The notes beneath the pieces are model-generated. The model had not been told where the DNA came from. It ran no database searches and saw nothing but the letters and a program-made list of their open reading frames with translations. A program made the translations under genes and the position numbers. 64,000 bases of DNA from positions 389,152 through 453,151 of the forward strand of contig CACEDS010000001.1 in assembly GCA_902558395.1 (NCBI GenBank), in the 5' to 3' direction. The DNA is from an uncultured SAR86 cluster bacterium. GTDB lineage: Bacteria; Pseudomonadota; Gammaproteobacteria; Magnimaribacterales; D2472. Shown one piece after another: positions 1-64,000 of this stretch. The stretch's first letter is position 1, and the number at the start of each line of letters is the position of its first letter.

Positions 1-754
1 GTCTTTGACTTATAAGTTACTAGCAGCGCTTATGTGCTTAGGCTTTCTTGGGGTTATATTTTCTAGCGAGAATAGGAATCCTGAGCTGGGAAAACTTAAT
101 TTCTCTAATTCAATTTACGAGCCATTAGAAGATTTTTTTTCTCGCTTTAAATTAGGTATGGCATCAATTTTGTTACTTATAGTTGCTACTTACAGATTAA
201 CAGACATAGTGATGGGCCCTATGGCAACTCCTTTTTATATAGATATGGGTTTTACCTTAACTGAGATAGGTGCTGTAGTAAAAGTTGTAGCATTAATAGC
301 ATCAATTGTTGGTATTTTTGTTGGCGGTTTATTAATTAAAAGAATAAAAATTTTTAGATCACTTTTAATTGGCGCATTTTTAGTGATGATTACAAATGTC
401 TTATTTGCGTACGTTGCAATTACAGAAAAAAATATAATTTCTTTAGCATCAATTGTTGCAATGGATAGCCTTGCTGCTGGTATTGTTGGAACTGTAAATA
501 TTGCATTTTTAACAAGCTTGGTATCAAAAAAATATACAGCTTTTCAATATGCTTTGCTCACGGGCTTTATGACTTTGCCTGGATTTGCTTTAAAAGGTCT
601 ATCGGGTGTTTGGGTCGAGTCATTTCAAACATCTTATGGTTTTGAGTATGGCTGGATGAGTTTTTATATAGCTACTTCATTACTAACAATTCCATCAATA
701 CTATTGTTGTATTTTAACAAAGCTTTTATGCAGAAACATGAAGACACTTTATAG
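1..754 (+). CDS. ampG: AmpG-family MFS muropeptide permease, C-terminal part (5' end off window)
   Basis: The ORF is open to the window edge. It is a multi-TM protein, and the segment LTDIVMGPMATPFYIDMGFTLTEIG plus the overall hydrophobic pattern resemble the AmpG permease family. Confidence 0.6.
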   Translation, partial: SLTYKLLAALMCLGFLGVIFSSENRNPELGKLNFSNSIYEPLEDFFSRFKLGMASILLLIVATYRLTDIVMGPMATPFYIDMGFTLTEIGAVVKVVALIASIVGIFVGGLLIKRIKIFRSLLIGAFLVMITNVLFAYVAITEKNIISLASIVAMDSLAAGIVGTVNIAFLTSLVSKKYTAFQYALLTGFMTLPGFALKGLSGVWVESFQTSYGFEYGWMSFYIATSLLTIPSILLLYFNKAFMQKHEDTL

Positions 755-1076
755 ATCAATATTTTTCTTAACTCTATTAATTGTATTTTGCTTAAGCATA
801 GTGCCAGCTGCTGCTATACCAAACATAGCAGCGTTAGATTTTCTAAGCGATAAACTGATACATACTCTAATATTTTTATTTCTATCTTTTGTTGGCCTCA
901 AATGTCATTTTAATATTTCTGAAATATTTTTATTAACTATGATATTTAGTTTTGGCCTTACGATTGAGGTAATTCATTATTACCATCCTTATAGATTTTT
1001 TGAAATAGCTGATTTAATTGCAAATTTAATTGGAATTTTAGCTGCCTTAGTTATTTTCAATAAAAAAATCATATAA
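738..1076 (+). CDS. VanZ-like family membrane protein
   Basis: 112 aa with 4 predicted TM segments. SDKLIHTLIFLFLSF and the C-terminal DLIANLIGILAA are typical of VanZ-like proteins. It overlaps the ampG end by 17 nt. Confidence 0.55.
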   Translation: MKTLYRSIFFLTLLIVFCLSIVPAAAIPNIAALDFLSDKLIHTLIFLFLSFVGLKCHFNISEIFLLTMIFSFGLTIEVIHYYHPYRFFEIADLIANLIGILAALVIFNKKII

Positions 1077-1165
1077 GGTATTGATTTCCTTTATTTAGGC
1101 CATAACTAGTGTGTTAGTTAATAAACTAACATAAAATTCATTAATTATTTTAATAGGAGATAAAA

Positions 1166-1453
1166 ATGAAATTAAGACCTTTGCATGACAAGGTTCTAGT
1201 TAAGAGAACTGAAGAGGAAGAAACTTCATCCGGAGGTATTATTCTTTCAGGATCTGCCAAAGAAAAACCTTCACAAGGTGAAGTAATATCAGTGGGGCCT
1301 GGCAAGAAAAATGATTCAGGAGAAGTTGTTCCAGTAAATGTTAAAGCTGGTGATACTGTTCTTTTTGGTCAGTATGCTGGTAACGAAGTAAAAGTTGATG
1401 GCGAAGAATATCTAATCATGAGTGAGAGTGATATTTTCGGCGTTATTGAATAA
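1166..1453 (+). CDS. groES: Co-chaperonin GroES
   Basis: 95 aa, [14 protein letters not shown]...GGIIL, a classical Cpn10. AGGAGA RBS at 1155-1160. Confidence 0.97.
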
Positions 1454-1473
1454 TTAATAAATATAAATACTAA

Positions 1474-3129
<1,656 letters not shown>

Positions 3130-3149
3130 TCATTTAATGTTCATTATTA

Positions 3150-3177
3150 AATGGGGCTTTTTAGCCCCATTTTTATT
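3150..3177 (+). terminator. Rho-independent terminator after groEL
   Basis: Stem ATGGGGCT (3151-3158) / AGCCCCAT (3163-3170), TTTT loop, followed by TTTTATT. Confidence 0.75.
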
Positions 3178-3233
3178 AGATTTAAAGTAAAATTTATTTT
3201 AATATACGATAAAGCATATTTATAAGGAGAGTC

Positions 3234-3854
3234 ATGGATATATTAACCGATCAAGCTTTTTTTAGATCCTTTCATATTTTATTTGGCATAGCCTGGATAG
3301 GGTTACTTTATTACTTTAACTTTGTTCAAGGTGAGTATGTAAAAGTTGCTGATCCAGATGCAAAAGCTGATGTATTCAAAAAACTTGCACCTAATGCATT
3401 GTGGTGGTTTAGATGGGCTGCATTGTTTACTTTTTTAACTGGAGTTATTTTGCTTCATCAAATATCTGTGAGAATAGGAACAGAAATTATTCTTGGTGCA
3501 ACAATGGGTACCCTTATGATGCTTAATGTTTGGGGTATTATTTGGAGAAATCAAAAGATTGTTTTAGGCATGAAAGAAGGCGATGCTGCAGTTGCTGGAG
3601 CAAAAGCAGGACTTGCATCTAGAACTAATACACTTTTTTCAGTACCAATGCTCATGTATATGGTTTATTCGGTTCATGGTGGCGGAGTAGATATCAGCAT
3701 GAATGCTGTATTGATTGGACTAGCAATCATTTTTGCAATAGAGGCTAATGCAATCTGGGGAAAAATGTTACCAGCGATTACTTCTGTAAAAGCAGTAATA
3801 ACATCTTCATTCGTTTTAGCTATTGTAATGAAAGTTATTACTGACTTAATGTAA
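3234..3854 (+). CDS. Integral membrane protein, family unassigned
   Basis: 206 aa with about 5 hydrophobic segments and an AAGGAGAG RBS. The N-terminal FGIAWIGLLYYFNFVQ loosely recalls PuuD/urate-oxidase-N-type membrane domains, but I cannot confirm that. It is a monocistron flanked by terminators on both sides. Confidence 0.55.
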   Translation: MDILTDQAFFRSFHILFGIAWIGLLYYFNFVQGEYVKVADPDAKADVFKKLAPNALWWFRWAALFTFLTGVILLHQISVRIGTEIILGATMGTLMMLNVWGIIWRNQKIVLGMKEGDAAVAGAKAGLASRTNTLFSVPMLMYMVYSVHGGGVDISMNAVLIGLAIIFAIEANAIWGKMLPAITSVKAVITSSFVLAIVMKVITDLM

Positions 3855-3874
3855 ATTTATAGTTACTTATACTT

Positions 3875-3906
3875 AAAGGGGAGCTTAAGCTCCCCTTTAT
3901 TTTTAA
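3875..3906 (+). terminator. Rho-independent terminator
   Basis: Perfect 10-bp stem AAAGGGGAGC (3875-3884) / GCTCCCCTTT (3889-3898), TTAA loop, then a T-rich tail. Confidence 0.8.
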
Positions 3907-3964
3907 ATACTTTCTAAAATAACAAAAAATCATATAGAATGACCTCAAAAATATAGGAAATTAC

Positions 3965-4549
3965 ATGGACAAAAAGCCAAGCGAAACTGAAGTACTAGAA
4001 GCAGTAAGAAAGCTAATTTTATGGGCAGGAGACGATCCTGAAAGAGAGGGGTTAATTGAAACACCTAAAAGAGTAGCTAAAGCATATAAAGAATTCTTTT
4101 CAGGCTATCACGAAGATCCATATGAAATCTTAAATAAAACCTTTGAAGAAGTTGAGGGCTATGACGATGCTGTTATAGTAAGAGATATAAGAGTTGAGTC
4201 TCATTGTGAGCACCACATGGTTCCAATTATAGGAGTTGCTCATGTCGGTTATATCCCAAACAATAGAGTTGTTGGAATAAGTAAATTAGCAAGGCTTGTA
4301 GATGTTTTTGGTAAAAGGCTACAGACTCAAGAAACAATGACAGCTCAGATTGCAGATACTATTAATGATGTTCTTCAACCAAAAGGTGTTGCAGTTGTAA
4401 TTGATGCTAGTCACGGTTGTATGAGTACTAGGGGTATCCATAAAACTGAATCAAGTACTATAACCTCAAGAATGCTAGGTATATTTAGAGAAGATAATAA
4501 AGCTAGAGAGGAATTCATTAATTTGATTAATTCGCCTAAGAAATTTTAG
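3965..4549 (+). CDS. folE: GTP cyclohydrolase I
   Basis: 194 aa. The motif [21 protein letters not shown] and SKLARLV match the FolE type 1 signature. Confidence 0.93.
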
Positions 4550-5188
4550 ATGAACTCTAGCAAGATACTGCGATCAAGTATCAGTCCATCAGTACCCATA
4601 ATTCTAGCTTCAGGCTCTGAGAGTAGAAGGGTTATGCTTGAAGATGCAGGTTTAGATTTTAAAGTTTCTTCTTCTGATGTAAATGAGGATATTCTTAAAC
4701 AACAAATGACAGGAATGCCCTTTGAGGAGCAAGTTATGAAGCTAGCATCAGCTAAAGCTGAAGAAGTAAGCAATAAGAATAAAGATCATATTGTCATTGG
4801 GGGAGATCAAATGTGTGTTTGCAATAATACAATCTTTGACAAGCCAGGCTCTGTTGAAAAAGCAATAAATAATCTGCAAGTTTTATCTGGAACAACCCAT
4901 CATCAATATAGTGGTATCTGTATTTTTAAAAACGGTGAATCATTATGGGAGTATTATGAAAGGGTTGAAATGAATATGCATAAATTGTCAGATGAAGAAA
5001 TTATTAATTACGTAAAATTAGAAAATCCTATTCATGCAGCTGGTGCATATAAATTTGAATCTTTAGGATGTAACTTATTCTCATCTGTGAATGGCTCCTC
5101 ATATACAATAAGAGGAATGCCTTTGCTACCCTTGCTAAGTAAATTAAGGGAAATGGGTGTAATAAATCTAGAACAATCTGTTAATTAA
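4550..5188 (+). CDS. maf: Maf-like nucleoside triphosphate pyrophosphatase
   Basis: 212 aa with IILASGSESRRVMLEDAGLDF and AGAYKFESLG typical of Maf/YhdE. The start abuts the folE stop. Confidence 0.8.
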   Translation: MNSSKILRSSISPSVPIILASGSESRRVMLEDAGLDFKVSSSDVNEDILKQQMTGMPFEEQVMKLASAKAEEVSNKNKDHIVIGGDQMCVCNNTIFDKPGSVEKAINNLQVLSGTTHHQYSGICIFKNGESLWEYYERVEMNMHKLSDEEIINYVKLENPIHAAGAYKFESLGCNLFSSVNGSSYTIRGMPLLPLLSKLREMGVINLEQSVN

Positions 5189-6568
5189 ATGAAAATTTTT
5201 AATACTCATTCTGGAAAAAAAGAGGACTTTGTTCCTATAAATCCAGAGCATATCAAAATCTATGCTTGTGGCCCAACTGTCTATAACTATGCTCATATCG
5301 GAAATGCAAGAATGGCAGTTGTGTTCGATACTTTAGTCAGAGTTTTAAGAGACATCTATCCAAAAGTTACTTATGTCTCAAACATAACCGATATTGATGA
5401 CAAAATTATTGATGCTGCAAATGAACTAAATGTACCAATAGAAGAGATAACTAATAAATATACATATATTTATAACGAAGATATGTCAAAGCTTTTAGTG
5501 ATGGCTCCAGATATTCAACCAAAAGCAACTGAATACATTCCAGAAATGATAGCTCTTATTAATGATTTAATAGATAAAAATCATGCATATGAAAAAGAAG
5601 GACATGTTTTATTTCATGTGCCTTCGTATGAAAATTATGGGAGCCTTTCAAAAAGAAATCGTGAAGAACAGATTGCTGGAAGTAGGGTCGAAATTGCACC
5701 CTTTAAAAAAGATCCAGCTGATTTTGTGTTATGGAAGCCAAGTAATGACAAACAACCGGGCTGGAACTCACCGTGGGGGTATGGAAGACCTGGGTGGCAT
5801 ACAGAATGTTCAGCAATGTCTGAAAAAACACTAGGGCTTCCTTTTGATATTCATGGTGGTGGAAGAGATCTTACATTTCCCCATCATGAAAATGAGATTG
5901 CTCAAAGTTGTTGCTCATCTGCTGATATTAATAATCCAAATTCATATGTAAATTATTGGATGCATAATGGTTTTGTAACAGTGAACGGCGAAAAAATGTC
6001 CAAATCTTTGGGTAACATTTCTTTGGTTAAAGATTTAACTGATTCAAATCATGGAGAAGTAGTTCGACTGGCACTTCTTTCATCTCATTATAGACAGGCT
6101 CTTGATTGGAACGAAAAAGTTATTCATCAGTCCAAAAGATTGCTGGATAAGCTATATAACTTATTGAATGAAATTAAAGAGGTTGAGCCATCAAAAGATT
6201 TAAGTTTGTCTGACAGTTTTATATCACCTCTTCTGGATGATCTAAATACTCCAGGATTGATTGCAAATCTCAACAAGATGATTAAAGATTTTCATTCAAT
6301 ATCTGAAAATGAATTACCTTTATTTAAAACTAATTTAATTAGAGCAACTAGTCTTATTGGGGTATGTCAGTCTTCTTATAAGGATTGGTTATCTGTAAAA
6401 AATAAAAATATTGATGAAGAGAAAATTAATATACTCATTGCAGAGAGACTAGAGGCAAAAAAAATTAAAGACTTTGAAAGGGCAGACCAAATAAGACAAG
6501 AACTTTTAGATATGAATGTTGAAATCAAAGATAATCAACAAGGAACTGACTGGAGCGTAAAGTCATGA
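5189..6568 (+). CDS. cysS: Cysteine--tRNA ligase
   Basis: 459 aa with the class I HIGH (HIGNARM) and KMSKS (KMSKSLGN) motifs, and CGPTVYNYAHIGN. Confidence 0.97.
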   Translation: MKIFNTHSGKKEDFVPINPEHIKIYACGPTVYNYAHIGNARMAVVFDTLVRVLRDIYPKVTYVSNITDIDDKIIDAANELNVPIEEITNKYTYIYNEDMSKLLVMAPDIQPKATEYIPEMIALINDLIDKNHAYEKEGHVLFHVPSYENYGSLSKRNREEQIAGSRVEIAPFKKDPADFVLWKPSNDKQPGWNSPWGYGRPGWHTECSAMSEKTLGLPFDIHGGGRDLTFPHHENEIAQSCCSSADINNPNSYVNYWMHNGFVTVNGEKMSKSLGNISLVKDLTDSNHGEVVRLALLSSHYRQALDWNEKVIHQSKRLLDKLYNLLNEIKEVEPSKDLSLSDSFISPLLDDLNTPGLIANLNKMIKDFHSISENELPLFKTNLIRATSLIGVCQSSYKDWLSVKNKNIDEEKINILIAERLEAKKIKDFERADQIRQELLDMNVEIKDNQQGTDWSVKS

Positions 6569-7170
6569 TTCCTGCAAAATCTTCTAATTATGATCTTCCA
6601 GATTCTTACGATAATATCGAACAGACTCTAATAACAGCTGATCAAATTCTCTCTGATGCAGTAGAAAATGCAAAAACTCTTTTTCATTCACCGACAGTCT
6701 CCTCTATTGAGGATTCAAAAATAGTTTCTCGTGTAATGGTATTAAGAGAATTTAATCTTAAAGATAGATTTATGAGATTTCATACTGATTATAGATCCCC
6801 TAAAATAAAACAATATAAAAAAAATAGCACAGCTTCTGTTTTAGGCTATGATCCAATACTAAAGGTACAAATAAAATTACAAGGCACAATAGAATCTCAT
6901 TATCATAATTCTGTTACGCGAAATGCATGGGATGGATCAACAAATAGGTCTAAAAAGTGTTATTCAGTCAGGGGAGGTTCCTCTTTTAAGATAGATAACC
7001 CAAATAAATATGATCTTAAGGACGGTAATATTGAAGATGGGTATATGAATTTTGCTGTATTGATATTTACATTTAATTCATTAGAGTTTCTTCATTTAAA
7101 AAGCTCTGGACACAGAAGAGCTTTGCATACTTGGAATGACAATTATGCATCACAATGGTTGGTGCCATAA
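6565..7170 (+). CDS. Pyridoxamine 5'-phosphate oxidase-like FMN-binding family protein (putative)
   Basis: 201 aa. The pattern RVMVLREF...RFHTDYRSPKIKQ...VQIKLQG...GYMNFAVL...LEFLHL resembles the PNPOx split-barrel family. ATGA overlap with the cysS stop. Confidence 0.45.
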   Translation: MIPAKSSNYDLPDSYDNIEQTLITADQILSDAVENAKTLFHSPTVSSIEDSKIVSRVMVLREFNLKDRFMRFHTDYRSPKIKQYKKNSTASVLGYDPILKVQIKLQGTIESHYHNSVTRNAWDGSTNRSKKCYSVRGGSSFKIDNPNKYDLKDGNIEDGYMNFAVLIFTFNSLEFLHLKSSGHRRALHTWNDNYASQWLVP

Positions 7171-7206
7171 TACAAACTAAAAATTTTTACCTATATAATA
7201 CCTTCT

Positions 7207-9138
7207 ATGAAAATTACATTACCAGATAGGAGTGTTAGAAAGCTAGAGGTTGGCTCAAATGGCCTAGATATAGCTAACGATATTGGCCCGGGTTTGGCCA
7301 AAGCTGCTTTAGCTGTATCTGTAAATGGCATTCAAAAAGATTTATGCGATCCTATCAATGAAGACTCTGATGTATCAATAATAACTATTGATTCTGATGA
7401 AGGGCTTGAAATCATGAGGCACACCCTTACCGCACAAGTTCTTGCAAGAGCTGTTAAAAACCTTTATCCAGATGCAAAGTTAGCCATTGGACCAACGATT
7501 AAAGATGGTTTTTACTATGATTTTGAATTTGTAAAACCTATTGCTCCTAATGATTTAGAAAAAATTGAAAAAGAAATGCAGAAAATAATTAATTCTAAGT
7601 CTGCAATTATTAAAAAATTACATTCAAAAAAAGATGCATTAAAAGTTTTTAGCTCTAATGCAGAACCTTATAAAGAATCTATTATTAATGAATCTGAACA
7701 AGAAGATAATTTTCAACTTTATTATCAAGAAAATGATGAATTTGTAGATTTGTGCAGAGGACCTCATCTGCCTAGCCTAAAGCACATAGGAGCTTTTAAG
7801 TTAACAAAACTTGCTGGAGCATACTGGAAAGGAGATTCAAAAAATAAAATGCTTACAAGAATTTATGGAACAGCATGGAAAAATGAAAAAGATTTAAATG
7901 CTTACCTAGAGTCTATAGAAGAAGCTGAAAAAAGAGATCATAGAAAAATCGGTAAAGAAATGAATCTCTTTCATTTCCAAGAAGAGGCGCCTGGAATGGT
8001 GTTTTGGCATCCAGATGGATGGACTGTATATAGACTTCTGCAAGATTTTATGAGAGATAAGCTAAGGGAATTTGATTATCAAGAAATTAATACTCCTTTG
8101 GTAGTCGATAGAAAACTATGGGAAGCATCCGGTCACTGGGATAAGTATAGAGAAAATATGTTCATAACTGAGATAGATGAGGAGCATGCTAATGAAAAAA
8201 GGACTAACGCATTAAAACCAATGAATTGTCCATGTCATGTTCAGGTATACAATCAAGGGTTGAAGTCATATCGAGATCTACCTGTTCGTTATGCGGAGTT
8301 TGGTTCTTGTCATAGGTATGAAGCATCAGGAACAATGCATGGGCTTATGCGTGTTAGAGGTTTTACTCAAGATGACGGCCATATTTTTTGTACGGAAGAG
8401 CAAATTGAATCTGAAACAAAGTTATTCATAGAACTTCTTTCACAGACATATAGAGATTTAGGGTTTAAAAATTTTGATATTAAACTATCGACGCGTCCTG
8501 AAATAAGAGTGGGTTCTGATGAAGTTTGGGATAAAGCAGAAAATGCTCTTGAATCAGCAATTAAAAAACTTAACCTTCCCTTTGAAATTCAAGAAGGAGA
8601 CGGGGCTTTTTATGGCCCAAAACTTGATTTTGTTCTCACAGACGCAATAGGCAGAGAATGGCAATGCGGTACCTTCCAAGCAGACTTTAATTTACCTGAA
8701 AGACTAGATGCTGAATATGTTGGTGAAGATGGTAAAAAACACATGCCTGTTATGATTCATCGAGCTGTATTAGGTTCTTTTGAAAGATTCATTGGGGTTT
8801 TGATAGAAAACTACTCAGGTAAACTTCCTTTTTGGCTTGCTCCTGTACAAGTTATAGTCGCAACTATAATTTCAGATGTTGATGATTATGCTGAAGAAAT
8901 AATTCATTCCTTAGAGGAAACAGGAATAAGGTGTGATTCAGATCTTAGAAATGAGAAGATTAGCTATAAAGTTAGAGAACATAGTTCCAAAAAAGTACCA
9001 ATTATTCTTGTGGTGGGTAAAAACGAAAAAAATGACAGAACTGTTTCTATAAGAAGAATAGGTAGCAATAATACAGAAATGCTAGATTTTAAAATTGCCT
9101 TGAAGCAAATTAATGAAGAAAACAATATTTTAAGTTAG
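7207..9138 (+). CDS. thrS: Threonine--tRNA ligase
   Basis: 643 aa with an N-terminal TGS domain, the class II core ([32 protein letters not shown]) and an anticodon-binding C-terminus. Confidence 0.97.
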
Positions 9139-9141
9139 CTA

Positions 9142-9330
9142 ATGATAGCCAGAATTTTTATTCTTCCAATAAAGTTTTATCGGTATTTTATTTCTCCCAT
9201 GTTCCCACCAAGCTGTAGATTTACCCCAACATGCTCAGAGTACGCTATAGATGTAATACAGCGTTTTGGTGTGCTAAAAGGAACATATCTTGCAATTATC
9301 AGGCTTAGCAAATGCCACCCTTGGCATTAA
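9142..9330 (+). CDS. yidD: Membrane protein insertion efficiency factor YidD
   Basis: 62 aa with YRYFISP..PPSCRFTPTCSEYA...KCHPWH, the YidD signature. It ends right after CHPWH, slightly shorter than usual. Confidence 0.85.
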   Translation: MIARIFILPIKFYRYFISPMFPPSCRFTPTCSEYAIDVIQRFGVLKGTYLAIIRLSKCHPWH

Positions 9331-9358
9331 CTAATTATAAATAAAAGTGATTTATTAA

Positions 9359-9397
9359 TATAATTAAAATATATAATAAATATATATTTTAATTATA
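9359..9397. repeat. Perfect 17-bp inverted repeat (AT-only) with 5-nt spacer
   Basis: TATAATTAAAATATATA (9359-9375), ATAAA, TATATATTTTAATTATA (9381-9397). It lies between the yidD stop and the receptor gene start. Confidence 0.9.
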
Positions 9398-9458
9398 ATT
9401 TTATTAATGATATAGTAAATTTAGATACAAACTTAAAATCATTTTAGGGGGGACTAAT

Positions 9459-12179
9459 ATGTCAAAGTTTACTAGGTTATCATTGGGTTTTTCTTTTTAC
9501 CTTTCGCTTATATTTACAGCCTTTATAACTGCTCAAGAAATTGAAGAAGTTGTAGTATCTGCAACAAAAAAAGAGCAATCTGTTCAGGATATTCCAGTAT
9601 CTATTGAAGCATTTACTGCTGAAGATATTGATAAGAATATGGTTGAGGATTTCAGCGACTTAGCTGAAGTCGTACCAGGGCTTATAGTTGATAAGGCACT
9701 TGGTTCGGGCTCTTCATATTCAATGAGAGGCGTGGGCTCTTATGGTGTTGGCGCAGCTGTTGTACCTTCATTAATTACATCAATTAATGGTCATGCTGTT
9801 GGATCTTCAGCCCTAAATGACACAGGCTTCCATGACCTTGAGAGAATAGAGGTCCTAAAAGGGCCACAGGGTACTTTATCTGGAAGAAATGCGGTTCAGG
9901 GACTTGTAAATTTAGTTACCGCAAGGCCAACTGGAGAGCTTGAAGGTAATTTAGAAATAACAGGTGGAAATTATAATTCACAAAGAACAAATATTGTTTT
10001 CAATGTCCCATTAAATGAGAGAGTCTCAATGAGACTTGCTTCTTCATTGTTTAAAAGAGATGGTACGATTAAAAATATAAGCACTGGAAATGATATAGAT
10101 GGAAGAGAATCAGTAGCAGGAAGATTATCAATTGATTTTGATATGAATGAAAAAACTTCTGTTGAATTTACATATGATTATCAGAAAGCTGATGATAACA
10201 GACAAAATATTGGTGTTAATTTTTGTGAATCAGATCCTTTGTTTGGCTGTTCTCCATTTACAGTGGGGTCCATTGGTCAAACATCCCATGTTAACGGAAG
10301 CACAGCAGGTTTCTTTAACTTTGCAGCTGCATTAAATGCAGATCCAACAGCAAACTCTTACGCTGGTATACCAGTATTGAATTCAATGAACGAAGTTAAC
10401 TTAAACAGAGATCCAACGTTAATGCAAAAACATGAGTTGGCTCAGATACAAATAAACCATGATTTAAACGACAGCTATAACTTAATTGTTAAGACAACTT
10501 ATACAGCAAGAGATTACAATCACATGGGTGATAACGATTACAATAATTCCACCGCTCCTTTTCCTGGATTATTTCCAGCAGGCCATCCTGCATCTGGAAT
10601 ACCTATGCAATGGGAAGGTTGCTTTGGAGGATTTCATAGCACATTTTGTGAAACTGTAGACTCAGACAGAACTTATGAATTTGCAATGGATGAAACTGAA
10701 ACATGGCAAGGTGAAGTGACACTTATTTCTAGTTTAGATGGTCCTTTAAACTATCAAATAGGTTATTACCATTTTGATCAAACTAGCAGAAATGTTTACC
10801 AGGTTCAAACAGCTTCGTGGAATCTGATTGCTGATGCTAGTGTCCATCCATATAACATGACATTATTTAATGGAGCTCTTACTGGATCAGGATCAACTGA
10901 TTTTCATATACCATGGGCATTATCTGGCTTCAGTGCTGCTGCCTTACCATCTTTATTAACTGGTTATATAGCACCAGTTCCAGTTCAAGGTTTCTTTAAT
11001 GATGACCGCATAAAAACTAAATCAAAAGCTATCTTGGGTGAGCTTTATTACAATTTGTCTGATCAAACTATGCTTACTCTTGGCGTAAGGTATAACGATG
11101 ATGTTGTTAAAGACAGTGTTTTTTCATGTTTATCATTCACAGCATGCTCTAATTACCCACTGTCACAAAAGTTGACTGGTGAATACGGATTTTTTCCAAC
11201 GGTCGTTACTGAGGCAGACGATGCACTTGGATATAAATTAGCAATCCAGCACGATATTGATAATGAGAGAATGGTATATGCAAGTTACACAACTGCTATC
11301 AAAGCAGGTGGAAACAACCCAAACGAGCTAGGTCTTCCTGATCCATATGATCAAGAGGAAACAGGAGTCTTTGAAATTGGTGCTAAGGGCATATTTTTAG
11401 ATGGAGCAATGTTATTAAACACAGCATATTTTCAAAATACTACTGATGGCATGCTTATTTCATCAATTGTTAATGCAGGCTCAAAGAATGTTAATACTGA
11501 TGCTGAAATTAGTGGTTTAGAGGGAAACATGATTCTGTTTTTAAATGAGACCACAAGTCTTGATGTTACTTTGTTAAAAGCAGAATCAGAAATTACTAAC
11601 CTATCTCTTATTAATCCAACAAATATAAATAATGCAACATCTAGAGCCATGCTTCCAGATGCTTTAGGTGGAGGTCTTGTTCAACGACTTGGAGAAGGGG
11701 GTGTATTGACTGTTGGAGCGACAGATGCTGGCCTAGTATATAAATTTGCTGGATATCTATGTCTTGAACCATTTAACCCATTTGGTGCAGGTTGTGGAAA
11801 TCCTGGTACTCCAGTCGATGTATCTGGTAATAAATTACCACAATCTCCTGAATTATCTTACAGCATCGGTCTGAATAAAGACTTTGTTGGTGAAAATGGA
11901 AATACTCGAGCAAGGATAGTTTACAGATACATGTCTGAAAGAGAGGGAACTGTTTACAATCAACCACATCTTCAAGTACCTGAGCATAAGTTTATTGATG
12001 CTACAGTTACATATCGCCCAAACGATGGAAATTGGTTTGTAAGACTTGAAGCTAAAAATCTTGGTGATGATAGATATATTGGAAGTTGGTATTTAGCTAG
12101 TGGCCTTCAAGGTGGCAATAAGTTTGCAACTGTTACAGATCCAAGAATGTGGGGCCTCACATTTGGTACAACTTTCTAA
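9459..12179 (+). CDS. TonB-dependent outer-membrane receptor (paralog 1)
   Basis: 906 aa with a signal peptide. TonB-box/plug region EEVVVSATKKEQSVQDIPVSI, plug motif ERIEVLKGPQGTLSGRNA, long beta-barrel, C-terminal aromatic ...TFGTTF. Confidence 0.9.
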   Translation: MSKFTRLSLGFSFYLSLIFTAFITAQEIEEVVVSATKKEQSVQDIPVSIEAFTAEDIDKNMVEDFSDLAEVVPGLIVDKALGSGSSYSMRGVGSYGVGAAVVPSLITSINGHAVGSSALNDTGFHDLERIEVLKGPQGTLSGRNAVQGLVNLVTARPTGELEGNLEITGGNYNSQRTNIVFNVPLNERVSMRLASSLFKRDGTIKNISTGNDIDGRESVAGRLSIDFDMNEKTSVEFTYDYQKADDNRQNIGVNFCESDPLFGCSPFTVGSIGQTSHVNGSTAGFFNFAAALNADPTANSYAGIPVLNSMNEVNLNRDPTLMQKHELAQIQINHDLNDSYNLIVKTTYTARDYNHMGDNDYNNSTAPFPGLFPAGHPASGIPMQWEGCFGGFHSTFCETVDSDRTYEFAMDETETWQGEVTLISSLDGPLNYQIGYYHFDQTSRNVYQVQTASWNLIADASVHPYNMTLFNGALTGSGSTDFHIPWALSGFSAAALPSLLTGYIAPVPVQGFFNDDRIKTKSKAILGELYYNLSDQTMLTLGVRYNDDVVKDSVFSCLSFTACSNYPLSQKLTGEYGFFPTVVTEADDALGYKLAIQHDIDNERMVYASYTTAIKAGGNNPNELGLPDPYDQEETGVFEIGAKGIFLDGAMLLNTAYFQNTTDGMLISSIVNAGSKNVNTDAEISGLEGNMILFLNETTSLDVTLLKAESEITNLSLINPTNINNATSRAMLPDALGGGLVQRLGEGGVLTVGATDAGLVYKFAGYLCLEPFNPFGAGCGNPGTPVDVSGNKLPQSPELSYSIGLNKDFVGENGNTRARIVYRYMSEREGTVYNQPHLQVPEHKFIDATVTYRPNDGNWFVRLEAKNLGDDRYIGSWYLASGLQGGNKFATVTDPRMWGLTFGTTF

Positions 12180-12192
12180 AAACATATTAAAT

Positions 12193-12222
12193 AAAGGTCC
12201 TTTCTGAGGGCCTTTATTTTTA
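12193..12222 (+). terminator. Rho-independent terminator after receptor 1
   Basis: Stem AAAGGTCC (12193-12200) / GGGCCTTT (12208-12215) with one G-U pair, followed by ATTTTTAT. Confidence 0.7.
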
Positions 12223-12321
12223 TACATTAAAATATATATAAAATCTATATGCAATTTACTACCAATCTTGTTATCATATAGCCTAATCTAACAATATTAA
12301 TCGTTTATATAGGGGACTTTA

Positions 12322-15090
12322 ATGTCAAAAATAAGAAATTCGTTATTATTATCTTTTGTATTTTTATCATTTTCGGTAATCTCGCAAGAGGTTGAAGAGG
12401 TTGTTGTTACAGCGACCAAGAAAGAAGAATCTATTCAGGATTTGGCTCTTTCAATTGAAGCTATCTCTGCTCAATCATTGGATGAGAACCAAGTCTATGA
12501 TGTGTCAGATCTTGCTGAAATTACTCCAGGTCTAGAAACATCAAAAGTTATTGGTTCTGGTTCAGGCTGGACAATAAGAGGCATGGGATCATTCGGTATT
12601 GGTGCAGGTGTTATTGCATCTGTGGTTACAGCAGTAAATGGACACAGTGTTAATGATAGTGTTGTAGCTGACACTGGTTTTTTCGATTTAGAAAGAATCG
12701 AAGTGTTAAAAGGACCTCAAGGTACTTTGTATGGTAGAAATGCTGCAAACGGTGTCATTAATTTAATCACAGCTAGACCAACTTCAGAATTTGGCGGTAA
12801 TTACGATGTTGAAATTGGTAGCTATGGTCAAATTAAAACTTCTGCAGTTGTCAATATGCCGTTTTCTGATTCATTAAGAACAAGGCTTGCTGTCTTATCT
12901 AATAAAAGAGATGGTATGGTTACTAATACTGTAACTGGTAAAGACTTTGATGATAGAAATGATATGGCATTTAGGCTTTCAGTTGATTATGATCTATCTG
13001 ACAGAACTCAGGTTCAGTTCACATACTCTGATCAAGAGAGTGATGATAATAGATTTCAAGAAGAAGTTTCATTTTGTGCTCAAAGTTTATTCTTTGGTTG
13101 TAGCCCCTATGAAAGAGGTCAAATGAATGTTGCTGCAGATACTCGAGGCCATTTCTCTGGAGCATTTGCTTTACTTGCTCATTTACATCCTGGTGTAGTT
13201 GTAAATGATTTTGCAAACTCTGTTGGATCACGTGATTTCACTAAAGTTGCTCTAAATAGGGAACCAACACACTATCAAAAACAAACAGTAGCAAATCTTC
13301 AAATTAATCATGACTTAACAGATAATTTATTGCTTACTGCTAAGGTTTCTTACGACACTAGAGATTTTCACCAGAGTGGAGACCAAGATTTATCATATTC
13401 AGCTAATCCATTCTTAGGAACAGCTGCATCATTAGGTAGACCGCCTGTTGAAAGCTACTTATGTTTTGGTGGTGAGAGACAGTTTTGTGAGAACGTTGAT
13501 TCAGAAAGAGTCTATGACTTCTCAGACGTTAACTATCACAGCACACAAATGGAGATTAACTTAGTTTCAGACTTTGATGGTCCTTTTAATTACACAGTTG
13601 GTGCTTATCAAATAGATAATAGAAATGACAATGTATACCTCGTACAAACTGCTGGATCACAAATGATGACAAGCTTTGGTAATCATCCTTACAGTGATTT
13701 TATACAGGTATTAGGATTTCCTGATTGGTCTGCTAAAGGCGGATTAGGCTTTTATCAAGATATGTTAGCTTGGCTAAATCTTGCTGGTAATGCCCTCGCA
13801 TGTCAGGGTGCTGTTCCTGGTCCATGTGATCCTGCGAAGATAGGTGCTTTTAATGATCAAACAGCTAAACAAGCTGGATATCCTAACTTTACTGTTCCAT
13901 GGGAGCTAGGTGGAGTAATAAATGATCAAAATGTTGATGATACATCTAGAGCATTATATGGAGAAATGTATTTTGATATTTCTGACGATACTAAATTAAC
14001 TCTAGGAGCTCGTTATCAAGAAGATGATGTGACTGCAGTTACTTTCAACCAAACCGGTGCAACAGGTTGGATGGCAAACGGTGGTTGGTTGTTTGAAAAT
14101 AGAGATGAAATGCGTTTTTCACCTGGTGGTAATGAGACTACTACGAAAGCCGATGATCAATTTTCATACAAGTTAGCATTGCAACACAATTTATCTGACG
14201 ATGTTATGGTTTATGGTAGTTATACAACAGCAAATAAGGCTGGTGGAGTAAATGCTGGAGCTAATCCAACAACTTATGAACCAGAAGAAGCTGGAGTCTT
14301 TGATCTTGGTCTTAAAAGTATTTTGATGGATGGAGCTATGCTTCTAAACATGAATGTGTTTAATGCAAAAAATGATGGTTTCCTTGTTGCAGCTGTTGTT
14401 AATACTGGAACAGAAAATAAAAATATTGATGCTGAATTTACCGGGTTTGAAGGTAACATGATGGTCTTTTTATCTGAAAACACAAAGCTTGAAGCTAACT
14501 GGTTATTCTTAGACCATGAAGTTGTATCTGATACTATGCTCATAGATTATCTTAATCCAACAGGTTCAACTGGAGTCTTACAAGAAGCTCAAGTTCCTGG
14601 TACTAATGGCCTTATTACCACTGCCGTTTTTAATGATGGAACTCAATGGTTTAAATCTGCTGGTTATAACTGTTCAGCGCCTGGTTTATATACAGCTGGT
14701 TGTTCTGGAGATGTTGGAATAGCGCAGAGTGTAAAAGGCAACAATCTACCAGGATCTGCTGATGCATCATATGGACTGTCTTTAACTACAGATTTTCCAG
14801 GTGAAAGAGGTGTTACTTCTGCAAGAGTATCATATAGGTATACAGGTGAAGCTGATCTAAGTATTTTCAATATGGAAAGAATGAAATTGAAAGAAAGAGA
14901 TTCATGGGATCTTTTAGTCAGATTCGTTCCTAATTCTGATGAATGGTATGCTGGTATGTACATTAAGAATATTGCTGATGAGCAGGCTCTTAATGCACTA
15001 CGTGAATCAAGTAATGTTGGCGGTGGCTCATTATTAGGTTCTTTTACCGATCCTAGAACATTCGGTATAGAATTTGGCGCTCAATTCTAA
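12322..15090 (+). CDS. TonB-dependent outer-membrane receptor (paralog 2)
   Basis: 922 aa with the same architecture as 9459-12179: EEVVVTATKKEESIQDLALSI, ERIEVLKGPQGTLYGRNA, C-terminal ...EFGAQF. It is clearly alignable with paralog 1 along the whole length. Confidence 0.9.
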   Translation: MSKIRNSLLLSFVFLSFSVISQEVEEVVVTATKKEESIQDLALSIEAISAQSLDENQVYDVSDLAEITPGLETSKVIGSGSGWTIRGMGSFGIGAGVIASVVTAVNGHSVNDSVVADTGFFDLERIEVLKGPQGTLYGRNAANGVINLITARPTSEFGGNYDVEIGSYGQIKTSAVVNMPFSDSLRTRLAVLSNKRDGMVTNTVTGKDFDDRNDMAFRLSVDYDLSDRTQVQFTYSDQESDDNRFQEEVSFCAQSLFFGCSPYERGQMNVAADTRGHFSGAFALLAHLHPGVVVNDFANSVGSRDFTKVALNREPTHYQKQTVANLQINHDLTDNLLLTAKVSYDTRDFHQSGDQDLSYSANPFLGTAASLGRPPVESYLCFGGERQFCENVDSERVYDFSDVNYHSTQMEINLVSDFDGPFNYTVGAYQIDNRNDNVYLVQTAGSQMMTSFGNHPYSDFIQVLGFPDWSAKGGLGFYQDMLAWLNLAGNALACQGAVPGPCDPAKIGAFNDQTAKQAGYPNFTVPWELGGVINDQNVDDTSRALYGEMYFDISDDTKLTLGARYQEDDVTAVTFNQTGATGWMANGGWLFENRDEMRFSPGGNETTTKADDQFSYKLALQHNLSDDVMVYGSYTTANKAGGVNAGANPTTYEPEEAGVFDLGLKSILMDGAMLLNMNVFNAKNDGFLVAAVVNTGTENKNIDAEFTGFEGNMMVFLSENTKLEANWLFLDHEVVSDTMLIDYLNPTGSTGVLQEAQVPGTNGLITTAVFNDGTQWFKSAGYNCSAPGLYTAGCSGDVGIAQSVKGNNLPGSADASYGLSLTTDFPGERGVTSARVSYRYTGEADLSIFNMERMKLKERDSWDLLVRFVPNSDEWYAGMYIKNIADEQALNALRESSNVGGGSLLGSFTDPRTFGIEFGAQF

Positions 15091-15110
15091 GAGTTTGGAT
15101 TAAATTTTAA

Positions 15111-15137
15111 AAAGCCCAGTTTACTGGGCTTTTTTTA
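15111..15137 (+). terminator. Rho-independent terminator after receptor 2
   Basis: AAAGCCCAGT (15111-15120) / ACTGGGCTTT (15123-15132) followed by a T-run. Confidence 0.8.
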
Positions 15138-15157
15138 TACTTCATACATATAAAATT

Positions 15158-15631
15158 ATGCTACCTCTACCATATATATCTGAAACAAAAATTGTTACAC
15201 AAGACATGTGTGATCATAATGGTCACATGAATGTTAACTATTACTATCAGCTCTTCGATAGTGTTTATACTGCAATGTATTACAAAGATTTAGGTTTTGA
15301 TGATGATTATCTTGCAAGTGGGTTTTCAACATTTACCCTTGAAGATAACATTAGATATTTAAAAGAATTTAAATTAGACGATAGGGTATACCCATCATTC
15401 CATCTTACAAATGTTAATAAAAAGCTACTTCATTTTGTAGGTATTCTTCAAAATGATGCTGGAGAATTATCAGCAATATTTGAAACAGTTTTAGCTCACA
15501 TGGACCTAAATGCTAGAAAGGTTACTGAATTTAGTGAAAAAAAGTTAAATAAATTGATTGCATATAGGTCTTCAAATAAATTAACAGAATCTCTTCCTTT
15601 TGAATTGAAACTTAAAATTAGAGACCTTTAA
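15158..15631 (+). CDS. Hotdog-fold acyl-CoA thioesterase family protein (4HBT/YbgC-like)
   Basis: 157 aa. The N-terminal MCDHNGHMNVNYYYQLFD matches the 4HBT catalytic region pattern (D..GH.nn..Y). Confidence 0.55.
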   Translation: MLPLPYISETKIVTQDMCDHNGHMNVNYYYQLFDSVYTAMYYKDLGFDDDYLASGFSTFTLEDNIRYLKEFKLDDRVYPSFHLTNVNKKLLHFVGILQNDAGELSAIFETVLAHMDLNARKVTEFSEKKLNKLIAYRSSNKLTESLPFELKLKIRDL

Positions 15632-16630
15632 GTGCATAAAAATTTCCTAAGCTTTATTCTAATTTTCTCAATTTCTTTTGTTGTAAATGCAGAAAATATC
15701 TCTGTTATGTCTATTAATGCTCAGAACTTATTCGATACTATTGATGATCCCGGAAAAGATGATAAAGCATTCTTGCCAATAGAGTTAAAACAATCTGATG
15801 AACACAGAAACTCATGCAACTCTATTACAGTCAAGAGATGGAGGATGGAATGCTTCTTTCAAGACTGGAATGAGGAAACAAAAAATGTAAAACTCCAGAA
15901 TCTTGTAGAAGTAATTATCTCATATGATAAAAATGGAGCAGATGTAATAGGTCTTCAAGAAATTGAAAATATAAATATTTTGGAGCAACTTTTTAATCTT
16001 TTACAGCCTTATGGCTATATAGATTTTCATTTGCTCGAAAGTACCGATAAAAGGGGGGTTGATACAGCTTTTATAACTAAATACAAGATTTCTAATCCAA
16101 AACTGCACTATGTAAATTTCTCTCCAAATTTTGAGACTATAGATACTAGACCAATATTTGAGGTTGATATAAACATTAATAAAAAAACATTAAAGTTTTA
16201 TAACGTTCACTTTCCTTCAAACTTTCATCCAGCACAAATGAGGATTGAATCATTCCAAAAGTTAAAAGAGCTAATAGCTAGTCATTCTAAACCGTCAGTA
16301 GCTTTGGGTGATTTTAATCTTACCAAAAAGGATGATAAGAAATTTGATGTATATAAAAATCAAGAAGATTATTGGTATGTTGCACACAGAGAAGGTTGCG
16401 GTTCATGTTTGGGAACCTATTACTATAGTAGAGGCAAGTCATGGGATTATCTTGACACTATAATGGTTTCACGGAATAGAGGGGTAGAGTTTATGGAGGG
16501 CTCTATAAACGTTTTTAAAATAGACTTTAATACATATTTAGATACAGGTAAGCCACATTGGTTTAATCCAGAATCTAAGACGGGAGTTTCTGATCACTTC
16601 CCATTTGTTGCAGAAATAACTTTAAATTAA
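15632..16630 (+). CDS. Secreted endonuclease/exonuclease/phosphatase (EEP) family protein
   Basis: 332 aa, GTG start, signal peptide. EEP-like motifs are SINAQNLFD, GADVIGLQEIEN, ALGDFN and the C-terminal SDHFP. Confidence 0.7.
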   Translation: MHKNFLSFILIFSISFVVNAENISVMSINAQNLFDTIDDPGKDDKAFLPIELKQSDEHRNSCNSITVKRWRMECFFQDWNEETKNVKLQNLVEVIISYDKNGADVIGLQEIENINILEQLFNLLQPYGYIDFHLLESTDKRGVDTAFITKYKISNPKLHYVNFSPNFETIDTRPIFEVDININKKTLKFYNVHFPSNFHPAQMRIESFQKLKELIASHSKPSVALGDFNLTKKDDKKFDVYKNQEDYWYVAHREGCGSCLGTYYYSRGKSWDYLDTIMVSRNRGVEFMEGSINVFKIDFNTYLDTGKPHWFNPESKTGVSDHFPFVAEITLN

Positions 16631-16634
16631 GTAG

Positions 16635-17033
16635 CTATTTTCTCCAGCCGCCTCTATCAAAAATTCTTAAATAGGTTAGCTGATCATGTTCAGAAAGATT
16701 TATAACCTTACAGTAATCCCCAGATTGAACTAATACAACATCTCCTGCTGTCAAATCGTATGAATCTTTGTGCTCGACGCCATATGATGGATCAGATCCA
16801 TGGCCTTCATCAGAGTTCATATACTCAACAATTTCCATTGAGCCTCTACCATTAGTAATAACATAAACGACATCAGAATTAATTAATTTATGTCCTTGTG
16901 TGGACTTGCCAGGCTGTATAACAGTTTTGCTAGCTATAACTCTTTCGAGCAGATCATTTGTCCATACCGCATAGTCTTCATTAACGTTGTGTGGCGAACC
17001 ACCAACTCTAAAATTATTGTATTTTTTTGCCAT
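16635..17033 (-). CDS. Small cupin-fold protein, function unknown
   Basis: 132 aa with cupin-like strands (GHKLINSDVVYVITNGRG, AGDVVLVQSGDYCKVIN). The canonical His/Glu metal ligands are mostly substituted. Confidence 0.45.
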   Translation of the reverse strand: MAKKYNNFRVGGSPHNVNEDYAVWTNDLLERVIASKTVIQPGKSTQGHKLINSDVVYVITNGRGSMEIVEYMNSDEGHGSDPSYGVEHKDSYDLTAGDVVLVQSGDYCKVINLSEHDQLTYLRIFDRGGWRK

Positions 17034-17139
17034 AATATTTTATAAATCCTTTCAAATAATTATAGTTATTTTAATTAAACATGCCAGTAAATACTTCTTT
17101 AGCCTGTTGTTATTGTTCTATATAAAATATAATGCAATA

Positions 17140-17185
17140 GCGCCTATTTGATATCAGCTTGCCGGCGCAAAAAAATTGGCTAAAG
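17140..17185 (+). promoter_or_regulatory. Candidate SAM-II/SAM-V-class riboswitch aptamer in the metY leader
   Basis: GC-rich stem GCGCC (17140-17144) / GGCGC (17164-17168) in otherwise AT-rich DNA. The loop is U-rich and contains CAGCUUGCC. It is followed by an A7 tract and UUGGCUAAAG, which can pair back to the loop (H-type pseudoknot). It lies 60-105 nt upstream of metY, the classic gene context for these classes. Confidence 0.45.
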
Positions 17186-17244
17186 AGAACTTAGAACTAT
17201 CTTCTCTCAGTTGATGTTTTAATATTTTTACTAAAGGAAACATT

Positions 17245-18537
17245 ATGAGCAAAACATATACAAACCCAGAAACGATTGGACTTCATGCCGGATGGAGGAA
17301 GGACGATAATACTAACTCAGTTGCAGTACCAATTCATCAAACAACTAGTTATCAGTTTGATAATACTGACCATGCTGCAAATTTATTTGCCTTATCAGAG
17401 CTAGGTAATATTTATTCAAGAATCATGAATCCAACCTGCGCTGTTCTTGAAGATAGAATTGCTGCGCTAGAAGGCGGTGTTGGAGCATTAGCTGTAGCAT
17501 CAGGACAAGCTGCATCAGCATATGCAATCCAAAATATTGCAAAGAATGGAGATAATATTGTTGCTTCATCGCATTTATATGGAGGAACATATAACCAATT
17601 TAAAAATGTGTTCTCAGATATGGGTATTGAAGTTAGGTTTGTAGACCCAGCCGACCCACAAAACTTTGCTAATGCTACTGATGATAAGACTAGAGCCTAT
17701 TATGGTGAAGTTTTACCAAACCCAAGTTTTGAAGTATTTCCTATTTCTGAAGTGGCTGAAATTGGCAGACCTTTGGGAATACCATTAATTGTTGATAATA
17801 CAGCTGCACCTGTAATATGTAAGCCTTTTGATCACGGAGCTGCAGTAGTTATTCATTCTACAACTAAATTTATAGGCGGTCATGGAACTTCAATTGGTGG
17901 AATTATTGTTGATAGTGGTAATTTTGATTGGGAAGCTTTTCCTGAAAGACAGCCAGCTTTAAATAATCCAGACCCTTCATATGCCGGAGCTGTTTGGACT
18001 GAAGCTGTAAAACCACTAGGACCTATTGCTTATATATTAAAAGCTAGGACAACAATTCTAAGGGATATGGGCGCTGCTATGAGCCCATTTAATGCATTTA
18101 TGTTTATTCAAGGCTTAGAAACGCTTGCACTCAGAATGAGAGAGCATTCAAGTAATGCAGAAAAAGTTGCTGATTATCTATCAAACCATGAATCTGTTGA
18201 AAGAGTTGGTTATCCTTCAAAAATGGATGGTTACGCCAAAGAAAGAGCTGATAAGTACTTAACTAAAGGGAATGGTGCTCTAATGGGCTTTGAGATAAAA
18301 GGTGGTGTTGAGGCTGGTAAGAAATTTATTGACGCCTTAGAGATGGTCTATCACGTCGCCAATATTGGTGATTCAAGGAGTTTAGCTATTCATCCTGCAA
18401 GTACCACTCATAGCCAGTTAAACGAAGAAGAGCTTTTATCAGCTGGTGTCACGCCTGGGTATGTACGATTGTCAATTGGTCTTGAACACGTTGACGACAT
18501 TATTGCTGACCTTGAGCAAGCTTTAGCAAAGATATAA
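17245..18537 (+). CDS. metY: O-acetylhomoserine aminocarboxypropyltransferase/sulfhydrylase
   Basis: 430 aa, a PLP enzyme of the Cys/Met metabolism family: [33 protein letters not shown] (PLP lysine), [11 protein letters not shown]. Confidence 0.92.
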
Positions 18538-18544
18538 TTTAATC

Positions 18545-19057
18545 TTGAGCCAAGAATTAGTTACTTACATAGTTCTTGGCTCAAAATCTAGACTTCAAGG
18601 AATTAAGCTTCCTGCAAATAGCAAATTTGAAGAATATATATTCTTAAATTTTGATTCAAAACATAAGATTCTAGAAAATTTAGATCAACTTATTACTGAT
18701 TCCCAAGGTGAATTAATAGTTCTGTTGCCTCCCTCATCTTATCCAAATAGTCTAGCTAAAGAAGCTTTAAAGAAAATTGCTTTAATTGGTTTATCCTCAT
18801 GGGGGTGGTTTGAATATAATTCAAAAAGAAAAAACTTAGTTCAAAATATTAAAAAAGTTAATACTCTAATAAGAAGTATCCCAGATTTAGAACAAGGTAT
18901 TTATTTTACAAAAAGATTATATTTTTCTGTTGGTGGTTTTGGTTCTATAAAACCAAATGTTTTTTCAGAAATATCAAAAAGATTATATTCTAGAATAGAT
19001 CCACAAAAACCATTGCCAGCACTTATAATAAGAACAAAAAATCTTCAACTTGATTAG
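18545..19057 (+). CDS. Hypothetical protein (faint GT-A glycosyltransferase-like C-terminal similarity)
   Basis: 170 aa with a TTG start. Only EQGIYFTKRLYFSVGGFG...ISKRLY recalls small family-2 glycosyltransferases, and no DxD region is visible. Confidence 0.35.
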   Translation: MSQELVTYIVLGSKSRLQGIKLPANSKFEEYIFLNFDSKHKILENLDQLITDSQGELIVLLPPSSYPNSLAKEALKKIALIGLSSWGWFEYNSKRKNLVQNIKKVNTLIRSIPDLEQGIYFTKRLYFSVGGFGSIKPNVFSEISKRLYSRIDPQKPLPALIIRTKNLQLD

Positions 19058-19060
19058 ATT

Positions 19061-19627
19061 ATGGACGCCTTAGTTAAAGCACAAAATTTAAGTTACAAAA
19101 TTAATGACAAGAAATTGTTTCAAGGCATATCTTTTGAACTTTTAAAAGGAAAAGCATTACATATTCAAGGTGAAAATGGCTCAGGAAAAACAACACTTTT
19201 AAGAATGGTTTGCGGACTTACAAAGCCTACAAAAGGCGATTTAATTACTCAAACAGATAAAGAGGTATGTTTTATAGGACATAAGAATGCTATAAAACAA
19301 TATCTGAATGTTGAAGACAATCTTGTATTAATGAATTTAAGCAATCATAAGGATCTTCAAAAATACTTATCAGTATTTGATTTGGATAAATCTCTTGATA
19401 TAAATATTGCAAATCTTTCATTTGGACAGCAAAAAAAAATAGCGCTCCTTAGGCTATTTCTAAATAGCTCAGATCTATTAATTCTAGATGAGCCCTCTGT
19501 TGGACTGGATACTAATTCGCAAGAAATTTTAGTAAATTTTTTAAAAAAAGAACTTGCTAATGGAAAGGGTATTATATATTCATCACATATATTTTTAGAC
19601 TTTGATTCAGATAGGTTAGGTATTTAG
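19061..19627 (+). CDS. ccmA: Heme exporter ATP-binding protein CcmA
   Basis: 188 aa ABC ATPase with Walker A GENGSGKTT, signature LSFGQQKK and Walker B LLILDEP. It is the first gene of the ccm cluster. Confidence 0.85.
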   Translation: MDALVKAQNLSYKINDKKLFQGISFELLKGKALHIQGENGSGKTTLLRMVCGLTKPTKGDLITQTDKEVCFIGHKNAIKQYLNVEDNLVLMNLSNHKDLQKYLSVFDLDKSLDINIANLSFGQQKKIALLRLFLNSSDLLILDEPSVGLDTNSQEILVNFLKKELANGKGIIYSSHIFLDFDSDRLGI

Positions 19628-19630
19628 GTT

Positions 19631-20278
19631 ATGGAAATAATTAAATTTGAATTTCTAAAGCTATTAAAAAAATCCAGAGGTTGGCTTGGGCCTATATTAG
19701 TTTTTATTTTAATAATGGTTGCTTACCCCTTAACTGTTGAAGTTTCTGATGTTGAATTAAGCCAATCTTTTTTTTCAATACTATGGATTGCTGCATTATT
19801 GGTAGTAATGTTAGCCACAGAGGATATCTTTTTAGAAGATTTTAGTGACGGTACCTTGGAGCAATATGCAATATTACAAAAAAACTTGTCATTAATAGTT
19901 GGCTCCAAAATTTTTGTTTATTGGTTGGTAATTGGGGTACCAATATCTATGTTAGGAGCGATTTTTTGCGTTGGTACAACAAGTGAAAGTGCTTTTGGTT
20001 ACCAAATTCTTCCAGTTTTGTTAGTCTCAACTTATATTTTCATGAATGTCTTTAGTTTTGGAAATGCTTTAAGTTTAACCAAAGGTTCTGTTTTAGGAAC
20101 TTTGGTAACATTGCCATTACTTTTACCTTTGTTGATTATTTTAGGAAAAGTTGTAGTTGCTATTAATTTTGATTTAAATTATTCAGGCTTCTTGTTTCTA
20201 CTTTTAGGTATCTTATCGATTATAATAATGATTATTCCAATGATAATTTCATACATTATTAGAGCGCATTTAGAATAA
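19631..20278 (+). CDS. ccmB: Heme exporter membrane protein CcmB
   Basis: 215 aa with 6 TM segments. FEDFSDGTLEQY is like the CcmB conserved region, and the gene sits between ccmA and ccmC. Confidence 0.85.
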   Translation: MEIIKFEFLKLLKKSRGWLGPILVFILIMVAYPLTVEVSDVELSQSFFSILWIAALLVVMLATEDIFLEDFSDGTLEQYAILQKNLSLIVGSKIFVYWLVIGVPISMLGAIFCVGTTSESAFGYQILPVLLVSTYIFMNVFSFGNALSLTKGSVLGTLVTLPLLLPLLIILGKVVVAINFDLNYSGFLFLLLGILSIIIMIIPMIISYIIRAHLE

Positions 20279-20305
20279 TTATTTATCATTGAGAATCTAT
20301 TTATT

Positions 20306-21037
20306 GTGATAAAAAAATTTATACATCAATTTGCTTCGCCAAAAACCTATATGTTTCAAGTAAACAGAGCATATCCTTATATTTTTTATTTATCACTAAT
20401 AACATATCTTCTATCAATTTTTTGGGGACTATTTTTAACACCTGAGGATTTTGTTCAAGGTAACTCTTATAGAATAATCTATCTTCACGTCCCAGCATCA
20501 TTTATTTCTCAATCCCTATATTTAGCAATGGCAATTGCAAGCGCTGTTTATCTTATATGGAAAGTTAAGTTATCTGTTTATCTTGTAAGATCTATAGCAC
20601 CAATTGGTGCAGTCACCACATTTATAGCTCTAATCTCAGGTTCAATCTGGGGTATACCAACATGGGGCACTTGGTGGGTTTGGGATGCCCGAATTGTATC
20701 GACCTTAATCTTATTTATTATGTATTTAGGTCTTATCTCTCTTCATGATTCTTTTAATAACAATGAAAAAGCTGATAAATTCTTATCAATCCTTGTTTTA
20801 GTGGGCTCAGTTAACATACCGATAATAAAAATGTCTGTTGAATGGTGGAGCACCTTGCACCAACCAGCATCTATCACTCTATCTGAAAAACCAGCAATTG
20901 ATCTAGTAATGCTATATCCTTTATTTGGTTCAATTATTGGTTTTACTGGGTTGATTACTTGTTTGGTAATACTTTCATCTAAACTGCAAATCATAAAAAG
21001 AGAGAAAAATAAGTCCTGGGTAAAAGACTATGTTTAA
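20306..21037 (+). CDS. ccmC: Heme exporter/heme lyase subunit CcmC
   Basis: 243 aa with RIIYLHVPAS and the tryptophan-rich WGTWWVWDAR (WWD) motif. Confidence 0.9.
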   Translation: MIKKFIHQFASPKTYMFQVNRAYPYIFYLSLITYLLSIFWGLFLTPEDFVQGNSYRIIYLHVPASFISQSLYLAMAIASAVYLIWKVKLSVYLVRSIAPIGAVTTFIALISGSIWGIPTWGTWWVWDARIVSTLILFIMYLGLISLHDSFNNNEKADKFLSILVLVGSVNIPIIKMSVEWWSTLHQPASITLSEKPAIDLVMLYPLFGSIIGFTGLITCLVILSSKLQIIKREKNKSWVKDYV

Positions 21038-21203
21038 TATTGAATTTAATACACTTGCAGAAGCGCTTTTAATGCAAAGCCAAAATGGTCAAAATCATGG
21101 CATATACGTTTGGTCCGTTGTCTTAATTGTTACATTATGTATTTCAATTTCTTTTATCTTTTACAAATATAAAATAAAAGAAATTTCTAAAAAAATTAAA
21201 TGA
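21030..21203 (+). CDS. ccmD: Heme exporter protein CcmD (not in the supplied ORF track)
   Basis: My own translation gives 57 aa: MFNIEFNTLAEALLMQSQNGQNHGIYVWSVVLIVTLCISISFIFYKYKIKEISKKIK. It has a single TM segment with a GxYVW motif. The ATG overlaps the ccmC stop, and its TGA overlaps the ccmE ATG (ATGA). Confidence 0.7.
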   Translation: MFNIEFNTLAEALLMQSQNGQNHGIYVWSVVLIVTLCISISFIFYKYKIKEISKKIK

Positions 21204-21604
21204 AACCAGTTCGAAAAAAAAGACTACAAACAGTTTTATTAATTCTAGCTACATCTGCGCTTGGATCTTTTTTTATTATTCGAGCCTTGGATTCAAAATT
21301 AGATTTTTTCTATACACCCTCAGAAATCTTTTTAGAGGAAATTCCAGAAAATAAAAGAATAAAAATTGGAGGCATGGTTTTAGAAAACTCAGTAATAAGA
21401 GAGAAAACTAAAATATCTTTTATTGTTTCAGACTATCAAGGTTCAATTAATGTTGAATTTGATGGAATAGTGCCAGATTTGTTTAAAGAAGGCAGTGGTG
21501 TAGTTGTGTTGGGTTATTTAAAAGATAAAACCATAATTGCTGAGGAAGTTTTAGCAAAGCATGATGAAAACTATATGCCGCCAAGCATAGACATAGAGAA
21601 ATAA
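21200..21604 (+). CDS. ccmE: Cytochrome c-type biogenesis heme chaperone CcmE
   Basis: 134 aa with an N-terminal TM anchor. The C-terminal LAKHDENYMPP contains the heme-binding His motif. Confidence 0.9.
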   Translation: MKPVRKKRLQTVLLILATSALGSFFIIRALDSKLDFFYTPSEIFLEEIPENKRIKIGGMVLENSVIREKTKISFIVSDYQGSINVEFDGIVPDLFKEGSGVVVLGYLKDKTIIAEEVLAKHDENYMPPSIDIEK

Positions 21605-23499
21605 TGATCATAGAGGCAGCCCAATTTTTAACTATTCTTGCTACAGGATTATTTTTTTTATGTTTTGTATTTTCTATTTTTTTTAATGTTAATGATGTAA
21701 ATATTATTAAACTTATATCTAGAATATATTCTCATAGTTTTTTTCTATTTTTGTCCTCTTTTTTAATATATGTCTGGCTGGCAATAAATGACAATTTTAG
21801 TGTTCTATACATAGCTCAACACTCAAATACGAATCTGCCAGTTTTTTACAAAATATCTTCGATATGGAGTGCACATGAAGGGTCGATGTTTCTCTGGATT
21901 ATATTTCTTAGTTTGTGGGGAGCAATTTATAATTTTTCAGTTCATAACAACGAACCACTTAAAGCAAGAACCATTGGAGTAATATCCATAACGACTGTTG
22001 GTTTTTTATTATTTTTATTACTAACGTCGAATCCATTTGAAACAATGCTTCCTCTGCCTCCAGAGAATGGAGCTGATATTAATCCTGTACTTCAAGATCC
22101 TTTGTTAGCAATTCATCCACCAACACTTTATCTTGGTTATGTTGGTTTTGTAATCGCATTTGGACAAGCAATAGCTTTTTTGATTGAAGGCAATTCTAGT
22201 ATTAATTGGGAAAAACAGGTTAGATTTTGGTCAATAATTGCTTGGTCATTTTTAACTTTAGGGATTACTTTAGGTAGTTGGTGGGCATATTATGAATTAG
22301 GATGGGGAGGGTATTGGTTTTGGGACCCGGTTGAAAACGTTGCCCTAATGCCTTGGTTAGCAGCAACAGCTTTTATTCATTCGCTAAGCGCATCATCAAA
22401 GTCATCAATCTTAAGAATTTGGACTATTTTATTGTCCATTTTAGTTTTTTCATTAAGTCTATTTGGAGCATTTATTGTAAGGTCAGGAATCATAGATAGC
22501 GTTCATTCTTTTGCAAACGATCCGGAGAGGGGCCTTTATTTGCTGGCTTTTATCGGGATATTAGTAATGACGTCTCTTATTTTATTTTCTTATAGATTTT
22601 CAATATTGATTTCAAATAAAAGAATAGTTTCTTTATCAAAAGAATCTTTTATATCAATTAATAATATTTTTTTTGGGACTTTAATTTTTTCAACAATGCT
22701 TGGTGTAATGTATCCATTAATATATGAGTTTGTTAATGATCAAAAAATAAGTGTAGGCGCACCATTTTACAATGCCATATTTGTTCCAATTACGCTTTTA
22801 GCATGCCTGTTTCTTATTTTTTCTATTGAGTCTAAATGGCAAAGCAAACTTAAATTTGCTTTTTTGAATAACCCTCTAATAATTAGCTTTGTATTTTCTT
22901 TGTTTATAACTTTTCTATCATTTAAATTTTATTCTGTATCCAGAGCCTGGACGCTAGCTTCATTATTCATTGGCTCACTAATAATTAGTAGATATATCTT
23001 GGTAATTTATGCTTATATTTTTCATAGAAAATTTGTAAATATATATAGTGTTTTAGCCCATTTAGGACTTGGATTATTAATAATATCTATAGCCCTTAAT
23101 AATGATTTTAGTTCAGAAAGAGCATTGAATATTAAAATAAATGAAACAGAAACTTATAAAAATCATGAGATTACATTTAACAATTTACAACTTACAGAAG
23201 GTCCAAACTATGAATCTGTAAAAGCAGATTTCATAATAGAAAATAAAAACGGAAATAAATTTTCTTTAAATCCTGAAAAAAGAAAATACTTTGTTAGAGG
23301 TCAAATCACAACTGAAACAGCAATACATGCCTCCTTATTAAAAGATATATATTTAACAATTGGCGATCAACTAGATGATGGAAGTTGGATTGTAAATGTT
23401 CAGTTTAATTATTTTATAAGATGGATATGGTTTTCAGCCACATTAATGATTATTTCAGGTTTATTTTTAGCTAGGTCATTAAATAGAGTGCACTCATGA
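21604..23499 (+). CDS. ccmF: Cytochrome c heme lyase subunit CcmF
   Basis: 631 aa polytopic protein with the WWD-type motif WGGYWFWDPVEN. It is in the ccm cluster. Confidence 0.93.
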   Translation: MIIEAAQFLTILATGLFFLCFVFSIFFNVNDVNIIKLISRIYSHSFFLFLSSFLIYVWLAINDNFSVLYIAQHSNTNLPVFYKISSIWSAHEGSMFLWIIFLSLWGAIYNFSVHNNEPLKARTIGVISITTVGFLLFLLLTSNPFETMLPLPPENGADINPVLQDPLLAIHPPTLYLGYVGFVIAFGQAIAFLIEGNSSINWEKQVRFWSIIAWSFLTLGITLGSWWAYYELGWGGYWFWDPVENVALMPWLAATAFIHSLSASSKSSILRIWTILLSILVFSLSLFGAFIVRSGIIDSVHSFANDPERGLYLLAFIGILVMTSLILFSYRFSILISNKRIVSLSKESFISINNIFFGTLIFSTMLGVMYPLIYEFVNDQKISVGAPFYNAIFVPITLLACLFLIFSIESKWQSKLKFAFLNNPLIISFVFSLFITFLSFKFYSVSRAWTLASLFIGSLIISRYILVIYAYIFHRKFVNIYSVLAHLGLGLLIISIALNNDFSSERALNIKINETETYKNHEITFNNLQLTEGPNYESVKADFIIENKNGNKFSLNPEKRKYFVRGQITTETAIHASLLKDIYLTIGDQLDDGSWIVNVQFNYFIRWIWFSATLMIISGLFLARSLNRVHS

Positions 23500-24026
23500 C
23501 AGTTTTTTTAAGAGTATTTATATTATGCGTATCTCTAATGTTTTTTTACTTTTTTTATTTATATATTGAAGAGGATAAATACTATCCAGGAGCAAGTTTT
23601 CAAACTTCAAATATGCCATTGTTTGAACTTGAAGATTTATATTCGGATGATGTTATAACAAATTCAGATATAGAAGGCGCACACTTAATTAACGTCTGGG
23701 CAAGCTGGTGTATTACTTGCCGAATTGAGCATGGTTTTTTAGTAAAACTAAGCTCACAAGGTATTCCTATAATGGGGCTAAATTATAAAGACGCAAGAAT
23801 TGATGCAATAAATTGGATTACAAAGTTTGGTGACCCTTATGAATTTATTATCCATGATCTAAAAGGTGAATTAGCCTTAGATATGGGTGTCACTGGCGCA
23901 CCTGAAACTTTTTTAATAAATAATGGAAAAATTATTGCTCATTACAGGGGTGAGGTAAATGAAATGATTTGGAGTGATGTTTTTTCTCCAATTATAAAAA
24001 AGGAGAACCTTTTTAATGATAATTAA
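23496..24026 (+). CDS. ccmG: Thiol:disulfide interchange protein DsbE/CcmG
   Basis: 176 aa with a TM anchor, the thioredoxin-like WASWCITC active site and GVTGAPETFLI. Confidence 0.85.
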   Translation: MTVFLRVFILCVSLMFFYFFYLYIEEDKYYPGASFQTSNMPLFELEDLYSDDVITNSDIEGAHLINVWASWCITCRIEHGFLVKLSSQGIPIMGLNYKDARIDAINWITKFGDPYEFIIHDLKGELALDMGVTGAPETFLINNGKIIAHYRGEVNEMIWSDVFSPIIKKENLFNDN

Positions 24027-24393
24027 ATCGTTGTTATTTATATTTTTTATATCCTCAACAAATGTTTTGGGTGATTCTTTATATAATTTTGAAAATATAA
24101 AAGATGAAGAAAGGTTTTATAGTTTAATAAAAGAAATTAGATGTCCAAAATGTACTAGTGGATCACTTGCAAGCTCTAATGCTCCGGTATCTGAGGATAT
24201 CAAAGAGAAAATTATAGAATTAATTAAAGAAGGCAAAACTGATGATGAGATTAAGACTTTTCTGTCTGATAGGTTTGGAAATGAAGTCTTATACAATCCA
24301 GGATTGAATAGCAATACGTATATTCTTTGGATTGCACCAGTATTATTTTTATTTATTGCTTTGTTAATATTCTTTTTTAGAAGAAAGACATAA
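24016..24393 (+). CDS. ccmH: Cytochrome c-type biogenesis protein CcmH
   Basis: 125 aa with a signal peptide, IRCPKCTSGSLASSNAP (CxxC redox motif) and a C-terminal TM segment. Confidence 0.8.
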   Translation: MIIKSLLFIFFISSTNVLGDSLYNFENIKDEERFYSLIKEIRCPKCTSGSLASSNAPVSEDIKEKIIELIKEGKTDDEIKTFLSDRFGNEVLYNPGLNSNTYILWIAPVLFLFIALLIFFFRRKT

Positions 24394-25172
24394 TGTTTTT
24401 TATATACTTCTTAGCTTTCTTTGCATTCATTCCAATCTTGGCATATCTGTTATCGCAAAATACAAACAATAAAGGATATATTTTTGGAATCTCTTTTTTA
24501 GTTGTTCTTGTTTGTTTATTTACTGTTGTTGGAAAATACTCATTCTTAGGCTCAATTAAAAATCAAAAGATCAATTCAGAAATTCTTATGAATATTAACG
24601 TTAATAGTAAAATTTCTGAAAACATTACAAGAGAATTTAATAACAATATTAGCAATGAAGATAAAGTGTATTGGCTGCAAAGTTATATTAATAAAGCCAT
24701 TGAAGACAGTAAATTTATTGCTGCTGAAAGCTTAATTTCTATCTCAGAGCAATACTTTCAAACCACAGATGAAAAATTTATTTTTTATACCTTATACACA
24801 AAACTTAGAGACGCAAAATTCCCTGATTTTGCAAAGTCTAAATTAATTATAAATCTTAACTCTCCTCCAGAGTGCTCTAATTTTTTTGGTACAGCAGAAG
24901 TATTTATAATGAATGGTCCAAAAATACCCATAGCCTTAAAAAAATTCACGAATTCTTCTGAATTTGAATTAGAAAATGTTCATTCCTCCATTCCTGGTTT
25001 TGATTTGGCTTCTGCCTATCTAAATCAAGAAACTCTTGATTTAAAAGTATCATTAAACTGCCCTGAAACAGCCTCTATTTTTTATTCTGAAAACGCTTTG
25101 TTAATTGATAACAATCAGCCTGTAAATTCCTATAATATTAAGGCAAATGAATGGTTTAAAAGGGAACAATAG
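24393..25172 (+). CDS. Putative CcmI-like cytochrome c biogenesis accessory protein
   Basis: 259 aa with two N-terminal TM helices, ATGA-coupled to ccmH, in the position of ccmI. The call rests on position only, since sequence similarity is not evident by eye. Confidence 0.4.
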   Translation: MFFIYFLAFFAFIPILAYLLSQNTNNKGYIFGISFLVVLVCLFTVVGKYSFLGSIKNQKINSEILMNINVNSKISENITREFNNNISNEDKVYWLQSYINKAIEDSKFIAAESLISISEQYFQTTDEKFIFYTLYTKLRDAKFPDFAKSKLIINLNSPPECSNFFGTAEVFIMNGPKIPIALKKFTNSSEFELENVHSSIPGFDLASAYLNQETLDLKVSLNCPETASIFYSENALLIDNNQPVNSYNIKANEWFKREQ

Positions 25173-25205
25173 TTTAATATATCTTTAAGAAAAATATTCT
25201 CAATA

Positions 25206-28193
25206 ATGCAGCTTAAACATATAAAACTCGCAGGTTTTAAAAGTTTCGTAGATCCAACGAAGATATCTTTTCCTTCAAATTTAGTAGGCGTAGTTGGCCC
25301 TAATGGCTGTGGTAAATCAAACGTAATTGATGCCGTAAGATGGGTTTTAGGAGAGCTCTCTGCTAAAAATCTTCGTGGGGAGTCTATGGTAGACGTCATC
25401 TTCAATGGGTCAGAAAATAGAAAACCATCAGGACAATGCAGTATTGAATTACTTTTTGATAATTCTAGTGGAAAGATTGGTGGTGAATATGCTTCCTATA
25501 ATGAAATTTCCATCAAAAGAGTAATGACAAGAGATGCACAGTCAACTTATTTTATAAATAGTACAAAGTGTAGAAGAAAAGATGTTCAAGATATATTTCT
25601 AGGAACAGGTTTAGGACCAAGTTCTTATGCAATTATTGAACAAGGAATGGTCAGTAGGCTTGTAAGTGCAAAGCCAGAGGAGCTTAGGACTCATATTGAA
25701 GAGGCTGCAGGCGTCTCTAAATATAGGGAAAGAAGAAGAGAAACCGAGAGTCGAATCAAGAAGACAAAAGAGAACCTATCAAGAGTTAAAGATATAAAGG
25801 ATGAAATAGAAAGGCTTATTAGAAGGCTTGAAAATCAAGCTAATGCTGCAGAGAAATATAACAAGTTAAAAGAAGAGGAGAATCAGAAACAAACTGATAT
25901 AGCTATTCTTTATTCACTTGAAGCTAAAAACAATAAAGACAAACTCCAAAAGAACTTAGAAGGCTTAAATAGAGATCTCAAAATAAAACAGGCTGAATCA
26001 GATTCAAAACAAGCACAAATCGATGATTATAGAACCCAGAATGAGTCTGTAATTAATGCTTATGAGGATGCTCAGAAAAATTTTTATACAATAGGTGCTG
26101 AAATAGCCAAGCATGAATCAGATCTTCATAATATCAACAAATCTGAAGCTACTAATTTAGAAGCCCTTGAGAGAGCTCAAAAAAGTTACAAAGATGCTCT
26201 TCAAAAAGAGTCTGCATTTAAGGACTTAAGTCCAAAAGAAAAAGAATTAAAGCTAAATATTGCTATTGTTAAAGCTTTTGATGCTCTTGAGAAAAAAAAT
26301 ACTATCGGTGTGTCAATTAAACCGCTCGAAGACCAAATAAACATCAAACAAAATGAATTAGATTCGAAGCAGGATATTTTTGATGGTATTAAAGCTAATA
26401 AAGACAAAATCGTAAGTGAGATAAAAGACATTCAGAAAAATCAATTTTCTATTGATGCTGAGATTGCACGAATCGAAGGCTCAATAAAAAATCTTAATAA
26501 TTTAGCAGAAAATGCAAAATCAGATTTTGAAGATGCTTCACGTAATTATGCAAACGCTGTTGACAAAGAGTCAAATAATGAACATCTAAGCCCTAAAGAA
26601 AAAGCAATACACTTACTAGATTCAATCACAGACTTACTTAAATCATTTGGATCAAGTGCAGATAAAGTGAACTCAAAATTATCTGAGCTTAAAGAACTCC
26701 TAATGAGCATATTAAAAATTGCTTCTGATCAATCAAAAAGTTTTACTGCAGAATATTTAAATCAAAAAAATAGAGCAGAAGAGGCTATTAACAAAGCCAA
26801 GGAAGATAAAAAAATTGCTGAAACTAAGCTCGAAGACCTTAACAGTCAAAGAATCTCAATTGGCAATCAACTGGAATCACACATTAGTATTCAGACTAAT
26901 ATAGATAACCAATTGCAAGAAATGGATAGCAATAAATCTGTTGTATCAAATGAACTTAGGAACCTTGAGAAAGAAATTAATGATTTAAGGCTTGAGCTAA
27001 GAACTCACGAAATTAATTTAGAAAATGCTTCAATGGTTTTAGAGAAAGCAGAGGTAAGTATTTCAGACCTTGATTCAGCACAATACAAGGGAATGGATTT
27101 AAAAGGGCTTGAGGTCTCTTTAGATGAAATACAAAAAAATATTGCTCAATTAGGTTCAGTCAATTTAGCTGCTCCCGAAGAGTACTTAAGCAGAGAAAAC
27201 GAATTAAAAAAATTAATTGAAGAAGCTGAAATAAGAAAGTCTGAAATTCAAGTAATTATGGATGGCTTGGTAGAAAAGAGCTCTAAAGCAGAATCTGAAT
27301 TAACAGCCATAAGGCAAAAACAATCTCAGTTTAATGAAAGCTTAAGAGACCTTGAAAATCAAAAAAATGTAGCTGAACTAGATCTTAAATCAATTACAGA
27401 GAAAGTTACTAATCTGAGGTTGGATTTAAAAACCCATGAAATTAATCTAGATAACGCAAACACTAAAATTAAAGAGGCTGGTTTAAATATTGAAAATATA
27501 GATTATTCAAAATATGAAGATATGGAGCTCAATGTCCTCCAAGATTCACTTGCAGACATTCAGGCAAAAATCATACGTCTAGGAGCTATCAACCTGGCAG
27601 CTCCAGAAGAAATAGCTGCAGAATCAAAAAGAAAAGAAGAGCTTGATGTTCAATACAACGATCTTACTGAAGCTCTTGAAAAACTTACAGGCGCCATAAA
27701 AACAATTGATCTTGAAACTAAAACAAGATTTCAAGATAGCTTTGATTCAATAAACAAAAGAATGAAAGAGGTATTTTCAAAGTTATTTGGTGGTGGTTTT
27801 GCTGAACTCGCTCTTACCGAAAATGATGCTTTAAATGCGGGTGTAGTAATAATGGCTAGACCTCCTGGCAAGAAAAATTCATCAATTTCTCAACTGTCAG
27901 GAGGTGAAAAAGCTTTAACTGCTTTAGCTCTTGTTTTTGCAATTTTTGAGCTCAATCCTGCTCCGTTTTGTATTTTAGATGAAGTAGATGCTCCACTAGA
28001 TGATTTAAATACTATGCGTTTTATAAATATGGTTGAGGAGATGTCAAAGACAGTTCAATTCATATTTATAACTCATAATAAAGTTTCTATGGAAAAAAGT
28101 GATCATTTAATGGGAGTAACAATGCAAGAAGCTGGTGTTTCTAGAATGGTCTCTGTTGATGTTAACCAAGCTCTAGAATTTGCTGAAGTATGA
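25206..28193 (+). CDS. smc: SMC-family chromosome partition ATPase, atypical (no recognisable hinge)
   Basis: 995 aa. N-head FKSF...GPNGCGKSNVIDAVRWVLGE and EQG; C-head LSGGEKALTALALVFA and FCILDEVDAPLDD. About 680 aa of coiled coil lie between the heads. Confidence 0.85.
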   Translation: MQLKHIKLAGFKSFVDPTKISFPSNLVGVVGPNGCGKSNVIDAVRWVLGELSAKNLRGESMVDVIFNGSENRKPSGQCSIELLFDNSSGKIGGEYASYNEISIKRVMTRDAQSTYFINSTKCRRKDVQDIFLGTGLGPSSYAIIEQGMVSRLVSAKPEELRTHIEEAAGVSKYRERRRETESRIKKTKENLSRVKDIKDEIERLIRRLENQANAAEKYNKLKEEENQKQTDIAILYSLEAKNNKDKLQKNLEGLNRDLKIKQAESDSKQAQIDDYRTQNESVINAYEDAQKNFYTIGAEIAKHESDLHNINKSEATNLEALERAQKSYKDALQKESAFKDLSPKEKELKLNIAIVKAFDALEKKNTIGVSIKPLEDQINIKQNELDSKQDIFDGIKANKDKIVSEIKDIQKNQFSIDAEIARIEGSIKNLNNLAENAKSDFEDASRNYANAVDKESNNEHLSPKEKAIHLLDSITDLLKSFGSSADKVNSKLSELKELLMSILKIASDQSKSFTAEYLNQKNRAEEAINKAKEDKKIAETKLEDLNSQRISIGNQLESHISIQTNIDNQLQEMDSNKSVVSNELRNLEKEINDLRLELRTHEINLENASMVLEKAEVSISDLDSAQYKGMDLKGLEVSLDEIQKNIAQLGSVNLAAPEEYLSRENELKKLIEEAEIRKSEIQVIMDGLVEKSSKAESELTAIRQKQSQFNESLRDLENQKNVAELDLKSITEKVTNLRLDLKTHEINLDNANTKIKEAGLNIENIDYSKYEDMELNVLQDSLADIQAKIIRLGAINLAAPEEIAAESKRKEELDVQYNDLTEALEKLTGAIKTIDLETKTRFQDSFDSINKRMKEVFSKLFGGGFAELALTENDALNAGVVIMARPPGKKNSSISQLSGGEKALTALALVFAIFELNPAPFCILDEVDAPLDDLNTMRFINMVEEMSKTVQFIFITHNKVSMEKSDHLMGVTMQEAGVSRMVSVDVNQALEFAEV
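26067..26645 (+). repeat. Diverged tandem duplication inside the smc N-proximal coiled coil (aa 288-365 vs 408-480)
   Basis: QKNFYTIGAEIAKHESDLHNINK...ALQKESAFKDLSPKEK aligns with QKNQFSIDAEIARIEGSIKNLNN...AVDKESNNEHLSPKEK, offset 120 aa. Confidence 0.7.
26952..27611 (+). repeat. Diverged tandem duplication inside the smc C-proximal coiled coil (aa 583-660 vs 725-802)
   Basis: NDLRLELRTHEINLENA...IAQLGSVNLAAPEEY aligns with TNLRLDLKTHEINLDNA...IIRLGAINLAAPEE, offset 142 aa. The duplication is also visible at DNA level, at roughly 60 percent identity by eye. Confidence 0.8.
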
Positions 28194-28831
28194 TGGACTC
28201 CAATATAGATATATATTTAATTGGCATTTCTGTTTTAGTATTCCTAATAATTACATTTCTTTTCATTAGAAAAATTTCTAATAGAGGAGAGCTCAAAGTA
28301 AAAATTGAGCCTGTTACAGACACTTTTGAAATAAAAGAGTTTGATGAAATTGATATAAAGTCTCAAAAAGCTTTTGATTTTGAAGATAAAGATCACATTG
28401 ATTATCAAGAACAAAAACTTGTTGTCTTAAACTTAATATCCATTGATAAGTCCATGTTCGAAATTGATCAAGTATATGGGTTTATGAATAATCTCGGAGC
28501 AACCCTATCTCATGGATTTTTTGTTATAAAAGATAGTGACTATAAAGAGTCTTTTAGAATAGCCAATGCTTTAAACCCTGGAACATTTGAAGCAGATACT
28601 AGCACTTTCGCAATTCTTGTAGCCGCTGATCTTAATAACGTCTTGGACCCGATTAAAACAGTAAAAGATATGGTAAATTTTGCTTATGAATTTACTGAAA
28701 AGTTTTATGCCAATATTTGTGACCAAGAGAGAATGCCAATAACAAAACAAATGATTTCTCATATTGAGTCTCAAGCTCAAGAGATTGCAAGGCTGAAACA
28801 ACTGGCAGTTGCTGAAAAATCTGATAAATGA
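28190..28831 (+). CDS. zipA: Cell division protein ZipA-like
   Basis: 213 aa with an N-terminal TM anchor (IYLIGISVLVFLIITFLFI). The C-terminal domain pattern (VVLNLIS...FMNNLG...FRIANALNPGTF...ILVAADL...MVNFAYEF...DQERMPITKQ) is like the ZipA FtsZ-binding domain. ATGA-coupled to smc. Confidence 0.65.
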   Translation: MMDSNIDIYLIGISVLVFLIITFLFIRKISNRGELKVKIEPVTDTFEIKEFDEIDIKSQKAFDFEDKDHIDYQEQKLVVLNLISIDKSMFEIDQVYGFMNNLGATLSHGFFVIKDSDYKESFRIANALNPGTFEADTSTFAILVAADLNNVLDPIKTVKDMVNFAYEFTEKFYANICDQERMPITKQMISHIESQAQEIARLKQLAVAEKSDK

Positions 28832-30111
28832 AGCCCTGGAAAATAATTCAAAAACTTGAAAGTAATAACAGTAGATTATTCAAAGAAAGCGTTATTGAAG
28901 AAAATATTAATGACCTAGAATTTCAAGAAGGTCTATCAATGTGCTTAGATGCATTAGTAACATTTGGTGTTAAACAAGTTCCTAAATCTGATAAAAATGG
29001 AAATGGATTAGATTGGAGCACTTTTAAGAACTCAGCTTTACTTCTGATTGAAAGAGAGAAAACTGGTCATGCTGCTAGGGATGAAATTTTGGAGCTAATG
29101 GATAAAGCCACTTCGGAAGAGTGGAATGATTGGTATAGAAGAATCTTAATAAAGGATTTGAGGTGCGGCGTAAGTGAGAAGACGGTGAACAATGTCGCAA
29201 AAAAAATAGATATTCAATTTAGAGTGCCTGTTTTTGCATGCATGCTATCTCATGACGGAATGAAACATCCAAAAAAGATTAAAGGTAACTGTTTAATTGA
29301 ATATAAATATGATGGAGTGAGAGTAATAGCAATAACTAAGAAAAATAATACAACCCTCTACAGTAGAAATGGAAAAATATTTAGCAATTTTCCTCATATT
29401 GAAGAAGCATTAAGCAAACCTGAATTTAATGATATGGTTTTTGATGGCGAAGTGATGAGTGATGATTTTCAATCATTAATGAAACAGGTTCATAGGAAAA
29501 CCAATGCAAAAACAGAAGATGCATATTTAGCTTTGTTTGATATCTTACCTCTTAAAGAATTTAACGATGGAAAAAGCAAGCTCACAACCCTTGAAAGAAA
29601 ACATCATTTAGAGAAATTTGCTAAAAAATTTCCTTCATGTATTAAGATTGTTGATTATACGGTTGTAGATTTTGATAAAGAGCAGGGTGAAGAAATTTAT
29701 ACTCAAATGAACAAAGAGGCTTTAGAGCGAGGCTATGAAGGGTTGATGATTAAACCTGAAAATGATTTATATGAGTGCAAAAGAAGTCATGCTTGGCTAA
29801 AAATGAAACCTTTTATTGAAGTTACATTAAAAGTAACCGAGGTTCACGAGGGCACTGGAAGGCATGCTGGTAAACTGGGAGCATTTTCAGTTGAGGGCAA
29901 TGACGATGGCAAATTTTTCTCATTAAATGTGGGCAGTGGCTTGACTGATGAAAATAGAGAAAAATTCTGGCAATATAAAGATTCATTGATAGGACAATTA
30001 ATAGAAATTCGAGCAGATGCAGTAACTCAGAGTATGGAAGGTGAAAATTACAGTTTGAGATTTCCACGTTTTAAAACATTCAGAGGTTTTGAGCCAGGGG
30101 AAAAAATCTGA
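28828..30111 (+). CDS. ATP-dependent DNA ligase
   Basis: 427 aa nucleotidyltransferase. Motif I is EYKYDGVR (Lys160, nt 29305-29307), motif III FDGEVM, motif IV EGLMIKP, motif V WLKMKP. There is an OB-fold-like C-terminus and an N-terminal extension of about 150 aa. ATGA-coupled to zipA. Confidence 0.9.
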   Translation: MKPWKIIQKLESNNSRLFKESVIEENINDLEFQEGLSMCLDALVTFGVKQVPKSDKNGNGLDWSTFKNSALLLIEREKTGHAARDEILELMDKATSEEWNDWYRRILIKDLRCGVSEKTVNNVAKKIDIQFRVPVFACMLSHDGMKHPKKIKGNCLIEYKYDGVRVIAITKKNNTTLYSRNGKIFSNFPHIEEALSKPEFNDMVFDGEVMSDDFQSLMKQVHRKTNAKTEDAYLALFDILPLKEFNDGKSKLTTLERKHHLEKFAKKFPSCIKIVDYTVVDFDKEQGEEIYTQMNKEALERGYEGLMIKPENDLYECKRSHAWLKMKPFIEVTLKVTEVHEGTGRHAGKLGAFSVEGNDDGKFFSLNVGSGLTDENREKFWQYKDSLIGQLIEIRADAVTQSMEGENYSLRFPRFKTFRGFEPGEKI

Positions 30112-30722
30112 TGAATATTAGATTTTTAAAAACTTCGTTTTTTATAATTTTGATATTCTCTCTTCAGTCATGCATGACAACGCCGCCTCAAAATCCAGAT
30201 AACATATGTTTAATATTTGAAGAAAAGAAAAGTTGGTACAAGGCTGCAATAAAATCAGAAAAGAGGTGGAAAATTCCTCCTTATGTTCTTATGTCATTTG
30301 TTTATCAAGAATCTAGTTTTAAAGCAGATGCAAAACCAGAAAGAACGAAGTTATTATGGGTAATACCGTGGAAGAGAAAATCTTCAGCTGTAGGTTATTC
30401 TCAGGCACTCAACATGACTTGGGAGGACTACAAAGATGAGACTGGAAATTCTGGAGCAAGTAGAAAGAATTTTAAGGATTCAGCAGATTTTATAGGATGG
30501 TATGCATCTAAAGGTTATTATCAAGGATTTGATAGGTTAGATGCTAGATCGTTGTATCTTGCATATCATGAAGGGTATGGAGGCTTTAAGAAAAAAACTT
30601 ACAGAAAAAAACCGTGGCTAATAAAAGTAGCAGATAGAGTTCAAACAAGATCAACTAAATATCAACAGCAATACTGGGGATGCGCTAAAGAATTAAAGAA
30701 AAAAAGATTTTTCTTTTTTTAA
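30111..30722 (+). CDS. Putative lipoprotein with lytic transglycosylase (SLT)-like domain
   Basis: 203 aa with signal peptide plus LQSC. VYQESSF (catalytic Glu-Ser), GYSQAL and AYHEGYGG are consistent with SLT family goose-type lysozyme folds. The start overlaps the ligase stop. Confidence 0.55.
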   Translation: MNIRFLKTSFFIILIFSLQSCMTTPPQNPDNICLIFEEKKSWYKAAIKSEKRWKIPPYVLMSFVYQESSFKADAKPERTKLLWVIPWKRKSSAVGYSQALNMTWEDYKDETGNSGASRKNFKDSADFIGWYASKGYYQGFDRLDARSLYLAYHEGYGGFKKKTYRKKPWLIKVADRVQTRSTKYQQQYWGCAKELKKKRFFFF

Positions 30723-30724
30723 AT

Positions 30725-33592
30725 TTATATATTTTTAATTTCAAACCCTAAATCTTTTAGCTCTGTTTCATAATTTTGACCAGCTATAGCAGAGCGCTTT
30801 GATTCATTGAATAAATATTTTTCTGATACCATAACGAGGTTAGCTAAGCTACATTCTTTAACTTTTGATCTAAAGCTTAAGCGCTCATCTTGAGTTTTTT
30901 GATCTAATGAACTCATAAAATCGCTCATAGCTTCACCAAATGGAGATAATGGTTTATCTATACTTGATATAACACCCAAAATTCCTTCTTCTAATTGTTC
31001 TTCTGTAATACTCTTAACTGACCATTCTCTGGATTTTTTAAATTCGTTAAATGTATCTGTACATTTTGGGTCTCTGTAGGAAAAGAATTTAAAAACTTTG
31101 TTATTTGAGTCTTGAGTGGCTCCGGCGCCATATGCACCGCCTTTTTCTCTAATAGCAGAATGAAGATATCCATTTCTTAAAACTGTTCCGAGTACTGTTA
31201 GAGCAGGGGCATCTTCGTGCAAAAAATCAACTGTTGGGAACGCTTCAGCACAAAAACATACTTGTGAGCCAGTGATCCAACCAATTGGAGTAGATTGAAG
31301 CGCAATAAGATTTTGATTTTTATAAAGATTAGTATTTTCTTTGATTGTGAAATTTAAGTTTAAATTTGCTTTATCTAATGCTGATGCTGTGAATAAATGA
31401 CTTGGTGTATTAGAAATTTTAGAATTTATAGACCTAAGCAATTCTATATACTTTGCAAGCTCATTTTGTTCATTAACTAATTTTGAAAGATGATTGGTGT
31501 TATGAACAAACCTAAGTCCTGATGTGAGATCATTGGTCGATGCAATATCACTTATTTGTGAAGCAGCATTGCTCATAGACAGAATATGACCATTTTGAAT
31601 AACTGATTTTTCATTATCAGATGAGATAAATTCTAAAAGCTCTTGAATTCTATTAGTTTCATCAAAGATTGATTCTTTAACAGTTCTTAATATTAAATCC
31701 TGCATAAAAGACTCGTTGCCTTCTAAGCTCTTTGAGCTAACTTTTAGTGCCAATTTAAAAGTATCATCTTTTTTATCAGGTAAAGTGATAAATGAAGCTG
31801 AAATTCCTCCAGTGATAGATGATTGATATTTTTGAATATCTTCGTACCCATCTCTACCTAAACCAATATCTGTGAGTGTATTAGAAAGTAAGCTGGCAAC
31901 TTTTAATTCATTTTCATCAAGAGCCTCACAAGGAAAAATCATTGAATGATAAACAATCCCATTAGTACCAGTTTTATAGAAGTAATTGGTAGATTCATTT
32001 TTTGTAAAAGTTAATGGAGATGCATAGTTTCTTGTTTTGGGAATATCTTCCTTTGTAACCTTTGGCAAGACCTCTGGATCATCAATAGAATTTTGTCTTT
32101 TTTCTAAATCATTAGCTAACTTTATGAGCTTTTCTTTATCATCAGAAGAAAAGTTTTTTGTGATTTCAAAAACTTTATTTTGGATTTTTTCTTCATTTTT
32201 TTTATTCAACTCAGTATCGGGAATCAGAGAATATGTTAACCTGTGATTGTTTTTAATTAGATTTTTATCAATAAGATTTTCGATATAATTATCTGATTTG
32301 AGGTTATTTTTTATAGTATTAAAAGCACTATCTAAATCTAATACATTTAAAGGATTGTCGTTATGAATACATGCGGGCAAGCAAGTTAACATAATTTGTA
32401 AACCAAATGGCATACCAGAACCAGTAATTTCTCTTTGTCTAATTTCTAGCTGATGAAGAGAGGAATCTATTAGATCTTTGGGTACTCCATCTTCTACTAG
32501 CTTTTTGAGACAATCCATTATGAGTATCTCAACTTCTTTGGATTTATTGGAATCAATACCCTCTAACCCAGCAGCAAATACAAGCTCCTTTTGATCAGCT
32601 TCAAGACCTGTTAAAGGCGAAGGGGATTTACCCAATTTTGTATTTTCTAAAACCTTTCTAAGAGGAGAGGCAGAGTTATCTAAAAGAATGTTAGACATTA
32701 AATATGTTTCAAGTAACTGAACTGGGTTATGACTTTCATTTAAAAGCCAACTTAAAACAATATGATGATTATTTTCATCTCCTGGTTGAGGATTATAAAA
32801 ATCAGAAACAACTTTTGGTGAATCTAATCTGTCTTCATTTTTAACAGCTACAACTTCATCTGATGGCGAAAAATTATCTAAAACATTTTCTTTAATGAAC
32901 GACTGTATTTCTAGAGGATCTACATTGCCAAATGTAAAGAAGGTAGCATTTGATGGGTGATAATGTTTTTGATGAAAATTCACCAAATCCTCATGCGAGA
33001 GATCTATTATGTTCTCTGGATCACCGCCACTATTATGCTTATAAGTCGAAGAAGAGTATAAGTGTTTCGACATTCCATGCCATAACTGACTTGTAATTGA
33101 GCTCATGGCTCCTTTCATTTCATTATAAACAACACCTTTAATTTCAATCTCACTTTCTGGATTATTTTTTTCCTGAAACTCCAACCTATGACCTTCTTGA
33201 GCAAAATCAAGATTATCTAAATTTGGAAAAAACGCTGAGTCAAGATATACACCTAAAAGATTGTTAAAATCCTTTTTATTCAGTGTTGCAAATGGGTAAG
33301 CAGTCCAATCGCTTGAGGTGAAAGCATTCATGAATGTGTTAAGAGACCTTCTAATCATCATAAAGAATGGATCTCTTACTGGGTATTTTTTTGAACCACA
33401 TAAGGCTGTATGTTCTAAAATGTGGGCTACACCAGTAGAATCTTCAGGAATAGTTCTAAAAGCAACCATGAATACTTTTTCATTGCTATCGCTCTCTAGG
33501 TGTATGTGCTTGCAATTAAATTCTGATTCGTTATATATTTGAGCATTGACATCTAGCAAAGGAATATTTTTTTGTTCTTGAAGGTTAAACAT
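30725..33592 (-). CDS. Peptidase M16C (PreP/insulinase-like) metalloprotease
   Basis: 955 aa with the inverted zinc motif HILEHTALCGS (HxxEH) near the N-terminus. Size and architecture match PreP-type pitrilysins. Confidence 0.9.
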   Translation of the reverse strand: MFNLQEQKNIPLLDVNAQIYNESEFNCKHIHLESDSNEKVFMVAFRTIPEDSTGVAHILEHTALCGSKKYPVRDPFFMMIRRSLNTFMNAFTSSDWTAYPFATLNKKDFNNLLGVYLDSAFFPNLDNLDFAQEGHRLEFQEKNNPESEIEIKGVVYNEMKGAMSSITSQLWHGMSKHLYSSSTYKHNSGGDPENIIDLSHEDLVNFHQKHYHPSNATFFTFGNVDPLEIQSFIKENVLDNFSPSDEVVAVKNEDRLDSPKVVSDFYNPQPGDENNHHIVLSWLLNESHNPVQLLETYLMSNILLDNSASPLRKVLENTKLGKSPSPLTGLEADQKELVFAAGLEGIDSNKSKEVEILIMDCLKKLVEDGVPKDLIDSSLHQLEIRQREITGSGMPFGLQIMLTCLPACIHNDNPLNVLDLDSAFNTIKNNLKSDNYIENLIDKNLIKNNHRLTYSLIPDTELNKKNEEKIQNKVFEITKNFSSDDKEKLIKLANDLEKRQNSIDDPEVLPKVTKEDIPKTRNYASPLTFTKNESTNYFYKTGTNGIVYHSMIFPCEALDENELKVASLLSNTLTDIGLGRDGYEDIQKYQSSITGGISASFITLPDKKDDTFKLALKVSSKSLEGNESFMQDLILRTVKESIFDETNRIQELLEFISSDNEKSVIQNGHILSMSNAASQISDIASTNDLTSGLRFVHNTNHLSKLVNEQNELAKYIELLRSINSKISNTPSHLFTASALDKANLNLNFTIKENTNLYKNQNLIALQSTPIGWITGSQVCFCAEAFPTVDFLHEDAPALTVLGTVLRNGYLHSAIREKGGAYGAGATQDSNNKVFKFFSYRDPKCTDTFNEFKKSREWSVKSITEEQLEEGILGVISSIDKPLSPFGEAMSDFMSSLDQKTQDERLSFRSKVKECSLANLVMVSEKYLFNESKRSAIAGQNYETELKDLGFEIKNI

Positions 33593-33613
33593 AATAAAAT
33601 CTATAATAAATTT

Positions 33614-34126
33614 ATGAAAAAAATAACTACATTAATCACTCTACTGATACTGGTAGGTTGTAACAGTATGCAAACTAACATTGAAGTTGATTCAGTCGAT
33701 ACTTTCAACTTAGACAATTATAGCGATTTTTCTATAAAGATAAATGAATCAAGCATCAGCGCAGAAATAAACCCAATTGATCTTGAAAGATTTAAAGATA
33801 ATTTAAAAACCTCTTTGATAGAAACTGGATTATCTTATTCTGAAAGTTCAGACCTAACCTTTGAGATTATTATTACTACAAAAGATAAAGTTCAATCAGA
33901 TAGAATGAATCATTATTACACTAGATATTATTGGGATAATTACTACTTTCGTGATGATATCAGAACCATAACTGAAAATATCTTAAGAGTTAATTTGAAA
34001 GACAATACAGCAGATAAAACTTTATGGACTGTAGTAACAGTATGGAGAAACGGATCATCAAAAGCACCAACTTCTGAAGATGGATCAAATATAATCGTTG
34101 ATGAAATTATGCTCAGTTTTTTATAG
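33614..34126 (+). CDS. Small lipoprotein (DUF4136-like)
   Basis: I chose the ATG at 33614 (MKKITTLITLLILVGCN, a good lipobox LVGC) rather than the track start at 33572, which would overlap the divergent M16 gene start. Confidence 0.55.
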   Translation: MKKITTLITLLILVGCNSMQTNIEVDSVDTFNLDNYSDFSIKINESSISAEINPIDLERFKDNLKTSLIETGLSYSESSDLTFEIIITTKDKVQSDRMNHYYTRYYWDNYYFRDDIRTITENILRVNLKDNTADKTLWTVVTVWRNGSSKAPTSEDGSNIIVDEIMLSFL

Positions 34127-34145
34127 TCCCAAAGAGCATATTTAA

Positions 34146-35873
34146 TTGAAATCAAACTTTAAAAAAAATTATCTTATAGGCTTTTTTGCTTTAATTATAT
34201 TTTTTTCATGTAAGCCTGAAGAAGAAAAGCTTGATATTCCAAAAATTTCTTCAGTCGAAAAGCTTATAGAACACTCTAACGAATTTGAGCAGAATGTTCT
34301 GACATATGAAACGCCTGGTGGAAAAGTTCATTTTGCAATAGGTTTTGGTATTGCTAACTCAATAATGGTTGAGGGAGAAGAAGGTAATATTATTATTGAT
34401 GCCTCAGATAGCACCTATGAAGCATCAGAGATTTATAAGAGATTTAAGAAGCTGAGTGATAATCCAATCACTGCGATAATTTATACCCATAATCATGGAG
34501 ATCATACTTTTGGAGCTGCTCACTATTTAACAACACAAAAAGAAAGGCCATTGGTAATAGCTCATGAATCAACGGACTATTACATGCAAAGGATTCTAGG
34601 AATAATAAATCCAATTATTAGCGTTAGAAGCACCAGAATGTTTGGTACAGCATTACCAGAGGATGAGGTTATAAATGTAGGTATTGGCAAGAGCCTTAAT
34701 GTTTCTAAATCACCGTTTGGATACATCAAACCAGATACAACCTTTAAAGAAGAATTAAAGATAAATATTTCTGGTATTAATATTGAGCTGTATCATGCTC
34801 CTGGTGAAACAAACGATCAACTATTTGTTTGGTTGCCAGAGCATAAATCTTTGATGCCTGGAGATAATATCTATAAAACATTTCCAAACCTCTATACGAT
34901 CAGAGGAACAACTCACAGAGATGTTATAGGCTGGGTTTCTAGCTTAGATAAAATGCGATCTCATGAACCAGAATATATATTCCCAAGTCACACAAAGCCA
35001 ATCATAGGCTCAGAAGAGACTATGGAAGCATTAACTATTTATAGGGATGCAATCCAATATGTTCATGATCAAACAATTCGACTAATGAATGAAGGCTACT
35101 ATCCTGATCAAATTGTTGAAATGGTAGAATTACCAGCCTCTATAAAGAGCTCACCTTATTTATCAGAATTTTATGGTACTGTTAGGTGGTCGGTTAAAAG
35201 CATTTTTAACGGATACTTAGGTTGGTTTAATGGAAATCCTGCTGATCTTGATCCTTTATCACGAAAAGAAGAAGCTCAAAAGTTGGCTAAATTAGTCGGC
35301 GGTGAAGAATTGTTATTAGAAGCATTAGAAGAATCTGTGCTAGATGAGGATATGCAATGGGCGCTTGAATTAAGTGATAGACTTCTAGCCCTAGATTACT
35401 CAGTAGACAAAGTAGATAAGTTAAGACAAAAAGCTCTTCTCTATATAGGGTTGCGCTCATCTAATCCAAACAAAAGAAATTATTTTCTTTCATCGGCTAT
35501 GGAATTAGAGGGTGATTTTGGTGGTTATCCAGTTGCAGAAAGAACAGAAGAGGGTGTAAAAGAAATTTCAATTGATACTATCTTTAGCATTTTATCTGTT
35601 AGGTTAAATCCTGAAAGAGTCATTAATCAAAATATTAAAGCATGTTTCTTATTCTCATCTGGCTTAACAAGAACTATTACAATAAGAAATCAAGTTGCCT
35701 CAGTTTCAGCTAATGCTGACCTGCAATGTGACATTACAGTAAAAACTTCTGAACTTAATTTTAAAATGGCATTATCAGGATTGCTAAATCCAGTAATGGC
35801 TTTAGCTTCCGGGGATATTGTTGTTGATGGTGGTAATACTAATTTTTTAAAGTTCTTATCTTACTTTAGATAA
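34146..35873 (+). CDS. Alkyl/aryl-sulfatase, metallo-beta-lactamase fold (SdsA1/BDS1 type), probable lipoprotein
   Basis: 575 aa with the MBL motif YTHNHGDHTFG, dimerisation-domain-like LDPLSRKEEAQKLAKLVGG, and an SCP2-like C-terminus ALASGDIVVDGGNTNFLKFLSYF. The N-terminal signal ends in FFSC. Confidence 0.85.
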   Translation: MKSNFKKNYLIGFFALIIFFSCKPEEEKLDIPKISSVEKLIEHSNEFEQNVLTYETPGGKVHFAIGFGIANSIMVEGEEGNIIIDASDSTYEASEIYKRFKKLSDNPITAIIYTHNHGDHTFGAAHYLTTQKERPLVIAHESTDYYMQRILGIINPIISVRSTRMFGTALPEDEVINVGIGKSLNVSKSPFGYIKPDTTFKEELKINISGINIELYHAPGETNDQLFVWLPEHKSLMPGDNIYKTFPNLYTIRGTTHRDVIGWVSSLDKMRSHEPEYIFPSHTKPIIGSEETMEALTIYRDAIQYVHDQTIRLMNEGYYPDQIVEMVELPASIKSSPYLSEFYGTVRWSVKSIFNGYLGWFNGNPADLDPLSRKEEAQKLAKLVGGEELLLEALEESVLDEDMQWALELSDRLLALDYSVDKVDKLRQKALLYIGLRSSNPNKRNYFLSSAMELEGDFGGYPVAERTEEGVKEISIDTIFSILSVRLNPERVINQNIKACFLFSSGLTRTITIRNQVASVSANADLQCDITVKTSELNFKMALSGLLNPVMALASGDIVVDGGNTNFLKFLSYFR

Positions 35874-35875
35874 CA

Positions 35876-36331
35876 CTACCACCTATATTTATCAAAGTTT
35901 TCTGGATTTGCCCATCCTTCTGAATTGTTCCAAGATCTTTTATTGTTGTAGGTCTTAAGGTTATATGAAAAACATAGCAACTTATTGGAGCTATCTTCAA
36001 GTTCAACCTGGAACCCAAGTTTAATCATATTGGATTCTTTGATGCCATCTTTAGGGCGAGAAAAAATTATAATTTTTTGACTCAAAAGATTCTTAATTGT
36101 TCCTATCTGACTTTGAGATAAATCTATATCATCCAAAACAATGAATAAATCAACTGGATCTTTTATATACTCAAAATTTGGGTCAATGCTTAGATGCGCT
36201 ATGTCAGAATTTTCAAATTTTTTTACAAGCTTTGAGATATCTAGCTTTGTTACTATTTGAAGGTTTTTACATTCTTCATTATTAAGGGTGTCTAATATAA
36301 ATTGATTTAATATTTTTTCCCTTTGTTTCAT
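35876..36331 (-). CDS. Hypothetical protein, co-transcribed downstream of mdh
   Basis: 151 aa with a 4-nt overlap with the mdh stop. No motif recognised. Confidence 0.5.
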   Translation of the reverse strand: MKQREKILNQFILDTLNNEECKNLQIVTKLDISKLVKKFENSDIAHLSIDPNFEYIKDPVDLFIVLDDIDLSQSQIGTIKNLLSQKIIIFSRPKDGIKESNMIKLGFQVELEDSSNKLLCFSYNLKTYNNKRSWNNSEGWANPENFDKYRW

Positions 36332-37326
36332 TTAAGTAAATGTTTTACTGCCTCTCTTTCAGATTCTAACTCATCTATAGATATTTGAAACTTTTGCTTT
36401 GCAAATTCTGACATCACCAGATCTCTTTTAATCTCTATTGTGCCATCAGGTAGAGTAAAGAGAGGGTATCCACACATCAAACCCTCTGGAACACCGTAAG
36501 CTCCATCACTTGCTACGGCAGCACTAAATGAATCGCCTTCATCTGTTGGATTTTCACATGCAACAATTGTATCTAGAGCCGCTTTTGCAGCAGATGTTGC
36601 TGATGAAGCTCCTCTAGAGTCAATTACAGCCTTGCCTCTTTGTTGAACAGTTGGAAGAAAAGAATTTTCAACCCACTCCATATCACTTATAACTTCACTA
36701 CCAGGTCTTCCATCAATAAGAACATTTTCAACATCTGGGTACATCGTAGGACTATGATTGCCCCAGATAACCATATTTTTAACGTTATCAATATTTGTTC
36801 CAGTTTTTTTACTTATCACAGATTTGGCCCTGCTTGAATCAAGCATTGTCATAGCCATCCATAGTTGAGAATCCTTATTAGCAGCATTTTTACCTATAAG
36901 CGCATTTGTATTAGCAGGGTTGCCTACAACTAGAATTTTTGCATTATCTTTACCATATTTACCAATGGCCTCTCCCTGATTAACAAAAATTCCACCGTTA
37001 ATTTTTAGTAAATCTGATCTTTCTTCAATTTTCCTTCCTTCATAAACAATTCCTCTTGGAATGCTACCAACAAGAAGAAACCAATCTGCATCATGAGATG
37101 CTTCTTCAAAATTATCTGTATATTTGACTTCACTCATGTTTGGAAAATATGAATCTTCAAGCTCCATAACTAAACCTTCAAGCTTGTTGACAACTTGAGG
37201 AATTTCAACAAGGTATAAATCAACTATCTTGTCACCAAATGTTCTTCCATCAACCAATCTTGGGATAAGAGAGTAGGCTATTTGTCCTGCTGCTCCGGTT
37301 ACCACAACTTTTACTCTTGAACTCAT
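36328..37326 (-). CDS. mdh: Malate dehydrogenase (NAD-dependent, long/cytosolic-like type)
   Basis: 332 aa with VVVTGAAGQIAYSL (Rossmann), VGNPANTN, WGNHS and TMLDSSRA. Confidence 0.95.
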   Translation of the reverse strand: MSSRVKVVVTGAAGQIAYSLIPRLVDGRTFGDKIVDLYLVEIPQVVNKLEGLVMELEDSYFPNMSEVKYTDNFEEASHDADWFLLVGSIPRGIVYEGRKIEERSDLLKINGGIFVNQGEAIGKYGKDNAKILVVGNPANTNALIGKNAANKDSQLWMAMTMLDSSRAKSVISKKTGTNIDNVKNMVIWGNHSPTMYPDVENVLIDGRPGSEVISDMEWVENSFLPTVQQRGKAVIDSRGASSATSAAKAALDTIVACENPTDEGDSFSAAVASDGAYGVPEGLMCGYPLFTLPDGTIEIKRDLVMSEFAKQKFQISIDELESEREAVKHLLK

Positions 37327-37349
37327 TTTTTTACCTTTTAATATGAAAT

Positions 37350-37955
37350 TTAATTCGTAATTATATTCCTAAAAGTCAGATTTATTCTTGGCTTTTTAAT
37401 TTTTTTTGTTTTTTTTATTTCATGCTTCCAATATTCTTGAGTCTTGCCATGCATTACTATGAGTTGACCACTTGCTTGAGGAATAATTAAGTTTAATTTT
37501 TTATTTTTATGCTTAAAATATATTTCTCTTGTTTCTCCAAGTGATAAAGATGCTATCACAGGTTTTTTTCCAAGTTCTTTTTCATCATCAGAATGAAGTC
37601 CCATTGAATCATTTCCATCTCTGTACAAATTGGCTAACACAGAATTAAATTTAAAAGATGTAATATTCTCAATTTTTTCTTTAATTTCTAGTAGTAAGTT
37701 ATTCCAATTATGTCTTTGAAGTTTTTTTCCAGAATATGTGTATTCAATTTCGTTGTCCGCATACCAAGCTTGAAGTCTTGGTATTTGATGAGTTTTACCA
37801 AAGATTTTTATAAAACCTGTTTCCCAATTTAAATCATGCAGACATGACTCAAACCATAAATCTTTTCTTTCCTCTAATCTTTTATCTTGATATAAGTCAA
37901 TTTCTAAATCTTCATATCCAGTTATTGCCTCTTTTTTAATCAAGGATGCGCCCAT
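37350..37955 (-). CDS. alkB: AlkB-family 2OG/Fe(II)-dependent dealkylating oxygenase
   Basis: 201 aa with ANLYRDGNDSMGLHSDDE (HxD), HGKTQEYWKHEI (second His) and RINLTFR. Confidence 0.85.
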   Translation of the reverse strand: MGASLIKKEAITGYEDLEIDLYQDKRLEERKDLWFESCLHDLNWETGFIKIFGKTHQIPRLQAWYADNEIEYTYSGKKLQRHNWNNLLLEIKEKIENITSFKFNSVLANLYRDGNDSMGLHSDDEKELGKKPVIASLSLGETREIYFKHKNKKLNLIIPQASGQLIVMHGKTQEYWKHEIKKTKKIKKPRINLTFRNIITN

Positions 37956-38039
37956 TTCAGTAATAGTAAATAAGACTAATTTTTATTAGAATAACTTTAT
38001 CTTAAACGTAGAAGGACTTCTAAAAAAGGGGTGAAATAA

Positions 38040-38942
38040 ATGAATATTAGATTTGATGATCAGGTTGCAATTGTTACTGGAGCCGGCGGTGGATTAGGTA
38101 AAGAGCATGCATTAGGACTTGCTAGAAGAGGGGCTAAAGTAGTTGTTAACGATCTTGGTGGAGGTGTTGATGGAAGCGGTGCTAGTGATGCCGCAAAGGC
38201 TGTTGTTGACCAAATTATCTCTGAGGGTGGTGAGGCAATTGCTAATGGAGCCAGTGTCACAGATTTAGAAGCAGTTCAAGCTATGGTTAATGAAGCTAAA
38301 GAAAAATGGGGAAGAATAGATATTCTTGTAAATAATGCTGGAATATTAAGAGACAAAAGCTTTCATAAAGATACTATTGAGAGCTTTAATACTGTTATGG
38401 ATGTTCACTTTCAAGGAACTTTGAATTGCACTCATACTGTGTATCCAATAATGCGAGAACAAGAGTTTGGAAGAATTATTTTTACTAGTTCATCTAGTGG
38501 GGTTTTTGGTAATTTTGGTCAAGCAAACTATGGATCTGCAAAAATGGCAATGGTTGGATTAATGAATACACTTAAATTAGAGGGACAAAAATATAATGTA
38601 TTCACTAACTCCATTACTCCTGTAGCTTATACAAGAATGACAGAGGGCTTAATACCTGAAGATTTTGGTAAAAATATGCAGCCAGAACATGTAACACCTG
38701 CTGTTCTATATCTTGCTAGCAAAGATGCTCCTAATGGAGTTGTTATGGCTGCTGGTGCTGGAGTTTTTGCTCGTATATTTATACATGAAACCATGGGTAT
38801 CAACCTTGGTACTGGTGAGGACATGACTCCAGAAAATATAGCTGCAAATTGGGATAAGGTTTCAGATATGGACGATGCTAGGCCACTGCAAAACGGTGGT
38901 GAACAGACTCTAAAAATATTTGAATTAATTAATAAGGGCTAG
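38040..38942 (+). CDS. Short-chain dehydrogenase/reductase, MFE-2/hydroxyacyl-CoA dehydrogenase-like
   Basis: 300 aa with VTGAGGGLGKEHALGLARRGAKVVVNDLGG, NNAGILRD and the catalytic YGSAK. Confidence 0.8.
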   Translation: MNIRFDDQVAIVTGAGGGLGKEHALGLARRGAKVVVNDLGGGVDGSGASDAAKAVVDQIISEGGEAIANGASVTDLEAVQAMVNEAKEKWGRIDILVNNAGILRDKSFHKDTIESFNTVMDVHFQGTLNCTHTVYPIMREQEFGRIIFTSSSSGVFGNFGQANYGSAKMAMVGLMNTLKLEGQKYNVFTNSITPVAYTRMTEGLIPEDFGKNMQPEHVTPAVLYLASKDAPNGVVMAAGAGVFARIFIHETMGINLGTGEDMTPENIAANWDKVSDMDDARPLQNGGEQTLKIFELINKG

Positions 38943-38944
38943 CA

Positions 38945-39559
38945 TTGAAGCTATATTCAAGCATTCTTGCTCCCAGTCCGCTCAAGGTTTTAATTTTCTT
39001 AAAAGAAAAGGGTATATTAGACCAAGTAGAGGTCATTGATCTTGATCTAGGAAAACTTGAACATAAAACTCCAGAGTATAAAGCTATAGCTCCTAATTCT
39101 AGAGTACCTGCTCTAAAGTTAGATGATGACACAATTATTTTAGAAACAACTGCTATATGTAGATATTTAGAATCTCTGTATCCTGAACCTAATTTATTTG
39201 GAGAAAACCCTATAGAGATTGCTTCTATAGAGATGTGGTACTCAAGGGTGACTTATGAGTTGGCAGTGCCTTTAATGCATGGTTTTAGGCATACTCACCC
39301 ACACATGAGTCAAATGGAAAATCAAAATCAAGAATATGGATTGGCACAAAGAGAATTAGCAGTTAAATCTTTAGATATTTATGACAAAATTATTGCGAGT
39401 AGAGAATATATAGCAGGAGAAAGATTTACTTATGCAGATATTCAAATGGTAACCTCATTACAATTCTTGGTTAGGTTAAATAGGCTTGATATAAACGATT
39501 ACGAAAACCTGAATGATTATATCAATCAGGTTTCCAGTAGATCTAGCTTTTCTGTTTAG
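38945..39559 (+). CDS. Glutathione S-transferase family protein
   Basis: 204 aa, TTG start, thioredoxin-like N-domain (RVPALKLDDDTIILETTAICRYLE) and a helical C-domain. Confidence 0.75.
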   Translation: MKLYSSILAPSPLKVLIFLKEKGILDQVEVIDLDLGKLEHKTPEYKAIAPNSRVPALKLDDDTIILETTAICRYLESLYPEPNLFGENPIEIASIEMWYSRVTYELAVPLMHGFRHTHPHMSQMENQNQEYGLAQRELAVKSLDIYDKIIASREYIAGERFTYADIQMVTSLQFLVRLNRLDINDYENLNDYINQVSSRSSFSV

Positions 39560-39560
39560 A

Positions 39561-40823
39561 TTATTCCCAGTTTAGAGCGCCACCAACTTGGTACTCAGTA
39601 ACTCTAGTTTCAAAGAAGTTCTTTTCTTTTCTTAAATCTATTATTTCTGACATCCACGGGAATGGATTACCAACACCTTTAAATTCTTCCTCTAAACCAA
39701 TTTGTGTCAGTCTTCTGTTTGCAATGAATTTTAGATACTCTTCCATCATTGCGGCATTCATTCCAAGAACTCCTCTAGGCATAGTATCTCTTGCATACAT
39801 AATTTCTAGTTCTGTTCCTTCAAGGATCATTTGAGCAGCTTCAGCCTTCATCTCTTCATCCCATAAATGAGGATTTTCAATCTTAATTTGATTGATTACG
39901 TCTATACCAAAGTTAACATGCATAGATTCATCTCTTAAAATATATTGGAACTGTTCTGACGTTCCAGTCATTTTATTTCTTCGGCCCATAGATAATATTT
40001 GAGTAAAGCCACAATAGAAGAAGATTCCTTCTAGGACGCAATAGAAAGCAATCAAGTTTTTAAGAAGCTGTTTATCAGTTTCCACAGTACCTGTTTTAAA
40101 TTCAGGATCTGATATTTCTTGAGTATATTTAAGACCCCAGGCTGCTTTTCTTGAAACGCATGGTATTTCACGGTACATATTGAATATTTCGCCTTCGTCC
40201 ATACCAAGTGATTCAATGCAGTATTGATAAGCATGTGTATGAATAGCTTCTTCTAAACTTTGTCTTAAAATATATTGTCTACATTCAGGATTTGTTATTA
40301 ATCTATATAGTGCTAATACTAAGTTATTTGCGACAAGAGAGTCAGCTGTTGAGAAGAACCCTAAGTTTCTTTTTACAATTGTTCTTTCATCTTCTGTAAG
40401 GCCATCTTCAGATTTCCACAATACAATATCGTTTGTCATATTAATTTCTTGTGGCATCCAATGATTGGCACTTCCGTCTAAATATTTTTGCCATGCCCAG
40501 TCATATTTAAATGGCACTAGTTGATTAAGATCAGCTTTACAGTTGATCATCATTTTGTCATCAACCTGAACCCTTGAGCCAGCCATTTCATCTAGTTCTT
40601 CAACTCCTGCAGCATCATCTAGATTTTTTATAGCCTCTCTTGCTAGTTGCGCGCGAGATCCTTCTTCTATCTTGGTTGTATTTTCTTTTATTGGAGCTGC
40701 TGTATCTACTACTGGAGCAGATTGCTCTTTTGCAGCTTGAGGTGTTTCTACTACAGGAGCACTAGCAGTAACTGCTGCGCTTGTGTTTGTTTCCTCTTTT
40801 CCATAATCATCCCAATTTAACAT
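39561..40823 (-). CDS. nrdB: Ribonucleotide reductase class Ia beta subunit
   Basis: 420 aa with a low-complexity Ala/Pro/Thr N-terminal extension. Di-iron ligand regions are [10 protein letters not shown] and EGIFFYCGF...RDESMHVNF. Confidence 0.97.
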
Positions 40824-40837
40824 TTCGTTCTCCTATA

Positions 40838-43714
40838 TTATTGACATGCTTCACAATCTGGATCATCCAGAGAGCATGCTGTAGGAACAGGGGCCGGTGC
40901 TCCTAGTTCCTGTGGTGCAGCTTGTGATGCTTGCGCACTAACCGCGTTTAATTTTCCTTGTGCAACTGTTGATTTTTCAGTTGATGTTGCAGCGATTGAT
41001 CTTAGGTAATAGGTAGTTTTAAGACCTGAATACCATGCCATTCTGTATGTGATATCAAGCTTTTTACCATCAGCATTTCCTATATATAAATTTAATGACT
41101 GAGCTTGATCTATCCATTTTTGTCTTCTGCTAGCTGATTCAACTATGTATCTTGGCTCAACTTCAAAAGCTGTTGAATATATGGTTTTAATTTCATCAGG
41201 TATTCTTGATATCTGTGAAAGACTACCCTCAAAATATTTGAGGTCATTAATCATGACGTCATCCCAAAGATTGAGCTCTTTTAGCTTATTAACTAGATGC
41301 GGATTTACAATAGTAAACTCGCCTGAAAGGTTAGATTTTACATATAAGTTTTGATAAGTTGGTTCAACCGACTGTGTAACACCAGTAATATTTGATATCG
41401 TAGCAGTAGGAGCTATAGCCATAACATTTGAATTTCTCATTCCATCGGTCATAACTTTTTTTCTTAAGGATTCCCAATCAAGAGTTTCAGATTTATCAAC
41501 ATTTAAATATTCTGATCCTCTATTTTTTTCAAGTATCTCAAGCGAGTCTTTTGGCAATATGCCTTGACTCCATAGCGAACCTTCATAGGACTCATAACTT
41601 CCTCTTTCTTTTGCAAGTTCTGTTGAAGCATGAATAGCATAATAACTAATTAATTCCATACTTCTGTCTGCAAATTCAACAGCTTCATCACTGCAATATG
41701 CGATATCTTGCATGTATAAGGTGTCTTGAAAGCCCATCATTCCAAGACCAATCGGCCTATGTTTTAAATTGGAATTTTTTGCTGTGTCCACAGAGTAATA
41801 ATTTATATTAATTACGTTATCTAACATTCTTATAGCTGTTGAGACAGTTTGCTTTACTTTTTCTTCATCTAGTTTTCCGTCTTTCATATGTTGCGCTAAA
41901 TTAACAGAACCAAGATTACATACGGCTATCTCATCTGCGCTCGTATTAAGAGTAATTTCAGTACAAAGGTTTGAAGAATGAACAACTCCTGCATGTTGTT
42001 GAGGAGATCTTAAATTACATGAATCTTTAAAAGTAATCCACGGATGACCTGTTTCAAAAAGCATTGTTAACATTTTTCTCCACAGCTCTTTTGCAGGCAC
42101 GGACTTAAATTGATCCATTTCTCCAGCTTGAGCTTTCTTTTCATATTCTTCATATTTTTCTTCAAATGCTTTACCTATTAAGTCATGAAGGTCTGGTGTT
42201 TCACCTGGAGAAAAAAGAGTCCAGTTTTTATCTTCTTCAACTCTCTTCATAAATAAATCAGGAACCCAATTAGCAGTATTCATATCATGGGTTCTTCTTC
42301 TTTCATCACCAGTGTTCTTTCTTAGTTCTAGGAATTCCTCAACATCTAAGTGCCATGTTTCAAGATAAGCACACATTGCTCCTTTTCTTTTCCCTCCTTG
42401 ATTTACAGCTACAGCTGTATCATTAGCAACTTTTAAGAAGGGAACTACACCTTGGCTTTTTCCATTTGTTCCTTTGATATAAGAGTTCATCGCTCTTACC
42501 GATGTCCAATCATTTCCGAGTCCTCCTGCCCATTTTGATAAAAGGGCATTGTCCTTCATGGCTCCAAAAATACCATCAAGATCATCTGGAATTGTTGTTA
42601 AGTAGCAAGAAGACAATTGAGGTCTTTTTGTTCCAGAGTTAAATAGAGTTGGGGTTGAGCTCATATAATCAAAACTTGATAGAAGCTTGTAGAATTCAAT
42701 AGCTCTTTCTTCTCTATTTTCTTCCTCTACTGCTAAGCCCATTGCAACTCTCATAAAAAAGACCTGAGGAAGCTCGTATCTGACATCGTCACAATGGATA
42801 AAGTATCTATCATATAGTGTTTGTAACCCTAAATAGGTAAATTGATTATCTCTTGTATGATCAATTGCTTTGCCTAGAACATCTAAATCAAATGTTTTTA
42901 GTTCTGGATCTAATATATCTAGCTCAATACCTTTATCTATATAAGCTAAAAATGCTTTTGGGTAGTTTTCCTTCATTTGATCATAAGTTGATTCTTCAGC
43001 TACTTTTAAGAAGCCAAGTGCCTCACTTCTGATTTGATCCATAAGAATTCTTGCAGTGACATATGAGTAGTTTGGTTCTTTTTCTACCTTTGTTCTTGCA
43101 GACATAACTAAACTTGTCCTCATGTCTGATATTGAAACTCCGTCGTACAGGTTTTTTAATGCTTCTTCTAAAACCTCGTTCATTGAGACTTCTTCTAGTC
43201 CGTCACAGGCATCATTAATCAATGCTGCAAGCTTATCGATATCAAGTGGTACTAGTGATCCATCTGTTTTTGTAATGTTGATATCAGGCCTATTTGGTAT
43301 ATCAATTTCTGGTGTTTCTTTTTTTCTTTCTTGGGTTCGGCCAGCTCTGTATAGGATATAGCTTTTTGCTACCTCTAACTCTTCACTTCTCATTAATTGA
43401 AGCTCAACTTGATCTTGAATTTCTTCTATGTGAAGGGTTCCTCCAGAGGGCATTCTTCTTTCAAATACTTCAAGAACTCCAGACGAGATTGCGTTAACTT
43501 TCTTATGAATTCTTTCACTTGCAGCTGCATTTCCAGATTCTGTTGCCAGGAAAGCTTTTGTTATCGCAACTTTTATCTTGTCTTCTTCAAATGCAACGAC
43601 TTTTCCATTTCTTTTTATAACTCTGAGCTTACCAGGTGCTGTTGCCTCAATCTCATTAGTCTCAACTTGTTGCTGGACATCTATTGTTTTACTTACTTCT
43701 TGTTGTATTTCCAT
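40838..43714 (-). CDS. nrdA: Ribonucleotide reductase class Ia alpha subunit (two N-terminal ATP-cones)
   Basis: 958 aa with two ATP-cone-like segments (VIKRNGKVVAFEEDKI and ITKTDGSLVPLDIDKL), the catalytic NLCTEI and a C-terminal CxxC tail (DCEACQ). It resembles the Pseudomonas-type NrdA. Confidence 0.98.
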   Translation of the reverse strand: MEIQQEVSKTIDVQQQVETNEIEATAPGKLRVIKRNGKVVAFEEDKIKVAITKAFLATESGNAAASERIHKKVNAISSGVLEVFERRMPSGGTLHIEEIQDQVELQLMRSEELEVAKSYILYRAGRTQERKKETPEIDIPNRPDINITKTDGSLVPLDIDKLAALINDACDGLEEVSMNEVLEEALKNLYDGVSISDMRTSLVMSARTKVEKEPNYSYVTARILMDQIRSEALGFLKVAEESTYDQMKENYPKAFLAYIDKGIELDILDPELKTFDLDVLGKAIDHTRDNQFTYLGLQTLYDRYFIHCDDVRYELPQVFFMRVAMGLAVEEENREERAIEFYKLLSSFDYMSSTPTLFNSGTKRPQLSSCYLTTIPDDLDGIFGAMKDNALLSKWAGGLGNDWTSVRAMNSYIKGTNGKSQGVVPFLKVANDTAVAVNQGGKRKGAMCAYLETWHLDVEEFLELRKNTGDERRRTHDMNTANWVPDLFMKRVEEDKNWTLFSPGETPDLHDLIGKAFEEKYEEYEKKAQAGEMDQFKSVPAKELWRKMLTMLFETGHPWITFKDSCNLRSPQQHAGVVHSSNLCTEITLNTSADEIAVCNLGSVNLAQHMKDGKLDEEKVKQTVSTAIRMLDNVININYYSVDTAKNSNLKHRPIGLGMMGFQDTLYMQDIAYCSDEAVEFADRSMELISYYAIHASTELAKERGSYESYEGSLWSQGILPKDSLEILEKNRGSEYLNVDKSETLDWESLRKKVMTDGMRNSNVMAIAPTATISNITGVTQSVEPTYQNLYVKSNLSGEFTIVNPHLVNKLKELNLWDDVMINDLKYFEGSLSQISRIPDEIKTIYSTAFEVEPRYIVESASRRQKWIDQAQSLNLYIGNADGKKLDITYRMAWYSGLKTTYYLRSIAATSTEKSTVAQGKLNAVSAQASQAAPQELGAPAPVPTACSLDDPDCEACQ

Positions 43715-43849
43715 CTTTATCTCTGTTTCCCTATTTTATTCGCCGTATCTTTTCCACTCACAAAGAGTTCTATTTATTAATTTTTTGGAATAAGTTTGTG
43801 AGTCTGCAGTTACACTAACATTTTGTTCCGCTACACTAATATTACTTGT

Positions 43850-43858
43850 TGTGGATAA
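43850..43858. promoter_or_regulatory. Perfect DnaA box (TGTGGATAA)
   Basis: Exact 9-mer complement of TTATCCACA, about 140 nt upstream of the nrdA start. Confidence 0.6.
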
Positions 43859-43874
43859 AGAATCAAGTAAAAAA

Positions 43875-43890
43875 ACACTATATATTGTGA
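43875..43890. promoter_or_regulatory. NrdR box 1
   Basis: ACACTATATATTGTGA matches the NrdR operator consensus (acaCwAtATaTwgtgt) at about 15/16 positions. Confidence 0.7.
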
Positions 43891-43905
43891 CAATTTCATT
43901 TTTTT

Positions 43906-43921
43906 TCACTATATAGTGTAT
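43906..43921. promoter_or_regulatory. NrdR box 2
   Basis: TCACTATATAGTGTAT contains the perfect palindrome CACTATATAGTG. Its centre is about 30 bp from box 1, the usual tandem arrangement upstream of nrd operons. Confidence 0.65.
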
Positions 43922-43960
43922 GTAAGCTGTTTTTTTGCTGTTGGCAATCAGTTGATAAAT

Positions 43961-43969
43961 TGTGGATAA
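43961..43969. promoter_or_regulatory. Perfect DnaA box (TGTGGATAA)
   Basis: Exact 9-mer, 23 nt upstream of the glpK ATG, in the same orientation as the box at 43850. Confidence 0.6.
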
Positions 43970-43991
43970 TTATGGTTATGGGAGATATTTT

Positions 43992-45452
43992 ATGAGTAAT
44001 TTTTTAGCAATAGACCAAGGAACAACAAGTTCAAGAGCAATAGTTTTTAACTCAGGGCTTAATGCAATTACAGACTCTCAACAAGAATACTCTTTGTCTT
44101 ATCCAAATGATGGTTGGGTTGAAGCTGATCCCGCCGACATATTAAACACCGTTAGAGATACTGTTAGTGATGTTCTAAAAAAAGAGAACGCTATAACAGC
44201 TTGCGGAATAACCAATCAAAGAGAGTCTACTGTTGTTTGGTCTCGAGAAACAGGTGAACCAATTTATCCAGCCATAATATGGCAAGACAGGCGTACTCAT
44301 GAGTTTTGCAGAGAGCTTAGGGATAGTGGCCACGAAAAAATGGTAAGAGAAAAAACAGGGCTTGTCATAGATCCATATTTTTCTGCTACTAAAATTAAAT
44401 GGATTCTTGATAATGTGACTGGCGCAAGAGAGCTTGCTAATAATGGTAAGTTAATGTTTGGTACGGTTGATTCCTACTTGATATATAAGCTGACAAAAGA
44501 AAAAGAACATTATACAGATGTAACCAATGCATCAAGAACCATGCTATTTAATATCAATGAGATGAAATGGGATAAAGATTTATTAGATTTATTCGATATA
44601 CCTATATCTATGATGCCATCTGTTCAGTCATGTGATGCAAATTTTGGTACTTTAGTTGTGGATAATGAAAACATAAGCATTAAAGGTGTTATAGGCGATC
44701 AACAGGCAGCACTAGTTGGACAAAATTGTTTTAACTACGGTGACATGAAGTCTACTTATGGAACGGGCTGTTTTTTAATGGTAAACACCAAAGAAAACAT
44801 AATAACTCTAGATGAGGGACTATTAACAACCGTTGGATACCAATTAAATAATGACATTAGTTATGCAATTGAAGGAAGTATTTATTCATGCGGAAATATT
44901 ATTCAGTGGCTTAGAGATAAAATGAAATTTTTTACAAATGCTAAAGATAGCGAATCTTTTTTAAACAGTGATGGTAATTCTAAAAATGTTCATTTCTTAC
45001 CTGCATTTAATGGATTGGGGGCTCCGTACTGGAATTCAGATATTAGAGGTGGCTTTTACGGTATCACCCAAGATTCTGATAATGGTGACTTGATAACTGC
45101 AGCGTTTAAATCTATTTGTTACCAAACTAGAGATATAACAGACTTACTTACGAAAAATAATATTAATATAAACTCACTACTAGTTGATGGAGGCATGACA
45201 GCAAATAAAACTTTTTGTCAGTTATTATCTAATACACTTCAAAAAAATATCTCTAAACCAGAAAACATTGAATCAACAGCTCTTGGAGCATGTATTGTCT
45301 CTCAAATAGCTGAAGGTTTATCCATCGAAGATGTTAAGACAAGACATGAAAATATATATAAACCTAATCGAAGCTCTGAAGATTTTTATAATAGCGACTA
45401 TTCGTCTTGGAAAGAGTATATAGAAACAACTATATCTAATATTAAGCAATAA
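43992..45452 (+). CDS. glpK: Glycerol kinase
   Basis: I chose the ATG at 43992 (MSNFLAIDQGTTSSRAIVF, with a GGGAGA RBS upstream) rather than the track GTG at 43962. FGGY kinase motifs run throughout. Confidence 0.95.
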   Translation: MSNFLAIDQGTTSSRAIVFNSGLNAITDSQQEYSLSYPNDGWVEADPADILNTVRDTVSDVLKKENAITACGITNQRESTVVWSRETGEPIYPAIIWQDRRTHEFCRELRDSGHEKMVREKTGLVIDPYFSATKIKWILDNVTGARELANNGKLMFGTVDSYLIYKLTKEKEHYTDVTNASRTMLFNINEMKWDKDLLDLFDIPISMMPSVQSCDANFGTLVVDNENISIKGVIGDQQAALVGQNCFNYGDMKSTYGTGCFLMVNTKENIITLDEGLLTTVGYQLNNDISYAIEGSIYSCGNIIQWLRDKMKFFTNAKDSESFLNSDGNSKNVHFLPAFNGLGAPYWNSDIRGGFYGITQDSDNGDLITAAFKSICYQTRDITDLLTKNNININSLLVDGGMTANKTFCQLLSNTLQKNISKPENIESTALGACIVSQIAEGLSIEDVKTRHENIYKPNRSSEDFYNSDYSSWKEYIETTISNIKQ

Positions 45453-45520
45453 ATTATCTTATAAAATAAATTTTTTTATATATAATCTATCATGTTTTAA
45501 AACATAATCTTCCTTTATTA

Positions 45521-46702
45521 ATGTTTACATACAAAATTTTTAATAATATTGCTCAAGATGGTATTGATATATTCGATGCCAATGACTTTCATATTGATGA
45601 AATTGATCCCGATTCACTTATTTTAAGAAGTCAGCTGCTTACTGATGCTGATTTTAACCAATCTTTAAAATGCATTGGCAGAGCTGGAGCTGGTACAAAT
45701 AATATCCCAGTTGATATAGCAACAGACAATGGAATAGTTGTTTTCAATACACCAGGTGCTAATGCAAACGCTGTAAAAGAACTTGTTGTTTGTGGAATGC
45801 TTCTTTCGTCAAGAGGAATAATCCAAGGCAATTTGTATTCAAAATCATTATCTGGTCAAGACACATCAGAGCTTAATAAATCTATGGAGTCTCAGAAAAA
45901 GAACTTTAAAGGCAATGAGCTTAAAGGCAAAACCTTGGGAATTATAGGACTTGGTGCTATTGGTTCATTACTTGCACAGACAGCTGAAGTCATGGGTATG
46001 AAAATAATAGGGTATGACCCATATATATCCATTGATGCAGCATGGAGACTCCCTAAAGATGTAGAAAAAGCAGATTCCATGGAATACCTCTTAAATAATT
46101 CTGACTATATTTCAATTCATGTTCCACTTGTAGATGAAACAAAGGATTTAATTTCAAAAGAATCTCTTAAACATTTTAAAAAAGGAGCAAAGTTAATAAA
46201 TTTATCAAGAGGCGGAATTGTAAATAATAAGGATATCATCGATGCCCTTAATTCAAAAATTATTGATAAATTTGTAACAGATTTTCCTACCCCAGAGTTA
46301 GTAACAAGATCTAGTGATTTTCACGACGTTATACTTTTACCTCATCTTGGAGCTAGCACAAAAGAAGCTGAGATTAATTGTGCTGTAATGGCGGCCGAAC
46401 AAATATCTAATTTTTTGAAAGACGGGGTGATTGTTAATTCTGTAAATTTCCCATCAATAAAGTTAGGAAGAAAGACAGAATATAGAATGGTTATTATTAA
46501 TAAAAATGAACCTGGAATGATTGGTAAAATTACAGATGAGATTGGTTACAAAAATATTAATATTGCTGACATGACTCATAAGAGCAGAGACTCAATCGGC
46601 ATAAATTTAATAGATTTAGAAGATAAACCATCACAAGAACTAATAGAAAATATAAAGAATATTGATCACGTTATTAGCGTTAGACTTTGCAGTAATTTGT
46701 AA
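45521..46702 (+). CDS. serA: D-3-phosphoglycerate dehydrogenase (D-2-hydroxyacid dehydrogenase plus C-terminal ACT-like domain)
   Basis: 393 aa with the NAD motif GIIGLGAIGSLLA, RGGIV and LPHLGAST (catalytic His). A regulatory tail of about 80 aa follows. Confidence 0.8.
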   Translation: MFTYKIFNNIAQDGIDIFDANDFHIDEIDPDSLILRSQLLTDADFNQSLKCIGRAGAGTNNIPVDIATDNGIVVFNTPGANANAVKELVVCGMLLSSRGIIQGNLYSKSLSGQDTSELNKSMESQKKNFKGNELKGKTLGIIGLGAIGSLLAQTAEVMGMKIIGYDPYISIDAAWRLPKDVEKADSMEYLLNNSDYISIHVPLVDETKDLISKESLKHFKKGAKLINLSRGGIVNNKDIIDALNSKIIDKFVTDFPTPELVTRSSDFHDVILLPHLGASTKEAEINCAVMAAEQISNFLKDGVIVNSVNFPSIKLGRKTEYRMVIINKNEPGMIGKITDEIGYKNINIADMTHKSRDSIGINLIDLEDKPSQELIENIKNIDHVISVRLCSNL

Positions 46703-46952
46703 ACATAAAGCTTGATTTAATATCAACTTCTGTCGTTTTTAATTTTTGTAAACAATTAACATATATTAACACTTGTCAACAAGATAAATTAATGATATTA
46801 AGGCGCTTGATAAGTTTACTTTACATCGACAATTTTTTTCATAGATATTTCATAAATCATTGATATACGGTTATTTATATAATAATTGTATAAATTTTGT
46901 TCAACTTTAATAAAACCTTTAAATATAAGGCTTTGTTATGGTATAAATAAAG

Positions 46953-46987
46953 TTATCCATAACTTTATCCACAGTTTCTGTGGATAA
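46953..46987. promoter_or_regulatory. Array of three DnaA boxes (one 8/9, two perfect and inverted)
   Basis: TTATCCATA (46953-46961), TTATCCACA (46965-46973) and TGTGGATAA (46979-46987). The last two form a perfect palindrome with a 5-nt spacer, 15-50 nt upstream of the ung ATG. Confidence 0.65.
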
Positions 46988-47001
46988 AAATTTTGATAAA
47001 A

Positions 47002-47679
47002 ATGCAACAAATTAAATCACTAAACAAAATACCAAATGATTGGAATGATGAACTCAAAAAGAATGGAATTTCATTCAATCTACTTGAACTAATAAATAAA
47101 CTTTTATCATTGCAGCAAGCGGGCAAAGAAATATATCCTGCCTTACAGGATATCTATAAGGCTTTTGAATTGTGCAGTTTTTCAAATACAAAAGTAGTTA
47201 TATTTGGACAGGATCCATATCACCAACCAGGCTTAGCAAACGGTCTTGCATTTGCTGTAAACAAAGGAAACAAAATCCCTAGCTCTTTAAAAAATATTTA
47301 TAAAGAAATCCAAGATGATATAGGAGATTGTGTTCATAATTCAGGTAATCTTGAGCACTGGGCAGCTCAAGGTGTGCTTTTGTTAAATTCTTCATTGACC
47401 GTAAATAAATCTGAAGCTGGGTCTCATAAAAGTATTGGTTGGAATATTTTAGTAGATTCCGTTATTGATCTTCTCAATATAAAAGGAGGAGTTATTTTTC
47501 TTTTGTGGGGCAGAGATGCTCAAGAAAAAGAAAATCTGATAGATAAAAATGTTAATCACATACTCAAATCATCTCATCCCTCTCCACTATCTGCATATAG
47601 AGGGTTTTTTGGATGTAAACATTTTTCACTAACTAATGAATTGCTTATAAAAAATAAAAAACAACCTATCTTATGGTAG
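47002..47679 (+). CDS. ung: Uracil-DNA glycosylase (family 1)
   Basis: GQDPYH water-activating loop, LLLNSSLTV and the HPSPLS leucine-loop motif. I preferred the ATG at 47002 over the TTG at 46993. Confidence 0.93.
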   Translation: MQQIKSLNKIPNDWNDELKKNGISFNLLELINKLLSLQQAGKEIYPALQDIYKAFELCSFSNTKVVIFGQDPYHQPGLANGLAFAVNKGNKIPSSLKNIYKEIQDDIGDCVHNSGNLEHWAAQGVLLLNSSLTVNKSEAGSHKSIGWNILVDSVIDLLNIKGGVIFLLWGRDAQEKENLIDKNVNHILKSSHPSPLSAYRGFFGCKHFSLTNELLIKNKKQPILW

Positions 47680-47681
47680 TT

Positions 47682-48365
47682 CTAGATAATTACTGTGCTT
47701 GGGTTGTTTGAAGAAAACTCATCAAGAAAATCTCTTTTTATCGAGCTGCTAAAAATATAAAAGTCTTTATATTTTATAGTTTCACCAATGACTTTAAAAT
47801 TTTTGTTTTCTTTAATGGCTTCTGGAGAAATTATGGTTACGAATTTTCTTCTATCAACACCTAGATATTTCATCCTAGCAATAATTTCTTGACCTCTAAA
47901 GCAGCCTTTATCAAAAGCAACCCTATTTTTATCATAATTTATCTCTAAGGGCCTGTACTTACCAATATCATTAAGTTTCAAATCGAGATTTAGCGCTAGT
48001 TTATTGCCAATAATCCAATCATTCCTTAATAAAGATTGATCATTAACACGAATTTCTTTTTCTAGTGAAACTGAAAGTGAGAATATATCATTTGAAAAAA
48101 ATGCTTTTTCATTTTTATCTGGTGTTATATGACCATGCACAAAACCATCTTCAACAGAGAAGGTAACACCAAAAAATTTTGCAAATGGACTTAACTCATC
48201 TATAAATGTACTTACAAGAGTTTCATCTATTAATATTTTGTAGTTTTTCGACTTATGAATAATAAATCCAGCCATTACCTCACCTTTTTGATTACATATA
48301 GATGAGAGCTGGTAGTTTTGATTGCCCAATAGCGTTACATCAGAAGTTATCTGTCCTTGAAGCAA
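47682..48365 (-). CDS. ygfZ: Folate-binding Fe-S cluster repair/tRNA-modification protein YgfZ (5' end uncertain)
   Basis: KGCFRGQEIIARMKYLG is the YgfZ signature (KGC[FY]xGQE). The annotated TTG start truncates a conserved N-terminal region that continues in frame upstream (see findings). Confidence 0.8.
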   Translation of the reverse strand: MLQGQITSDVTLLGNQNYQLSSICNQKGEVMAGFIIHKSKNYKILIDETLVSTFIDELSPFAKFFGVTFSVEDGFVHGHITPDKNEKAFFSNDIFSLSVSLEKEIRVNDQSLLRNDWIIGNKLALNLDLKLNDIGKYRPLEINYDKNRVAFDKGCFRGQEIIARMKYLGVDRRKFVTIISPEAIKENKNFKVIGETIKYKDFYIFSSSIKRDFLDEFSSNNPSTVII

Positions 48366-48500
48366 ATTCTCGACTTTATCAATATCACCATCAACAGAAA
48401 TTATTTTTATAGCTTCTAAATATATTGAGCCAAATGATATTAATTTTTTTTGTATATCTATTTTCTTGTAAAATTGTTTAACAACCCAATATTTTAACTA

Positions 48501-48758
48501 ATGAATACAGAAATAAACAGAATCTCATGGAAATGCAGAAGAGGAATGCGAGAAATAGATTTACTGCTAAGAGAGTTTTCAAATACTATATTAAGCTCAC
48601 TTGATGAATGTTCTATAAATACTTTTGATCAAATTCTTGATTATGATGATCAGAAGCTGTTTGATTATATTTTTAAAAATGAAAGTCTAGGCAATGAAAT
48701 TCATGAAGATTTTATTAATAAATATCTTAAAAAATTTGATAAGCAGGGAAACTTTTAA
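48501..48758 (+). CDS. sdhE: FAD assembly factor SdhE (YgfY)
   Basis: 85 aa. ISWKCRRGMREIDLLL contains the RGxxE motif. It is divergent from ygfZ, as in E. coli. Confidence 0.85.
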   Translation: MNTEINRISWKCRRGMREIDLLLREFSNTILSSLDECSINTFDQILDYDDQKLFDYIFKNESLGNEIHEDFINKYLKKFDKQGNF

Positions 48759-48775
48759 TTATTTTGCTTGTCTGA
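48748..48775 (+). promoter_or_regulatory. Sigma-E (RpoE/AlgU)-type promoter upstream of rpoE
   Basis: GAAACTT (48748-48754), a 16-nt spacer, then TCTGA (48771-48775), compared with the consensus GAACTT-N16/17-TCTGA. It lies 19 nt upstream of the rpoE start region. Confidence 0.55.
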
Positions 48776-48796
48776 CATGAAAAGGGACTTAAATTG

Positions 48797-49369
48797 ATGA
48801 AAAAAGACTCAACTATTGAAGATTCCTTATTAATTAAGAAGGCCCAAGATGGAAATGAAGGAGCATTTAATTTTTTAATGACTAAATATTATCCGAGAGT
48901 ATATGCATCTCTATATTCATTTACCAAGTCAAAAGAGGATTCAGAAGACCTTGCCCAGCAAACATTTATAAAAGTATGGCAACAAATTGCTACTTTTAGA
49001 GGAGATAGCGCATTTTTTACATGGGTTTATAGAATTGCTATTAATCTAGCAAAAAATCATTTTGTTAGTTCTTCATATAAAAAAGACAAGATAAATGTTT
49101 CAACAAGTGATACTGATTTTGATATTCCTTCTTATACGAATCCAGAACAGGACTTAATGCATGATGAGTCCTTGGATAAAATAAAAAAATATGTTGATAA
49201 ATTACCTGAAGCACTAAAGACTGCCTTTACACTGAGGGAGTCCGAAGGCAAAAGTTATGAGGAAATATCTACAATTACTGAAACACCAATAGGAACTGTT
49301 AGATCAAGAATATTTAGAGCGCGAGAAAATATTCTTACATATATATCGGAGGATCTATTAGATGGATAA
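48797..49369 (+). CDS. rpoE: ECF RNA polymerase sigma factor RpoE/AlgU
   Basis: About 190 aa with sigma-70 region 2 (DLAQQTFIKVW...FFTWVYRIAIN) and region 4 (SYEEISTITETPIGTVRSRIFRAR). Either ATG 48797 or TTG 48794 could be the start. Confidence 0.9.
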   Translation: MKKDSTIEDSLLIKKAQDGNEGAFNFLMTKYYPRVYASLYSFTKSKEDSEDLAQQTFIKVWQQIATFRGDSAFFTWVYRIAINLAKNHFVSSSYKKDKINVSTSDTDFDIPSYTNPEQDLMHDESLDKIKKYVDKLPEALKTAFTLRESEGKSYEEISTITETPIGTVRSRIFRARENILTYISEDLLDG

Positions 49370-50045
49370 CATAGAAGAAAAAATATCAGCTCTTTACGAT
49401 GGGGAGCTGAGCGATATAGAAGCCGATGAAGTGTTGCTGATGATAGAGAGTGATATTAATTTACAAAATAAACTATCAAAATATGCATTAATTACTGCTG
49501 CGATGAAACAACAAAATAACAATGTCCAGTCAATTACATCTAGTAGGAGAAGTAAAAAATTCAATTTTTGGGTCTCTAACTCAATTACTGCAGCTGCTAC
49601 AGTACTTATTACTTTTTTTGCCATCAACCAATTTGATTTAAATCGTATGGGAGAGGATTTATATGCTAAAAATCAGATAAATATTGCTGTTAACAGCAAA
49701 GAAGCTAAAGATACTGCAAGCAGAGCAGAAGAAAACCTTGTAGACCATGTTATGCAAGTAATTAACAACCAACAAAATGACAATATTGCTTCATACAATG
49801 TTGATTTAAGAAATGTTGGGTACACAAGAAATAGCCCAAATAGCAGAACGTACAATAAAGGTAATAAAAACTTTGTATTACATATTGAAAAAAAGAATTT
49901 AGGCATTAAAAAAGTAAGAAACTGGCAGCATCAAGATAAAATGATATACATTGTACCAATGCAGGATGGTAGAGTTATCACCTTGTATGGGAACATTGAT
50001 CAAAAATCTGCCATAGAAATAGCTAATTCGATAAATATCAAATAA
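49362..50045 (+). CDS. rseA: Anti-sigma-E factor RseA/MucA-like
   Basis: 227 aa. The N-terminal ISALYDGELSD matches the RseA_N signature. It has a single central TM segment and overlaps the rpoE end by 8 nt. Confidence 0.7.
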   Translation: MDNIEEKISALYDGELSDIEADEVLLMIESDINLQNKLSKYALITAAMKQQNNNVQSITSSRRSKKFNFWVSNSITAAATVLITFFAINQFDLNRMGEDLYAKNQINIAVNSKEAKDTASRAEENLVDHVMQVINNQQNDNIASYNVDLRNVGYTRNSPNSRTYNKGNKNFVLHIEKKNLGIKKVRNWQHQDKMIYIVPMQDGRVITLYGNIDQKSAIEIANSINIK

Positions 50046-50061
50046 TCAAAAGACAACGAAC

Positions 50062-51462
50062 ATGAAAAACTATAAAAAATTATTAACTCTATTTATATGT
50101 AACATCCTTATATCTTCAAATTTATTTGCTGCATTGCCTGAAAATATTTCTGAACTTGTAGAAAATTCAGCCCCAGCAGTAGTAAATATAACCTCAAAAA
50201 AAGAAGTTTCACAAAGGCAATCATTTGGTTATGGCGGTATTCCAGATGAAATGCTAGAAAGGTTTGGCATACCTAGACAGTTTCGTGAGATGCCACAAGA
50301 AAAAAGAGAAGCTACATCATACGGCTCAGGTTTTATACTAAAAGATAATTATATTTTAACTAATTATCATGTTGTTGAAGATGCAGCTGAGGTTATTGTT
50401 TCATTATCAGATAGAAGAGAATTTGTTGCTGAAATTGTAGGTGTTGATCCGCTCTCAGATCTAGCCTTATTAACTGTTGAGGGTAAAAATTTGCCACAAG
50501 TAACTGCTGGCGATAGTGATCAGTTAAAAGTAGGTGATTGGGTTGTAGCAATTGGGTCACCTTTTAGTTTTGATTTTTCAGTTACTGCTGGGATTGTTAG
50601 TGCTAAAGGTAGAAGCATTCAAAATAATAACATTGGAAATTATGTTCCTTTTTTGCAAACAGATGTTGCGATTAATCCCGGTAATTCAGGTGGACCTTTG
50701 TTTGATTTAGATGGCAAAGTTGTTGGTATTAATTCTCAAATTTATTCAAGAAGTGGAGGATATCAGGGTTTAGCTTTTGCAATTCCAATAAACGTAGCAA
50801 TTGACGTTGCTGAGCAAATTATTGAAAAAGGTGAAGTTTCAAGAGGATATCTTGGTGTAAGAATGAGTGAAGTAGATAGTGATTTAGCTGAAGCTTTGGG
50901 TATGAAGAAGCCATATGGAGCCCTTATAAATGATGTTGAAGAGGGTGAGTCTGCAGATAATGCTGGATTACTGCCTGGTGATGTAATAATAGAATTTGAT
51001 AACAAAGAAATAAAATTTAGCTCGGACTTGCCTCATGTTGTTGGCCAGATTCAACCAGAATCTATGGCAAAAGGAACAATAATTCGAGATGGCAAAGAAA
51101 TTGAACTTAAGTTTACTCTAGGTGAATTACCAGTTAATCAAGACTCATTCATACCAGCAAAATCGCAGGGATCGTCTGATCCAATAGGAATAAAGGTAGC
51201 AGAAATTGATAGAGATAACCCTTCGATGGCAAATTTACCTGATGGGGTGGTCGTATCAAGAGTTAATCCAGGGTCGCCTGCATCCGGCAAGGTTATGAGA
51301 GGCGACTTGATTACAATGATTCAGTATAAAGGCAGCAAATATGAAGTCTTTGATGTTGAATCTTATGAAGAAGCCATAGAAAACTTTTCTTCTGGAGATA
51401 AAATAGCTCTCCACCTTAATAGGAGCGGAAGTCGCATAATTAGATCAATTACGATTAATTAA
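50062..51462 (+). CDS. Periplasmic serine endoprotease DegP/MucD family (trypsin domain plus 2 PDZ)
   Basis: 466 aa with a signal peptide, catalytic triad regions TNYHVV, DLALL and GNSGGPL, and two PDZ-like segments. Confidence 0.9.
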   Translation: MKNYKKLLTLFICNILISSNLFAALPENISELVENSAPAVVNITSKKEVSQRQSFGYGGIPDEMLERFGIPRQFREMPQEKREATSYGSGFILKDNYILTNYHVVEDAAEVIVSLSDRREFVAEIVGVDPLSDLALLTVEGKNLPQVTAGDSDQLKVGDWVVAIGSPFSFDFSVTAGIVSAKGRSIQNNNIGNYVPFLQTDVAINPGNSGGPLFDLDGKVVGINSQIYSRSGGYQGLAFAIPINVAIDVAEQIIEKGEVSRGYLGVRMSEVDSDLAEALGMKKPYGALINDVEEGESADNAGLLPGDVIIEFDNKEIKFSSDLPHVVGQIQPESMAKGTIIRDGKEIELKFTLGELPVNQDSFIPAKSQGSSDPIGIKVAEIDRDNPSMANLPDGVVVSRVNPGSPASGKVMRGDLITMIQYKGSKYEVFDVESYEEAIENFSSGDKIALHLNRSGSRIIRSITIN

Positions 51463-51523
51463 AAGATAATAAGTCCTTGATACTCCTATATTTGCAATAT
51501 TGGCTGTAAAATAGCAGCACCTT

Positions 51524-53311
51524 ATGAAAAATATTAGAAATTTCTCAGTCATTGCCCATATTGATCATGGTAAATCGACCTTGTCTGATAGATTAATTGA
51601 GTATTGCGGGGGGCTATCAGCTAGAGAAATGTCAGAACAGATTCTGGACTCAATGGATATTGAAAGAGAAAGAGGAATCACTATTAAGGCTCAAGCTGTA
51701 ACCTTAGAGTATAAAAAAGATGATATAAATTATTTATTAAATTTTATTGATACTCCTGGACATGTTGATTTTTCATATGAAGTATCAAGATCGTTATCGG
51801 CATGTGAAGGTGCTTTACTTGTTGTAGATGGATCTCAAGGAGTTGAGGCTCAAACTTTAGCAAATTGTTATACAGCAGTTGATCAGGGGTTAGAAGTAGT
51901 ACCTGTTATTAACAAAATAGACTTACCTCAATCAGAGCCTGAAAGAGTTAAAAAAGAAATTGAAGAGATGATTGGCATTAATGCAGTCTCAGCACCTCTT
52001 GTGAGTGCAAAAACTGGAGTAGGTATTGAAGATTTATTAGATATGCTTATTACAGATATTCCCTCACCAGATGGAAGCTCAACTGAGCCATTGCAAGCAT
52101 TAATAGTTGATTCATGGTTTGATTCTTATTTAGGCGTTGTATCATTAATAAGAATAAAAAATGGTTCAATTAAGACTGGTCAAAAATTTAAAATTCATTC
52201 AACAGGACAATCTCATAATGTGGATGAATTAGGAATATTTTCACCCAAAAAGATTAAAAAAGATTTTTTATCAGCTGGTGAAGTGGGTTATTTAGTTGCT
52301 GGTATAAAAAATATTAAAGGTGCTCCCGTTGGAGATACTATTCTTGAGGCAGGCGATGAAAATACTCAACCTCTACCCGGTTTTAAAAAGGTAAATCCAA
52401 AGGTTTTTGCATCAATGTTCACTGTTAATTCTGATGATTACGAGAGGTTCAGAGATGCTCTTTCTAAACTTATATTAAATGACTCATCTCTTATTTATGA
52501 ACCAGAAGTTTCAGATGCTCTTGGATTTGGATTTAGATGTGGCTTTCTTGGAACTCTTCATATGGAAGTTATAAGAGAAAGGCTAGAAAGAGAATATGAT
52601 CTAGATCTTATATCTACCGCCCCATCTGTTGAATATGAAGTATTAAAAACAGACGGTGAAGTTATAAAAATTGACAATCCATCTCAACTACCTGTTCCAA
52701 ATGATATTGAGGAGATTAGAGAGCCAATTGTTAATACCACTATTTTGACACCCAATGAATATGTTGGAAACGTTATCACTCTTTGCACTGGTAAAAGAGG
52801 TGTGCAAAAGGATATGACTTATTTTGGAAACCAAGTTTCTATTGTTTTTGAAATGCCTTTATCATCAGTGATAGTAGACTTCTTTGATCAAATAAAATCA
52901 TCTACCAAGGGTTTTGCATCAATTGAATATTCTTTGATTGGATTTTTTAAGTCAGATTTAACTAAAATTGATATATTAATTAATAATCAAAAAATAGATG
53001 CTTTATCTATGATTGTTCATAAATCTTTTTCAACTCAAAAAGCTAGAGAAATTGCTGCAAATCTTCAAAAGCTTATACCAAGACAAATGTTTGATGTACC
53101 AATTCAAGTAGCTCTTGGTTCTAAAATTATTTCAAGAGAAACTGTAAAAGCCTTAAGAAAAAATGTAACAGCTAAATGTTATGGCGGCGACATTACTAGG
53201 AAAAAGAAACTACTTGAAAAACAAAAAGATGGAAAGAAAAAAATGAAGCAATTCGGTAAAGTATCAATACCACAAGACGCTTTCTTAAATTATTTTAAAT
53301 CTGGAGAATAG
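51524..53311 (+). CDS. lepA: Translation elongation factor 4 (LepA)
   Basis: 595 aa with [30 protein letters not shown] and the LepA-specific C-terminal domain. Confidence 0.98.
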
Positions 53312-53312
53312 C

Positions 53313-54260
53313 TTGATATCGGACCCAATTTTTATAATTTCACTCATTGGAATGGCTGCTGTGCTTGTTGCATGGATTATTAGCGAAACAAAGGAAAGCT
53401 ATAAAGATAATTTTGTAGCAAAAAACTCATCTGTGCTGTCAACAGCTTTTGGATTAATGATGCTTTATAGCATCTTCATTAATGCGGGTGATTTAAGTAT
53501 TGTTCTTTTAGTAGGCTCAGTTATTTCTCTTTTAGTACTTTTAGTTGGCTTGTTTCTTAAAAATAATGAAATTATTTCGTCTTCGAGAGGCTATTTTATT
53601 CCTATTTTTCTTATATTTATATTGAGAACTTTTATTTATGAGCCATACCAAATTCCGTCTGGATCAATGATGCCTGGTCTAAAAGTAGGAGATTTTTTAC
53701 TTGTCGATAAAAACTCTTATGGATATAAAATTAATAGAATAGGCAACCCACTATCATCTCAAAGCGACCCTCAATATGGTGATGTTGTTGTGTTTGTTCC
53801 TCAACATAATCCAGTACCTTATGTAAAAAGACTAATTGGCATGCCTGGAGACAAAATTAGAATTATTAATAAACAAGTTTATGTAAACGATAAGCCAATT
53901 AAGAAAACATTTTACAAAACAAAAGAAGAGCAAATCACTAAAAGGTATAGAGATCTATCAGGAAAAATTACATCAAAAGAATCTAATGTACTTGTTGATT
54001 ATTATTATGAAGAACATGGAAATAGGAAGTTTTTAACCAGAAACATTCGTGGTGAAAACATTCAGTATCCCTCTGAATGGACTGTACCTAGCGGGAATTA
54101 TTTTGTAATGGGAGATAACAGAGATAACTCAAATGATAGTACAAAAGATGTTGGGTTTGTTCCGAGAGAAAATTTCTTTGGGGAAGCTAGTTATCTTTTT
54201 ATGACTTGGGAGTGTTGGACATGTCTTCCATATTTCTCAAGAGTTGGCACAATTAATTAA
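53313..54260 (+). CDS. lepB: Signal peptidase I
   Basis: 315 aa, TTG start, with SGSMMPGL (catalytic Ser), YVKRLIGMPGD (Lys) and GDNRDNSNDS. Confidence 0.9.
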   Translation: MISDPIFIISLIGMAAVLVAWIISETKESYKDNFVAKNSSVLSTAFGLMMLYSIFINAGDLSIVLLVGSVISLLVLLVGLFLKNNEIISSSRGYFIPIFLIFILRTFIYEPYQIPSGSMMPGLKVGDFLLVDKNSYGYKINRIGNPLSSQSDPQYGDVVVFVPQHNPVPYVKRLIGMPGDKIRIINKQVYVNDKPIKKTFYKTKEEQITKRYRDLSGKITSKESNVLVDYYYEEHGNRKFLTRNIRGENIQYPSEWTVPSGNYFVMGDNRDNSNDSTKDVGFVPRENFFGEASYLFMTWECWTCLPYFSRVGTIN

Positions 54261-54922
54261 TGCTTTATAAAGATCTTCAAAATCGATTGGGTTATAGATT
54301 CAAGGATGAAGCACTTATCGAACTTGCTTTAACACATAAAAGTTTTAGCAATATTTCAAACAATGAAAGACTTGAATTTTTAGGAGATTCAATTCTTAAT
54401 TCTATTATTTCAGAATATCTTTTCAATAAATTTAATAACCAAAAAGAAGGCCTGTTAACAAGAATGAGAGCCTATCTTGTTAAAGCCGAAACTTTAACCA
54501 TTAAAGCAGAAGAGCTATCTTTAGAAAAAGTTGTAAAACTATCTAAGGGTACTGCAAATTTATCAAAAGAACGAAAAAATTCAATTTTAGAAGGCGCATT
54601 TGAAGCGGTTATAGGAGCAATCTTTATCGATGGTGGTTGGGATGCCGCGAAAGACATTACTTTAAAAGCTTTTAATAAAAATTTAGCAGCATTATCTGAA
54701 GATATGACTTTTAAGGATGCAAAAACAGAATTGCAGGAATTATTTCAATCTCTAAAAAGCGATCTACCAAAATATATTATTGAAGACATTGGTAAGGGTA
54801 AATTTTTATGTACAGTCAATTACAAAGATATGGTATTTGAATCCTCAGGCACATCAAAAAGAATAGCTGAAACAAATGTTGCGATGAAACTTTTAGCATA
54901 CATAAAACAGAATAATGTCTAA
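54260..54922 (+). CDS. rnc: Ribonuclease III
   Basis: 220 aa with the signature NERLEFLGDS and a C-terminal dsRBD. Confidence 0.95.
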   Translation: MLYKDLQNRLGYRFKDEALIELALTHKSFSNISNNERLEFLGDSILNSIISEYLFNKFNNQKEGLLTRMRAYLVKAETLTIKAEELSLEKVVKLSKGTANLSKERKNSILEGAFEAVIGAIFIDGGWDAAKDITLKAFNKNLAALSEDMTFKDAKTELQELFQSLKSDLPKYIIEDIGKGKFLCTVNYKDMVFESSGTSKRIAETNVAMKLLAYIKQNNV

Positions 54923-55817
54923 AAGCTACTGCGGATATATCTCCATCATTGGAAAGCCCAATGTAGGAAAGTCAACAATTCTAAATCATATTTTAGGAAA
55001 AAAAATATCGATTACCTCAAGAAAATCACAAACTACTAGAAATAATATTTTGGGAATTAAGACCGAAGGCAATAAGCAGATGATATATGCAGACACACCA
55101 GGCATGCATATTAAATCACCTAAGGTTATGAATAAGGTATTAAATCGCTCTGCTGAAAGTTTAATGGAAGATTCAGATATTATTCTTTTTGTTATTCAGA
55201 GATTAACGCTTGATGAGCAAGATTTATCAGTACTTAAGAAACTTAAACAGATTGATACAAAAGTTATATGTGTTGTAAACAAAGTTGATCAAGTTACAGA
55301 TAAAAATAAATTACTACCACTTATAGATAGACTCTCAAATGAATATAATTTTCTAGACATCATACCAATATCAGCAATTAATAATAACGGTATACATGAG
55401 TTAGAAAATCTTATAAAAAAATATCTCCCAGAAAACGAACATTTATATGATAAAAATGCAGAATCTAGCTCTCATAAAGACATGTTCATGATTTCTGAGC
55501 TTATTCGAGAAAAAATTATTAGAATGCTTGGGGACGAGTTGCCTCATGATACATTTGTGCAAGTTGAGTTATTTGAAGACGAGGAAGCACTGATTAAAAT
55601 TCATGCAGTTATATTTGTAGCTAGAAATAGCCAAAAGCAGATAGTTATTGGAAAAAATGGAAACACATTAAAAAAAATTGGCAAACAGGCCAGAATTGAG
55701 ATCGAAGAGTACTTTAATAAAAAAGTTTTTTTAAAAACATGGGTAAAGGTTAAAAAGAATTGGAATACAGATTCTGATTATCTTCAAAGCTTAGGGGTTG
55801 GCGGTAGCTATGACTAA
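54915..55817 (+). CDS. era: GTPase Era
   Basis: 300 aa with GKPNVGKST, DTPG, NKVD and a C-terminal KH domain (VIGKNGNTLKKIG). Confidence 0.95.
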   Translation: MSKSYCGYISIIGKPNVGKSTILNHILGKKISITSRKSQTTRNNILGIKTEGNKQMIYADTPGMHIKSPKVMNKVLNRSAESLMEDSDIILFVIQRLTLDEQDLSVLKKLKQIDTKVICVVNKVDQVTDKNKLLPLIDRLSNEYNFLDIIPISAINNNGIHELENLIKKYLPENEHLYDKNAESSSHKDMFMISELIREKIIRMLGDELPHDTFVQVELFEDEEALIKIHAVIFVARNSQKQIVIGKNGNTLKKIGKQARIEIEEYFNKKVFLKTWVKVKKNWNTDSDYLQSLGVGGSYD

Positions 55818-56505
55818 TAATGACTGGGATGAATGTTTTCTTTTACATCATCGACCGCATGGTGAGACGAGCTTAATTGTAGATGTATTTACAAAAAAAA
55901 ATGGAAAAATGTCATTCATTGCTAAGGGAGCTAAAAAACCTAAGTCAAAATTTTTTGGTTATTTAACTCCATTTACTAAATTAAGGATCACATACACAGG
56001 AAGGTCCGAGCTAAAAACATTAACAAATATAGACAGAGACTTTTCAGAATCAACAAATAGTCTTTCAAAAACAAGTTATAGTCTTCTTTATATTAATGAG
56101 TTGTTAATAAGGCTTCTTCCAAAAGATGCAGTGCATGAAGATTTATTTCAGTTATATGAAAGTTTTTTAGTAAAAATTCATGCAGGAGAAAATATTGAAC
56201 TTACCTTAAGAAGCTTTGAATTGGATATGCTTGAAATGCTGGGCTATGGATTAGATTTTGAAAATGAAATAGATAAAAATCTATCAATTGATGTTAATAA
56301 GAATTATTCATTTATTCCAGAAAGAGGTTTTAGAGAGTCAAAAAACTCTAATTTTTCAGGAAAAGATATTATAAATATACGCATGAGAAACCTTTCAGAG
56401 GTTTCAAAAAAACACCTTAAGCATATTACCCAAGAAGCTATACATTTTTGTTTGGACGGAAGAAATTTATCAAGTAGAGAAATTTTCAGGAGAATCAAAC
56501 AATGA
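55798..56505 (+). CDS. recO: DNA repair protein RecO
   Basis: 235 aa with an OB-fold N-terminus, in the conserved position after era. Confidence 0.8.
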   Translation: MAVAMTNNDWDECFLLHHRPHGETSLIVDVFTKKNGKMSFIAKGAKKPKSKFFGYLTPFTKLRITYTGRSELKTLTNIDRDFSESTNSLSKTSYSLLYINELLIRLLPKDAVHEDLFQLYESFLVKIHAGENIELTLRSFELDMLEMLGYGLDFENEIDKNLSIDVNKNYSFIPERGFRESKNSNFSGKDIINIRMRNLSEVSKKHLKHITQEAIHFCLDGRNLSSREIFRRIKQ

Positions 56506-56879
56506 TTTTCGGTATAGGAACAGACATAGTAAAAATCTCTAGAATTGAAGATATGAAATCTTTATCAAGATTTGCAGAGAAAATACTATCAACTGAAGAG
56601 CATAAATTGGCCTCATCATATAAAGATGAAAAACTAATTAAATTTTTAGCAAAACAATTTGCAGGAAAAGAAGCTATCTCAAAAGCTTTTGGAACTGGAA
56701 TAAGAAAACCAATCTTATTTAAGGATATTGAGATCTTAAGGGATGAAAATGGTAAGCCATTATTAAATCCATTAGGTGGAGTAAAAAAAACTATGATTAA
56801 CTTGGGTATATCTAAGTCTCATGTTAGTCTTGCAGACGAAAATGATTATGCAATAGCATTTGCTATATTAGAGTTATGA
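56502..56879 (+). CDS. acpS: Holo-[acyl-carrier-protein] synthase
   Basis: 125 aa with MIFGIGTDIVKISRI, FAGKEAISKA and ISKSHVSLADENDYAIAFAILE. Confidence 0.9.
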   Translation: MIFGIGTDIVKISRIEDMKSLSRFAEKILSTEEHKLASSYKDEKLIKFLAKQFAGKEAISKAFGTGIRKPILFKDIEILRDENGKPLLNPLGGVKKTMINLGISKSHVSLADENDYAIAFAILEL

Positions 56880-57520
56880 AAAATATTATTTTGTTAGGCC
56901 CTCCGGGTGCAGGAAAGGGTACACAAGCTGATTTAATTTGTGAACTATGCAATATTCCTAAAATTAGTACCGGCGACATGCTGAGAGAGGCTGTTGCTTC
57001 AGGGAGTGATTTTGGAAAAAAAGTTTCAAATATTCTTGATACAGGTGGCCTGGTCTCAGATGAAATAATAGGTGAGCTAATTAAAAATCGATTAACACAA
57101 TCTGATTGTATTAATGGCTCTTTATTTGATGGAGTCCCAAGGACCTTAGGCCAAGCAGCTGAGTTAAAGAATATGGGAATTAACTTTACACATGTTATTG
57201 AGATTCAGGTAGATGATGAAGTTATTGTTAGAAGAATGTCTGGAAGAAGAGTTCATCCAGGCTCAGGTAAAAACTATCATATTGACTTTAATCCTCCACA
57301 AATAGAAGGAAAAGACGATGAAACTGGCGAACCTTTAATTCAAAGAGAGGATGATAAACCAGAAACAGTTCTTAAAAGATTAGCCGTATATCATGATCAA
57401 ACAAAACCTTTATCAGATTTTTATTCAAATCAAGCTCTTGAGAGTAATTTAAAATATATTACAGTTGATGGATCACAGTCTGTAGATGATGTTTTTAATT
57501 TGATATCTAGTCAAATATAA
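56876..57520 (+). CDS. adk: Adenylate kinase
   Basis: 214 aa with GPPGAGKGTQ, a Cys-less LID region (Gram-negative type) and RxDD. Confidence 0.97.
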   Translation: MKNIILLGPPGAGKGTQADLICELCNIPKISTGDMLREAVASGSDFGKKVSNILDTGGLVSDEIIGELIKNRLTQSDCINGSLFDGVPRTLGQAAELKNMGINFTHVIEIQVDDEVIVRRMSGRRVHPGSGKNYHIDFNPPQIEGKDDETGEPLIQREDDKPETVLKRLAVYHDQTKPLSDFYSNQALESNLKYITVDGSQSVDDVFNLISSQI

Positions 57521-57525
57521 GCTTG

Positions 57526-57957
57526 ATGAATGTTATAGCTATACAGAGTTCTGGAAATCAAACTTCTCTATGTGCAATCATTAAAGATGATGTCGTTCAG
57601 TATTCCCTCAAACATGAAAGAAAAGAAAGACCAAATTGGTCAGAAATGCTTTCAAACATAGGGCTTGATTCTTTTTTTACGCTAGAAGAGATCGATATTT
57701 TTGCATATGCAAATAATTCAAACTCATACACAGCCACACGAAGCGTTGCAGCTTATTTGAAAGGAATTACTTCGGCTATTAGCAAACCTCTAATTGTTAT
57801 CGACTCAGATGATGTTGATAACTTAGATTCTGATGCGGTAGCTAAAAAAGCTTTAGAGATGTATCTAGATTCAAAAAATAAATCAGACTTATTTAAACCA
57901 GATACCGCAAACCCTATTTATTCATCAATACCTCAATACAAAAAAGTAAATGAATGA
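57526..57957 (+). CDS. Truncated/degenerate TsaB (YeaZ)-like protein
   Basis: About 143 aa. VIAIQSSGNQTSLCAI aligns with ILAIDTATEACSVAL of TsaB. IDIFAYANNSNSYTATRSVAAYLKGI aligns with the GPGSFTGVRIG region, but the motif is degenerate. The C-terminal ANPIYS is like the A.PVYLR tail. Confidence 0.45.
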   Translation: MNVIAIQSSGNQTSLCAIIKDDVVQYSLKHERKERPNWSEMLSNIGLDSFFTLEEIDIFAYANNSNSYTATRSVAAYLKGITSAISKPLIVIDSDDVDNLDSDAVAKKALEMYLDSKNKSDLFKPDTANPIYSSIPQYKKVNE

Positions 57958-58741
57958 AGTTCTTCTAAGCTTTCTTTTAGGTTTAATACAAGGATTAACA
58001 GAATTCTTACCAATTTCAAGCTCGGCACATTTATTATTTCCAGCTTTATTATTCGGAACAGATAATCTTGGATTAGCATTTGATATAGCCGTTCATGCAG
58101 GAACACTGCTTGCTGTAATATATTTTTTCAGAACTGAGATTAAACTTATGATTAAGTCTTTAACTTCTAGAAATAATAATTTTAATGACAACAGAAAACT
58201 TGCATATTTATTAATAATTGCAACTATTCCAATTGTCATCGCAGGTCTACTTGGGAAAGATTTTATAGAATCAAATAGAAATAGTATTGCTAGCATTGCA
58301 TACATGAATCTTTTATTTGCTGGCTTTTTGCTTTTTGCATACAAATATAGCGCTTCATCTAAAAGCTTAATTGAGCTAACAATTGCTGGTGCTATTTTTA
58401 TAGGTATATTTCAGGTTTTTGCCTTATTTCCAGGAGCATCAAGATCAGGGACAGCAATGACAGCTGCTTTATTAATTGGATTAAATTTAAAAGACTCGTC
58501 AAAATTTGCTTTTTTATTGGCAATACCAACTATTTTTGGTGCACTAGTTTTTTTAATTGGGGATATGGTTCTATATGAAACTAAGATTAATATCATCTCT
58601 TTAGTTGTTGGTTTTTTAACTTCATGCATTGTTGCTTTTCTTACTATTAAGTATTTTTTAATTTTTGTGGAAAAAATTGGCATGTATCCATTTGTAATTT
58701 ATAGGATTTTATTGGGAGTTCTGTTACTAGCTCTAATATGA
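57950..58741 (+). CDS. uppP: Undecaprenyl-diphosphate phosphatase
   Basis: 263 aa with GLIQGLTEFLPISSSAHL and PGASRSGTAMTAAL, the BacA/UppP signatures. Confidence 0.93.
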   Translation: MNEVLLSFLLGLIQGLTEFLPISSSAHLLFPALLFGTDNLGLAFDIAVHAGTLLAVIYFFRTEIKLMIKSLTSRNNNFNDNRKLAYLLIIATIPIVIAGLLGKDFIESNRNSIASIAYMNLLFAGFLLFAYKYSASSKSLIELTIAGAIFIGIFQVFALFPGASRSGTAMTAALLIGLNLKDSSKFAFLLAIPTIFGALVFLIGDMVLYETKINIISLVVGFLTSCIVAFLTIKYFLIFVEKIGMYPFVIYRILLGVLLLALI

Positions 58742-59469
58742 ATTTACCAATTTACATTGATAACAAAATCTATGTAGATTATTTAATTAATGTTTTAGGT
58801 GTTCCTGAAGCAAATATAGTAAATATATATCCTGAACAACCATCATTTTTTATATACAAAGAAAACGGATTACATTTTGTTATTAACTCACCACAAAAAA
58901 AATTAATTCATATAAATTTTTTAAAAGGACAAATGGGGTGGAGACTGAAAAGAACAGATCATGAAATTCTTTTAAAGAAAGCATTAGGTAAAAAAAAAGA
59001 TAATTTAACAATATTTGATGGAACTGCAGGTTTTTTATCAGATACCCTCATCTTTCTAGCCTTAGGTCACAAAGTAATTGCTTGTGAGCAAAGCAGTATT
59101 TTATTTATGTTATTAAATGATGCTATTAATAGAGCAAGAGAGGAATTAATTTTTTTAAAAAATTTAGATTTAGTTTATGGAAATGCTGTCGATATATACA
59201 AAAATAAGAGAAATATTGATCTGATTTATCTAGACCCAATGTATCCTGATAGCAAGAAAAACACTGCTAGATCAGGTAGCATGAATGATATAAAAAATAT
59301 TCTTGAAATTGAAGCAATTAAAAATCAAGAAGATCAAATATTTTTTGATTTTAAAAAACAAGAATATAAAAAGATTGTCTTAAAAAGACCAGTTAAATCA
59401 AAGATAATAGATACTAACTTAAACTACCAAGTTAAAGGTAAGTCAACAAGATTTGATGTATATATATAA
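58738..59469 (+). CDS. rsmJ: 16S rRNA (guanine1516-N2)-methyltransferase RsmJ-like SAM-dependent methyltransferase
   Basis: 243 aa. FDGTAGFLSDTLIFLALGHKVIACEQS (SAM motif I) and IYLDPMYP are characteristic of RsmJ/YhiQ. Confidence 0.75.
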   Translation: MNLPIYIDNKIYVDYLINVLGVPEANIVNIYPEQPSFFIYKENGLHFVINSPQKKLIHINFLKGQMGWRLKRTDHEILLKKALGKKKDNLTIFDGTAGFLSDTLIFLALGHKVIACEQSSILFMLLNDAINRAREELIFLKNLDLVYGNAVDIYKNKRNIDLIYLDPMYPDSKKNTARSGSMNDIKNILEIEAIKNQEDQIFFDFKKQEYKKIVLKRPVKSKIIDTNLNYQVKGKSTRFDVYI

Positions 59470-59478
59470 GGAGATGAA

Positions 59479-59646
59479 ATGAACCCTTTTACAATGATGA
59501 AAGATGCTAAAAATATGGAAAAGATGATGAAGCCAGCGTTAGAAAAATTTATGAAGGAAGCAGGTTTTATAAAAAAAGACGAAATTGAACCCTTAAAAAG
59601 AAGGATTGCTGAATTAGAGTCTGAGGTATCTAAATTAAAAAGTTAA
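59479..59646 (+). CDS. Small coiled-coil protein, UbiK/YqiC (BMFP)-like (not in the supplied ORF track)
   Basis: My own translation gives 55 aa: MNPFTMMKDAKNMEKMMKPALEKFMKEAGFIKKDEIEPLKRRIAELESEVSKLKS. AAGGAG RBS at 59468-59473. The C-terminal heptad pattern resembles the UbiK family. Confidence 0.4.
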   Translation: MNPFTMMKDAKNMEKMMKPALEKFMKEAGFIKKDEIEPLKRRIAELESEVSKLKS

Positions 59647-59675
59647 AAGAAGAAGAGATTTCTAGGATCATTGAA

Positions 59676-59891
59676 ATGGCATGGGAGGATAGAACTCCTT
59701 TTGACGCTATTGAAGCTACTTTTGGCCTTAATCAGAATCAGGTTGAAGATTTGATGAGAAAAAATCTAAAAAAGGGTAGTTATACTCTTTGGAGAAAGAG
59801 GGCAAGAGGAAGAAAAACCAAACACTTGGGTTTAAGAGATTTTGAAGTTGGAAGACATCATTCATATGACCAAAACAAACTTAAAAGCTAA
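59676..59891 (+). CDS. TIGR03643/DUF2805 family protein (5' end uncertain)
   Basis: MAWEDRTPFDAIEATFGL...LWRKRARGRKTKH matches this small conserved family. Family-like residues (EEEISRIIE) continue in frame upstream of the ATG. Confidence 0.7.
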   Translation: MAWEDRTPFDAIEATFGLNQNQVEDLMRKNLKKGSYTLWRKRARGRKTKHLGLRDFEVGRHHSYDQNKLKS

Positions 59892-60180
59892 TCATATTAA
59901 AATTGAAAACCTTTATAAATCTATGTTTTCAGAGGTTAAGCATACATCTATAAATATAAGAGATGATAAGGTAGAAATAATTCATTTAAGTGAGCAAAAC
60001 CAGGATCCAGCAATTATCGAACTTTCTGAAACTAAAATTTGCTATGTTATTAGCTATTGGGATGGCTATTCTTTATCAGAAAATGAAGAATCTGGTGACA
60101 TAATGAAGGCCTTAAAAATATTTAGAAGATATGCAAAAAAAATGGCCAAAAATCTTAAAAAGTTTTCTGACCATAATTAG
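59866..60180 (+). CDS. Hypothetical protein
   Basis: About 104 aa from the ATG at 59866 (the track start at 59842 overlaps the previous gene more deeply). No motif recognised. Confidence 0.35.
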   Translation: MTKTNLKANHIKIENLYKSMFSEVKHTSINIRDDKVEIIHLSEQNQDPAIIELSETKICYVISYWDGYSLSENEESGDIMKALKIFRRYAKKMAKNLKKFSDHN

Positions 60181-60194
60181 TTTGTTCTCTTAGG

Positions 60195-62084
60195 TTAATA
60201 ACCATCGTCTGACGAATTATTTCCAGATGAATTGGTATAATGCGATTTTGGTTTAAAAAGTTCATCAGAAGACGCGCTTTCAGAGCCATGATAGCCTTGT
60301 CCATTTGGCATGTAAAATGTAAGGTTAGGGTATTCATAAAAAGTGTGCTCATGATCTTCACTGCTCTGTTTTTGTAAATAAACTTTGTAAGTAAAACCCG
60401 ATGCGCCTTTGTATGGGCCTGTTGCAACAGTTCCTTTTACTTGCAGAGCTCCAGATGAGTTTGTAATGTCAATGTTATCTACATTAAAATTTTCAACTTT
60501 TACAATTTTTCCTCTTGTATACATGCCAGAATGGAACTCACAATAAGGAAAGATTTCATCGGGAGTATTGGATGTAACAGTCAATGTTAATGTATCTTTA
60601 TCCCAGCCTTCATTGTTACCAATTTCAGCACTACTATCTCTATCATCAACTTCAGTAGATAATAAAAATGGATGGTTTGACGTTACAGTGCTTGTTGGAT
60701 CAAATTTTATAATATCACCTTCTCTTACATATATTATAAAATCTGTATTTGATGGGTTTACTGCATCAACTAGATAATTGGAGCTACCCTCATTAGATAA
60801 AGAGTAGGATGTAGTTATTAAATTTTCTTCATTATCAGAAATAGTCATTCCTTCCCATGATGAATTTTCATTTATCCAATTAATAGTGTTGAATGTTAAT
60901 TTATCTATTTCATCTAAATCAGCGGTTCCATTCATTACAGCTTCCATCAAGTCTTCTAATTCTTTAGTACCAACCTTTGTAAAATAAGAGTGTGTATTAT
61001 TATTATCTGCATACATTTTTTGTAAAAATGAGGATATTCCTGCTGAAAGACTTACTAATTGACTACTTGAGGGTGAGAAGTCGTCGTCAAGATTACTGAG
61101 CAAGTTTTTAATGAAAGTTGTATCTGAAAGAGAAGTTTCATCATCGGTTCTTTCAAGTATATTTTGTGCTAAGTACCATTCAGAACTATTTTCACCAAAA
61201 GTATGAATTTCTCTGAGTACTTCATTTAATACAATGAGCTGTGAATATATCACTGCAACCTTATTAGAAACACTAGATGATAAACTTGTATAAGGATTAT
61301 CAAACCTAATCATAAAATCTGAATCTATACCTAATTTAGCCTTTAAAGCTTCATATTCAGTGTTATTATCATATAAATAAAGCAGTGTTGTCGCTGGGTT
61401 AATTATAAAATTCTGACTAGTTGTTGGCTCACCTATGACTGCAAACCTACCTTCTTCAATTTGCCAGTTAGTATTTGAATCAAATCCATTTTCAGCTTTT
61501 ATGATTCCTGTTCCTGCATCAGAGTTAATACTGAGGCTGAATGAACCATCTTGTGCTGTTGATGTGGTGAAAGTTGCATTGCTGCATAATGTTTCGATGT
61601 CCTCAACAAAGCATACATCTGCAGACTGTATGGGGCCAGAAAGCACATAGTTTCCATCGTAGTTATCAGTTGTTACATCATCCCCCGTATCATTAGTTAC
61701 AGTTACTTCAAAGTTAGCAGAAGCATTCGCACTTCCATCAGAAACTGTTACAGTAATTTTATAAATATTGTTTGTGTCTAAGTCAGATGGATTTTCAAAA
61801 TCAGGTTCGGCGTTAAAGGTTACTACACCTTGATTAGAAATTGTAAAGATGTTTGCATCATCACCACTTATTGTATAAGTAAGATTATCACCATCTGGAT
61901 CACTTGCATTAACAGTGAAGGCCGAAGTTTGATTCTCAACAACAGATATGCTCATGTTGGTGTTAGTAATTGATGGAGGATTATTAGTTGGTGGGGAGTA
62001 TCCAGAACCAGATCCACCTGATCCACCACCACCACAAGCAGTAATAATAATTAATGATATAAATAATAGGGTATAGTTTTTCAT
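60195..62084 (-). CDS. Multidomain lipoprotein: cadherin-like repeat, beta-sandwich, helical region, cupredoxin-like (type-1 Cu) domain, His-rich tail
   Basis: I chose the ATG at 62084 (GGAGA RBS 6 nt upstream) over the GTG at 62105. Signal peptide plus lipobox LIIITAC, followed by a GGGGSGGSGSG linker. Domain evidence is under the two sub-features. Confidence 0.8.
   Translation of the reverse strand: MKNYTLLFISLIIITACGGGGSGGSGSGYSPPTNNPPSITNTNMSISVVENQTSAFTVNASDPDGDNLTYTISGDDANIFTISNQGVVTFNAEPDFENPSDLDTNNIYKITVTVSDGSANASANFEVTVTNDTGDDVTTDNYDGNYVLSGPIQSADVCFVEDIETLCSNATFTTSTAQDGSFSLSINSDAGTGIIKAENGFDSNTNWQIEEGRFAVIGEPTTSQNFIINPATTLLYLYDNNTEYEALKAKLGIDSDFMIRFDNPYTSLSSSVSNKVAVIYSQLIVLNEVLREIHTFGENSSEWYLAQNILERTDDETSLSDTTFIKNLLSNLDDDFSPSSSQLVSLSAGISSFLQKMYADNNNTHSYFTKVGTKELEDLMEAVMNGTADLDEIDKLTFNTINWINENSSWEGMTISDNEENLITTSYSLSNEGSSNYLVDAVNPSNTDFIIYVREGDIIKFDPTSTVTSNHPFLLSTEVDDRDSSAEIGNNEGWDKDTLTLTVTSNTPDEIFPYCEFHSGMYTRGKIVKVENFNVDNIDITNSSGALQVKGTVATGPYKGASGFTYKVYLQKQSSEDHEHTFYEYPNLTFYMPNGQGYHGSESASSDELFKPKSHYTNSSGNNSSDDGY
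60492..60815 (-). other. Cupredoxin-like domain with candidate type-1 copper ligand set (aa ~431-538 of the track ORF)
   Basis: His478 lies in TSNHPFLL. Then 44 aa later comes PYCEFHSGMYTRGKIVKVE, i.e. Cys-x2-His-x2-Met followed by GK(I/V)V.VE. This is the ligand spacing and C-terminal strand of amicyanin (YHCTPHPFMRGKVVVE). Confidence 0.65.
61692..61979 (-). other. Cadherin-like repeat domain of the lipoprotein (aa ~43-138 of the track ORF)
   Basis: PPSITNTNMSISVVENQTSAFTVNASDPDGDNLTYTISGDDANIFTISNQGVVTFNAEPDFE...YKITVTVSDG...FEVTVTN is the typical bacterial cadherin/Dystroglycan-type pattern (V.EN, DPDGD.LTY, F.I...G.v, DFE). Confidence 0.75.
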
Positions 62085-62407
62085 ACTTGTCTCCAGTTTT
62101 TTCACACAAATATATGTATGAAATCTTCTGGGCGTCCTAAATTTGTAAATTTATTAAATGCCTTTAATAAATAAGATTTAGGCAAAGCAGAAAAAGTTGT
62201 ATTGCTTGTAATTAATTTTATTTGGAGAGGAGATAGTTTACATATCCTAATAGGGGAGAACATAAAACTATAAAAATGTAATCCAAGCAATACTTGTAGT
62301 GAATACTATTTTATTAAATAAATATTTGTCAAATTATTTATAAATGCTTATTTATAGGGCTTTAAAGGAATATATTTTTGTAGTTTTACTACAATTATAA
62401 AAATTTT

Positions 62408-63661
62408 TTAATTTCTAATTTGACCATTTCCATTAACAAGATATTTGAAACTTGTTAATTGATCAACGCCAACAGGTCCTCTTGCATGAAATTTTCCAGT
62501 AGCTATTCCAATTTCTCCACCAAGGCCAAATTCACCACCATCAGCAAACTGAGTAGAAACATTATGCATAACAATTGCACTATCTAGCTCTTTTTGAAAT
62601 TTAGAAGCTCTGTTTAGATCCTCTGTAAGAATTGATTCTGTATGTCCAGATGAATAGTTCTCAATATGCTTAATTGCATCATCCAAGTTATTTACTATTT
62701 TTATACTAACAATTGGAAGAAGATATTCAGTAGACCAATCTTCTTCAGATGCTTGTTGAATATTTTTATTGTATTTATGTGTTTCTGCACATCCTCTAAT
62801 CTCACAAGCTTGAGCTTTTAGTGCATTTATTAGCATGGGCATAAAATCGTTAGCAATATCAGAATGAACAAGTATTGTTTCTACCGCACCGCATATGCCA
62901 GGTCTCCTCATTTTTGCATTGATACAAACATCTAATGACTTTTCTAGATTTGCTGACTTGTCTACAAATATATGACATATACCTTCCAAATGAGCAAATA
63001 CTGGAACTCTTGCTTCTTCTTCAACCATAGATACAAGACTTTTACCACCTCTTGGGACTATGACATCTATAGATTGATTTATTCCATGAAGCATTTTTTT
63101 TACAATTTCTCTGTCAGTAGTTTTTATGATCTGAATAGCATTTTCATCAATTTCAGCATCTTTTAAACCTTTTACTAATGATTGATGAATTGCTAGACAA
63201 GAATTAATGCTATCTGAGCCACCTCTTAAAATAGATGCATTACCAGCTTTTAATGATAAGGCTCCGGCATCTGCAGTTACGTTTGGTCTGCTTTCAAATA
63301 TGATACCAATTACACCAAGAGGTGTTGAGATTCTTGATATATGCATACCATTCGGTCTTTGCCAATAATCGAGTATTTTTCCTACAGGATCCTTAAAAGA
63401 CTCGATCTCAAGGAGAGTATCCGATATGGATTGGACTCTTTCATCATTTAATTCAAGGCGATCTATAAAAGATTCAGATAGGTTTTTTGATTTACTATTT
63501 TCAATATCTAATTTATTTGCTTCTAAAATAATTTTCTTATCAGCAAGCATATATTTTGACATTGCTTGTAGAGCATGATTTTTTTGTTCTGCAGACGTTT
63601 TCGCAAGAATCCTCGCTGCTTTTTTTGCATTAATACCAATTTGATCGATGTTATCAGTCAT
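62408..63661 (-). CDS. proA: Gamma-glutamyl phosphate reductase
   Basis: 417 aa aldehyde-dehydrogenase fold with IFESRPNVT, LRGGS, CNAMETLLV-like (CGAVETILVH) and HTESI. Confidence 0.96.
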   Translation of the reverse strand: MTDNIDQIGINAKKAARILAKTSAEQKNHALQAMSKYMLADKKIILEANKLDIENSKSKNLSESFIDRLELNDERVQSISDTLLEIESFKDPVGKILDYWQRPNGMHISRISTPLGVIGIIFESRPNVTADAGALSLKAGNASILRGGSDSINSCLAIHQSLVKGLKDAEIDENAIQIIKTTDREIVKKMLHGINQSIDVIVPRGGKSLVSMVEEEARVPVFAHLEGICHIFVDKSANLEKSLDVCINAKMRRPGICGAVETILVHSDIANDFMPMLINALKAQACEIRGCAETHKYNKNIQQASEEDWSTEYLLPIVSIKIVNNLDDAIKHIENYSSGHTESILTEDLNRASKFQKELDSAIVMHNVSTQFADGGEFGLGGEIGIATGKFHARGPVGVDQLTSFKYLVNGNGQIRN

Positions 63662-63663
63662 TA

Positions 63664-64000
63664 TTAAGCTATAAATTTAGTTGATTTTGTTTTCTTGTTA
63701 GTGAGACTTTTAATAGGGTTATCTTTTAATCCTGAGGTTATAATAACTGAACATTTTGATTTCATGCATATCTCTGCTGCTTTGATTTTAGAAATCATTC
63801 CCCCTTTACCAAGCTTAGAAGCAGTACCTGCCATATCTTTTATTTTTTTTGTAATTGATTTAACTTCTAGAACCAAATCATCATTTTTATTATTTTTTGG
63901 AGGTTCTTTATATAAGCCATCTACATTAGATAATAATACTAGATGATCGGCATTAATTAGCACCGCGATTCGTGCTGCAAGAATGTCGTTATCACCAAAT
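63664..64000 (-). CDS. proB: Glutamate 5-kinase, C-terminal part (5' end off window); apparently lacks a PUA domain
   Basis: The frame is open to the window edge: FGDNDILAARIAVLINADHLVLLSNVDGLY...GKGGMISKIKAA. The protein ends about 30 aa after the kinase domain, so no PUA extension is present. Confidence 0.9.
   Translation of the reverse strand, partial: FGDNDILAARIAVLINADHLVLLSNVDGLYKEPPKNNKNDDLVLEVKSITKKIKDMAGTASKLGKGGMISKIKAAEICMKSKCSVIITSGLKDNPIKSLTNKKTKSTKFIA

What the first reader, a model, noticed from the sequence alone, without database searches (positions are those of the whole stretch)
17140..17207. Candidate SAM-II/SAM-V-type pseudoknot riboswitch in the metY leader
The 210-nt leader of metY contains the only GC-rich hairpin in an otherwise AT-rich spacer: GCGCC (17140-17144) paired with GGCGC (17164-17168). 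Its 19-nt loop is UAUUUGAUAUCAGCUUGCC. An A7 run and UUGGCUAAAG (17176-17185) follow. The 3' GGCU/GGC can pair with loop AGCU/GCC to give an H-type pseudoknot, with a U-rich loop strand and an A-rich linker. That is the architecture of the SAM-II (Rfam RF00521) and SAM-V (RF01826) classes, whose hallmark 3' element is ...AAA..GCUAAA. Both classes are classically found upstream of metX/metY/metA-type genes, and SAM-V was described from marine bacteria upstream of metY. A second hairpin, AGAGAA (17184-17189) / UUCUCU (17202-17207), overlaps the 3' tail and is followed by U-rich sequence, so it may be an expression platform. I am matching the consensus from memory, so this is a structured hypothesis and not a confirmed hit.
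Basis: partly seen in the sequence, partly recalled or inferred. Interest (0 to 1): 0.6.

Follow-up and report, generated by a model that had tools for sequence, protein, structure and literature searches.

The report
SAM-II riboswitch before SAR86 metY
The GC-rich hairpin before the methionine-synthesis gene metY is very probably a real S-adenosylmethionine-sensing RNA switch of the known SAM-II class, in the abundant marine bacterium SAR86; it is an ordinary new member that scores just under the standard database threshold.

Summary
[quoted passage not shown] Rfam RF00521 (SAM_alpha) scores 29.6 bits, under its gathering score of 36. It is still the best hit in the 1.29-Mb genome by 13 bits (E 4.9e-5). 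RF01826 (SAM-V) does not match.

The same element occurs in 103 of 151 genomes of the order, which is the SAR86 cluster of Gammaproteobacteria. There it precedes metY, homocysteine methyltransferases, a metX-like gene and other genes.

Across 70 distinct copies:
- All five P1 pairs show compensatory changes.
- The small P2a helix covaries (CG/UA/UG).
- The nucleotides equivalent to the SAM contacts of the solved structures never vary: the UUU triplex strand, UUGC, and GC-U-AAA with a bulged U.

No terminator follows. The likely mechanism is translational repression: SAM locks loop and tail, and frees 17206-17220 to pair over the Shine-Dalgarno/AUG region. This step is inferred, and fold predictions support it only in part.

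SAM-II-like hits are common in the class (41 of 150 other families sampled). Verdict: new member of a known kind, modest interest.

The parts
17128..17133 (+). Probable -10 box TATAAT of the metY promoter. The transcript would start at or just before P1.
   Evidence: An ATATAAT lies 6-8 nt before P1 in the orthologous leaders. The consensus scan did not call it, because it has no good -35. Inferred.
17130..17204 (+). Span of the Rfam RF00521 (SAM_alpha / SAM-II) match
   Evidence: 29.6 bits against a gathering score of 36. E 3.6e-5 and E 4.9e-5 genome-wide, where it is the top hit by 13 bits. The own model R1 gives 68.2 bits.
17140..17144 (+). P1, 5' strand GCGCC
   Evidence: Pairs with 17164-17168. 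All 5 pairs show changes on both sides in 70 distinct copies, and 99% of cells are paired. Orthologues show GCGCC/GGCGC, ACGCC/GGCGU, GCGUU/GGCGC and CACGCU/AGCGUG.
17145..17150 (+). L1, UAUUUG. U17147-17149 form the triplex strand and are equivalent to U10-U12 of SAM-II.
   Evidence: UUU is invariant in 47 of 47 sequences. The roles of U10-U12 are taken from PMC3303485.
17154..17155 (+). P2a, 5' strand (U17154, C17155)
   Evidence: Pairs with A17188 and G17187. Columns 20-21 with 57-58 of A2 give CG 35, UA 20, UG 13 for one pair and CG 64 for the other; 96% paired.
17159..17163 (+). P2b, 5' strand UUGCC. U17160 and G17161 are equivalent to U21 and G22, which flank the SAM adenine.
   Evidence: UUGC is invariant. 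The pairs are U59-A83, U60-A82, G61-C80, C62-G79 and C63-G78. The last pair covaries: GCC/GGC against GCU/AGC in L056.
17164..17168 (+). P1, 3' strand GGCGC
   Evidence: See the P1 5' strand.
17169..17177 (+). L3, A-rich linker AAAAAAAUU
   Evidence: A-rich in all copies, with length 8-13 nt.
17178..17184 (+). P2b, 3' strand GGC-U-AAA. U17181 is bulged and is equivalent to U44 (SAM-II) or U47 (SAM-V), which pairs with the SAM adenine. A17182-17184 are equivalent to A45-A47.
   Evidence: GCUAAA is invariant in 47 of 47 sequences. The roles come from PMC3303485 and PMC6061858.
17187..17188 (+). P2a, 3' strand (G17187, A17188)
   Evidence: helix 2.
17184..17207 (+). H2 hairpin, AGAGAA (17184-17189) with UUCUCU (17202-17207). 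It takes the aptamer tail when SAM is absent.
   Evidence: Predicted in the minimum-energy fold (-3.6 kcal/mol on its own). The same position holds AGAGA/UCUCU, GAGAA/UUCUC, AAAG.AGAG/CUUC.CUUU or UAAAAAG/CUUUUUUA in orthologues.
17209..17218 (+). Segment X, AGUUGAUGUU. It is complementary to the aptamer loop GAUAUCAGCU (17150-17159), and more weakly to the tail AUUGGCU (17175-17181). Proposed anti-sequestor.
   Evidence: A 10-bp run in own-type leaders and 5-6 bp in deeper orthologues, with A-U changed to U-A in L052. Type B paralogues have the loop GAUCCU and the segment AGGAUU at the same place. Mean longest run is 6.9 and 6.2, against 5.0-5.2 in shuffles and 4.6-4.9 when loops are swapped. 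The RNAduplex z-score is only -1.6. Inferred.
17212..17245 (+). H3 sequestor, UGAUGUUUU (17212-17220) with GAAACAUUA (17237-17245). CUCA 17206-17209 with UGAG 17246-17249 can extend it. It covers the 3' part of the Shine-Dalgarno sequence (AAGGA 17234-17238) and the A of the AUG.
   Evidence: Minimum-energy folds. L052 has a different sequence at the same place, AAUUAUU with AAUAAUU. Inferred.
17245..18537 (+). metY (O-acetylhomoserine sulfhydrylase), the regulated gene

Best explanation
Bases 17140-17188 fold into an H-type pseudoknot aptamer for S-adenosylmethionine of the SAM-II class, at the 5' end of the metY mRNA of a SAR86-cluster gammaproteobacterium.

The aptamer has these parts:
- P1: GCGCC with GGCGC.
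- L1: its UUU lies as a third strand in the groove of P2b.
- P2b: loop UUGCC with tail GGC-U-AA. The bulged U17181 would pair with the adenine of SAM, and the U:A.U triple would face the sulfonium.
- P2a: a 2-bp helix, UC with GA.

Proposed switch:
- Low SAM: the tail sits in hairpin H2 (17184-89 with 17202-07). Segment X (17209-18) pairs with the aptamer loop, so the ribosome-binding site is open and metY is translated.
- High SAM: loop and tail are locked in the pseudoknot. The stretch 17206-17220 is released and pairs over 17237-17249, which holds part of the Shine-Dalgarno sequence and the AUG. Translation is repressed.

Status of each step. The aptamer architecture and its conservation are shown here. 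SAM as the ligand follows from identity of the pocket nucleotides with the solved SAM-II and SAM-V structures. The expression-platform steps are inferred.
For: - Rfam: RF00521 scores 29.6 bits over its full length (E 3.6e-5) and is the top hit of the genome (E 4.9e-5; next hit 16.2 bits).
- Distribution with RF00521: homologous elements occur in 44 of 61 relatives, 6 of them over the gathering score, and in none of 14 control genomes.
- Distribution with the own model R1: 103 of 151 genomes of the order, with 1-5 copies each.
- Covariation: 95.7% of cells are paired, against 32-52% when partners are slid, and 0 of 500 shuffles reach this. All five P1 pairs have double changes. P2a gives CG 35, UA 20, UG 13.
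- Orthologous metY leaders show compensatory P1 changes and GCC/GGC against GCU/AGC in P2b.
- Invariant UUU, UUGC and GCUAAA correspond to U10-12, U21/G22 and U44-A47 of SAM-II (PMC3303485) and to the same pocket in SAM-V (PMC6061858).
- Gene context is methionine synthesis: metY, and in relatives homocysteine S-methyltransferases, a metX-like gene and a Cys/Met PLP enzyme.
- Platform: there is no terminator. Constrained folds switch the ribosome-binding site from open to paired in the own-type leaders. The loop-X complementarity recurs with a different sequence in type B paralogues and exceeds shuffled and swapped controls.
Against: - The RF00521 score is below Rfam's gathering score (29.6 against 36).
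- The loop-X duplex taken alone is not significant (z about -1.6 for own-type leaders; not significant in L045, L046, L048).
- The unconstrained minimum-energy fold already pairs the ribosome-binding site without SAM.
- In 4 of 10 orthologues the two constrained folds do not differ at the ribosome-binding site.
- All helices of the platform are weak and A/U-rich.
- The relatives are not independent samples.
Confidence: 0.82

Rival explanations
1. The aptamer is real, but it acts on transcription or mRNA stability (Rho-dependent termination or RNase access) and not by hiding the ribosome-binding site.
For: In families f2 and f3 of the same order, the metY aptamer is followed by a clear antiterminator/terminator: GCUAAAnAGG, CCUGUUUAGC and a stem followed by U9. 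The class therefore uses transcriptional control nearby. Fold predictions for the translational switch are mixed.
Against: No intrinsic terminator lies in 16950-17350. The only hairpin followed by a U-rich run (17175-17215) would form without SAM, which gives the wrong logic for a methionine-synthesis gene. A helix over the AUG is present at the same position with different sequences (own and L052).
Confidence: 0.2
2. It is a SAM-V riboswitch (RF01826), like the one at metY of 'Candidatus Pelagibacter ubique'.
For: It sits before the same gene in a marine organism. The pocket nucleotides are the same. The loop UUUGAU(A/U)UCAGCUUG resembles L1 of a SAM-V-like element in L066. The lower part of P2 has 3 bp, between the SAM-II count (2) and the SAM-V count (4).
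Against: RF01826 gives no hit on the leader at E up to 10, and its best hit in the genome is 14 bits at another place. The tail ends 56 nt before the AUG and carries no Shine-Dalgarno sequence, whereas SAM-V lies within about 10 nt of the start (PMC2704228). A P2a helix is present, and SAM-V was defined as lacking it (PMC2704228).
Confidence: 0.05
3. It is a conserved structured leader that senses nothing or senses another ligand: a protein-binding hairpin, or an SAH or other adenosyl-compound sensor.
For: No ligand was tested. The score is below the Rfam threshold. Some copies in relatives precede genes with no obvious link to methionine: OmpW, a fatty-acid-desaturase family gene and an ATP-grasp gene.
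Against: Every nucleotide that contacts SAM in the solved SAM-II and SAM-V structures is invariant here (PMC3303485, PMC6061858). This includes the U:A.U triple that reads the sulfonium charge. Most of the associated genes make methionine.
Confidence: 0.04

Closest known systems
SAM-II riboswitch (Rfam RF00521 SAM_alpha; metX aptamer structure PDB 2QWY)
   Same: It has the same H-type pseudoknot, with P1, a U-rich L1 triplex strand, P2b UUGC with GC-U-AAA and a bulged U, P2a, and an A-rich L3. It lies before metY, the core SAM_alpha target in alphaproteobacteria (PMC4239095). The full-length RF00521 alignment gives E 3.6e-5.
   Different: It scores 29.6 bits, under the gathering score of 36. 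P1 has 5 bp instead of 6. P2a has only 2 bp (UC/GA) against about 4 in the consensus. The lower part of P2b has 3 bp (GCC/GGC). The L1/loop middle (GAUAUCAG) is unlike the consensus. The host is a SAR86 gammaproteobacterium. The platform appears translational and uses a segment complementary to the loop.
SAM-V riboswitch (Rfam RF01826; metY aptamer of 'Ca. Pelagibacter ubique', PDB 6FZ0)
   Same: It has the same pocket nucleotides and pseudoknot topology, the same gene (metY), a marine streamlined host and probably translational repression (PMC6061858, PMC2704228).
   Different: RF01826 does not match. SAM-V carries the Shine-Dalgarno sequence in its own 3' tail within about 10 nt of the start. 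Here the tail is 56 nt upstream and a separate sequestor helix is needed. P1 is longer and the lower part of P2 is shorter than in SAM-V.
Terminator-type SAM-II riboswitches at metY of other SAR86 families (type C, found here)
   Same: The aptamer is homologous (same model R1, 55-70 bits) and the gene is the same.
   Different: Those carry an antiterminator CCUGUUUAGC and a stem followed by U9. The window's element has neither.

Membership tests
SAM-II (RF00521, SAM_alpha) | Covariance-model score at or above Rfam's gathering score (36 bits) | tested here: not met
   29.6 bits, with E 3.6e-5 locally and 4.9e-5 genome-wide. Homologues in the same order reach 36.3-40.8 bits. Model R1, built from those and from this element, links them at 47-70 bits. 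The threshold is a curation cut-off, not a structural feature.
SAM-II (RF00521, SAM_alpha) | P1 helix closing a loop, supported by covariation | tested here: met
   All 5 pairs have changes on both sides and 99.1% of cells are paired. Orthologue variants are listed.
SAM-II (RF00521, SAM_alpha) | Pseudoknot P2b between the 3' part of the loop (UUGC) and the 3' tail (GC-U-AAA), with a bulged U | tested here: met
   UU/AA and GC/GC are invariant and complementary in 70 distinct copies. The extra pair shows CG 15, UA 7 and GU 17, with 27 unpaired. Within metY orthologues it is GCC/GGC against GCU/AGC. Invariant pairs neither prove nor disprove pairing.
SAM-II (RF00521, SAM_alpha) | U-rich L1 strand (U10-U12) available for the major-groove triplex | tested here: met
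   UUU is invariant in 47 of 47 sequences, at 17147-17149. Triplex formation itself cannot be tested by sequence.
SAM-II (RF00521, SAM_alpha) | P2a, the final 3' pairing between the loop and the tail | tested here: met
   U17154-A17188 and C17155-G17187. The columns covary (CG 35, UA 20, UG 13) and 96.4% of cells are paired. Only 2 bp here.
SAM-II (RF00521, SAM_alpha) | Location in the 5' leader of methionine or SAM metabolism genes | tested here: met
   metY here. In relatives: metY, homocysteine S-methyltransferases, a metX-like gene and a Cys/Met PLP enzyme.
SAM-II (RF00521, SAM_alpha) | Selective binding of SAM over SAH | not testable with these tools
   Needs in-line probing or ITC.
SAM-V (RF01826) | Match to the SAM-V covariance model | tested here: not met
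   No hit at E up to 10 on 17030-17260. The genome's best hit is 14.2 bits at another place. As a positive control, the model finds a SAM-V-like element in L066 at 29.5 bits.
SAM-V (RF01826) | Aptamer within about 10 nt of the start codon, with the Shine-Dalgarno sequence in or next to the P2 3' strand (PMC2704228, PMC6061858) | tested here: not met
   The tail ends at 17188 and the AUG is at 17245. The Shine-Dalgarno sequence AAGGA lies at 17234-17238.
SAM-V (RF01826) | Lacks the final 3' pairing element (P2a) of SAM-II (PMC2704228) | tested here: not met
   A covarying P2a is present.

The most novel reading that the evidence does not exclude
The SAR86 metY element may represent a distinct sub-type between the SAM-II and SAM-V consensus. 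In this reading its expression platform works by strand invasion of both pseudoknot strands. One downstream segment (17202-17218) would pair with the aptamer tail (H2) and with the aptamer loop (X) when SAM is absent, and with the ribosome-binding site when SAM is bound. Paralogous type B copies share the layout. Most SAR86 copies fall under the Rfam threshold (only 7 of 70 hits reach the gathering score), so the SAM regulon of one of the ocean's most abundant bacteria would be largely unannotated.
Probability: 0.3. Interest if true: 0.35.

Novelty: new member of a known kind. Interest (0 to 1): 0.25.

Why it matters
SAR86 is among the most abundant bacterial groups of the surface ocean, is uncultivated, and has few regulators. 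The finding shows that its methionine synthesis gene metY is very probably under direct SAM control by an RNA switch. That gives a concrete handle on its sulfur and methyl metabolism. It also shows that the standard Rfam threshold misses most copies in this lineage.

For riboswitch biology it adds little. The aptamer class, its pocket and its gene association are all known, and SAM-II-like hits are common in the class: 41 of 150 other families sampled.

Tried and rejected
- Whole-window Rfam scan at gathering thresholds found nothing. The hit appears only with E-value thresholds.
- SAM-V (RF01826) was rejected: it has no hit on the leader.
- Other weak Rfam hits on the leader (RF01726 at 16.3 bits, a Burkholderia sRNA on the minus strand at 16 bits, miRNAs, a CRISPR repeat) are all far under their thresholds. 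I treated them as chance.
- Intrinsic terminator: none in 16950-17350. The same simple scan also misses the obvious interrupted-stem terminator of type C relatives. That terminator folds at -14.1 kcal/mol, so I also checked the negative result by eye.
- The plain fold of 17100-17250 is not more stable than shuffles (z -0.56). Energy alone does not single out the element.
- RNAduplex of the loop against the platform has z of only about -1.6. I therefore looked for independent support and found it in type B paralogues.
- A nested alternative has the tail AUUGGCU pairing with AGUUGAU (in the minimum-energy fold). It is possible in own-type leaders but fits L052 and L056 poorly. I kept it as a variant of the same model.
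- Poiata et al. 2009 (PMC2764483) is not held. The SAM-V features come from PMC2704228, PMC6061858 and the Rfam consensus shown.
- Earlier notes of this scan near the locus concern other genes and did not bear on it.

Full report
**Observation.**
- GCGCC 17140-17144 pairs with GGCGC 17164-17168 around the 19-nt loop UAUUUGAUAUCAGCUUGCC.
- A7 follows at 17169-17175, then UUGGCUAAAG at 17176-17185.
- AGAGAA 17184-17189 can pair with UUCUCU 17202-17207.
- The ORF at 17245-18537 is metY: Pfam Cys_Met_Meta_PP gives E 8e-120, and NCBIfam TIGR01326 gives 609 bits against a cut-off of 495.
- The aptamer region is 45% G+C. The rest of the 211-nt spacer is 21% G+C.
- The spacer is shared with a divergent gene at 16635-17033 on the minus strand.
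- A TATAAT at 17128-17133 keeps a constant 6-8 nt distance from the hairpin in orthologues. The real 5' UTR is therefore probably about 105 nt and begins at P1.

**Direct test with Rfam.**
- At gathering thresholds the window has no RNA family hit.
- With E-value thresholds, RF00521 (SAM_alpha, the SAM-II aptamer) aligns over its full length to 17130-17204 at 29.6 bits. Its gathering score is 36 and the E-value is 3.6e-5.
- The alignment matches the conserved AUUUGA, GCUUGC, AAA and GCUAAAGAG blocks.
- Over the whole 1.29-Mb genome this is the best RF00521 hit (E 4.9e-5). The next hit scores 16.2 bits.
- RF01826 (SAM-V) gives nothing on the leader. Its best hit in the genome is 14 bits at another place.
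- As a control, RF01826 does find a SAM-V-like element in an alphaproteobacterial locus (L066, 29.5 bits). That output also shows the SAM-V consensus.

**Organism.** MetY is 91-94% identical to that of the single-cell genomes 'Gamma proteobacterium SCGC AAA168-P09' and 'AAA076-P13' and of several marine gammaproteobacterial MAGs. AAA076-P13 is a genus of the SAR86 cluster (PMC9771814). The genome is small (1.29 Mb, 93% complete) and the window has 33% G+C.

**Relatives.**
- RF00521 finds elements at E up to 0.01 in 44 of 61 related genomes. Six genomes have a hit over the gathering score, up to 40.8 bits. None of 14 control genomes has a hit.
- I aligned 47 copies (A1) and built a model with P1 only (R1).
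- R1 finds the element in 103 of 151 genomes sampled from the order. By family the counts are f1 28/40, f2 39/40, f3 35/40 and f4 0/30. Genomes carry 1-5 copies.
- Three sub-types are visible.
  - Type A is the window's own. It sits at metY in its genus and neighbouring genera of f1.
  - Type B has the loop GAUCCUAUUGC and the tail GCUAAAACGG. It precedes two kinds of homocysteine S-methyltransferase and a fatty-acid-desaturase family gene.
  - Type C sits at metY in f2 and f3, and also before a metX-like gene, another Cys/Met PLP enzyme, an OmpW gene and an ATP-grasp gene.
- The predominance of methionine-synthesis genes fits a SAM sensor.

**Covariation.** I used the model-guided alignment of 77 copies, 70 of them distinct (A2). 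I counted a structure with P1 and a pseudoknot of P2a and P2b.
- 95.7% of cells form standard pairs, against 32-52% when the 3' partners are slid by 1-3 columns. None of 500 shuffles reaches this value.
- All five P1 pairs show changes on both sides. One pair, for example, gives GC 31, AU 27 and CG 12.
- P2a shows CG 35, UA 20 and UG 13 for one pair, and CG 64 for the other.
- The UU/AA and GC/GC pairs of P2b never vary. That is what one expects of the ligand pocket, but it cannot confirm pairing by itself.
- The additional P2b pair varies: CG 15, UA 7, GU 17 and 27 unpaired.
- Among orthologous metY leaders alone, P1 appears as GCGCC/GGCGC, GCGCU/GGCGC, GCGUU/GGCGC, ACGCC/GGCGU and CACGCU/AGCGUG. 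The third lower pair of P2b changes from GCC/GGC to GCU/AGC.
- The conserved pseudoknot register is loop UUGCC (17159-17163) with tail GGC-U-AA (17178-17183). The AGCU/GGCU option is not conserved.

**Correspondence with solved structures.**
- In SAM-II, the SAM adenine stacks between U21 and G22 and pairs with the unpaired U44.
- U10 contacts U44.
- The sulfonium faces the carbonyls of U11 and U21 in the triple U11-(U21-A45).
- U12 contacts A46 (PMC3303485).
- SAM-V has the same pocket: U47 is bulged, the triple is U20:A48.U9, and A50 contacts the amino-acid end (PMC6061858).
- Here the equivalents are U17147-17149 (L1), U17160 and G17161, the bulged U17181, and A17182-17184.
- All of these are invariant in the 47-sequence alignment.
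- This is the basis for naming SAM as the ligand. It is an inference from homology, not a measurement.

**SAM-II or SAM-V.** SAM-V was set apart from SAM-II by three things: it lacks the final 3' pairing element (P2a), its helices have other lengths, and it lies within about ten nucleotides of the start codon (PMC2704228).
- The window's element has a covarying P2a.
- Its tail ends 56 nt before the AUG and carries no Shine-Dalgarno sequence.
- It matches RF00521 and not RF01826.
- Its helix lengths are intermediate. P1 has 5 bp (SAM-II 6, SAM-V 3-4). The lower part of P2b has 3 bp (SAM-II 2, SAM-V 4; consensus lines).
- McCown et al. treat SAM-II and SAM-V as types of one general SAM-II class (PMC5473149).
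- I file it as a SAM-II-type member of that class.

**Expression platform.**
- There is no intrinsic terminator in 16950-17350.
- Type C relatives have an obvious antiterminator (CCUGUUUAGC, complementary to the aptamer tail) and a stem followed by U9.
- The window has three further elements.
  - H2 ties up the 3' tail, including A17184 and the P2a strand.
  - Segment X (AGUUGAUGUU, 17209-17218) is complementary to the aptamer loop GAUAUCAGCU (17150-17159), and more weakly to the tail AUUGGCU.
  - H3 pairs UGAUGUUUU (17212-17220) with GAAACAUUA (17237-17245). CUCA with UGAG can extend it. It covers the 3' part of the Shine-Dalgarno sequence and the start codon.
- X and H3 share 17212-17218, so they exclude each other.
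- I folded the leader under two constraints.
  - With the P1 strands blocked and everything else free, as a proxy for the SAM-free state that allows the loop to pair, the fold gives loop-X, H2 and an open ribosome-binding site.
  - With the whole aptamer blocked, as a proxy for the SAM-bound state, the fold gives H3 plus CUCA/UGAG.
- The order of transcription favours this model. The loop is available to X before the ribosome-binding site exists.

**How firm the platform model is.** Evidence against:
- The unconstrained fold pairs the ribosome-binding site even without SAM.
- The competing states differ by only a few kcal/mol.
- The loop-X duplex alone has z about -1.6.
- In four of ten orthologues the two constrained folds do not differ at the ribosome-binding site.

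Evidence for:
- The layout is conserved. H2-like pairing of the tail is always followed directly by a segment complementary to the loop.
- L052 has loop UUCAGC with GCUGAA where the window has AUCAGC with GUUGAU. That is an A-U to U-A exchange.
- H3 in L052 is AAUUAUU with AAUAAUU at the same position.
- Type B paralogues have a different loop (GAUCCU), and the segment after their GGAA/UUCC hairpin is AGGAUU.
- Mean longest complementary runs are 6.9 (type A) and 6.2 (type B). Shuffled platforms give 5.0-5.2 with a maximum of 6.0, and swapped loops give 4.6-4.9.
- These sequences are related, so the figures are indicative only.

I put about 0.55 on translational repression by this route, and about 0.82 on the element being a SAM-sensing SAM-II-class riboswitch that represses metY.

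**Novelty.**
- I found no paper that links SAR86 with SAM riboswitches.
- A survey of about 200 proteobacterial genomes found SAM_alpha only in Rhizobiales and Rhodobacterales (PMC4239095).
- Meyer et al. state that SAM-II is common in Alpha-, Beta- and Gammaproteobacteria (PMC2704228).
- My own sample agrees with Meyer et al.: 41 of 150 other families of the class have an RF00521 hit at E up to 1e-4, and 12 of them are over the gathering score.
- The element is therefore an ordinary new member of a known class in a lineage where it is under-annotated. In one search only 7 of the 70 listed hits reach the Rfam gathering score.
- This genome has no SAM-I/IV hit and only one R1 hit. The metY leader is thus the only SAM riboswitch detected in it, at 93% completeness.

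**Limits.**

Noticed in passing
L014 2315-2504 (-), L029 1372-1576 (-), L138 1383-1569 (-) (SAR86 family f2 relatives): Two different SAM riboswitch classes lie in tandem before an OmpW-family gene. A SAM-II-like aptamer (RF00521, 32-33 bits) is followed about 30-40 nt later by a SAM-I/IV aptamer (RF01725, 52-61 bits, over its gathering score of 41.1). The literature I read describes SAM-II/SAM-V tandems. I did not see a SAM-II plus SAM-I/IV tandem, nor an ompW association.
   Followed up: partly
L031 1507-1676 (-); also G034:C44:1339-1502, G080:C56:4536-4698, G088:C1:1093424-1093598: Two type B SAM-II-like aptamers lie about 100 nt apart before a fatty-acid-desaturase family membrane protein (Pfam FA_desaturase, E 1.9e-21). 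This recurs in one genus of the window's family.
   Followed up: partly
L066 1237-1485 (+) (GC-rich alphaproteobacterial MAG, JAYQTT010000013.1): A SAM-II-like aptamer (24 bits) and a SAM-V-like aptamer (29.5 bits, next to the start codon) lie in tandem before metY. Both are under their gathering scores. [quoted passage not shown] P. ubique' among sequenced organisms.
   Followed up: partly
L044, L047, L049, L050, L051, L053, L055 (about 125 nt before metY): These SAR86 relatives have MetY 90-94% identical to the window's but no aptamer before the gene. Several share another conserved leader with TTTACTATACTT and AGGGTGT(C/T)GT. Rfam finds nothing there. The riboswitch seems to have been lost or replaced among close relatives.
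   Followed up: partly
window 17245-18537; loci L059-L118: Outside SAR86, the best 80 matches to this MetY in the genome collection are, where the record names a class, alphaproteobacterial (SAR116, Rhodospirillales, Sphingomonadales, Rhizobiales; 67-74% identity), and no other named gammaproteobacterium appears. This hints at transfer of metY, perhaps together with its SAM-II leader. The scan uses patterns taken from the query, so it is biased, and I built no tree.
   Followed up: no
window 16635-17033 (-) and 18545-19057 (+): The divergent 132-aa ORF upstream of the riboswitch and the 170-aa ORF just after metY have no Pfam or NCBIfam match. A promoter-like site for the upstream ORF lies at 17087-17059 on the minus strand (10 of 12 matches).
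   Followed up: no

What the first reader, a model, noticed from the sequence alone, without database searches (positions are those of the whole stretch)
28190..30722. ATP-dependent DNA ligase occupies the ligA slot of the conserved smc-zipA-ligA operon
In Pseudomonas (PA1527-1529) and many other gammaproteobacteria the order is smc-zipA-ligA, where ligA is the essential NAD-dependent replicative ligase. E. coli also keeps zipA next to ligA. Here smc and zipA are followed, with ATGA translational coupling (28828-28831), by a 427-aa ATP-dependent ligase with motifs KYDGVR, FDGEV, EGLMIK and WLKMKP. It has no NAD-ligase features: no KxDG within an Ia/adenylation LigA context, no Zn finger, no HhH, no BRCT. 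It also has no signal peptide, so it is not a periplasmic Lig E type, and it carries a ~150-aa N-terminal extension. The position suggests in-situ non-orthologous displacement, or at least co-option into the replication/division operon. That is notable because NAD-dependent LigA is regarded as near-universal in bacteria. An SLT-like lipoprotein gene is coupled downstream in turn (TGATG at 30109-30113).
Basis: partly seen in the sequence, partly recalled or inferred. Interest (0 to 1): 0.7.

Follow-up and report, generated by a model that had tools for sequence, protein, structure and literature searches.

The report
ATP ligase replaces LigA in SAR86
In this abundant marine bacterium (SAR86), the NAD-dependent DNA ligase that bacteria normally need for replication has been replaced, at exactly the same place in the chromosome, by a phage-type ATP-dependent ligase. 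The same replacement was known before only from high-light Prochlorococcus.

Summary
The window comes from a SAR86 gammaproteobacterium (GTDB family D2472). Its genes run smc, zipA, a 427-aa ATP-dependent ligase, then slt, with overlapping stop and start codons.

The ligase is a full-length homologue (52% identity) of Pmar-Lig, also called 'AD-Lig P'. That enzyme is the structurally and biochemically characterised ATP ligase reported to have replaced LigA in high-light Prochlorococcus.

Across 74 informative SAR86 species loci, the conserved slot ccmFGHI-smc-zipA-[X]-slt|PreP holds the ATP ligase in 46 and a full-length NAD-LigA in 28. It never holds both.

Phylogenies of the flanking genes and of the ligases require at least four swaps. 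One is a clear lateral transfer of the ATP-ligase gene into an otherwise LigA-type lineage.

Two independent lines indicate that ATP-type genomes have no LigA anywhere. A published marker table gives TIGR00575 = 0 in three 93-99% complete genomes. And a 5.8-billion-protein database contains no LigA at the identity expected for these lineages.

The SAR86 ligases form one clade nested among ligases from uncultivated marine phage contigs. They are under strong purifying selection (dN/dS about 0.05).

Verdict: a genuine in-situ non-orthologous displacement. It is a new member of a known kind, and I found no report of it for SAR86.

The parts
21604..25172 (+). Upstream context: cytochrome c maturation genes ccmF, dsbE/ccmG, ccmH and ccmI. 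They lie on the same strand as smc and directly precede it.
   Evidence: ORFs. Pfam labels on the equivalent genes of L330/L331. This block is collinear in all SAR86 loci.
25206..28193 (+). smc (995 aa), the first gene of the smc-zipA-ligase-slt run.
   Evidence: SMC_N 1e-55. TIGR02168 scores 861 bits against a cut-off of 567.
28190..28831 (+). zipA (213 aa, a short form). It overlaps smc by 4 nt and the ligase gene by 4 nt (ATGA).
   Evidence: ZipA_C 6.4e-12. Junction sequence read.
28828..30111 (+). ATP-dependent DNA ligase of the Pmar-Lig/'AD-Lig P' type (427 aa plus stop). It occupies the ligA slot.
   Evidence: PDB 6RAU/6RAS/6RAR E = 1e-134, covering residues 5-427. 52% identity to Pmar-Lig. 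PF01068 + PF14743. dN/dS 0.04-0.06.
28828..29271 (+). N-terminal alpha-helical DNA-binding domain (aa 1-148).
   Evidence: Aligns to Pmar-Lig residues 10 to about 155, with many invariant columns. The domain is described for Pmar-Lig in PMC6698739 and PMC7470946.
29272..29808 (+). Nucleotidyltransferase (adenylation) domain, aa 149-327. It carries motif I with K160 (codon 29305-29307) and D162, motif III FDGEV, motif IV EGLMIK and motif V WLKMKP.
   Evidence: PF01068 covers residues 149-327. These columns are invariant against Pmar-Lig.
29848..30108 (+). OB-fold domain (aa 341-427) with motif VI LRFPRFK.
   Evidence: PF14743 covers residues 341-419. Columns invariant.
30111..30722 (+). SLT_4 family lytic transglycosylase, a putative lipoprotein (signal sequence ending LQSC). 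Its start overlaps the ligase stop (TGATG). It marks the downstream edge of the slot in both ATP-type and NAD-type SAR86.
   Evidence: PF19489 8.8e-73. The gene follows LigA in NAD-type loci as well.
30725..33592 (-). Convergent PreP/M16C peptidase. It marks the end of the co-directional gene run.
   Evidence: M16C_assoc, Peptidase_M16_C and PreP_C. Conserved in all loci.

Best explanation
**What it is.** The gene at 28828-30111 encodes the ATP-dependent DNA ligase that this SAR86 lineage uses in place of NAD-dependent LigA. That role includes sealing Okazaki fragments during replication.

**How the enzyme works (inferred from Pmar-Lig).** It is a three-domain enzyme: a helical DNA-binding domain, a nucleotidyltransferase domain and an OB fold. 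These clamp around nicked duplex DNA. Lys160 of motif I is adenylated by ATP. The AMP is then passed to the 5' phosphate of the nick. The 3' OH attacks with the help of a metal ion held by Asp162 and residues of motifs III and IV.

**Expression (inferred).** The gene is translated from the same co-directional, stop/start-overlapping run as smc, zipA and slt. It therefore inherits the expression context of the ligA it displaced.

**Evolution (partly shown, partly inferred).**
- A ligase of a family common on uncultivated marine phage contigs was captured once by a SAR86 ancestor within family D2472, and replaced ligA.
- The cassette then spread between SAR86 lineages into the same slot, most simply by recombination using the conserved neighbouring genes.
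- A single recombination event both delivers the new ligase and removes the old one, so no ligase-less intermediate is needed.

**Shown here:** homology, domain and motif integrity, the in-slot alternation with LigA, at least four swaps, absence of LigA signals, and purifying selection.

**Inferred, not shown:** ATP use, the replicative role, co-transcription, the recombination mechanism, and the phage-to-cell direction of transfer.
For: **Enzyme identity.**
- Full-length match to the solved Pmar-Lig structures, E = 1e-134; 52% identity.
- All catalytic motifs are invariant.
- Pmar-Lig is an ATP- and Mg-dependent nick-sealing ligase, reported to have more than 10-fold the specific activity of a Prochlorococcus LigA (bioRxiv 10.1101/2020.05.11.089284; PMC6698739).

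**Slot alternation.** Of 77 SAR86 loci counting the window, 46 carry the ATP ligase, 28 carry a full-length LigA and 3 are truncated contigs. None carries both, and all share the same neighbours. The LigAs of NAD-type loci carry Ia, adenylation, OB, HhH and BRCT domains.

**Absence of LigA elsewhere.**
- Ramfelt et al. 2024, Suppl. Table 1, gives TIGR00575 = 0 for SAR86A (97.3% complete) and for two SCGC-AAA076-P13-genus genomes (92.9% and 98.65%).
- The same table gives 1 for SAR86B, SAR86E and most other genomes.
- I matched these three genomes by name, not by accession, to my ATP-type loci L234, L186 and L182.
- Gap tests: LigAs related to L221 are one cluster at 100% and about 34 at 82-83% identity. 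Three sampled members of the 82-83% group lie in the slot. The next hits drop to 68%.
- LigAs related to L192 are found at 86-87% and then at 68% or less. Nothing falls in the 70-85% range expected for the window's clade.
- ATP-ligase clusters of these clades are very numerous.

**Repeated swaps.**
- A bootstrapped tree of five flanking proteins places L247 (ATP-type) inside a NAD-type clade with 100% support.
- It places L221 (NAD-type) inside an ATP-type clade with 100% support.
- It places L192/L205 (NAD-type) as sister to the window's ATP-type clade with 100% support.
- Genes on both sides of the slot agree individually.
- The L247 ligase is 85-88% identical to window-clade ligases, while its flanks match the NAD-type clade.
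- The LigA tree is congruent with the flank tree.

**Selection and composition.** dN/dS is 0.04-0.06, the same as for smc and slt. The gene's G+C is 0.335 against 0.328 for the window.

**Origin.** The SAR86 ligases are monophyletic and nested among IMG/VR viral-contig ligases of 54-68% identity. The neighbours on those contigs match phage-only families or nothing at all.
Against: - No whole genome could be searched directly. Absence of LigA therefore rests on a published marker table and on database gap tests.
- A truncated LigA fragment (Ia plus adenylation domain only), as found in high-light Prochlorococcus, might escape both tests.
- A second ATP ligase elsewhere in the genome (Prochlorococcus has 'AD-Lig B') was not looked for. 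If present, it could share or take the replicative role.
- There is no biochemical or expression data for the SAR86 enzyme.
- No beta-clamp-binding motif was identified.
- The trees are neighbour-joining trees, and flanking genes can themselves recombine.
- The viral status of the IMG/VR contigs was checked only over 6-kb flanks.
Confidence: 0.8

Rival explanations
1. The ATP ligase is an accessory repair enzyme that merely landed next to zipA. A normal NAD-LigA, relocated elsewhere in the genome, still carries out replication.
For: Accessory ATP ligases are common in bacteria (reviewed in PMC7470946). I could not scan a complete ATP-type genome myself, because the LigA scan failed.
Against: - TIGR00575 = 0 in three ATP-type genomes of 93-99% completeness, but 1 in NAD-type SAR86.
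- No LigA of the expected similarity exists in a 5.8-billion-protein collection, although these clades are abundant there.
- In 74 loci the slot holds one ligase or the other, never both.
- No ligA remnant remains; the gaps between genes are 40 bp or less.
Confidence: 0.06
2. LigA is indeed lost, but another ATP-dependent ligase elsewhere in the genome (LigB-like, as 'AD-Lig B' in Prochlorococcus) is the replicative enzyme. The in-slot ligase serves repair or recombination only.
For: High-light Prochlorococcus carries at least two ATP ligases, and its replicative one has not been proven genetically. I made no genome-wide search for other ATP ligases in SAR86.
Against: - The position is exactly that of ligA, in a translationally coupled run with smc and zipA.
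- The gene is retained in all 46 ATP-type loci under strong purifying selection.
- SAR86 genomes are small, about 1.2-1.3 Mb, which leaves little room for redundancy.
- Apart from one 2.5-kb mis-binned contig (L011), the SAR86 loci found by ligase similarity and compared with the window's genes were all at this locus; I did not run the same comparison on the further SAR86 loci from the broader scan.
Confidence: 0.1
3. The gene is a recent phage or prophage insertion, or an assembly or binning chimera, with no lasting role in the host.
For: The closest non-SAR86 relatives are on viral contigs. Some MAG hits are clearly mis-binned or phage-derived: L011 'Aliarcobacter', and L034, which equals IMG/VR contig L166.
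Against: - The same arrangement occurs in 46 species-level genomes, including single-cell genomes and megabase contigs.
- The ligase diverges along with its hosts, down to 69% identity within SAR86.
- Its G+C matches the host.
- dN/dS is about 0.05.
- There are no phage genes nearby; the neighbours are ccm, smc, zipA, slt and PreP.
Confidence: 0.02

Closest known systems
Pmar-Lig / 'AD-Lig P' of high-light Prochlorococcus marinus (PDB 6RAR, 6RAS, 6RAU, 6RCE; Williamson & Leiros 2019, PMC6698739; Hjerde et al. 2020 preprint, 10.1101/2020.05.11.089284)
   Same: - Same three-domain architecture: compact helical DNA-binding domain, PF01068 and PF14743.
- 52% identity over the full length, with all catalytic motifs conserved.
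- Same evolutionary event: the gene sits exactly where the NAD-LigA of related lineages sits, and those genomes lack an intact LigA.
- Both hosts are streamlined, AT-rich bacteria of the surface ocean.
   Different: - Different phylum and a different slot: downstream of recA in Prochlorococcus, smc-zipA-[X]-slt here.
- The two host groups fall in different parts of the ligase tree, each next to different viral-contig ligases, which suggests separate captures.
- In SAR86 the ATP and NAD states alternate among close relatives, with at least four swaps and a demonstrable lateral transfer.
- The truncated LigA fragments reported in Prochlorococcus were not looked for here.
- The SAR86 enzyme has not been studied biochemically.
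Phage ATP-dependent DNA ligases with a helical DNA-binding domain (T4 gp30, PDB 6DT1; SPO1-like Bacillus phage ligases; PHROG phrog_114)
   Same: Same domain order and motifs. The viral-contig homologue L094 matches phrog_114 at 1e-100. The window's ligase has full-length homologues in 241 deposited phage genomes. The DNA-binding domain of Pmar-Lig superimposes on that of T4 ligase (PMC6698739).
   Different: Only 29-37% identity to ligases of isolated phages. T4 ligase matches only partially, at E = 1e-10. According to PMC6698739, Pmar-Lig lacks the clamp-binding loop of T4 ligase and cannot join blunt ends. The SAR86 gene is a stable chromosomal gene in a host operon.
Bacterial NAD-dependent LigA (E. 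coli b2411; TIGR00575)
   Same: Presumed same cellular job, nick sealing in replication and repair. Same genomic position after zipA. It shares the nucleotidyltransferase-superfamily KxDG chemistry.
   Different: Different cofactor (ATP rather than NAD+). It has no Ia domain, Zn finger, HhH or BRCT domains. It is 427 aa rather than about 717 aa, which saves about 870 bp and removes a zinc site.
Lig E (periplasmic minimal ATP ligases, e.g. Alteromonas mediterranea, PDB 6GDR)
   Same: Shares the PF01068 + PF14743 (OB_2) catalytic core.
   Different: Lig E has a signal peptide and no DNA-binding domain. The SAR86 protein has a 148-aa DNA-binding domain and a hydrophilic N-terminus.

Membership tests
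Pmar-Lig / AD-Lig P type ATP-dependent DNA ligase | Nucleotidyltransferase domain PF01068 with motifs I, III, IV and V, including the catalytic Lys | tested here: met
   PF01068 6.4e-24, residues 149-327. K160, D162, FDGEV, EGLMIK and WLKMKP are invariant against Pmar-Lig.
Pmar-Lig / AD-Lig P type ATP-dependent DNA ligase | OB_2-type OB domain (PF14743) with motif VI, rather than PF04679 | tested here: met
   PF14743 2.3e-11. PF04679 reaches only E = 0.008, below its cut-off. LRFPRFK is conserved.
Pmar-Lig / AD-Lig P type ATP-dependent DNA ligase | Compact N-terminal helical DNA-binding domain without a Pfam model, homologous to that of Pmar-Lig and T4 ligase | tested here: met
   phmmer alignment to 6RAU spans query residues 5-427 and chain residues 10-442, E = 1e-134. 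Many columns in residues 6-148 are invariant. The fold itself was not predicted separately.
Pmar-Lig / AD-Lig P type ATP-dependent DNA ligase | ATP-specific (not NAD) nick sealing | not testable with these tools
   Shown for Pmar-Lig. Inferred here from 52% identity and the conserved motifs.
Replacement of replicative NAD-LigA by an ATP ligase (as reported for high-light Prochlorococcus) | The ATP ligase sits at the position that LigA occupies in related lineages | tested here: met
   46 ATP-type and 28 NAD-type loci share the same neighbours.
Replacement of replicative NAD-LigA by an ATP ligase (as reported for high-light Prochlorococcus) | No intact NAD-LigA elsewhere in the genome | tested here: inconclusive
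   Indirect but consistent. TIGR00575 = 0 in three 93-99% complete ATP-type genomes. No LigA of the expected identity in the protein collection. None in the 64-kb window. The direct genome scan failed.
NAD-dependent DNA ligase LigA | Ia domain, PF01653 adenylation, PF03120 OB, Zn finger, HhH, BRCT | tested here: not met
   None of these domains was found in the window protein. All except the Zn-binding model were found in the SAR86 LigAs of L192 and L221.
Lig E | Minimal NT+OB enzyme with an N-terminal signal peptide and no DNA-binding domain | tested here: not met
   A 148-aa DNA-binding domain is present. The N-terminus is hydrophilic (by inspection, no predictor was run).
LigD / NHEJ ligase | Ligase fused to polymerase and/or phosphoesterase domains, with a Ku partner | tested here: not met
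   Only PF01068 and PF14743 were found. TIGR02779 scores 88.7 bits against a cut-off of 227.75, and TIGR02776 scores 77 against 373. The neighbours are smc, zipA and slt, not ku. No genome-wide search for Ku was made.
LigB / LigC type bacterial ATP ligases | PF04675 DNA-binding domain (LigB) and PF04679 OB domain | tested here: not met
   No PF04675 hit. PF04679 falls below its cut-off. The NCBIfam models for these families all score far below their cut-offs.
smc-zipA-ligA gene cluster of Gammaproteobacteria | Co-directional order smc, zipA, ligase | tested here: met
   Order and overlaps confirmed. The ancestral form with LigA is found in 28 SAR86 loci and in most of 80 proteobacterial LigA loci.

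The most novel reading that the evidence does not exclude
In SAR86 the replicative-ligase slot behaves like a polymorphic locus with two unrelated 'alleles', NAD-LigA and a phage-derived ATP ligase. These are exchanged across species boundaries by recombination in the conserved flanks. The exchange has happened at least four times, possibly in both directions. Under this reading the two states are kept in different lineages by ecological selection, for example on zinc, NAD or nitrogen economy, gene length, or enzyme speed in the surface ocean. SAR86 would then be a natural, replicated experiment on why bacteria normally use NAD ligases.
Probability: 0.4. Interest if true: 0.8.

Novelty: new member of a known kind. 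Interest (0 to 1): 0.66.

Why it matters
NAD-dependent LigA is treated as universal and essential in bacteria. It is an antibacterial target and is used as a single-copy marker for genome completeness. High-light Prochlorococcus was presented in 2020 as the first exception.

Here a second, unrelated and globally abundant lineage shows the same replacement by the same ligase family. This turns an oddity into a pattern: streamlined bacteria of the surface ocean capture a compact phage-type ATP ligase.

SAR86 adds something that Prochlorococcus does not offer. Closely related lineages with identical gene neighbourhoods carry either the NAD or the ATP enzyme, and the change has happened several times independently. 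That allows comparative and ecological tests of why bacteria prefer NAD ligases. It also gives a concrete example of an essential replication gene being swapped by recombination with no ligase-less intermediate.

On the practical side, marker sets that count TIGR00575 will slightly underestimate the completeness of ATP-type SAR86 genomes.

Tried and rejected
1. **Direct scan for ligA in SAR86 genomes.** I used an alignment of 11 SAR86 LigAs. Only non-SAR86 loci came back, not even the query's own locus. The result says nothing about absence, and it used the last genome scan. I reused those 80 loci only as a background sample of LigA neighbourhoods.
2. **Rfam scan of the window.** No RNA family was found, so there is no riboswitch or RNA element to consider.
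3. **First tree script.** It timed out and was rerun with lighter settings.
4. **Literature searches.** Searches for SAR86 with ligA, DNA ligase or ATP-dependent DNA ligase found nothing relevant. The first SAR86 isolate paper does not discuss ligases in its text.
5. **Lig E, LigD/NHEJ and LigB/C.** Considered and rejected on domain content and score cut-offs.
6. **Neomarinimicrobiota (L034) and Crocinitomicaceae (L035) hits as further cellular replacements.** Considered and rejected. Both contexts are runs of small, phage-like ORFs, and L034 is 99.97% identical to an IMG/VR viral contig.
7. **Matching LigA hits to ATP-type contigs by contig length.** Considered and judged too weak. It was replaced by the identity-gap argument.
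8. **Structure prediction.** Not run, because a 52%-identical solved structure exists.

Full report
**1.

The six-frame ORF list gives these genes:
- smc 25206-28193
- zipA 28190-28831
- a 427-aa ORF 28828-30111
- a 203-aa ORF 30111-30722
- a convergent 955-aa ORF 30725-33592(-)

The junctions read ATGA at 28828-28831 and TGATG at 30109-30113. smc and zipA also overlap by 4 nt.

Pfam assigns:
- SMC_N to the first gene
- ZipA_C (6e-12) to the second
- DNA_ligase_A_M (6e-24) plus DNA_ligase_OB_2 (2e-11) to the third
- SLT_4 (9e-73) to the fourth
- M16C/PreP to the convergent gene

NCBIfam confirms SMC, at 861 bits against a cut-off of 567. It places the ligase below the cut-off of every curated bacterial ligase family. 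No NAD-ligase domain is present in the ligase. tblastn with E. coli LigA finds nothing in the 64-kb window (best E = 4). Rfam finds no RNA family.

**2. What the ligase is**

Against the PDB, the best hits are 6RAU, 6RAS and 6RAR/6RCE, at E = 1e-134 over residues 5-427. These are the ATP-dependent ligase of Prochlorococcus marinus, Pmar-Lig. Identity is 52% over the full length.

Motifs I (K160, D162), III, IV, V and VI are invariant in an alignment of SAR86 ligases with Pmar-Lig.

Pmar-Lig is an ATP/Mg-dependent ligase that seals nicks and cohesive ends.

**3. Whose genome this is**

Pattern scans of one-genome-per-species contigs place the window in SAR86. It is 99% identical to MAG contig JAYQKD010000003.1 and 94-98% identical to several SAR86 single-cell genomes. 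The taxonomy table of Ramfelt et al. 2024 assigns related genomes to GTDB o__SAR86, f__D2472.

**4. The slot alternates between two unrelated ligases**

A scan seeded with SAR86 SMC returned 76 species-level SAR86 loci. I classified them by tblastn with the window's proteins and with E. coli LigA, which was taken.

Every locus is collinear: ccmF-dsbE-ccmH-ccmI-smc-zipA-[X]-slt, then the convergent PreP. Counting the window, that gives 77 loci:
- X is the ATP ligase (427-434 aa) in 46 loci.
- X is a full-length NAD-LigA (713-725 aa) in 28 loci.
- X cannot be read in 3 loci, because the contig ends.
- X is never both.

The LigAs carry Ia, adenylation, OB, HhH and BRCT domains. They also keep the KxDG motif and four Cys residues. 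Independent gene calls on metagenome contigs show the same two states within an even longer shared neighbourhood.

The ancestral nature of smc-zipA-ligA is supported by a background sample of 80 proteobacterial LigA loci. In that sample 50 have zipA directly upstream and 60 have smc upstream. E. coli has zipA-ligA adjacent.

**5. Is LigA really gone from the ATP-type genomes?**

Two indirect lines agree.

(a) A published marker table. Supplementary Table 1 of Ramfelt et al. 2024 (PMC11582366) counts marker genes per genome. For TIGR00575, 'DNA ligase (NAD+) LigA', it gives:

| Genome | Group | Completeness | TIGR00575 |
|---|---|---|---|
| GCA_000252525.1 | g__SAR86A | 97.3% | 0 |
| GCA_000384935.1 | g__SCGC-AAA076-P13 | 92.9% | 0 |
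| GCA_000385055.1 | g__SCGC-AAA076-P13 | 98.65% | 0 |
| SAR86B, SAR86E and most others | | | 1 |

The marker also belongs to the set derived from the closed genome of isolate HIMB1674. By name, the three zero genomes correspond to my ATP-type loci L234 (SAR86A), L186 (AAA076-P13) and L182 (AAA168-P09). If LigA were present, the chance of missing it in all three through incompleteness alone would be about 0.027 x 0.071 x 0.0135, roughly 3e-5. This is my arithmetic and assumes independence.

(b) Identity-gap tests in a 5.8-billion-protein collection.
- The LigA of L221, a NAD-type lineage nested in the SAR86A-like clade, has one cluster at 100% and about 34 at 82-83% identity. After that nothing appears until 68%.
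- Three sampled members of the 82-83% group lie in the slot. They are closest to L221.
- The LigA of L192, sister to the window's clade, has relatives at 86-87% and then at 68% or less.
- The flanking proteins of the window's clade are 65-78% identical to those of L192. LigA diverges about as fast as PreP. A vertically inherited LigA in the window's clade should therefore appear at roughly 70-80% identity. None does.
- By contrast, ATP-ligase clusters from these clades saturate the hit list, and some clusters have hundreds of members.

A short Ia+adenylation fragment, or a very divergent foreign LigA, is not formally excluded by (b). The second possibility is addressed by (a).

**6. The swap happened repeatedly**

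I built a neighbour-joining tree of five flanking proteins (ccmF, SMC, ZipA, SLT, PreP; 2,639 columns; 100 bootstraps). It shows:
- The deep lineages are all NAD-type.
- L247 (ATP-type) sits inside a NAD-type clade with L220, L194 and L196 (100% support).
- L192/L205 (NAD-type) are sister to the window's ATP-type clade (100%).
- L221 (NAD-type) sits inside the second ATP-type clade with L225 and L229 (100%).

Each flanking gene, on both sides of the slot, gives the same nearest neighbours. The LigA tree is congruent with the flank tree, with L221 grouping with L192/L193/L205. These LigAs therefore look vertically retained.

The ATP ligases of SAR86 are monophyletic, with two subclades that mirror the two host clades. 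The exception is L247. Its ligase is 85-88% identical to window-clade ligases, yet its SMC, ZipA, SLT and PreP match the NAD-type clade at 80-83%, 63-67%, 83-88% and 71-77%.

On this tree at least four changes of state are needed, whichever direction is allowed. The simplest reading has three steps:
1. One capture of the ATP ligase.
2. Lateral spread among SAR86 lineages into the same slot.
3. Recombination in or near the conserved neighbours as the mechanism, so that gain of the new ligase and loss of the old one are a single event.

Uneven synonymous divergence around the slot among very close relatives is consistent with frequent recombination here. Between the window and L177, dS is 0.17 for smc but 0.68 for the ligase.

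**7. It is a working host gene**

dN/dS for the ligase is 0.04-0.06 in seven comparisons, the same as for smc and slt. Its G+C (0.335) matches its neighbours and the window as a whole (0.328). There are no phage genes nearby. ATP-type loci are on average slightly more AT-rich than NAD-type loci (flank G+C 0.309 against 0.331), but the ranges overlap.

**8. Where it came from**

The IMG/VR scan found more than 478 relatives. The best are 61-68% identical to the window's ligase, which is closer than Prochlorococcus at 51-54%.

In the ligase tree, SAR86 is sister to one group of viral-contig ligases. Prochlorococcus groups with another. This suggests separate captures from a phage gene pool.

On the viral contigs the neighbouring genes match phage-only families (phrog_1297 ATPase, phrog_1314 HNH endonuclease) or nothing at all. 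The L094 viral-contig ligase itself matches phrog_114. Deposited genomes of isolated phages carry full-length homologues at only 29-37% identity.

The two other 'cellular' hits are phage-like regions. L034, labelled Neomarinimicrobiota, is 99.97% identical to an IMG/VR contig. L035 is labelled Crocinitomicaceae.

**9. Comparison with what is known**

The closest precedent is the 2020 preprint of Hjerde et al.. It reports that in high-light Prochlorococcus:
- 'AD-Lig P' (Pmar-Lig) occupies the position of the full-length NAD ligase of low-light strains.
- The only NAD-ligase genes left are truncated.
- The ATP enzyme is more than 10-fold as active.

The preprint calls this the first bacterium relying on an ATP ligase for replication. 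[quoted passage not shown] I found no paper in the searchable library that connects SAR86 with loss of ligA or with this ligase.

The SAR86 case is therefore a new member of a known kind, with one added feature: repeated in-slot swapping among close relatives.

**10. What remains inferred**

These points rest on homology, position and comparative patterns, not on experiments:
- ATP specificity
- the replicative role
- co-transcription with smc and zipA
- how the enzyme is recruited to Okazaki fragments (no clamp-binding motif was identified)
- the recombination mechanism
- the phage-to-host direction of transfer
- any selective advantage, such as about 870 bp saved, no zinc site, or a different cofactor

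I did not test whether a second ATP ligase exists elsewhere in these genomes.

**Verdict**

My confidence that this is the lineage's replacement for LigA is about 0.8. Interest is 0.66. The principle is already known from Prochlorococcus. A second abundant lineage, and an apparently recurrent, recombination-mediated swap of an essential replication gene, make it worth following up.

Noticed in passing
window 25206-28193 (smc); L229:7001-9196: SAR86 SMC is unusually short: 995 aa in the window's clade and only 727-734 aa in other SAR86 clades. Neither form gives a hit to the Pfam hinge domain (PF06470), even when the middle third is scanned alone. The head domains and the TIGR02168 match are intact.
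   Followed up: partly
L192:10620-12776, L221:9821-11974 and the other NAD-type SAR86 loci: SAR86 NAD-LigAs carry an insertion of roughly 45 aa between the two cysteine pairs of the zinc finger (C409/C412 ... C470/C476, against C408/C411/C426/C432 in E. coli from my own knowledge). The Pfam zinc-binding model PF03119 does not detect the region.
   Followed up: partly
L247 (= L014/L038; SAG AG-390-J15, CACEAP010000001.1) 9863-11146: A clear mosaic. The ligase is 85-88% identical to window-clade ligases. All five flanking genes are instead closest to a LigA-carrying clade. The exchanged tract seems to end within about 100 bp of the gene ends.
   Followed up: yes
L011 (JALRJW010000290.1, labelled Aliarcobacter sp. 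MAG): A 2.5-kb contig carrying a ligase 97% identical to the window's. It is almost certainly a SAR86 contig mis-binned into a Campylobacterota MAG.
   Followed up: no
L034 (PBPT01000016.1, 335-kb contig of a 'Neomarinimicrobiota' MAG) 2001-15314, compared with L166: 99.97% identical over 13.3 kb to an IMG/VR viral contig. The region consists of many small same-strand ORFs. This is either a large phage binned as a bacterium or a prophage.
   Followed up: partly
L224:9826-11102 (SAG AG-422-O05, 1.19-Mb contig); L210:10622-12154; L240: There is a single frameshift in the ATP-ligase gene of L224. The LigA of L210 is truncated at 510 aa. Several genes are broken in L240. These are probably assembly or polishing errors rather than pseudogenes.
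   Followed up: partly
window 25206-30722 compared with L177: Synonymous divergence jumps across the locus between close relatives: dS is 0.17 in smc, 0.68 in the ligase gene and near saturation in slt. This points to a recombination breakpoint near zipA.
   Followed up: partly
window 28190-28831: ZipA is only 213 aa, against 328 aa in E. coli. It keeps the N-terminal membrane anchor and the C-terminal FtsZ-binding domain, but most of the linker is missing.
   Followed up: no

What the first reader, a model, noticed from the sequence alone, without database searches (positions are those of the whole stretch)
60195..62084. Lipoprotein fusing a cadherin-like repeat to an amicyanin-like type-1 copper (cupredoxin) domain
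This 629-aa protein has a lipobox (LIIITA-C), a Gly/Ser linker and a clear cadherin-type repeat (V.EN…DPDGDNLTYTISG…VTFNAEPDFE…VTVSDG). Then come a Cys-pair beta-sandwich segment, a ~170-aa helical region, and a ~100-aa beta domain. That last domain has a full blue-copper ligand set at canonical spacing: His478 (SNHPF), then 44 residues later Cys522-x2-His525-x2-Met528 within PYCEFHSGMYTRGKIVKVE. Paracoccus amicyanin ends YHCTPHPFMRGKVVVE, with ligands H53/C92/H95/M98 and the same C-x2-H-x2-M spacing. A His-rich tail follows (EDHEH, YHGSES, KSHY). Lipid-anchored cupredoxins are known, for example Neisseria Laz, a lipid-modified azurin. I do not know of a described cupredoxin embedded in a large adhesin-like, cadherin-bearing lipoprotein. 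It stands alone after a 320-bp promoter region, with no neighbouring oxidase, nitrite reductase or methylamine dehydrogenase partner. Its redox partner and role (surface electron transfer, copper handling, or oxidative chemistry on bound polymers) are therefore open.
Basis: partly seen in the sequence, partly recalled or inferred. Interest (0 to 1): 0.7.

Follow-up and report, generated by a model that had tools for sequence, protein, structure and literature searches.

The report
SAR86 lipoprotein with blue-copper domain
A lipid-anchored protein kept in nearly all genomes of SAR86, a very abundant group of ocean bacteria, ends in a divergent blue-copper (cupredoxin) domain with a complete, invariant copper-ligand set plus an undescribed histidine-rich module; both modules also occur in marine phage tail proteins, and the protein's function is untested.

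Summary
Window 60195-62084 (minus strand) encodes a 629-aa lipoprotein. Its parts are a Gly/Ser linker, one cadherin-like repeat, a small beta-sandwich, a ~180-aa helical domain, a ~110-aa beta domain and a His-rich C-terminus.

The beta domain is a cupredoxin. Its family profile links through a Pfam Copper-bind protein to plastocyanin, amicyanin and pseudoazurin. The AlphaFold model's best PDB matches are almost all cupredoxins, though weakly.

Three corrections apply:
- The domain resembles amicyanin only in loop spacing. It belongs to an uncharacterised 'HPF...CxxHxxM' subfamily, found in small secreted proteins and in cyanophage tail-fibre and baseplate proteins.
- The cadherin repeat is a replaceable stalk. 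Some relatives carry Ser/Thr-rich linkers instead.
- The 'His-rich tail' is a folded, conserved module (invariant HxH, H, M) with no known relative.

The family is found almost only in SAR86 (56 species-level genomes) and has no conserved partner gene.

Most likely it is an outer-membrane-tethered blue-copper redox head. Copper binding and function are untested. I rate it a new variant of a known kind, of moderate to high interest.

The parts
62303..62332 (-). Promoter-like site (TTGACA, 16-18 nt spacer, AATAGT/TAGTAT) in the 323-bp gap after proA
   Evidence: Consensus scan. Such matches are not enriched over shuffled sequence, so this is only a candidate.
62091..62094 (-). GGAG Shine-Dalgarno, 6 nt upstream of the ATG at 62084
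   Evidence: Sequence. It favours the 629-aa ATG start over the GTG at 62105.
62034..62084 (-). Lipoprotein signal peptide with lipobox (LIIITA-C); Cys17 is the lipidated residue, followed by Gly at +2
   Evidence: Translation. Cys17 followed by GGGG is conserved in full-length relatives.
61977..62033 (-). Gly/Ser/Pro-rich flexible linker (aa 18-36)
   Evidence: Sequence. pLDDT is about 30 in the full-length model.
61695..61976 (-). Cadherin-like / Big_9 repeat (aa 37-130); a variable stalk element
   Evidence: Pfam Big_9 at 1.1e-6 and Cadherin at 4.1e-6. PDB CDHR2 at 6.6e-6. Foldseek to cadherins at 1e-8. Absent in P0122, and replaced by Ser/Thr-rich linkers in P0124 and P0126.
61401..61670 (-). 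Beta-sandwich with the Cys158/Cys167 pair (aa 139-228); it carries a carboxypeptidase-regulatory-like 'tD.dG.FSl' motif
   Evidence: AlphaFold2 strands at pLDDT about 90. Weak profile hit to a SusC N-terminal domain, E 0.095. The Cys pair is kept only in the closer SAR86 clades.
60864..61397 (-). Helical domain (aa 230-407), about nine helices, with no known relative
   Evidence: AlphaFold2. No significant Pfam or PDB sequence hit. Conserved across the family.
60477..60815 (-). Divergent cupredoxin domain (aa 424-536) of the 'HPF...CxxHxxM' subfamily
60672..60674 (-). His471 codon, predicted N-terminal copper ligand (motif N-H-P-F)
   Evidence: Invariant in full-length relatives. Aligned to the plastocyanin His ligand.
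60522..60542 (-). Cys515-x2-His518-x2-Met521 ligand loop
   Evidence: Cys and His are invariant. Met is nearly invariant, and the one exception seen is Gln. Cys515 ends a strand and the loop precedes the last strand.
60237..60446 (-). Folded His-rich 'HxH/FYMP' beta module (aa 547-616) with invariant G563, H578, H580, P586, F590, M592 and H599, and near-invariant H615
   Evidence: Alignment A4. Conservation counts. Six strands at pLDDT about 90 in the C-terminal model, pTM 0.84. No PDB or Pfam relative. Occurs alone in other proteins.
60198..60236 (-). Disordered Ser/Gly/Asp-rich end (aa 617-629) with a conserved terminal Gly-Tyr
   Evidence: pLDDT about 30. The terminal Tyr is present in 128 of the 129 aligned sequences that reach this column.

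Best explanation
The gene encodes a lipoprotein that is most likely sorted to the outer membrane. Its N-terminal half is a tether and scaffold: a flexible linker, an exchangeable cadherin-like stalk, a small beta-sandwich and a helical domain. Its C-terminal half is the working head. That head is a divergent cupredoxin domain that binds one copper through His471, Cys515, His518 and Met521 (a type-1 'blue' site). Packed against it is a conserved His-rich beta module that probably holds a second metal ion.

The head would carry out one-electron transfer in the periplasm or at the cell surface, in the manner of lipid-anchored cupredoxins such as Neisseria Laz. It has no dedicated partner gene.

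Shown here:
- the domain architecture;
- cupredoxin homology and fold;
- invariance of the ligand set;
- restriction of the family to SAR86 and long-term vertical inheritance;
- absence of a conserved neighbouring gene.

Inferred, not shown:
- copper occupancy;
- electron-transfer function;
- outer-membrane or surface location;
- a second metal site.
For: **Lipoprotein.** The lipobox and Cys17 are conserved.

**Cupredoxin homology.**
- The family profile's best PDB hits are plastocyanins and a pseudoazurin, with the ligands aligned.
- Transitive hhalign links are strong: family to P0203 domains at 97.4%, E 9e-12; P0203 to solved cupredoxins at 97.9%, E 4e-13; P0203 to Pfam Copper-bind at E 5e-13.
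- JGI labels relatives 'plastocyanin'.

**Fold.** The AlphaFold2 model has pLDDT 86.7 and pTM 0.84. Its top 50 Foldseek PDB hits are almost all cupredoxin-fold proteins.

**Ligand set.**
- It is invariant to 28% identity and across the wider subfamily.
- The single Met substitution seen is Gln, the alternative axial ligand of stellacyanin (the stellacyanin point is established knowledge).

**Relatives that look like electron carriers.** Many subfamily members are secreted single-domain proteins of about 110-210 aa, the format of classical small blue-copper proteins.

**His-rich module.** Three His and one Met are invariant, and it is modelled confidently in contact with the cupredoxin domain.

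**Selection.** The gene is kept in 56 species-level genomes, almost all SAR86. About 35 of these share synteny down to 44% identity.

**Weak context hint.** In one clade the gene lies between katG and a Redoxin gene on the same strand.
Against: - No direct Pfam Copper-bind or Cupredoxin hit for the query.
- The direct profile match to solved cupredoxins is weak: hhalign 31%, E 5e-4; PDB hmmsearch E about 0.02.
- Foldseek PDB E-values are only 0.04-0.13, with rmsd 5-9 A.
- The Asn that usually follows the first His ligand is replaced by Pro.
- No redox partner gene is conserved next to this gene or next to the small relatives.
- The same domain sits in cyanophage tail-fibre and baseplate proteins, where electron transfer has no obvious role. 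This favours a structural or binding role for the metal site.
Confidence: 0.45

Rival explanations
1. Metal-stabilised binding or adhesion head. The cupredoxin-like domain and the HxH/FYMP module are extracellular structural modules, as in phage tail fibres. Their metal sites only rigidify the fold. The lipoprotein would bind a surface, polymer or particle rather than transfer electrons.
For: - The closest structural relatives are cyanophage tail-fibre, baseplate-connector and virion proteins: Foldseek BFVD E down to 3e-7, rmsd 2-3 A over about 110 columns.
- tblastn hits the domain in Synechococcus phage baseplate wedge tail fiber connectors at E 8e-5, and the motif is intact there.
- Distant relatives fall in the PHROG tail families 677 and 30742, and also in PHROG 9158, whose function is unknown.
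- The HxH/FYMP module occurs in phage-like proteins.
- HxH motifs coordinate structural iron in T4 gp37 fibres (established knowledge, Bartual et al. 2010).
- The protein has a cadherin-like stalk and no redox partner.
Against: - A purely structural site would not need the full Cys/His/His/Met set, with Gln as the only alternative. That pattern is specific to type-1 copper.
- Many relatives are small secreted single-domain proteins, not fibres.
- No carbohydrate-binding or adhesin family was detected in the head.
Confidence: 0.22
2. Copper capture or buffering protein. The head binds copper at the Cys/His/His/Met site and at the His cluster in order to acquire, store or detoxify copper at the envelope. 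The blue, Cys/Met/His copper site of the transporter OprC and periplasmic copper chaperones are the analogies.
For: - Two conserved clusters of copper-type ligands lie in one head.
- It is an envelope lipoprotein on a long tether.
- In one relative the gene lies next to a TonB-dependent receptor and an ABC uptake system. In another, a TonB receptor lies two genes away and a DUF4399 gene is adjacent.
- There is no partner enzyme.
Against: - The transporter neighbours are not conserved.
- No copA, cusF, copC or pcuAC-type genes are nearby.
- Buried type-1 sites exchange metal slowly and are not typical of chaperones (established knowledge).
Confidence: 0.13
3. Two-centre copper enzyme. The type-1 site feeds electrons to a second, catalytic copper held by H578, H580 and H599 (plus or minus H615 or the terminal Tyr) in the adjacent module. 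This would make a minimal surface oxidoreductase, for example acting on superoxide or oxygen or on Fe/Cu redox state.
For: - Invariant HxH lies on one strand, with further invariant His residues.
- The module is modelled as rigidly packed on the cupredoxin domain, pTM 0.84.
- The HxH-plus-His arrangement recalls the type-2 and Cu,Zn-SOD copper sites (established knowledge; an analogy only).
- One clade has katG and Redoxin neighbours.
Against: - The two modules also occur separately in other proteins, so they are not an obligate pair.
- The module has no homology to any known enzyme.
- The distance between the putative sites could not be measured.
Confidence: 0.12
4. A cupredoxin-fold domain that no longer binds metal. 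The four residues would be conserved for folding or interaction reasons.
For: Metal-free cupredoxin-fold domains exist (established knowledge). The domain is divergent and lacks the His-Asn pair.
Against: All four ligand positions are invariant at canonical spacing over large sequence distances, including phage and small secreted relatives. The only axial alternative seen is the canonical one.
Confidence: 0.07

Closest known systems
Small type-1 blue copper proteins (plastocyanin, pseudoazurin, amicyanin; Pfam Copper-bind PF00127)
   Same: - Domain of about 100 aa with a Greek-key beta-sandwich.
- His ... Cys-x-x-His-x-x-Met ligand set in the same places: Cys ends the penultimate strand, and the loop leads into the last strand.
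- The loop length equals that of amicyanin.
- Homology is supported transitively, and the fold is supported by Foldseek.
   Different: - No direct Pfam hit.
- The motif is His-Pro-Phe instead of His-Asn.
- An insert follows the His strand.
- The domain is embedded at the C-terminus of a 629-aa lipoprotein.
- There is no mau, nir or photosynthetic partner context.
Neisseria Laz (lipid-modified azurin) and other lipid-anchored cupredoxins
   Same: A lipobox-anchored cupredoxin on a flexible, low-complexity linker. It is a stand-alone gene that presumably serves envelope redox reactions. What is known of Laz is recalled from the literature, not tested here.
   Different: - Laz is a short linker plus an azurin domain.
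- Here the tether includes three folded domains, the cupredoxin belongs to another subfamily, and an extra His-rich module follows.
Cyanophage tail-fibre / baseplate 'HPF...YYxCxxHxxM' domain (PHROG 677, 30742, 9158)
   Same: This is the closest relative by structure and sequence: BFVD E to 3e-7, tblastn E 8e-5, and the same ligand motif.
   Different: - The phage copies are virion structural proteins, often with tandem repeats and collagen-like segments.
- The query itself does not reach these PHROG models.
- No function or metal content is described for the phage domain in the papers searched.
Bacterial cadherin-like / Big_9 repeats of surface proteins
   Same: The aa 37-130 repeat matches Big_9 and Cadherin models and cadherin structures.
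   Different: There is a single repeat used as a stalk. It is absent from part of the family. A tandem SAR86B paralogue uses the same stalk with a different head.

Membership tests
Cupredoxin / type-1 blue copper protein | Greek-key beta-sandwich fold of about 100 residues | tested here: met
   The AlphaFold2 C-terminal model has pLDDT 86.7. Its 50 best Foldseek PDB matches are almost all cupredoxin-fold proteins, with TM (target) up to 0.55. E-values are only 0.04-0.13.
Cupredoxin / type-1 blue copper protein | His ... Cys-Xn-His-Xn-Met ligand set at canonical positions, conserved among homologues | tested here: met
   H471, C515, H518 and M521 are invariant in full-length relatives down to 28% identity and in the wider subfamily. 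The one Met substitution seen is Gln. They align to the plastocyanin ligands.
Cupredoxin / type-1 blue copper protein | Sequence-profile membership (Pfam Copper-bind or a related model) | tested here: inconclusive
   The query has no hit even at E 10. One of 30 subfamily domains hits Copper-bind, at E 0.015. The transitive links are strong: family to P0203 at 97.4%, P0203 to solved cupredoxins at 97.9%, and P0203 to Pfam Copper-bind at 5e-13.
Cupredoxin / type-1 blue copper protein | Binds one copper, with a ~600 nm charge-transfer band and narrow EPR hyperfine splitting | not testable with these tools
   Needs purified protein.
Cupredoxin / type-1 blue copper protein | The four ligand side chains converge in three dimensions | not testable with these tools
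   The model coordinates are not exposed. Only secondary structure and Foldseek summaries are available.
Amicyanin | Cys-x2-His-x2-Met ligand loop | tested here: met
   C515-E-F-H518-S-G-M521.
Amicyanin | Specific sequence similarity to amicyanin | tested here: not met
   hhalign of the family profile against 1AAC amicyanin gives probability 4%, E 0.01. Plastocyanins score better.
Amicyanin | Methylamine dehydrogenase (mau) gene context | tested here: not met
   The neighbours are proA/proB and the Era-to-RsmJ housekeeping block. No mau genes were seen in any locus examined.
Lipid-anchored cupredoxin (Laz-like) | Lipoprotein signal peptide with a lipobox Cys and a flexible linker | tested here: met
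   LIIITA-C followed by a Gly/Ser linker, conserved across the family.
Lipid-anchored cupredoxin (Laz-like) | Azurin-type cupredoxin domain | tested here: not met
   The ligand loop is C-x2-H-x2-M, not azurin's C-x4-H-x4-M (the azurin spacing is established knowledge). No azurin appears among the listed PDB sequence or fold matches, which are plastocyanin, pseudoazurin, rusticyanin and AcoP.
Cadherin-like / Big_9 repeat | Profile and structural match to the cadherin-type beta-sandwich | tested here: met
   Big_9 scores 29.8 bits (cut-off 23.6). Cadherin scores 27.5 bits (cut-off 28.8). CDHR2 matches at E 6.6e-6. Foldseek to protocadherin-24 gives 1e-8.
Phage tail-fibre 'HPF...CxxHxxM' domain (PHROG 677, 30742, 9158) | Sequence or structure match to the phage domain, with the motif retained | tested here: met
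   BFVD Foldseek E down to 3e-7. tblastn E 8e-5 to Synechococcus phage baseplate wedge tail fiber connectors. The motif was read in phage MA01. The query itself does not reach the PHROG models at E 0.01.

The most novel reading that the evidence does not exclude
The C-terminal head is a new kind of minimal two-centre copper redox device. A type-1 copper in an unrecognised cupredoxin subfamily would be wired to a second copper held by the invariant HxH/His cluster, possibly with the terminal Tyr, of a module that has no known relatives. SAR86 would display this head on a stalk at the cell envelope, for example to handle superoxide or oxygen or Fe/Cu redox state in sunlit, metal-poor seawater. 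Marine phages carry the same two modules on virion proteins, which would imply copper chemistry at virus and cell surfaces.
Probability: 0.12. Interest if true: 0.85.

Novelty: new variant of a known kind. Interest (0 to 1): 0.6.

Why it matters
- SAR86 is among the most abundant heterotrophic bacteria of the surface ocean, and most of its lineage-specific genes have no known function. This gene is kept, usually at one fixed core-genome position, across SAR86 clades A, B and E and the TMED112 lineage. It is therefore under long-term selection.
- The work defines an unrecognised cupredoxin subfamily that still has a complete type-1 ligand set. The subfamily spans small secreted bacterial proteins, this large lipoprotein and cyanophage tail-fibre and baseplate proteins.
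- It also defines a second His-rich module that has no entry in Pfam or the PDB.
- If copper binding is confirmed, there would be a new class of envelope copper proteins relevant to marine copper and iron use. There would also be an unexpected question: why do phage virions carry blue-copper-type sites?
- A simple spectroscopic experiment on a 210-residue fragment can test this.

Tried and rejected
- **Single-sequence Pfam and NCBIfam scans.** The whole protein and its halves gave only the cadherin/Big_9 hit and noise.
- **Foldseek of the full-length model.** It returned only cadherins, so a separate C-terminal model was needed.
- **Amicyanin-specific kinship.** Rejected: hhalign probability 4%.
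- **Multicopper oxidase, NirK or CuA readings.** Rejected from the sequence. There is a single Cys, no H-C-H or C-x-E-x-C motif, and only one cupredoxin domain.
- **Helical domain as an EfeO/imelysin-like or other known domain.** No PDB or Pfam support.
- **His-rich module as a YHYH, SOD, CopC or PCuAC relative.** No profile hit at E 10.
- **Conserved partner gene.** Searched in the window, in 56 genomic loci, in four distant homologues and in three small relatives. None is shared across clades.
- **Regulatory RNA in the 5' gap.** None found.
- **Literature.** Searches on SAR86 + cupredoxin, cupredoxin + tail fibre, cyanophage + plastocyanin-like or cupredoxin, At5g54830 and YHYH found nothing describing this family.
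- **The search for related loci with the full-length alignment.** It failed for lack of a conserved stretch. It was repeated successfully with the C-terminal alignment.
- **PF25489 'At5g54830-like' hits.** Seen for 12 of 30 subfamily domains, but all are sub-threshold. I treated them as unexplained similarity, not as an assignment.
Full report
**Observation.** The window is low-GC (about 32%) DNA from a SAR86 gammaproteobacterium. The closest genomic loci are SAR86 single-cell genomes with the same gene order. An ORF runs on the minus strand from 62105 (GTG) or 62084 (ATG) to the stop codon at 60195-60197. A GGAG sequence 6 nt upstream favours the ATG, which gives 629 aa. In ATG numbering the putative ligands are H471, C515, H518 and M521. 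From this protein's composition, a chance C-x2-H-x2-M match is expected about 7e-4 times (my calculation).

**Architecture.** The full-length AlphaFold2 model was built on 18 aligned relatives and has mean pLDDT 78. It shows:
- a disordered lipoprotein signal and Gly/Ser linker (aa 1-36);
- a cadherin-type sandwich (aa 37-130);
- a second beta-sandwich (aa 139-228);
- a helical domain (aa 230-407);
- a beta domain (aa 424-530).

The tail is poorly resolved in this model.

The cadherin assignment is supported by four results. Pfam Big_9 scores above its threshold. Pfam Cadherin falls just below its threshold. The best PDB sequence match is CDHR2 (E 6.6e-6). Foldseek matches protocadherins at 1e-8. 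The second sandwich carries a carboxypeptidase-regulatory-like motif and has only a weak PDB hit. The helical domain has no detectable relative.

**Is the beta domain a cupredoxin?**
- *Single-sequence searches.* They say nothing.
- *Exhaustive search.* Aa 140-629 were searched against 1.8 billion cluster representatives. Only 93 hits came back. Five are full-length relatives at 28-56% identity. A set of unrelated proteins also matched aa 424-549 only, often as tandem repeats.
- *Bridge protein.* One of these, P0203, is a genuine Pfam Copper-bind protein (E 5e-13, three domains).
- *Profile against the PDB.* A profile of 30 domains that excludes P0203 has plastocyanins and a pseudoazurin as its nine best PDB hits. 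E is about 0.02, and the His of HPF and the Cys and His of the loop fall on the copper ligands.
- *Profile-profile comparison.* The family matches the P0203 domains at 97.4% (E 9e-12). The P0203 domains match plastocyanin + amicyanin + pseudoazurin at 97.9% (E 4e-13). The direct comparison of the family with those three is weak (31%, E 5e-4).
- *Structure.* A second AlphaFold2 run on aa 418-629 with 40 aligned sequences gave pLDDT 86.7 and pTM 0.84. Its 50 best PDB matches are almost all cupredoxin-fold proteins: AcoP, plastocyanin, pseudoazurin, rusticyanin, the CuA domains of nitrous-oxide reductase and ba3 oxidase, multicopper oxidases and nitrite reductases. None reaches E 0.001, and TM on the target is at most 0.55.
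- *Independent labels.* JGI names some relatives 'plastocyanin'.

I conclude that the domain is a divergent cupredoxin. 'Amicyanin-like' applies only to the loop length, because the direct comparison with amicyanin gives probability 4%.

**Ligand conservation.** H471, C515, H518 and M521 are identical in all full-length relatives down to 28% identity. They are essentially invariant in a 165-sequence family alignment; the few exceptions are in fragmentary sequences. In the wider subfamily His, Pro, Cys and His are invariant and Met is over 90% conserved. The single substitution seen is Gln, the known alternative axial ligand. In the model, Cys515 ends a strand and the His/Met loop leads into the last strand, as in cupredoxins. 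The Asn that normally follows the first His is replaced by Pro-Phe.

**The 'tail' is a module.** With the deeper alignment, aa 547-616 fold into six strands at pLDDT about 90, and the overall pTM of 0.84 suggests they pack on the cupredoxin domain. G563, H578, H580, P586, F590, M592 and H599 are invariant. H615 and a terminal Gly-Tyr are nearly so. The module has no PDB or Pfam relative. It also occurs on its own. One carrier is a 972-aa protein with two copies that looks like a phage fibre by eye (no PHROG hit). Others are small proteins, one of them on a contig with a faint phage-type DUF2460 hit, and one GC-rich protein. H578 and H580 sit two residues apart on one strand, so they face the same side. 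That is the usual geometry of metal-binding HxH motifs.

**Relatives and distribution.**
- *Genomes.* A pattern scan of one genome per species found the family in 56 genomes. Nearly all are labelled SAR86 (clades A, B and E, TMED112) or unclassified marine Gammaproteobacteria.
- *Synteny.* In about 35 of these genomes the gene sits at the same place, convergent with the Era-RecO-AcpS-Adk-TsaB-UppP-RsmJ block, down to 44% protein identity. This indicates old vertical inheritance.
- *Other contexts.* Other clades place the gene elsewhere: katG-gene-Redoxin, IDO-gene-DUF4399, COQ7-gene and GFA-gene. No neighbour is shared by all.
- *Variable stalk.* The cadherin repeat is absent in P0122 and is replaced by Ser/Thr-rich linkers in P0124 and P0126. 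A SAR86B genome has a tandem paralogue with the same lipobox-cadherin stalk and an unrelated head. The stalk is therefore exchangeable, and the conserved core is sandwich + helical domain + cupredoxin + His module.
- *Phage relatives of the cupredoxin domain.* The closest relatives by structure are T4-like cyanophage tail-fibre, baseplate-connector and virion proteins (BFVD E to 3e-7). The domain hits Synechococcus phage baseplate wedge tail fiber connectors directly (E 8e-5), and the phage MA01 protein keeps HPF ... C-x2-H-x2-M. Distant relatives fall in PHROG tail families.
- *Small secreted relatives.* The same subfamily includes hundreds of secreted single-domain proteins of about 110-210 aa. 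Almost all are annotated 'hypothetical', and they too lack conserved partner genes.

**Mechanism.** The best-supported reading is a lipid-anchored blue-copper head on a long tether. Gly at +2 argues for outer-membrane sorting under the E. coli Lol rule, which is an inference. The head most likely does one-electron transfer in the envelope, as lipid-modified azurin does in Neisseria (recalled knowledge). An adjacent His cluster may bind a second metal.

My estimates are:
- about 0.9 that the domain is a cupredoxin;
- about 0.65 that it binds copper at a type-1 site;
- about 0.4-0.45 that its role is electron transfer.

The phage occurrence is the main argument for the rival reading, in which the metal sites only stabilise an extracellular binding module. 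Copper capture and a two-centre enzyme are further possibilities. None can be settled without protein chemistry.

**Novelty and score.** Cupredoxins and lipid-anchored cupredoxins are known, so this is a new variant of a known kind and not a new category. Three things appear undescribed in the literature I could search:
- the architecture;
- the unrecognised 'HPF' subfamily shared with phage virion proteins;
- the orphan His-rich module.

The gene is also a conserved marker of a globally abundant lineage. I score interest at 0.6.

Noticed in passing
window 59842-60180 (+), overlapping the DUF2805 gene at 59676-59891: A 112-aa ORF with no Pfam hit overlaps the end of the DUF2805 gene by 50 nt. 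It ends 14 nt from the stop codon of the lipoprotein gene, in convergent orientation. It is conserved at 42-86% identity at the same place in most SAR86 loci, so it is probably a real, uncharacterised gene.
   Followed up: partly
L050 6615-7913 (+), a SAR86B MAG: Immediately downstream of the family member lies a 432-aa paralogous lipoprotein. It has the same signal peptide and a cadherin-like stalk, but a different C-terminal head with no Pfam hit. This suggests a modular 'stalk plus head' design for SAR86 lipoproteins.
   Followed up: partly
L057, L058, L065 and L067 (one SAR86 clade): The family gene is flanked on the same strand by katG (catalase-peroxidase) upstream and a Redoxin/AhpC-TSA gene downstream. 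This may hint at an oxidative-stress link, but it is limited to one clade.
   Followed up: partly
P0209 (972 aa), P0205, P0213, P0184, P0212, P0247-P0261: The 'GYxYPLY ... HxHTFxEYP..xFYMP ... HG' module occurs without the cupredoxin domain in other proteins. Carriers include a 972-aa protein with two copies that looks like a phage fibre by eye (no PHROG hit) and small proteins, one on a contig with a faint phage-type DUF2460 hit. Several of these proteins also end in G-x-Y.
   Followed up: partly
P0207 (154 aa; found, sequence): A small lipoprotein (lipobox, then GGGGGGG) with a single domain of the same subfamily. Gln replaces the axial Met, as in stellacyanin, and the C-terminus is GGGGGGGY. 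It looks like a miniature of the SAR86 protein's two ends.
   Followed up: no
window 60198-60236 (-), aa 617-629: The disordered acidic Ser/Gly tail ends in a Gly-Tyr that is conserved in 128 of 129 sequences. Its role (metal ligand, sorting signal or neither) is unknown.
   Followed up: no
window 9459-12179 and 12322-15090 (+): Two adjacent paralogous TonB-dependent receptor genes (906 and 922 aa), identified by eye from their N-terminal plug motifs. This is typical of SAR86 and apparently unrelated to the finding.
   Followed up: no
window 20306-25172 (+): Cytochrome c maturation genes (CcmC-like and CcmF-like, followed by a CcmH-like ORF), identified by eye. The organism therefore makes c-type cytochromes, which could exchange electrons with a cupredoxin.
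   Followed up: no
window 28828-30111 (+): A 427-aa ORF that looks like an ATP-dependent DNA ligase (KYDGVR-type motif, by eye), directly after the SMC gene.
   Followed up: no
P0165, P0196, P0208 (metagenomic proteins): Proteins that combine collagen-like Gly-X-Y repeats with one to three copies of the HPF...CxxHxxM domain. They match PHROG tail-fibre families strongly (PHROG 677 at E down to 3e-64).
   Followed up: partly
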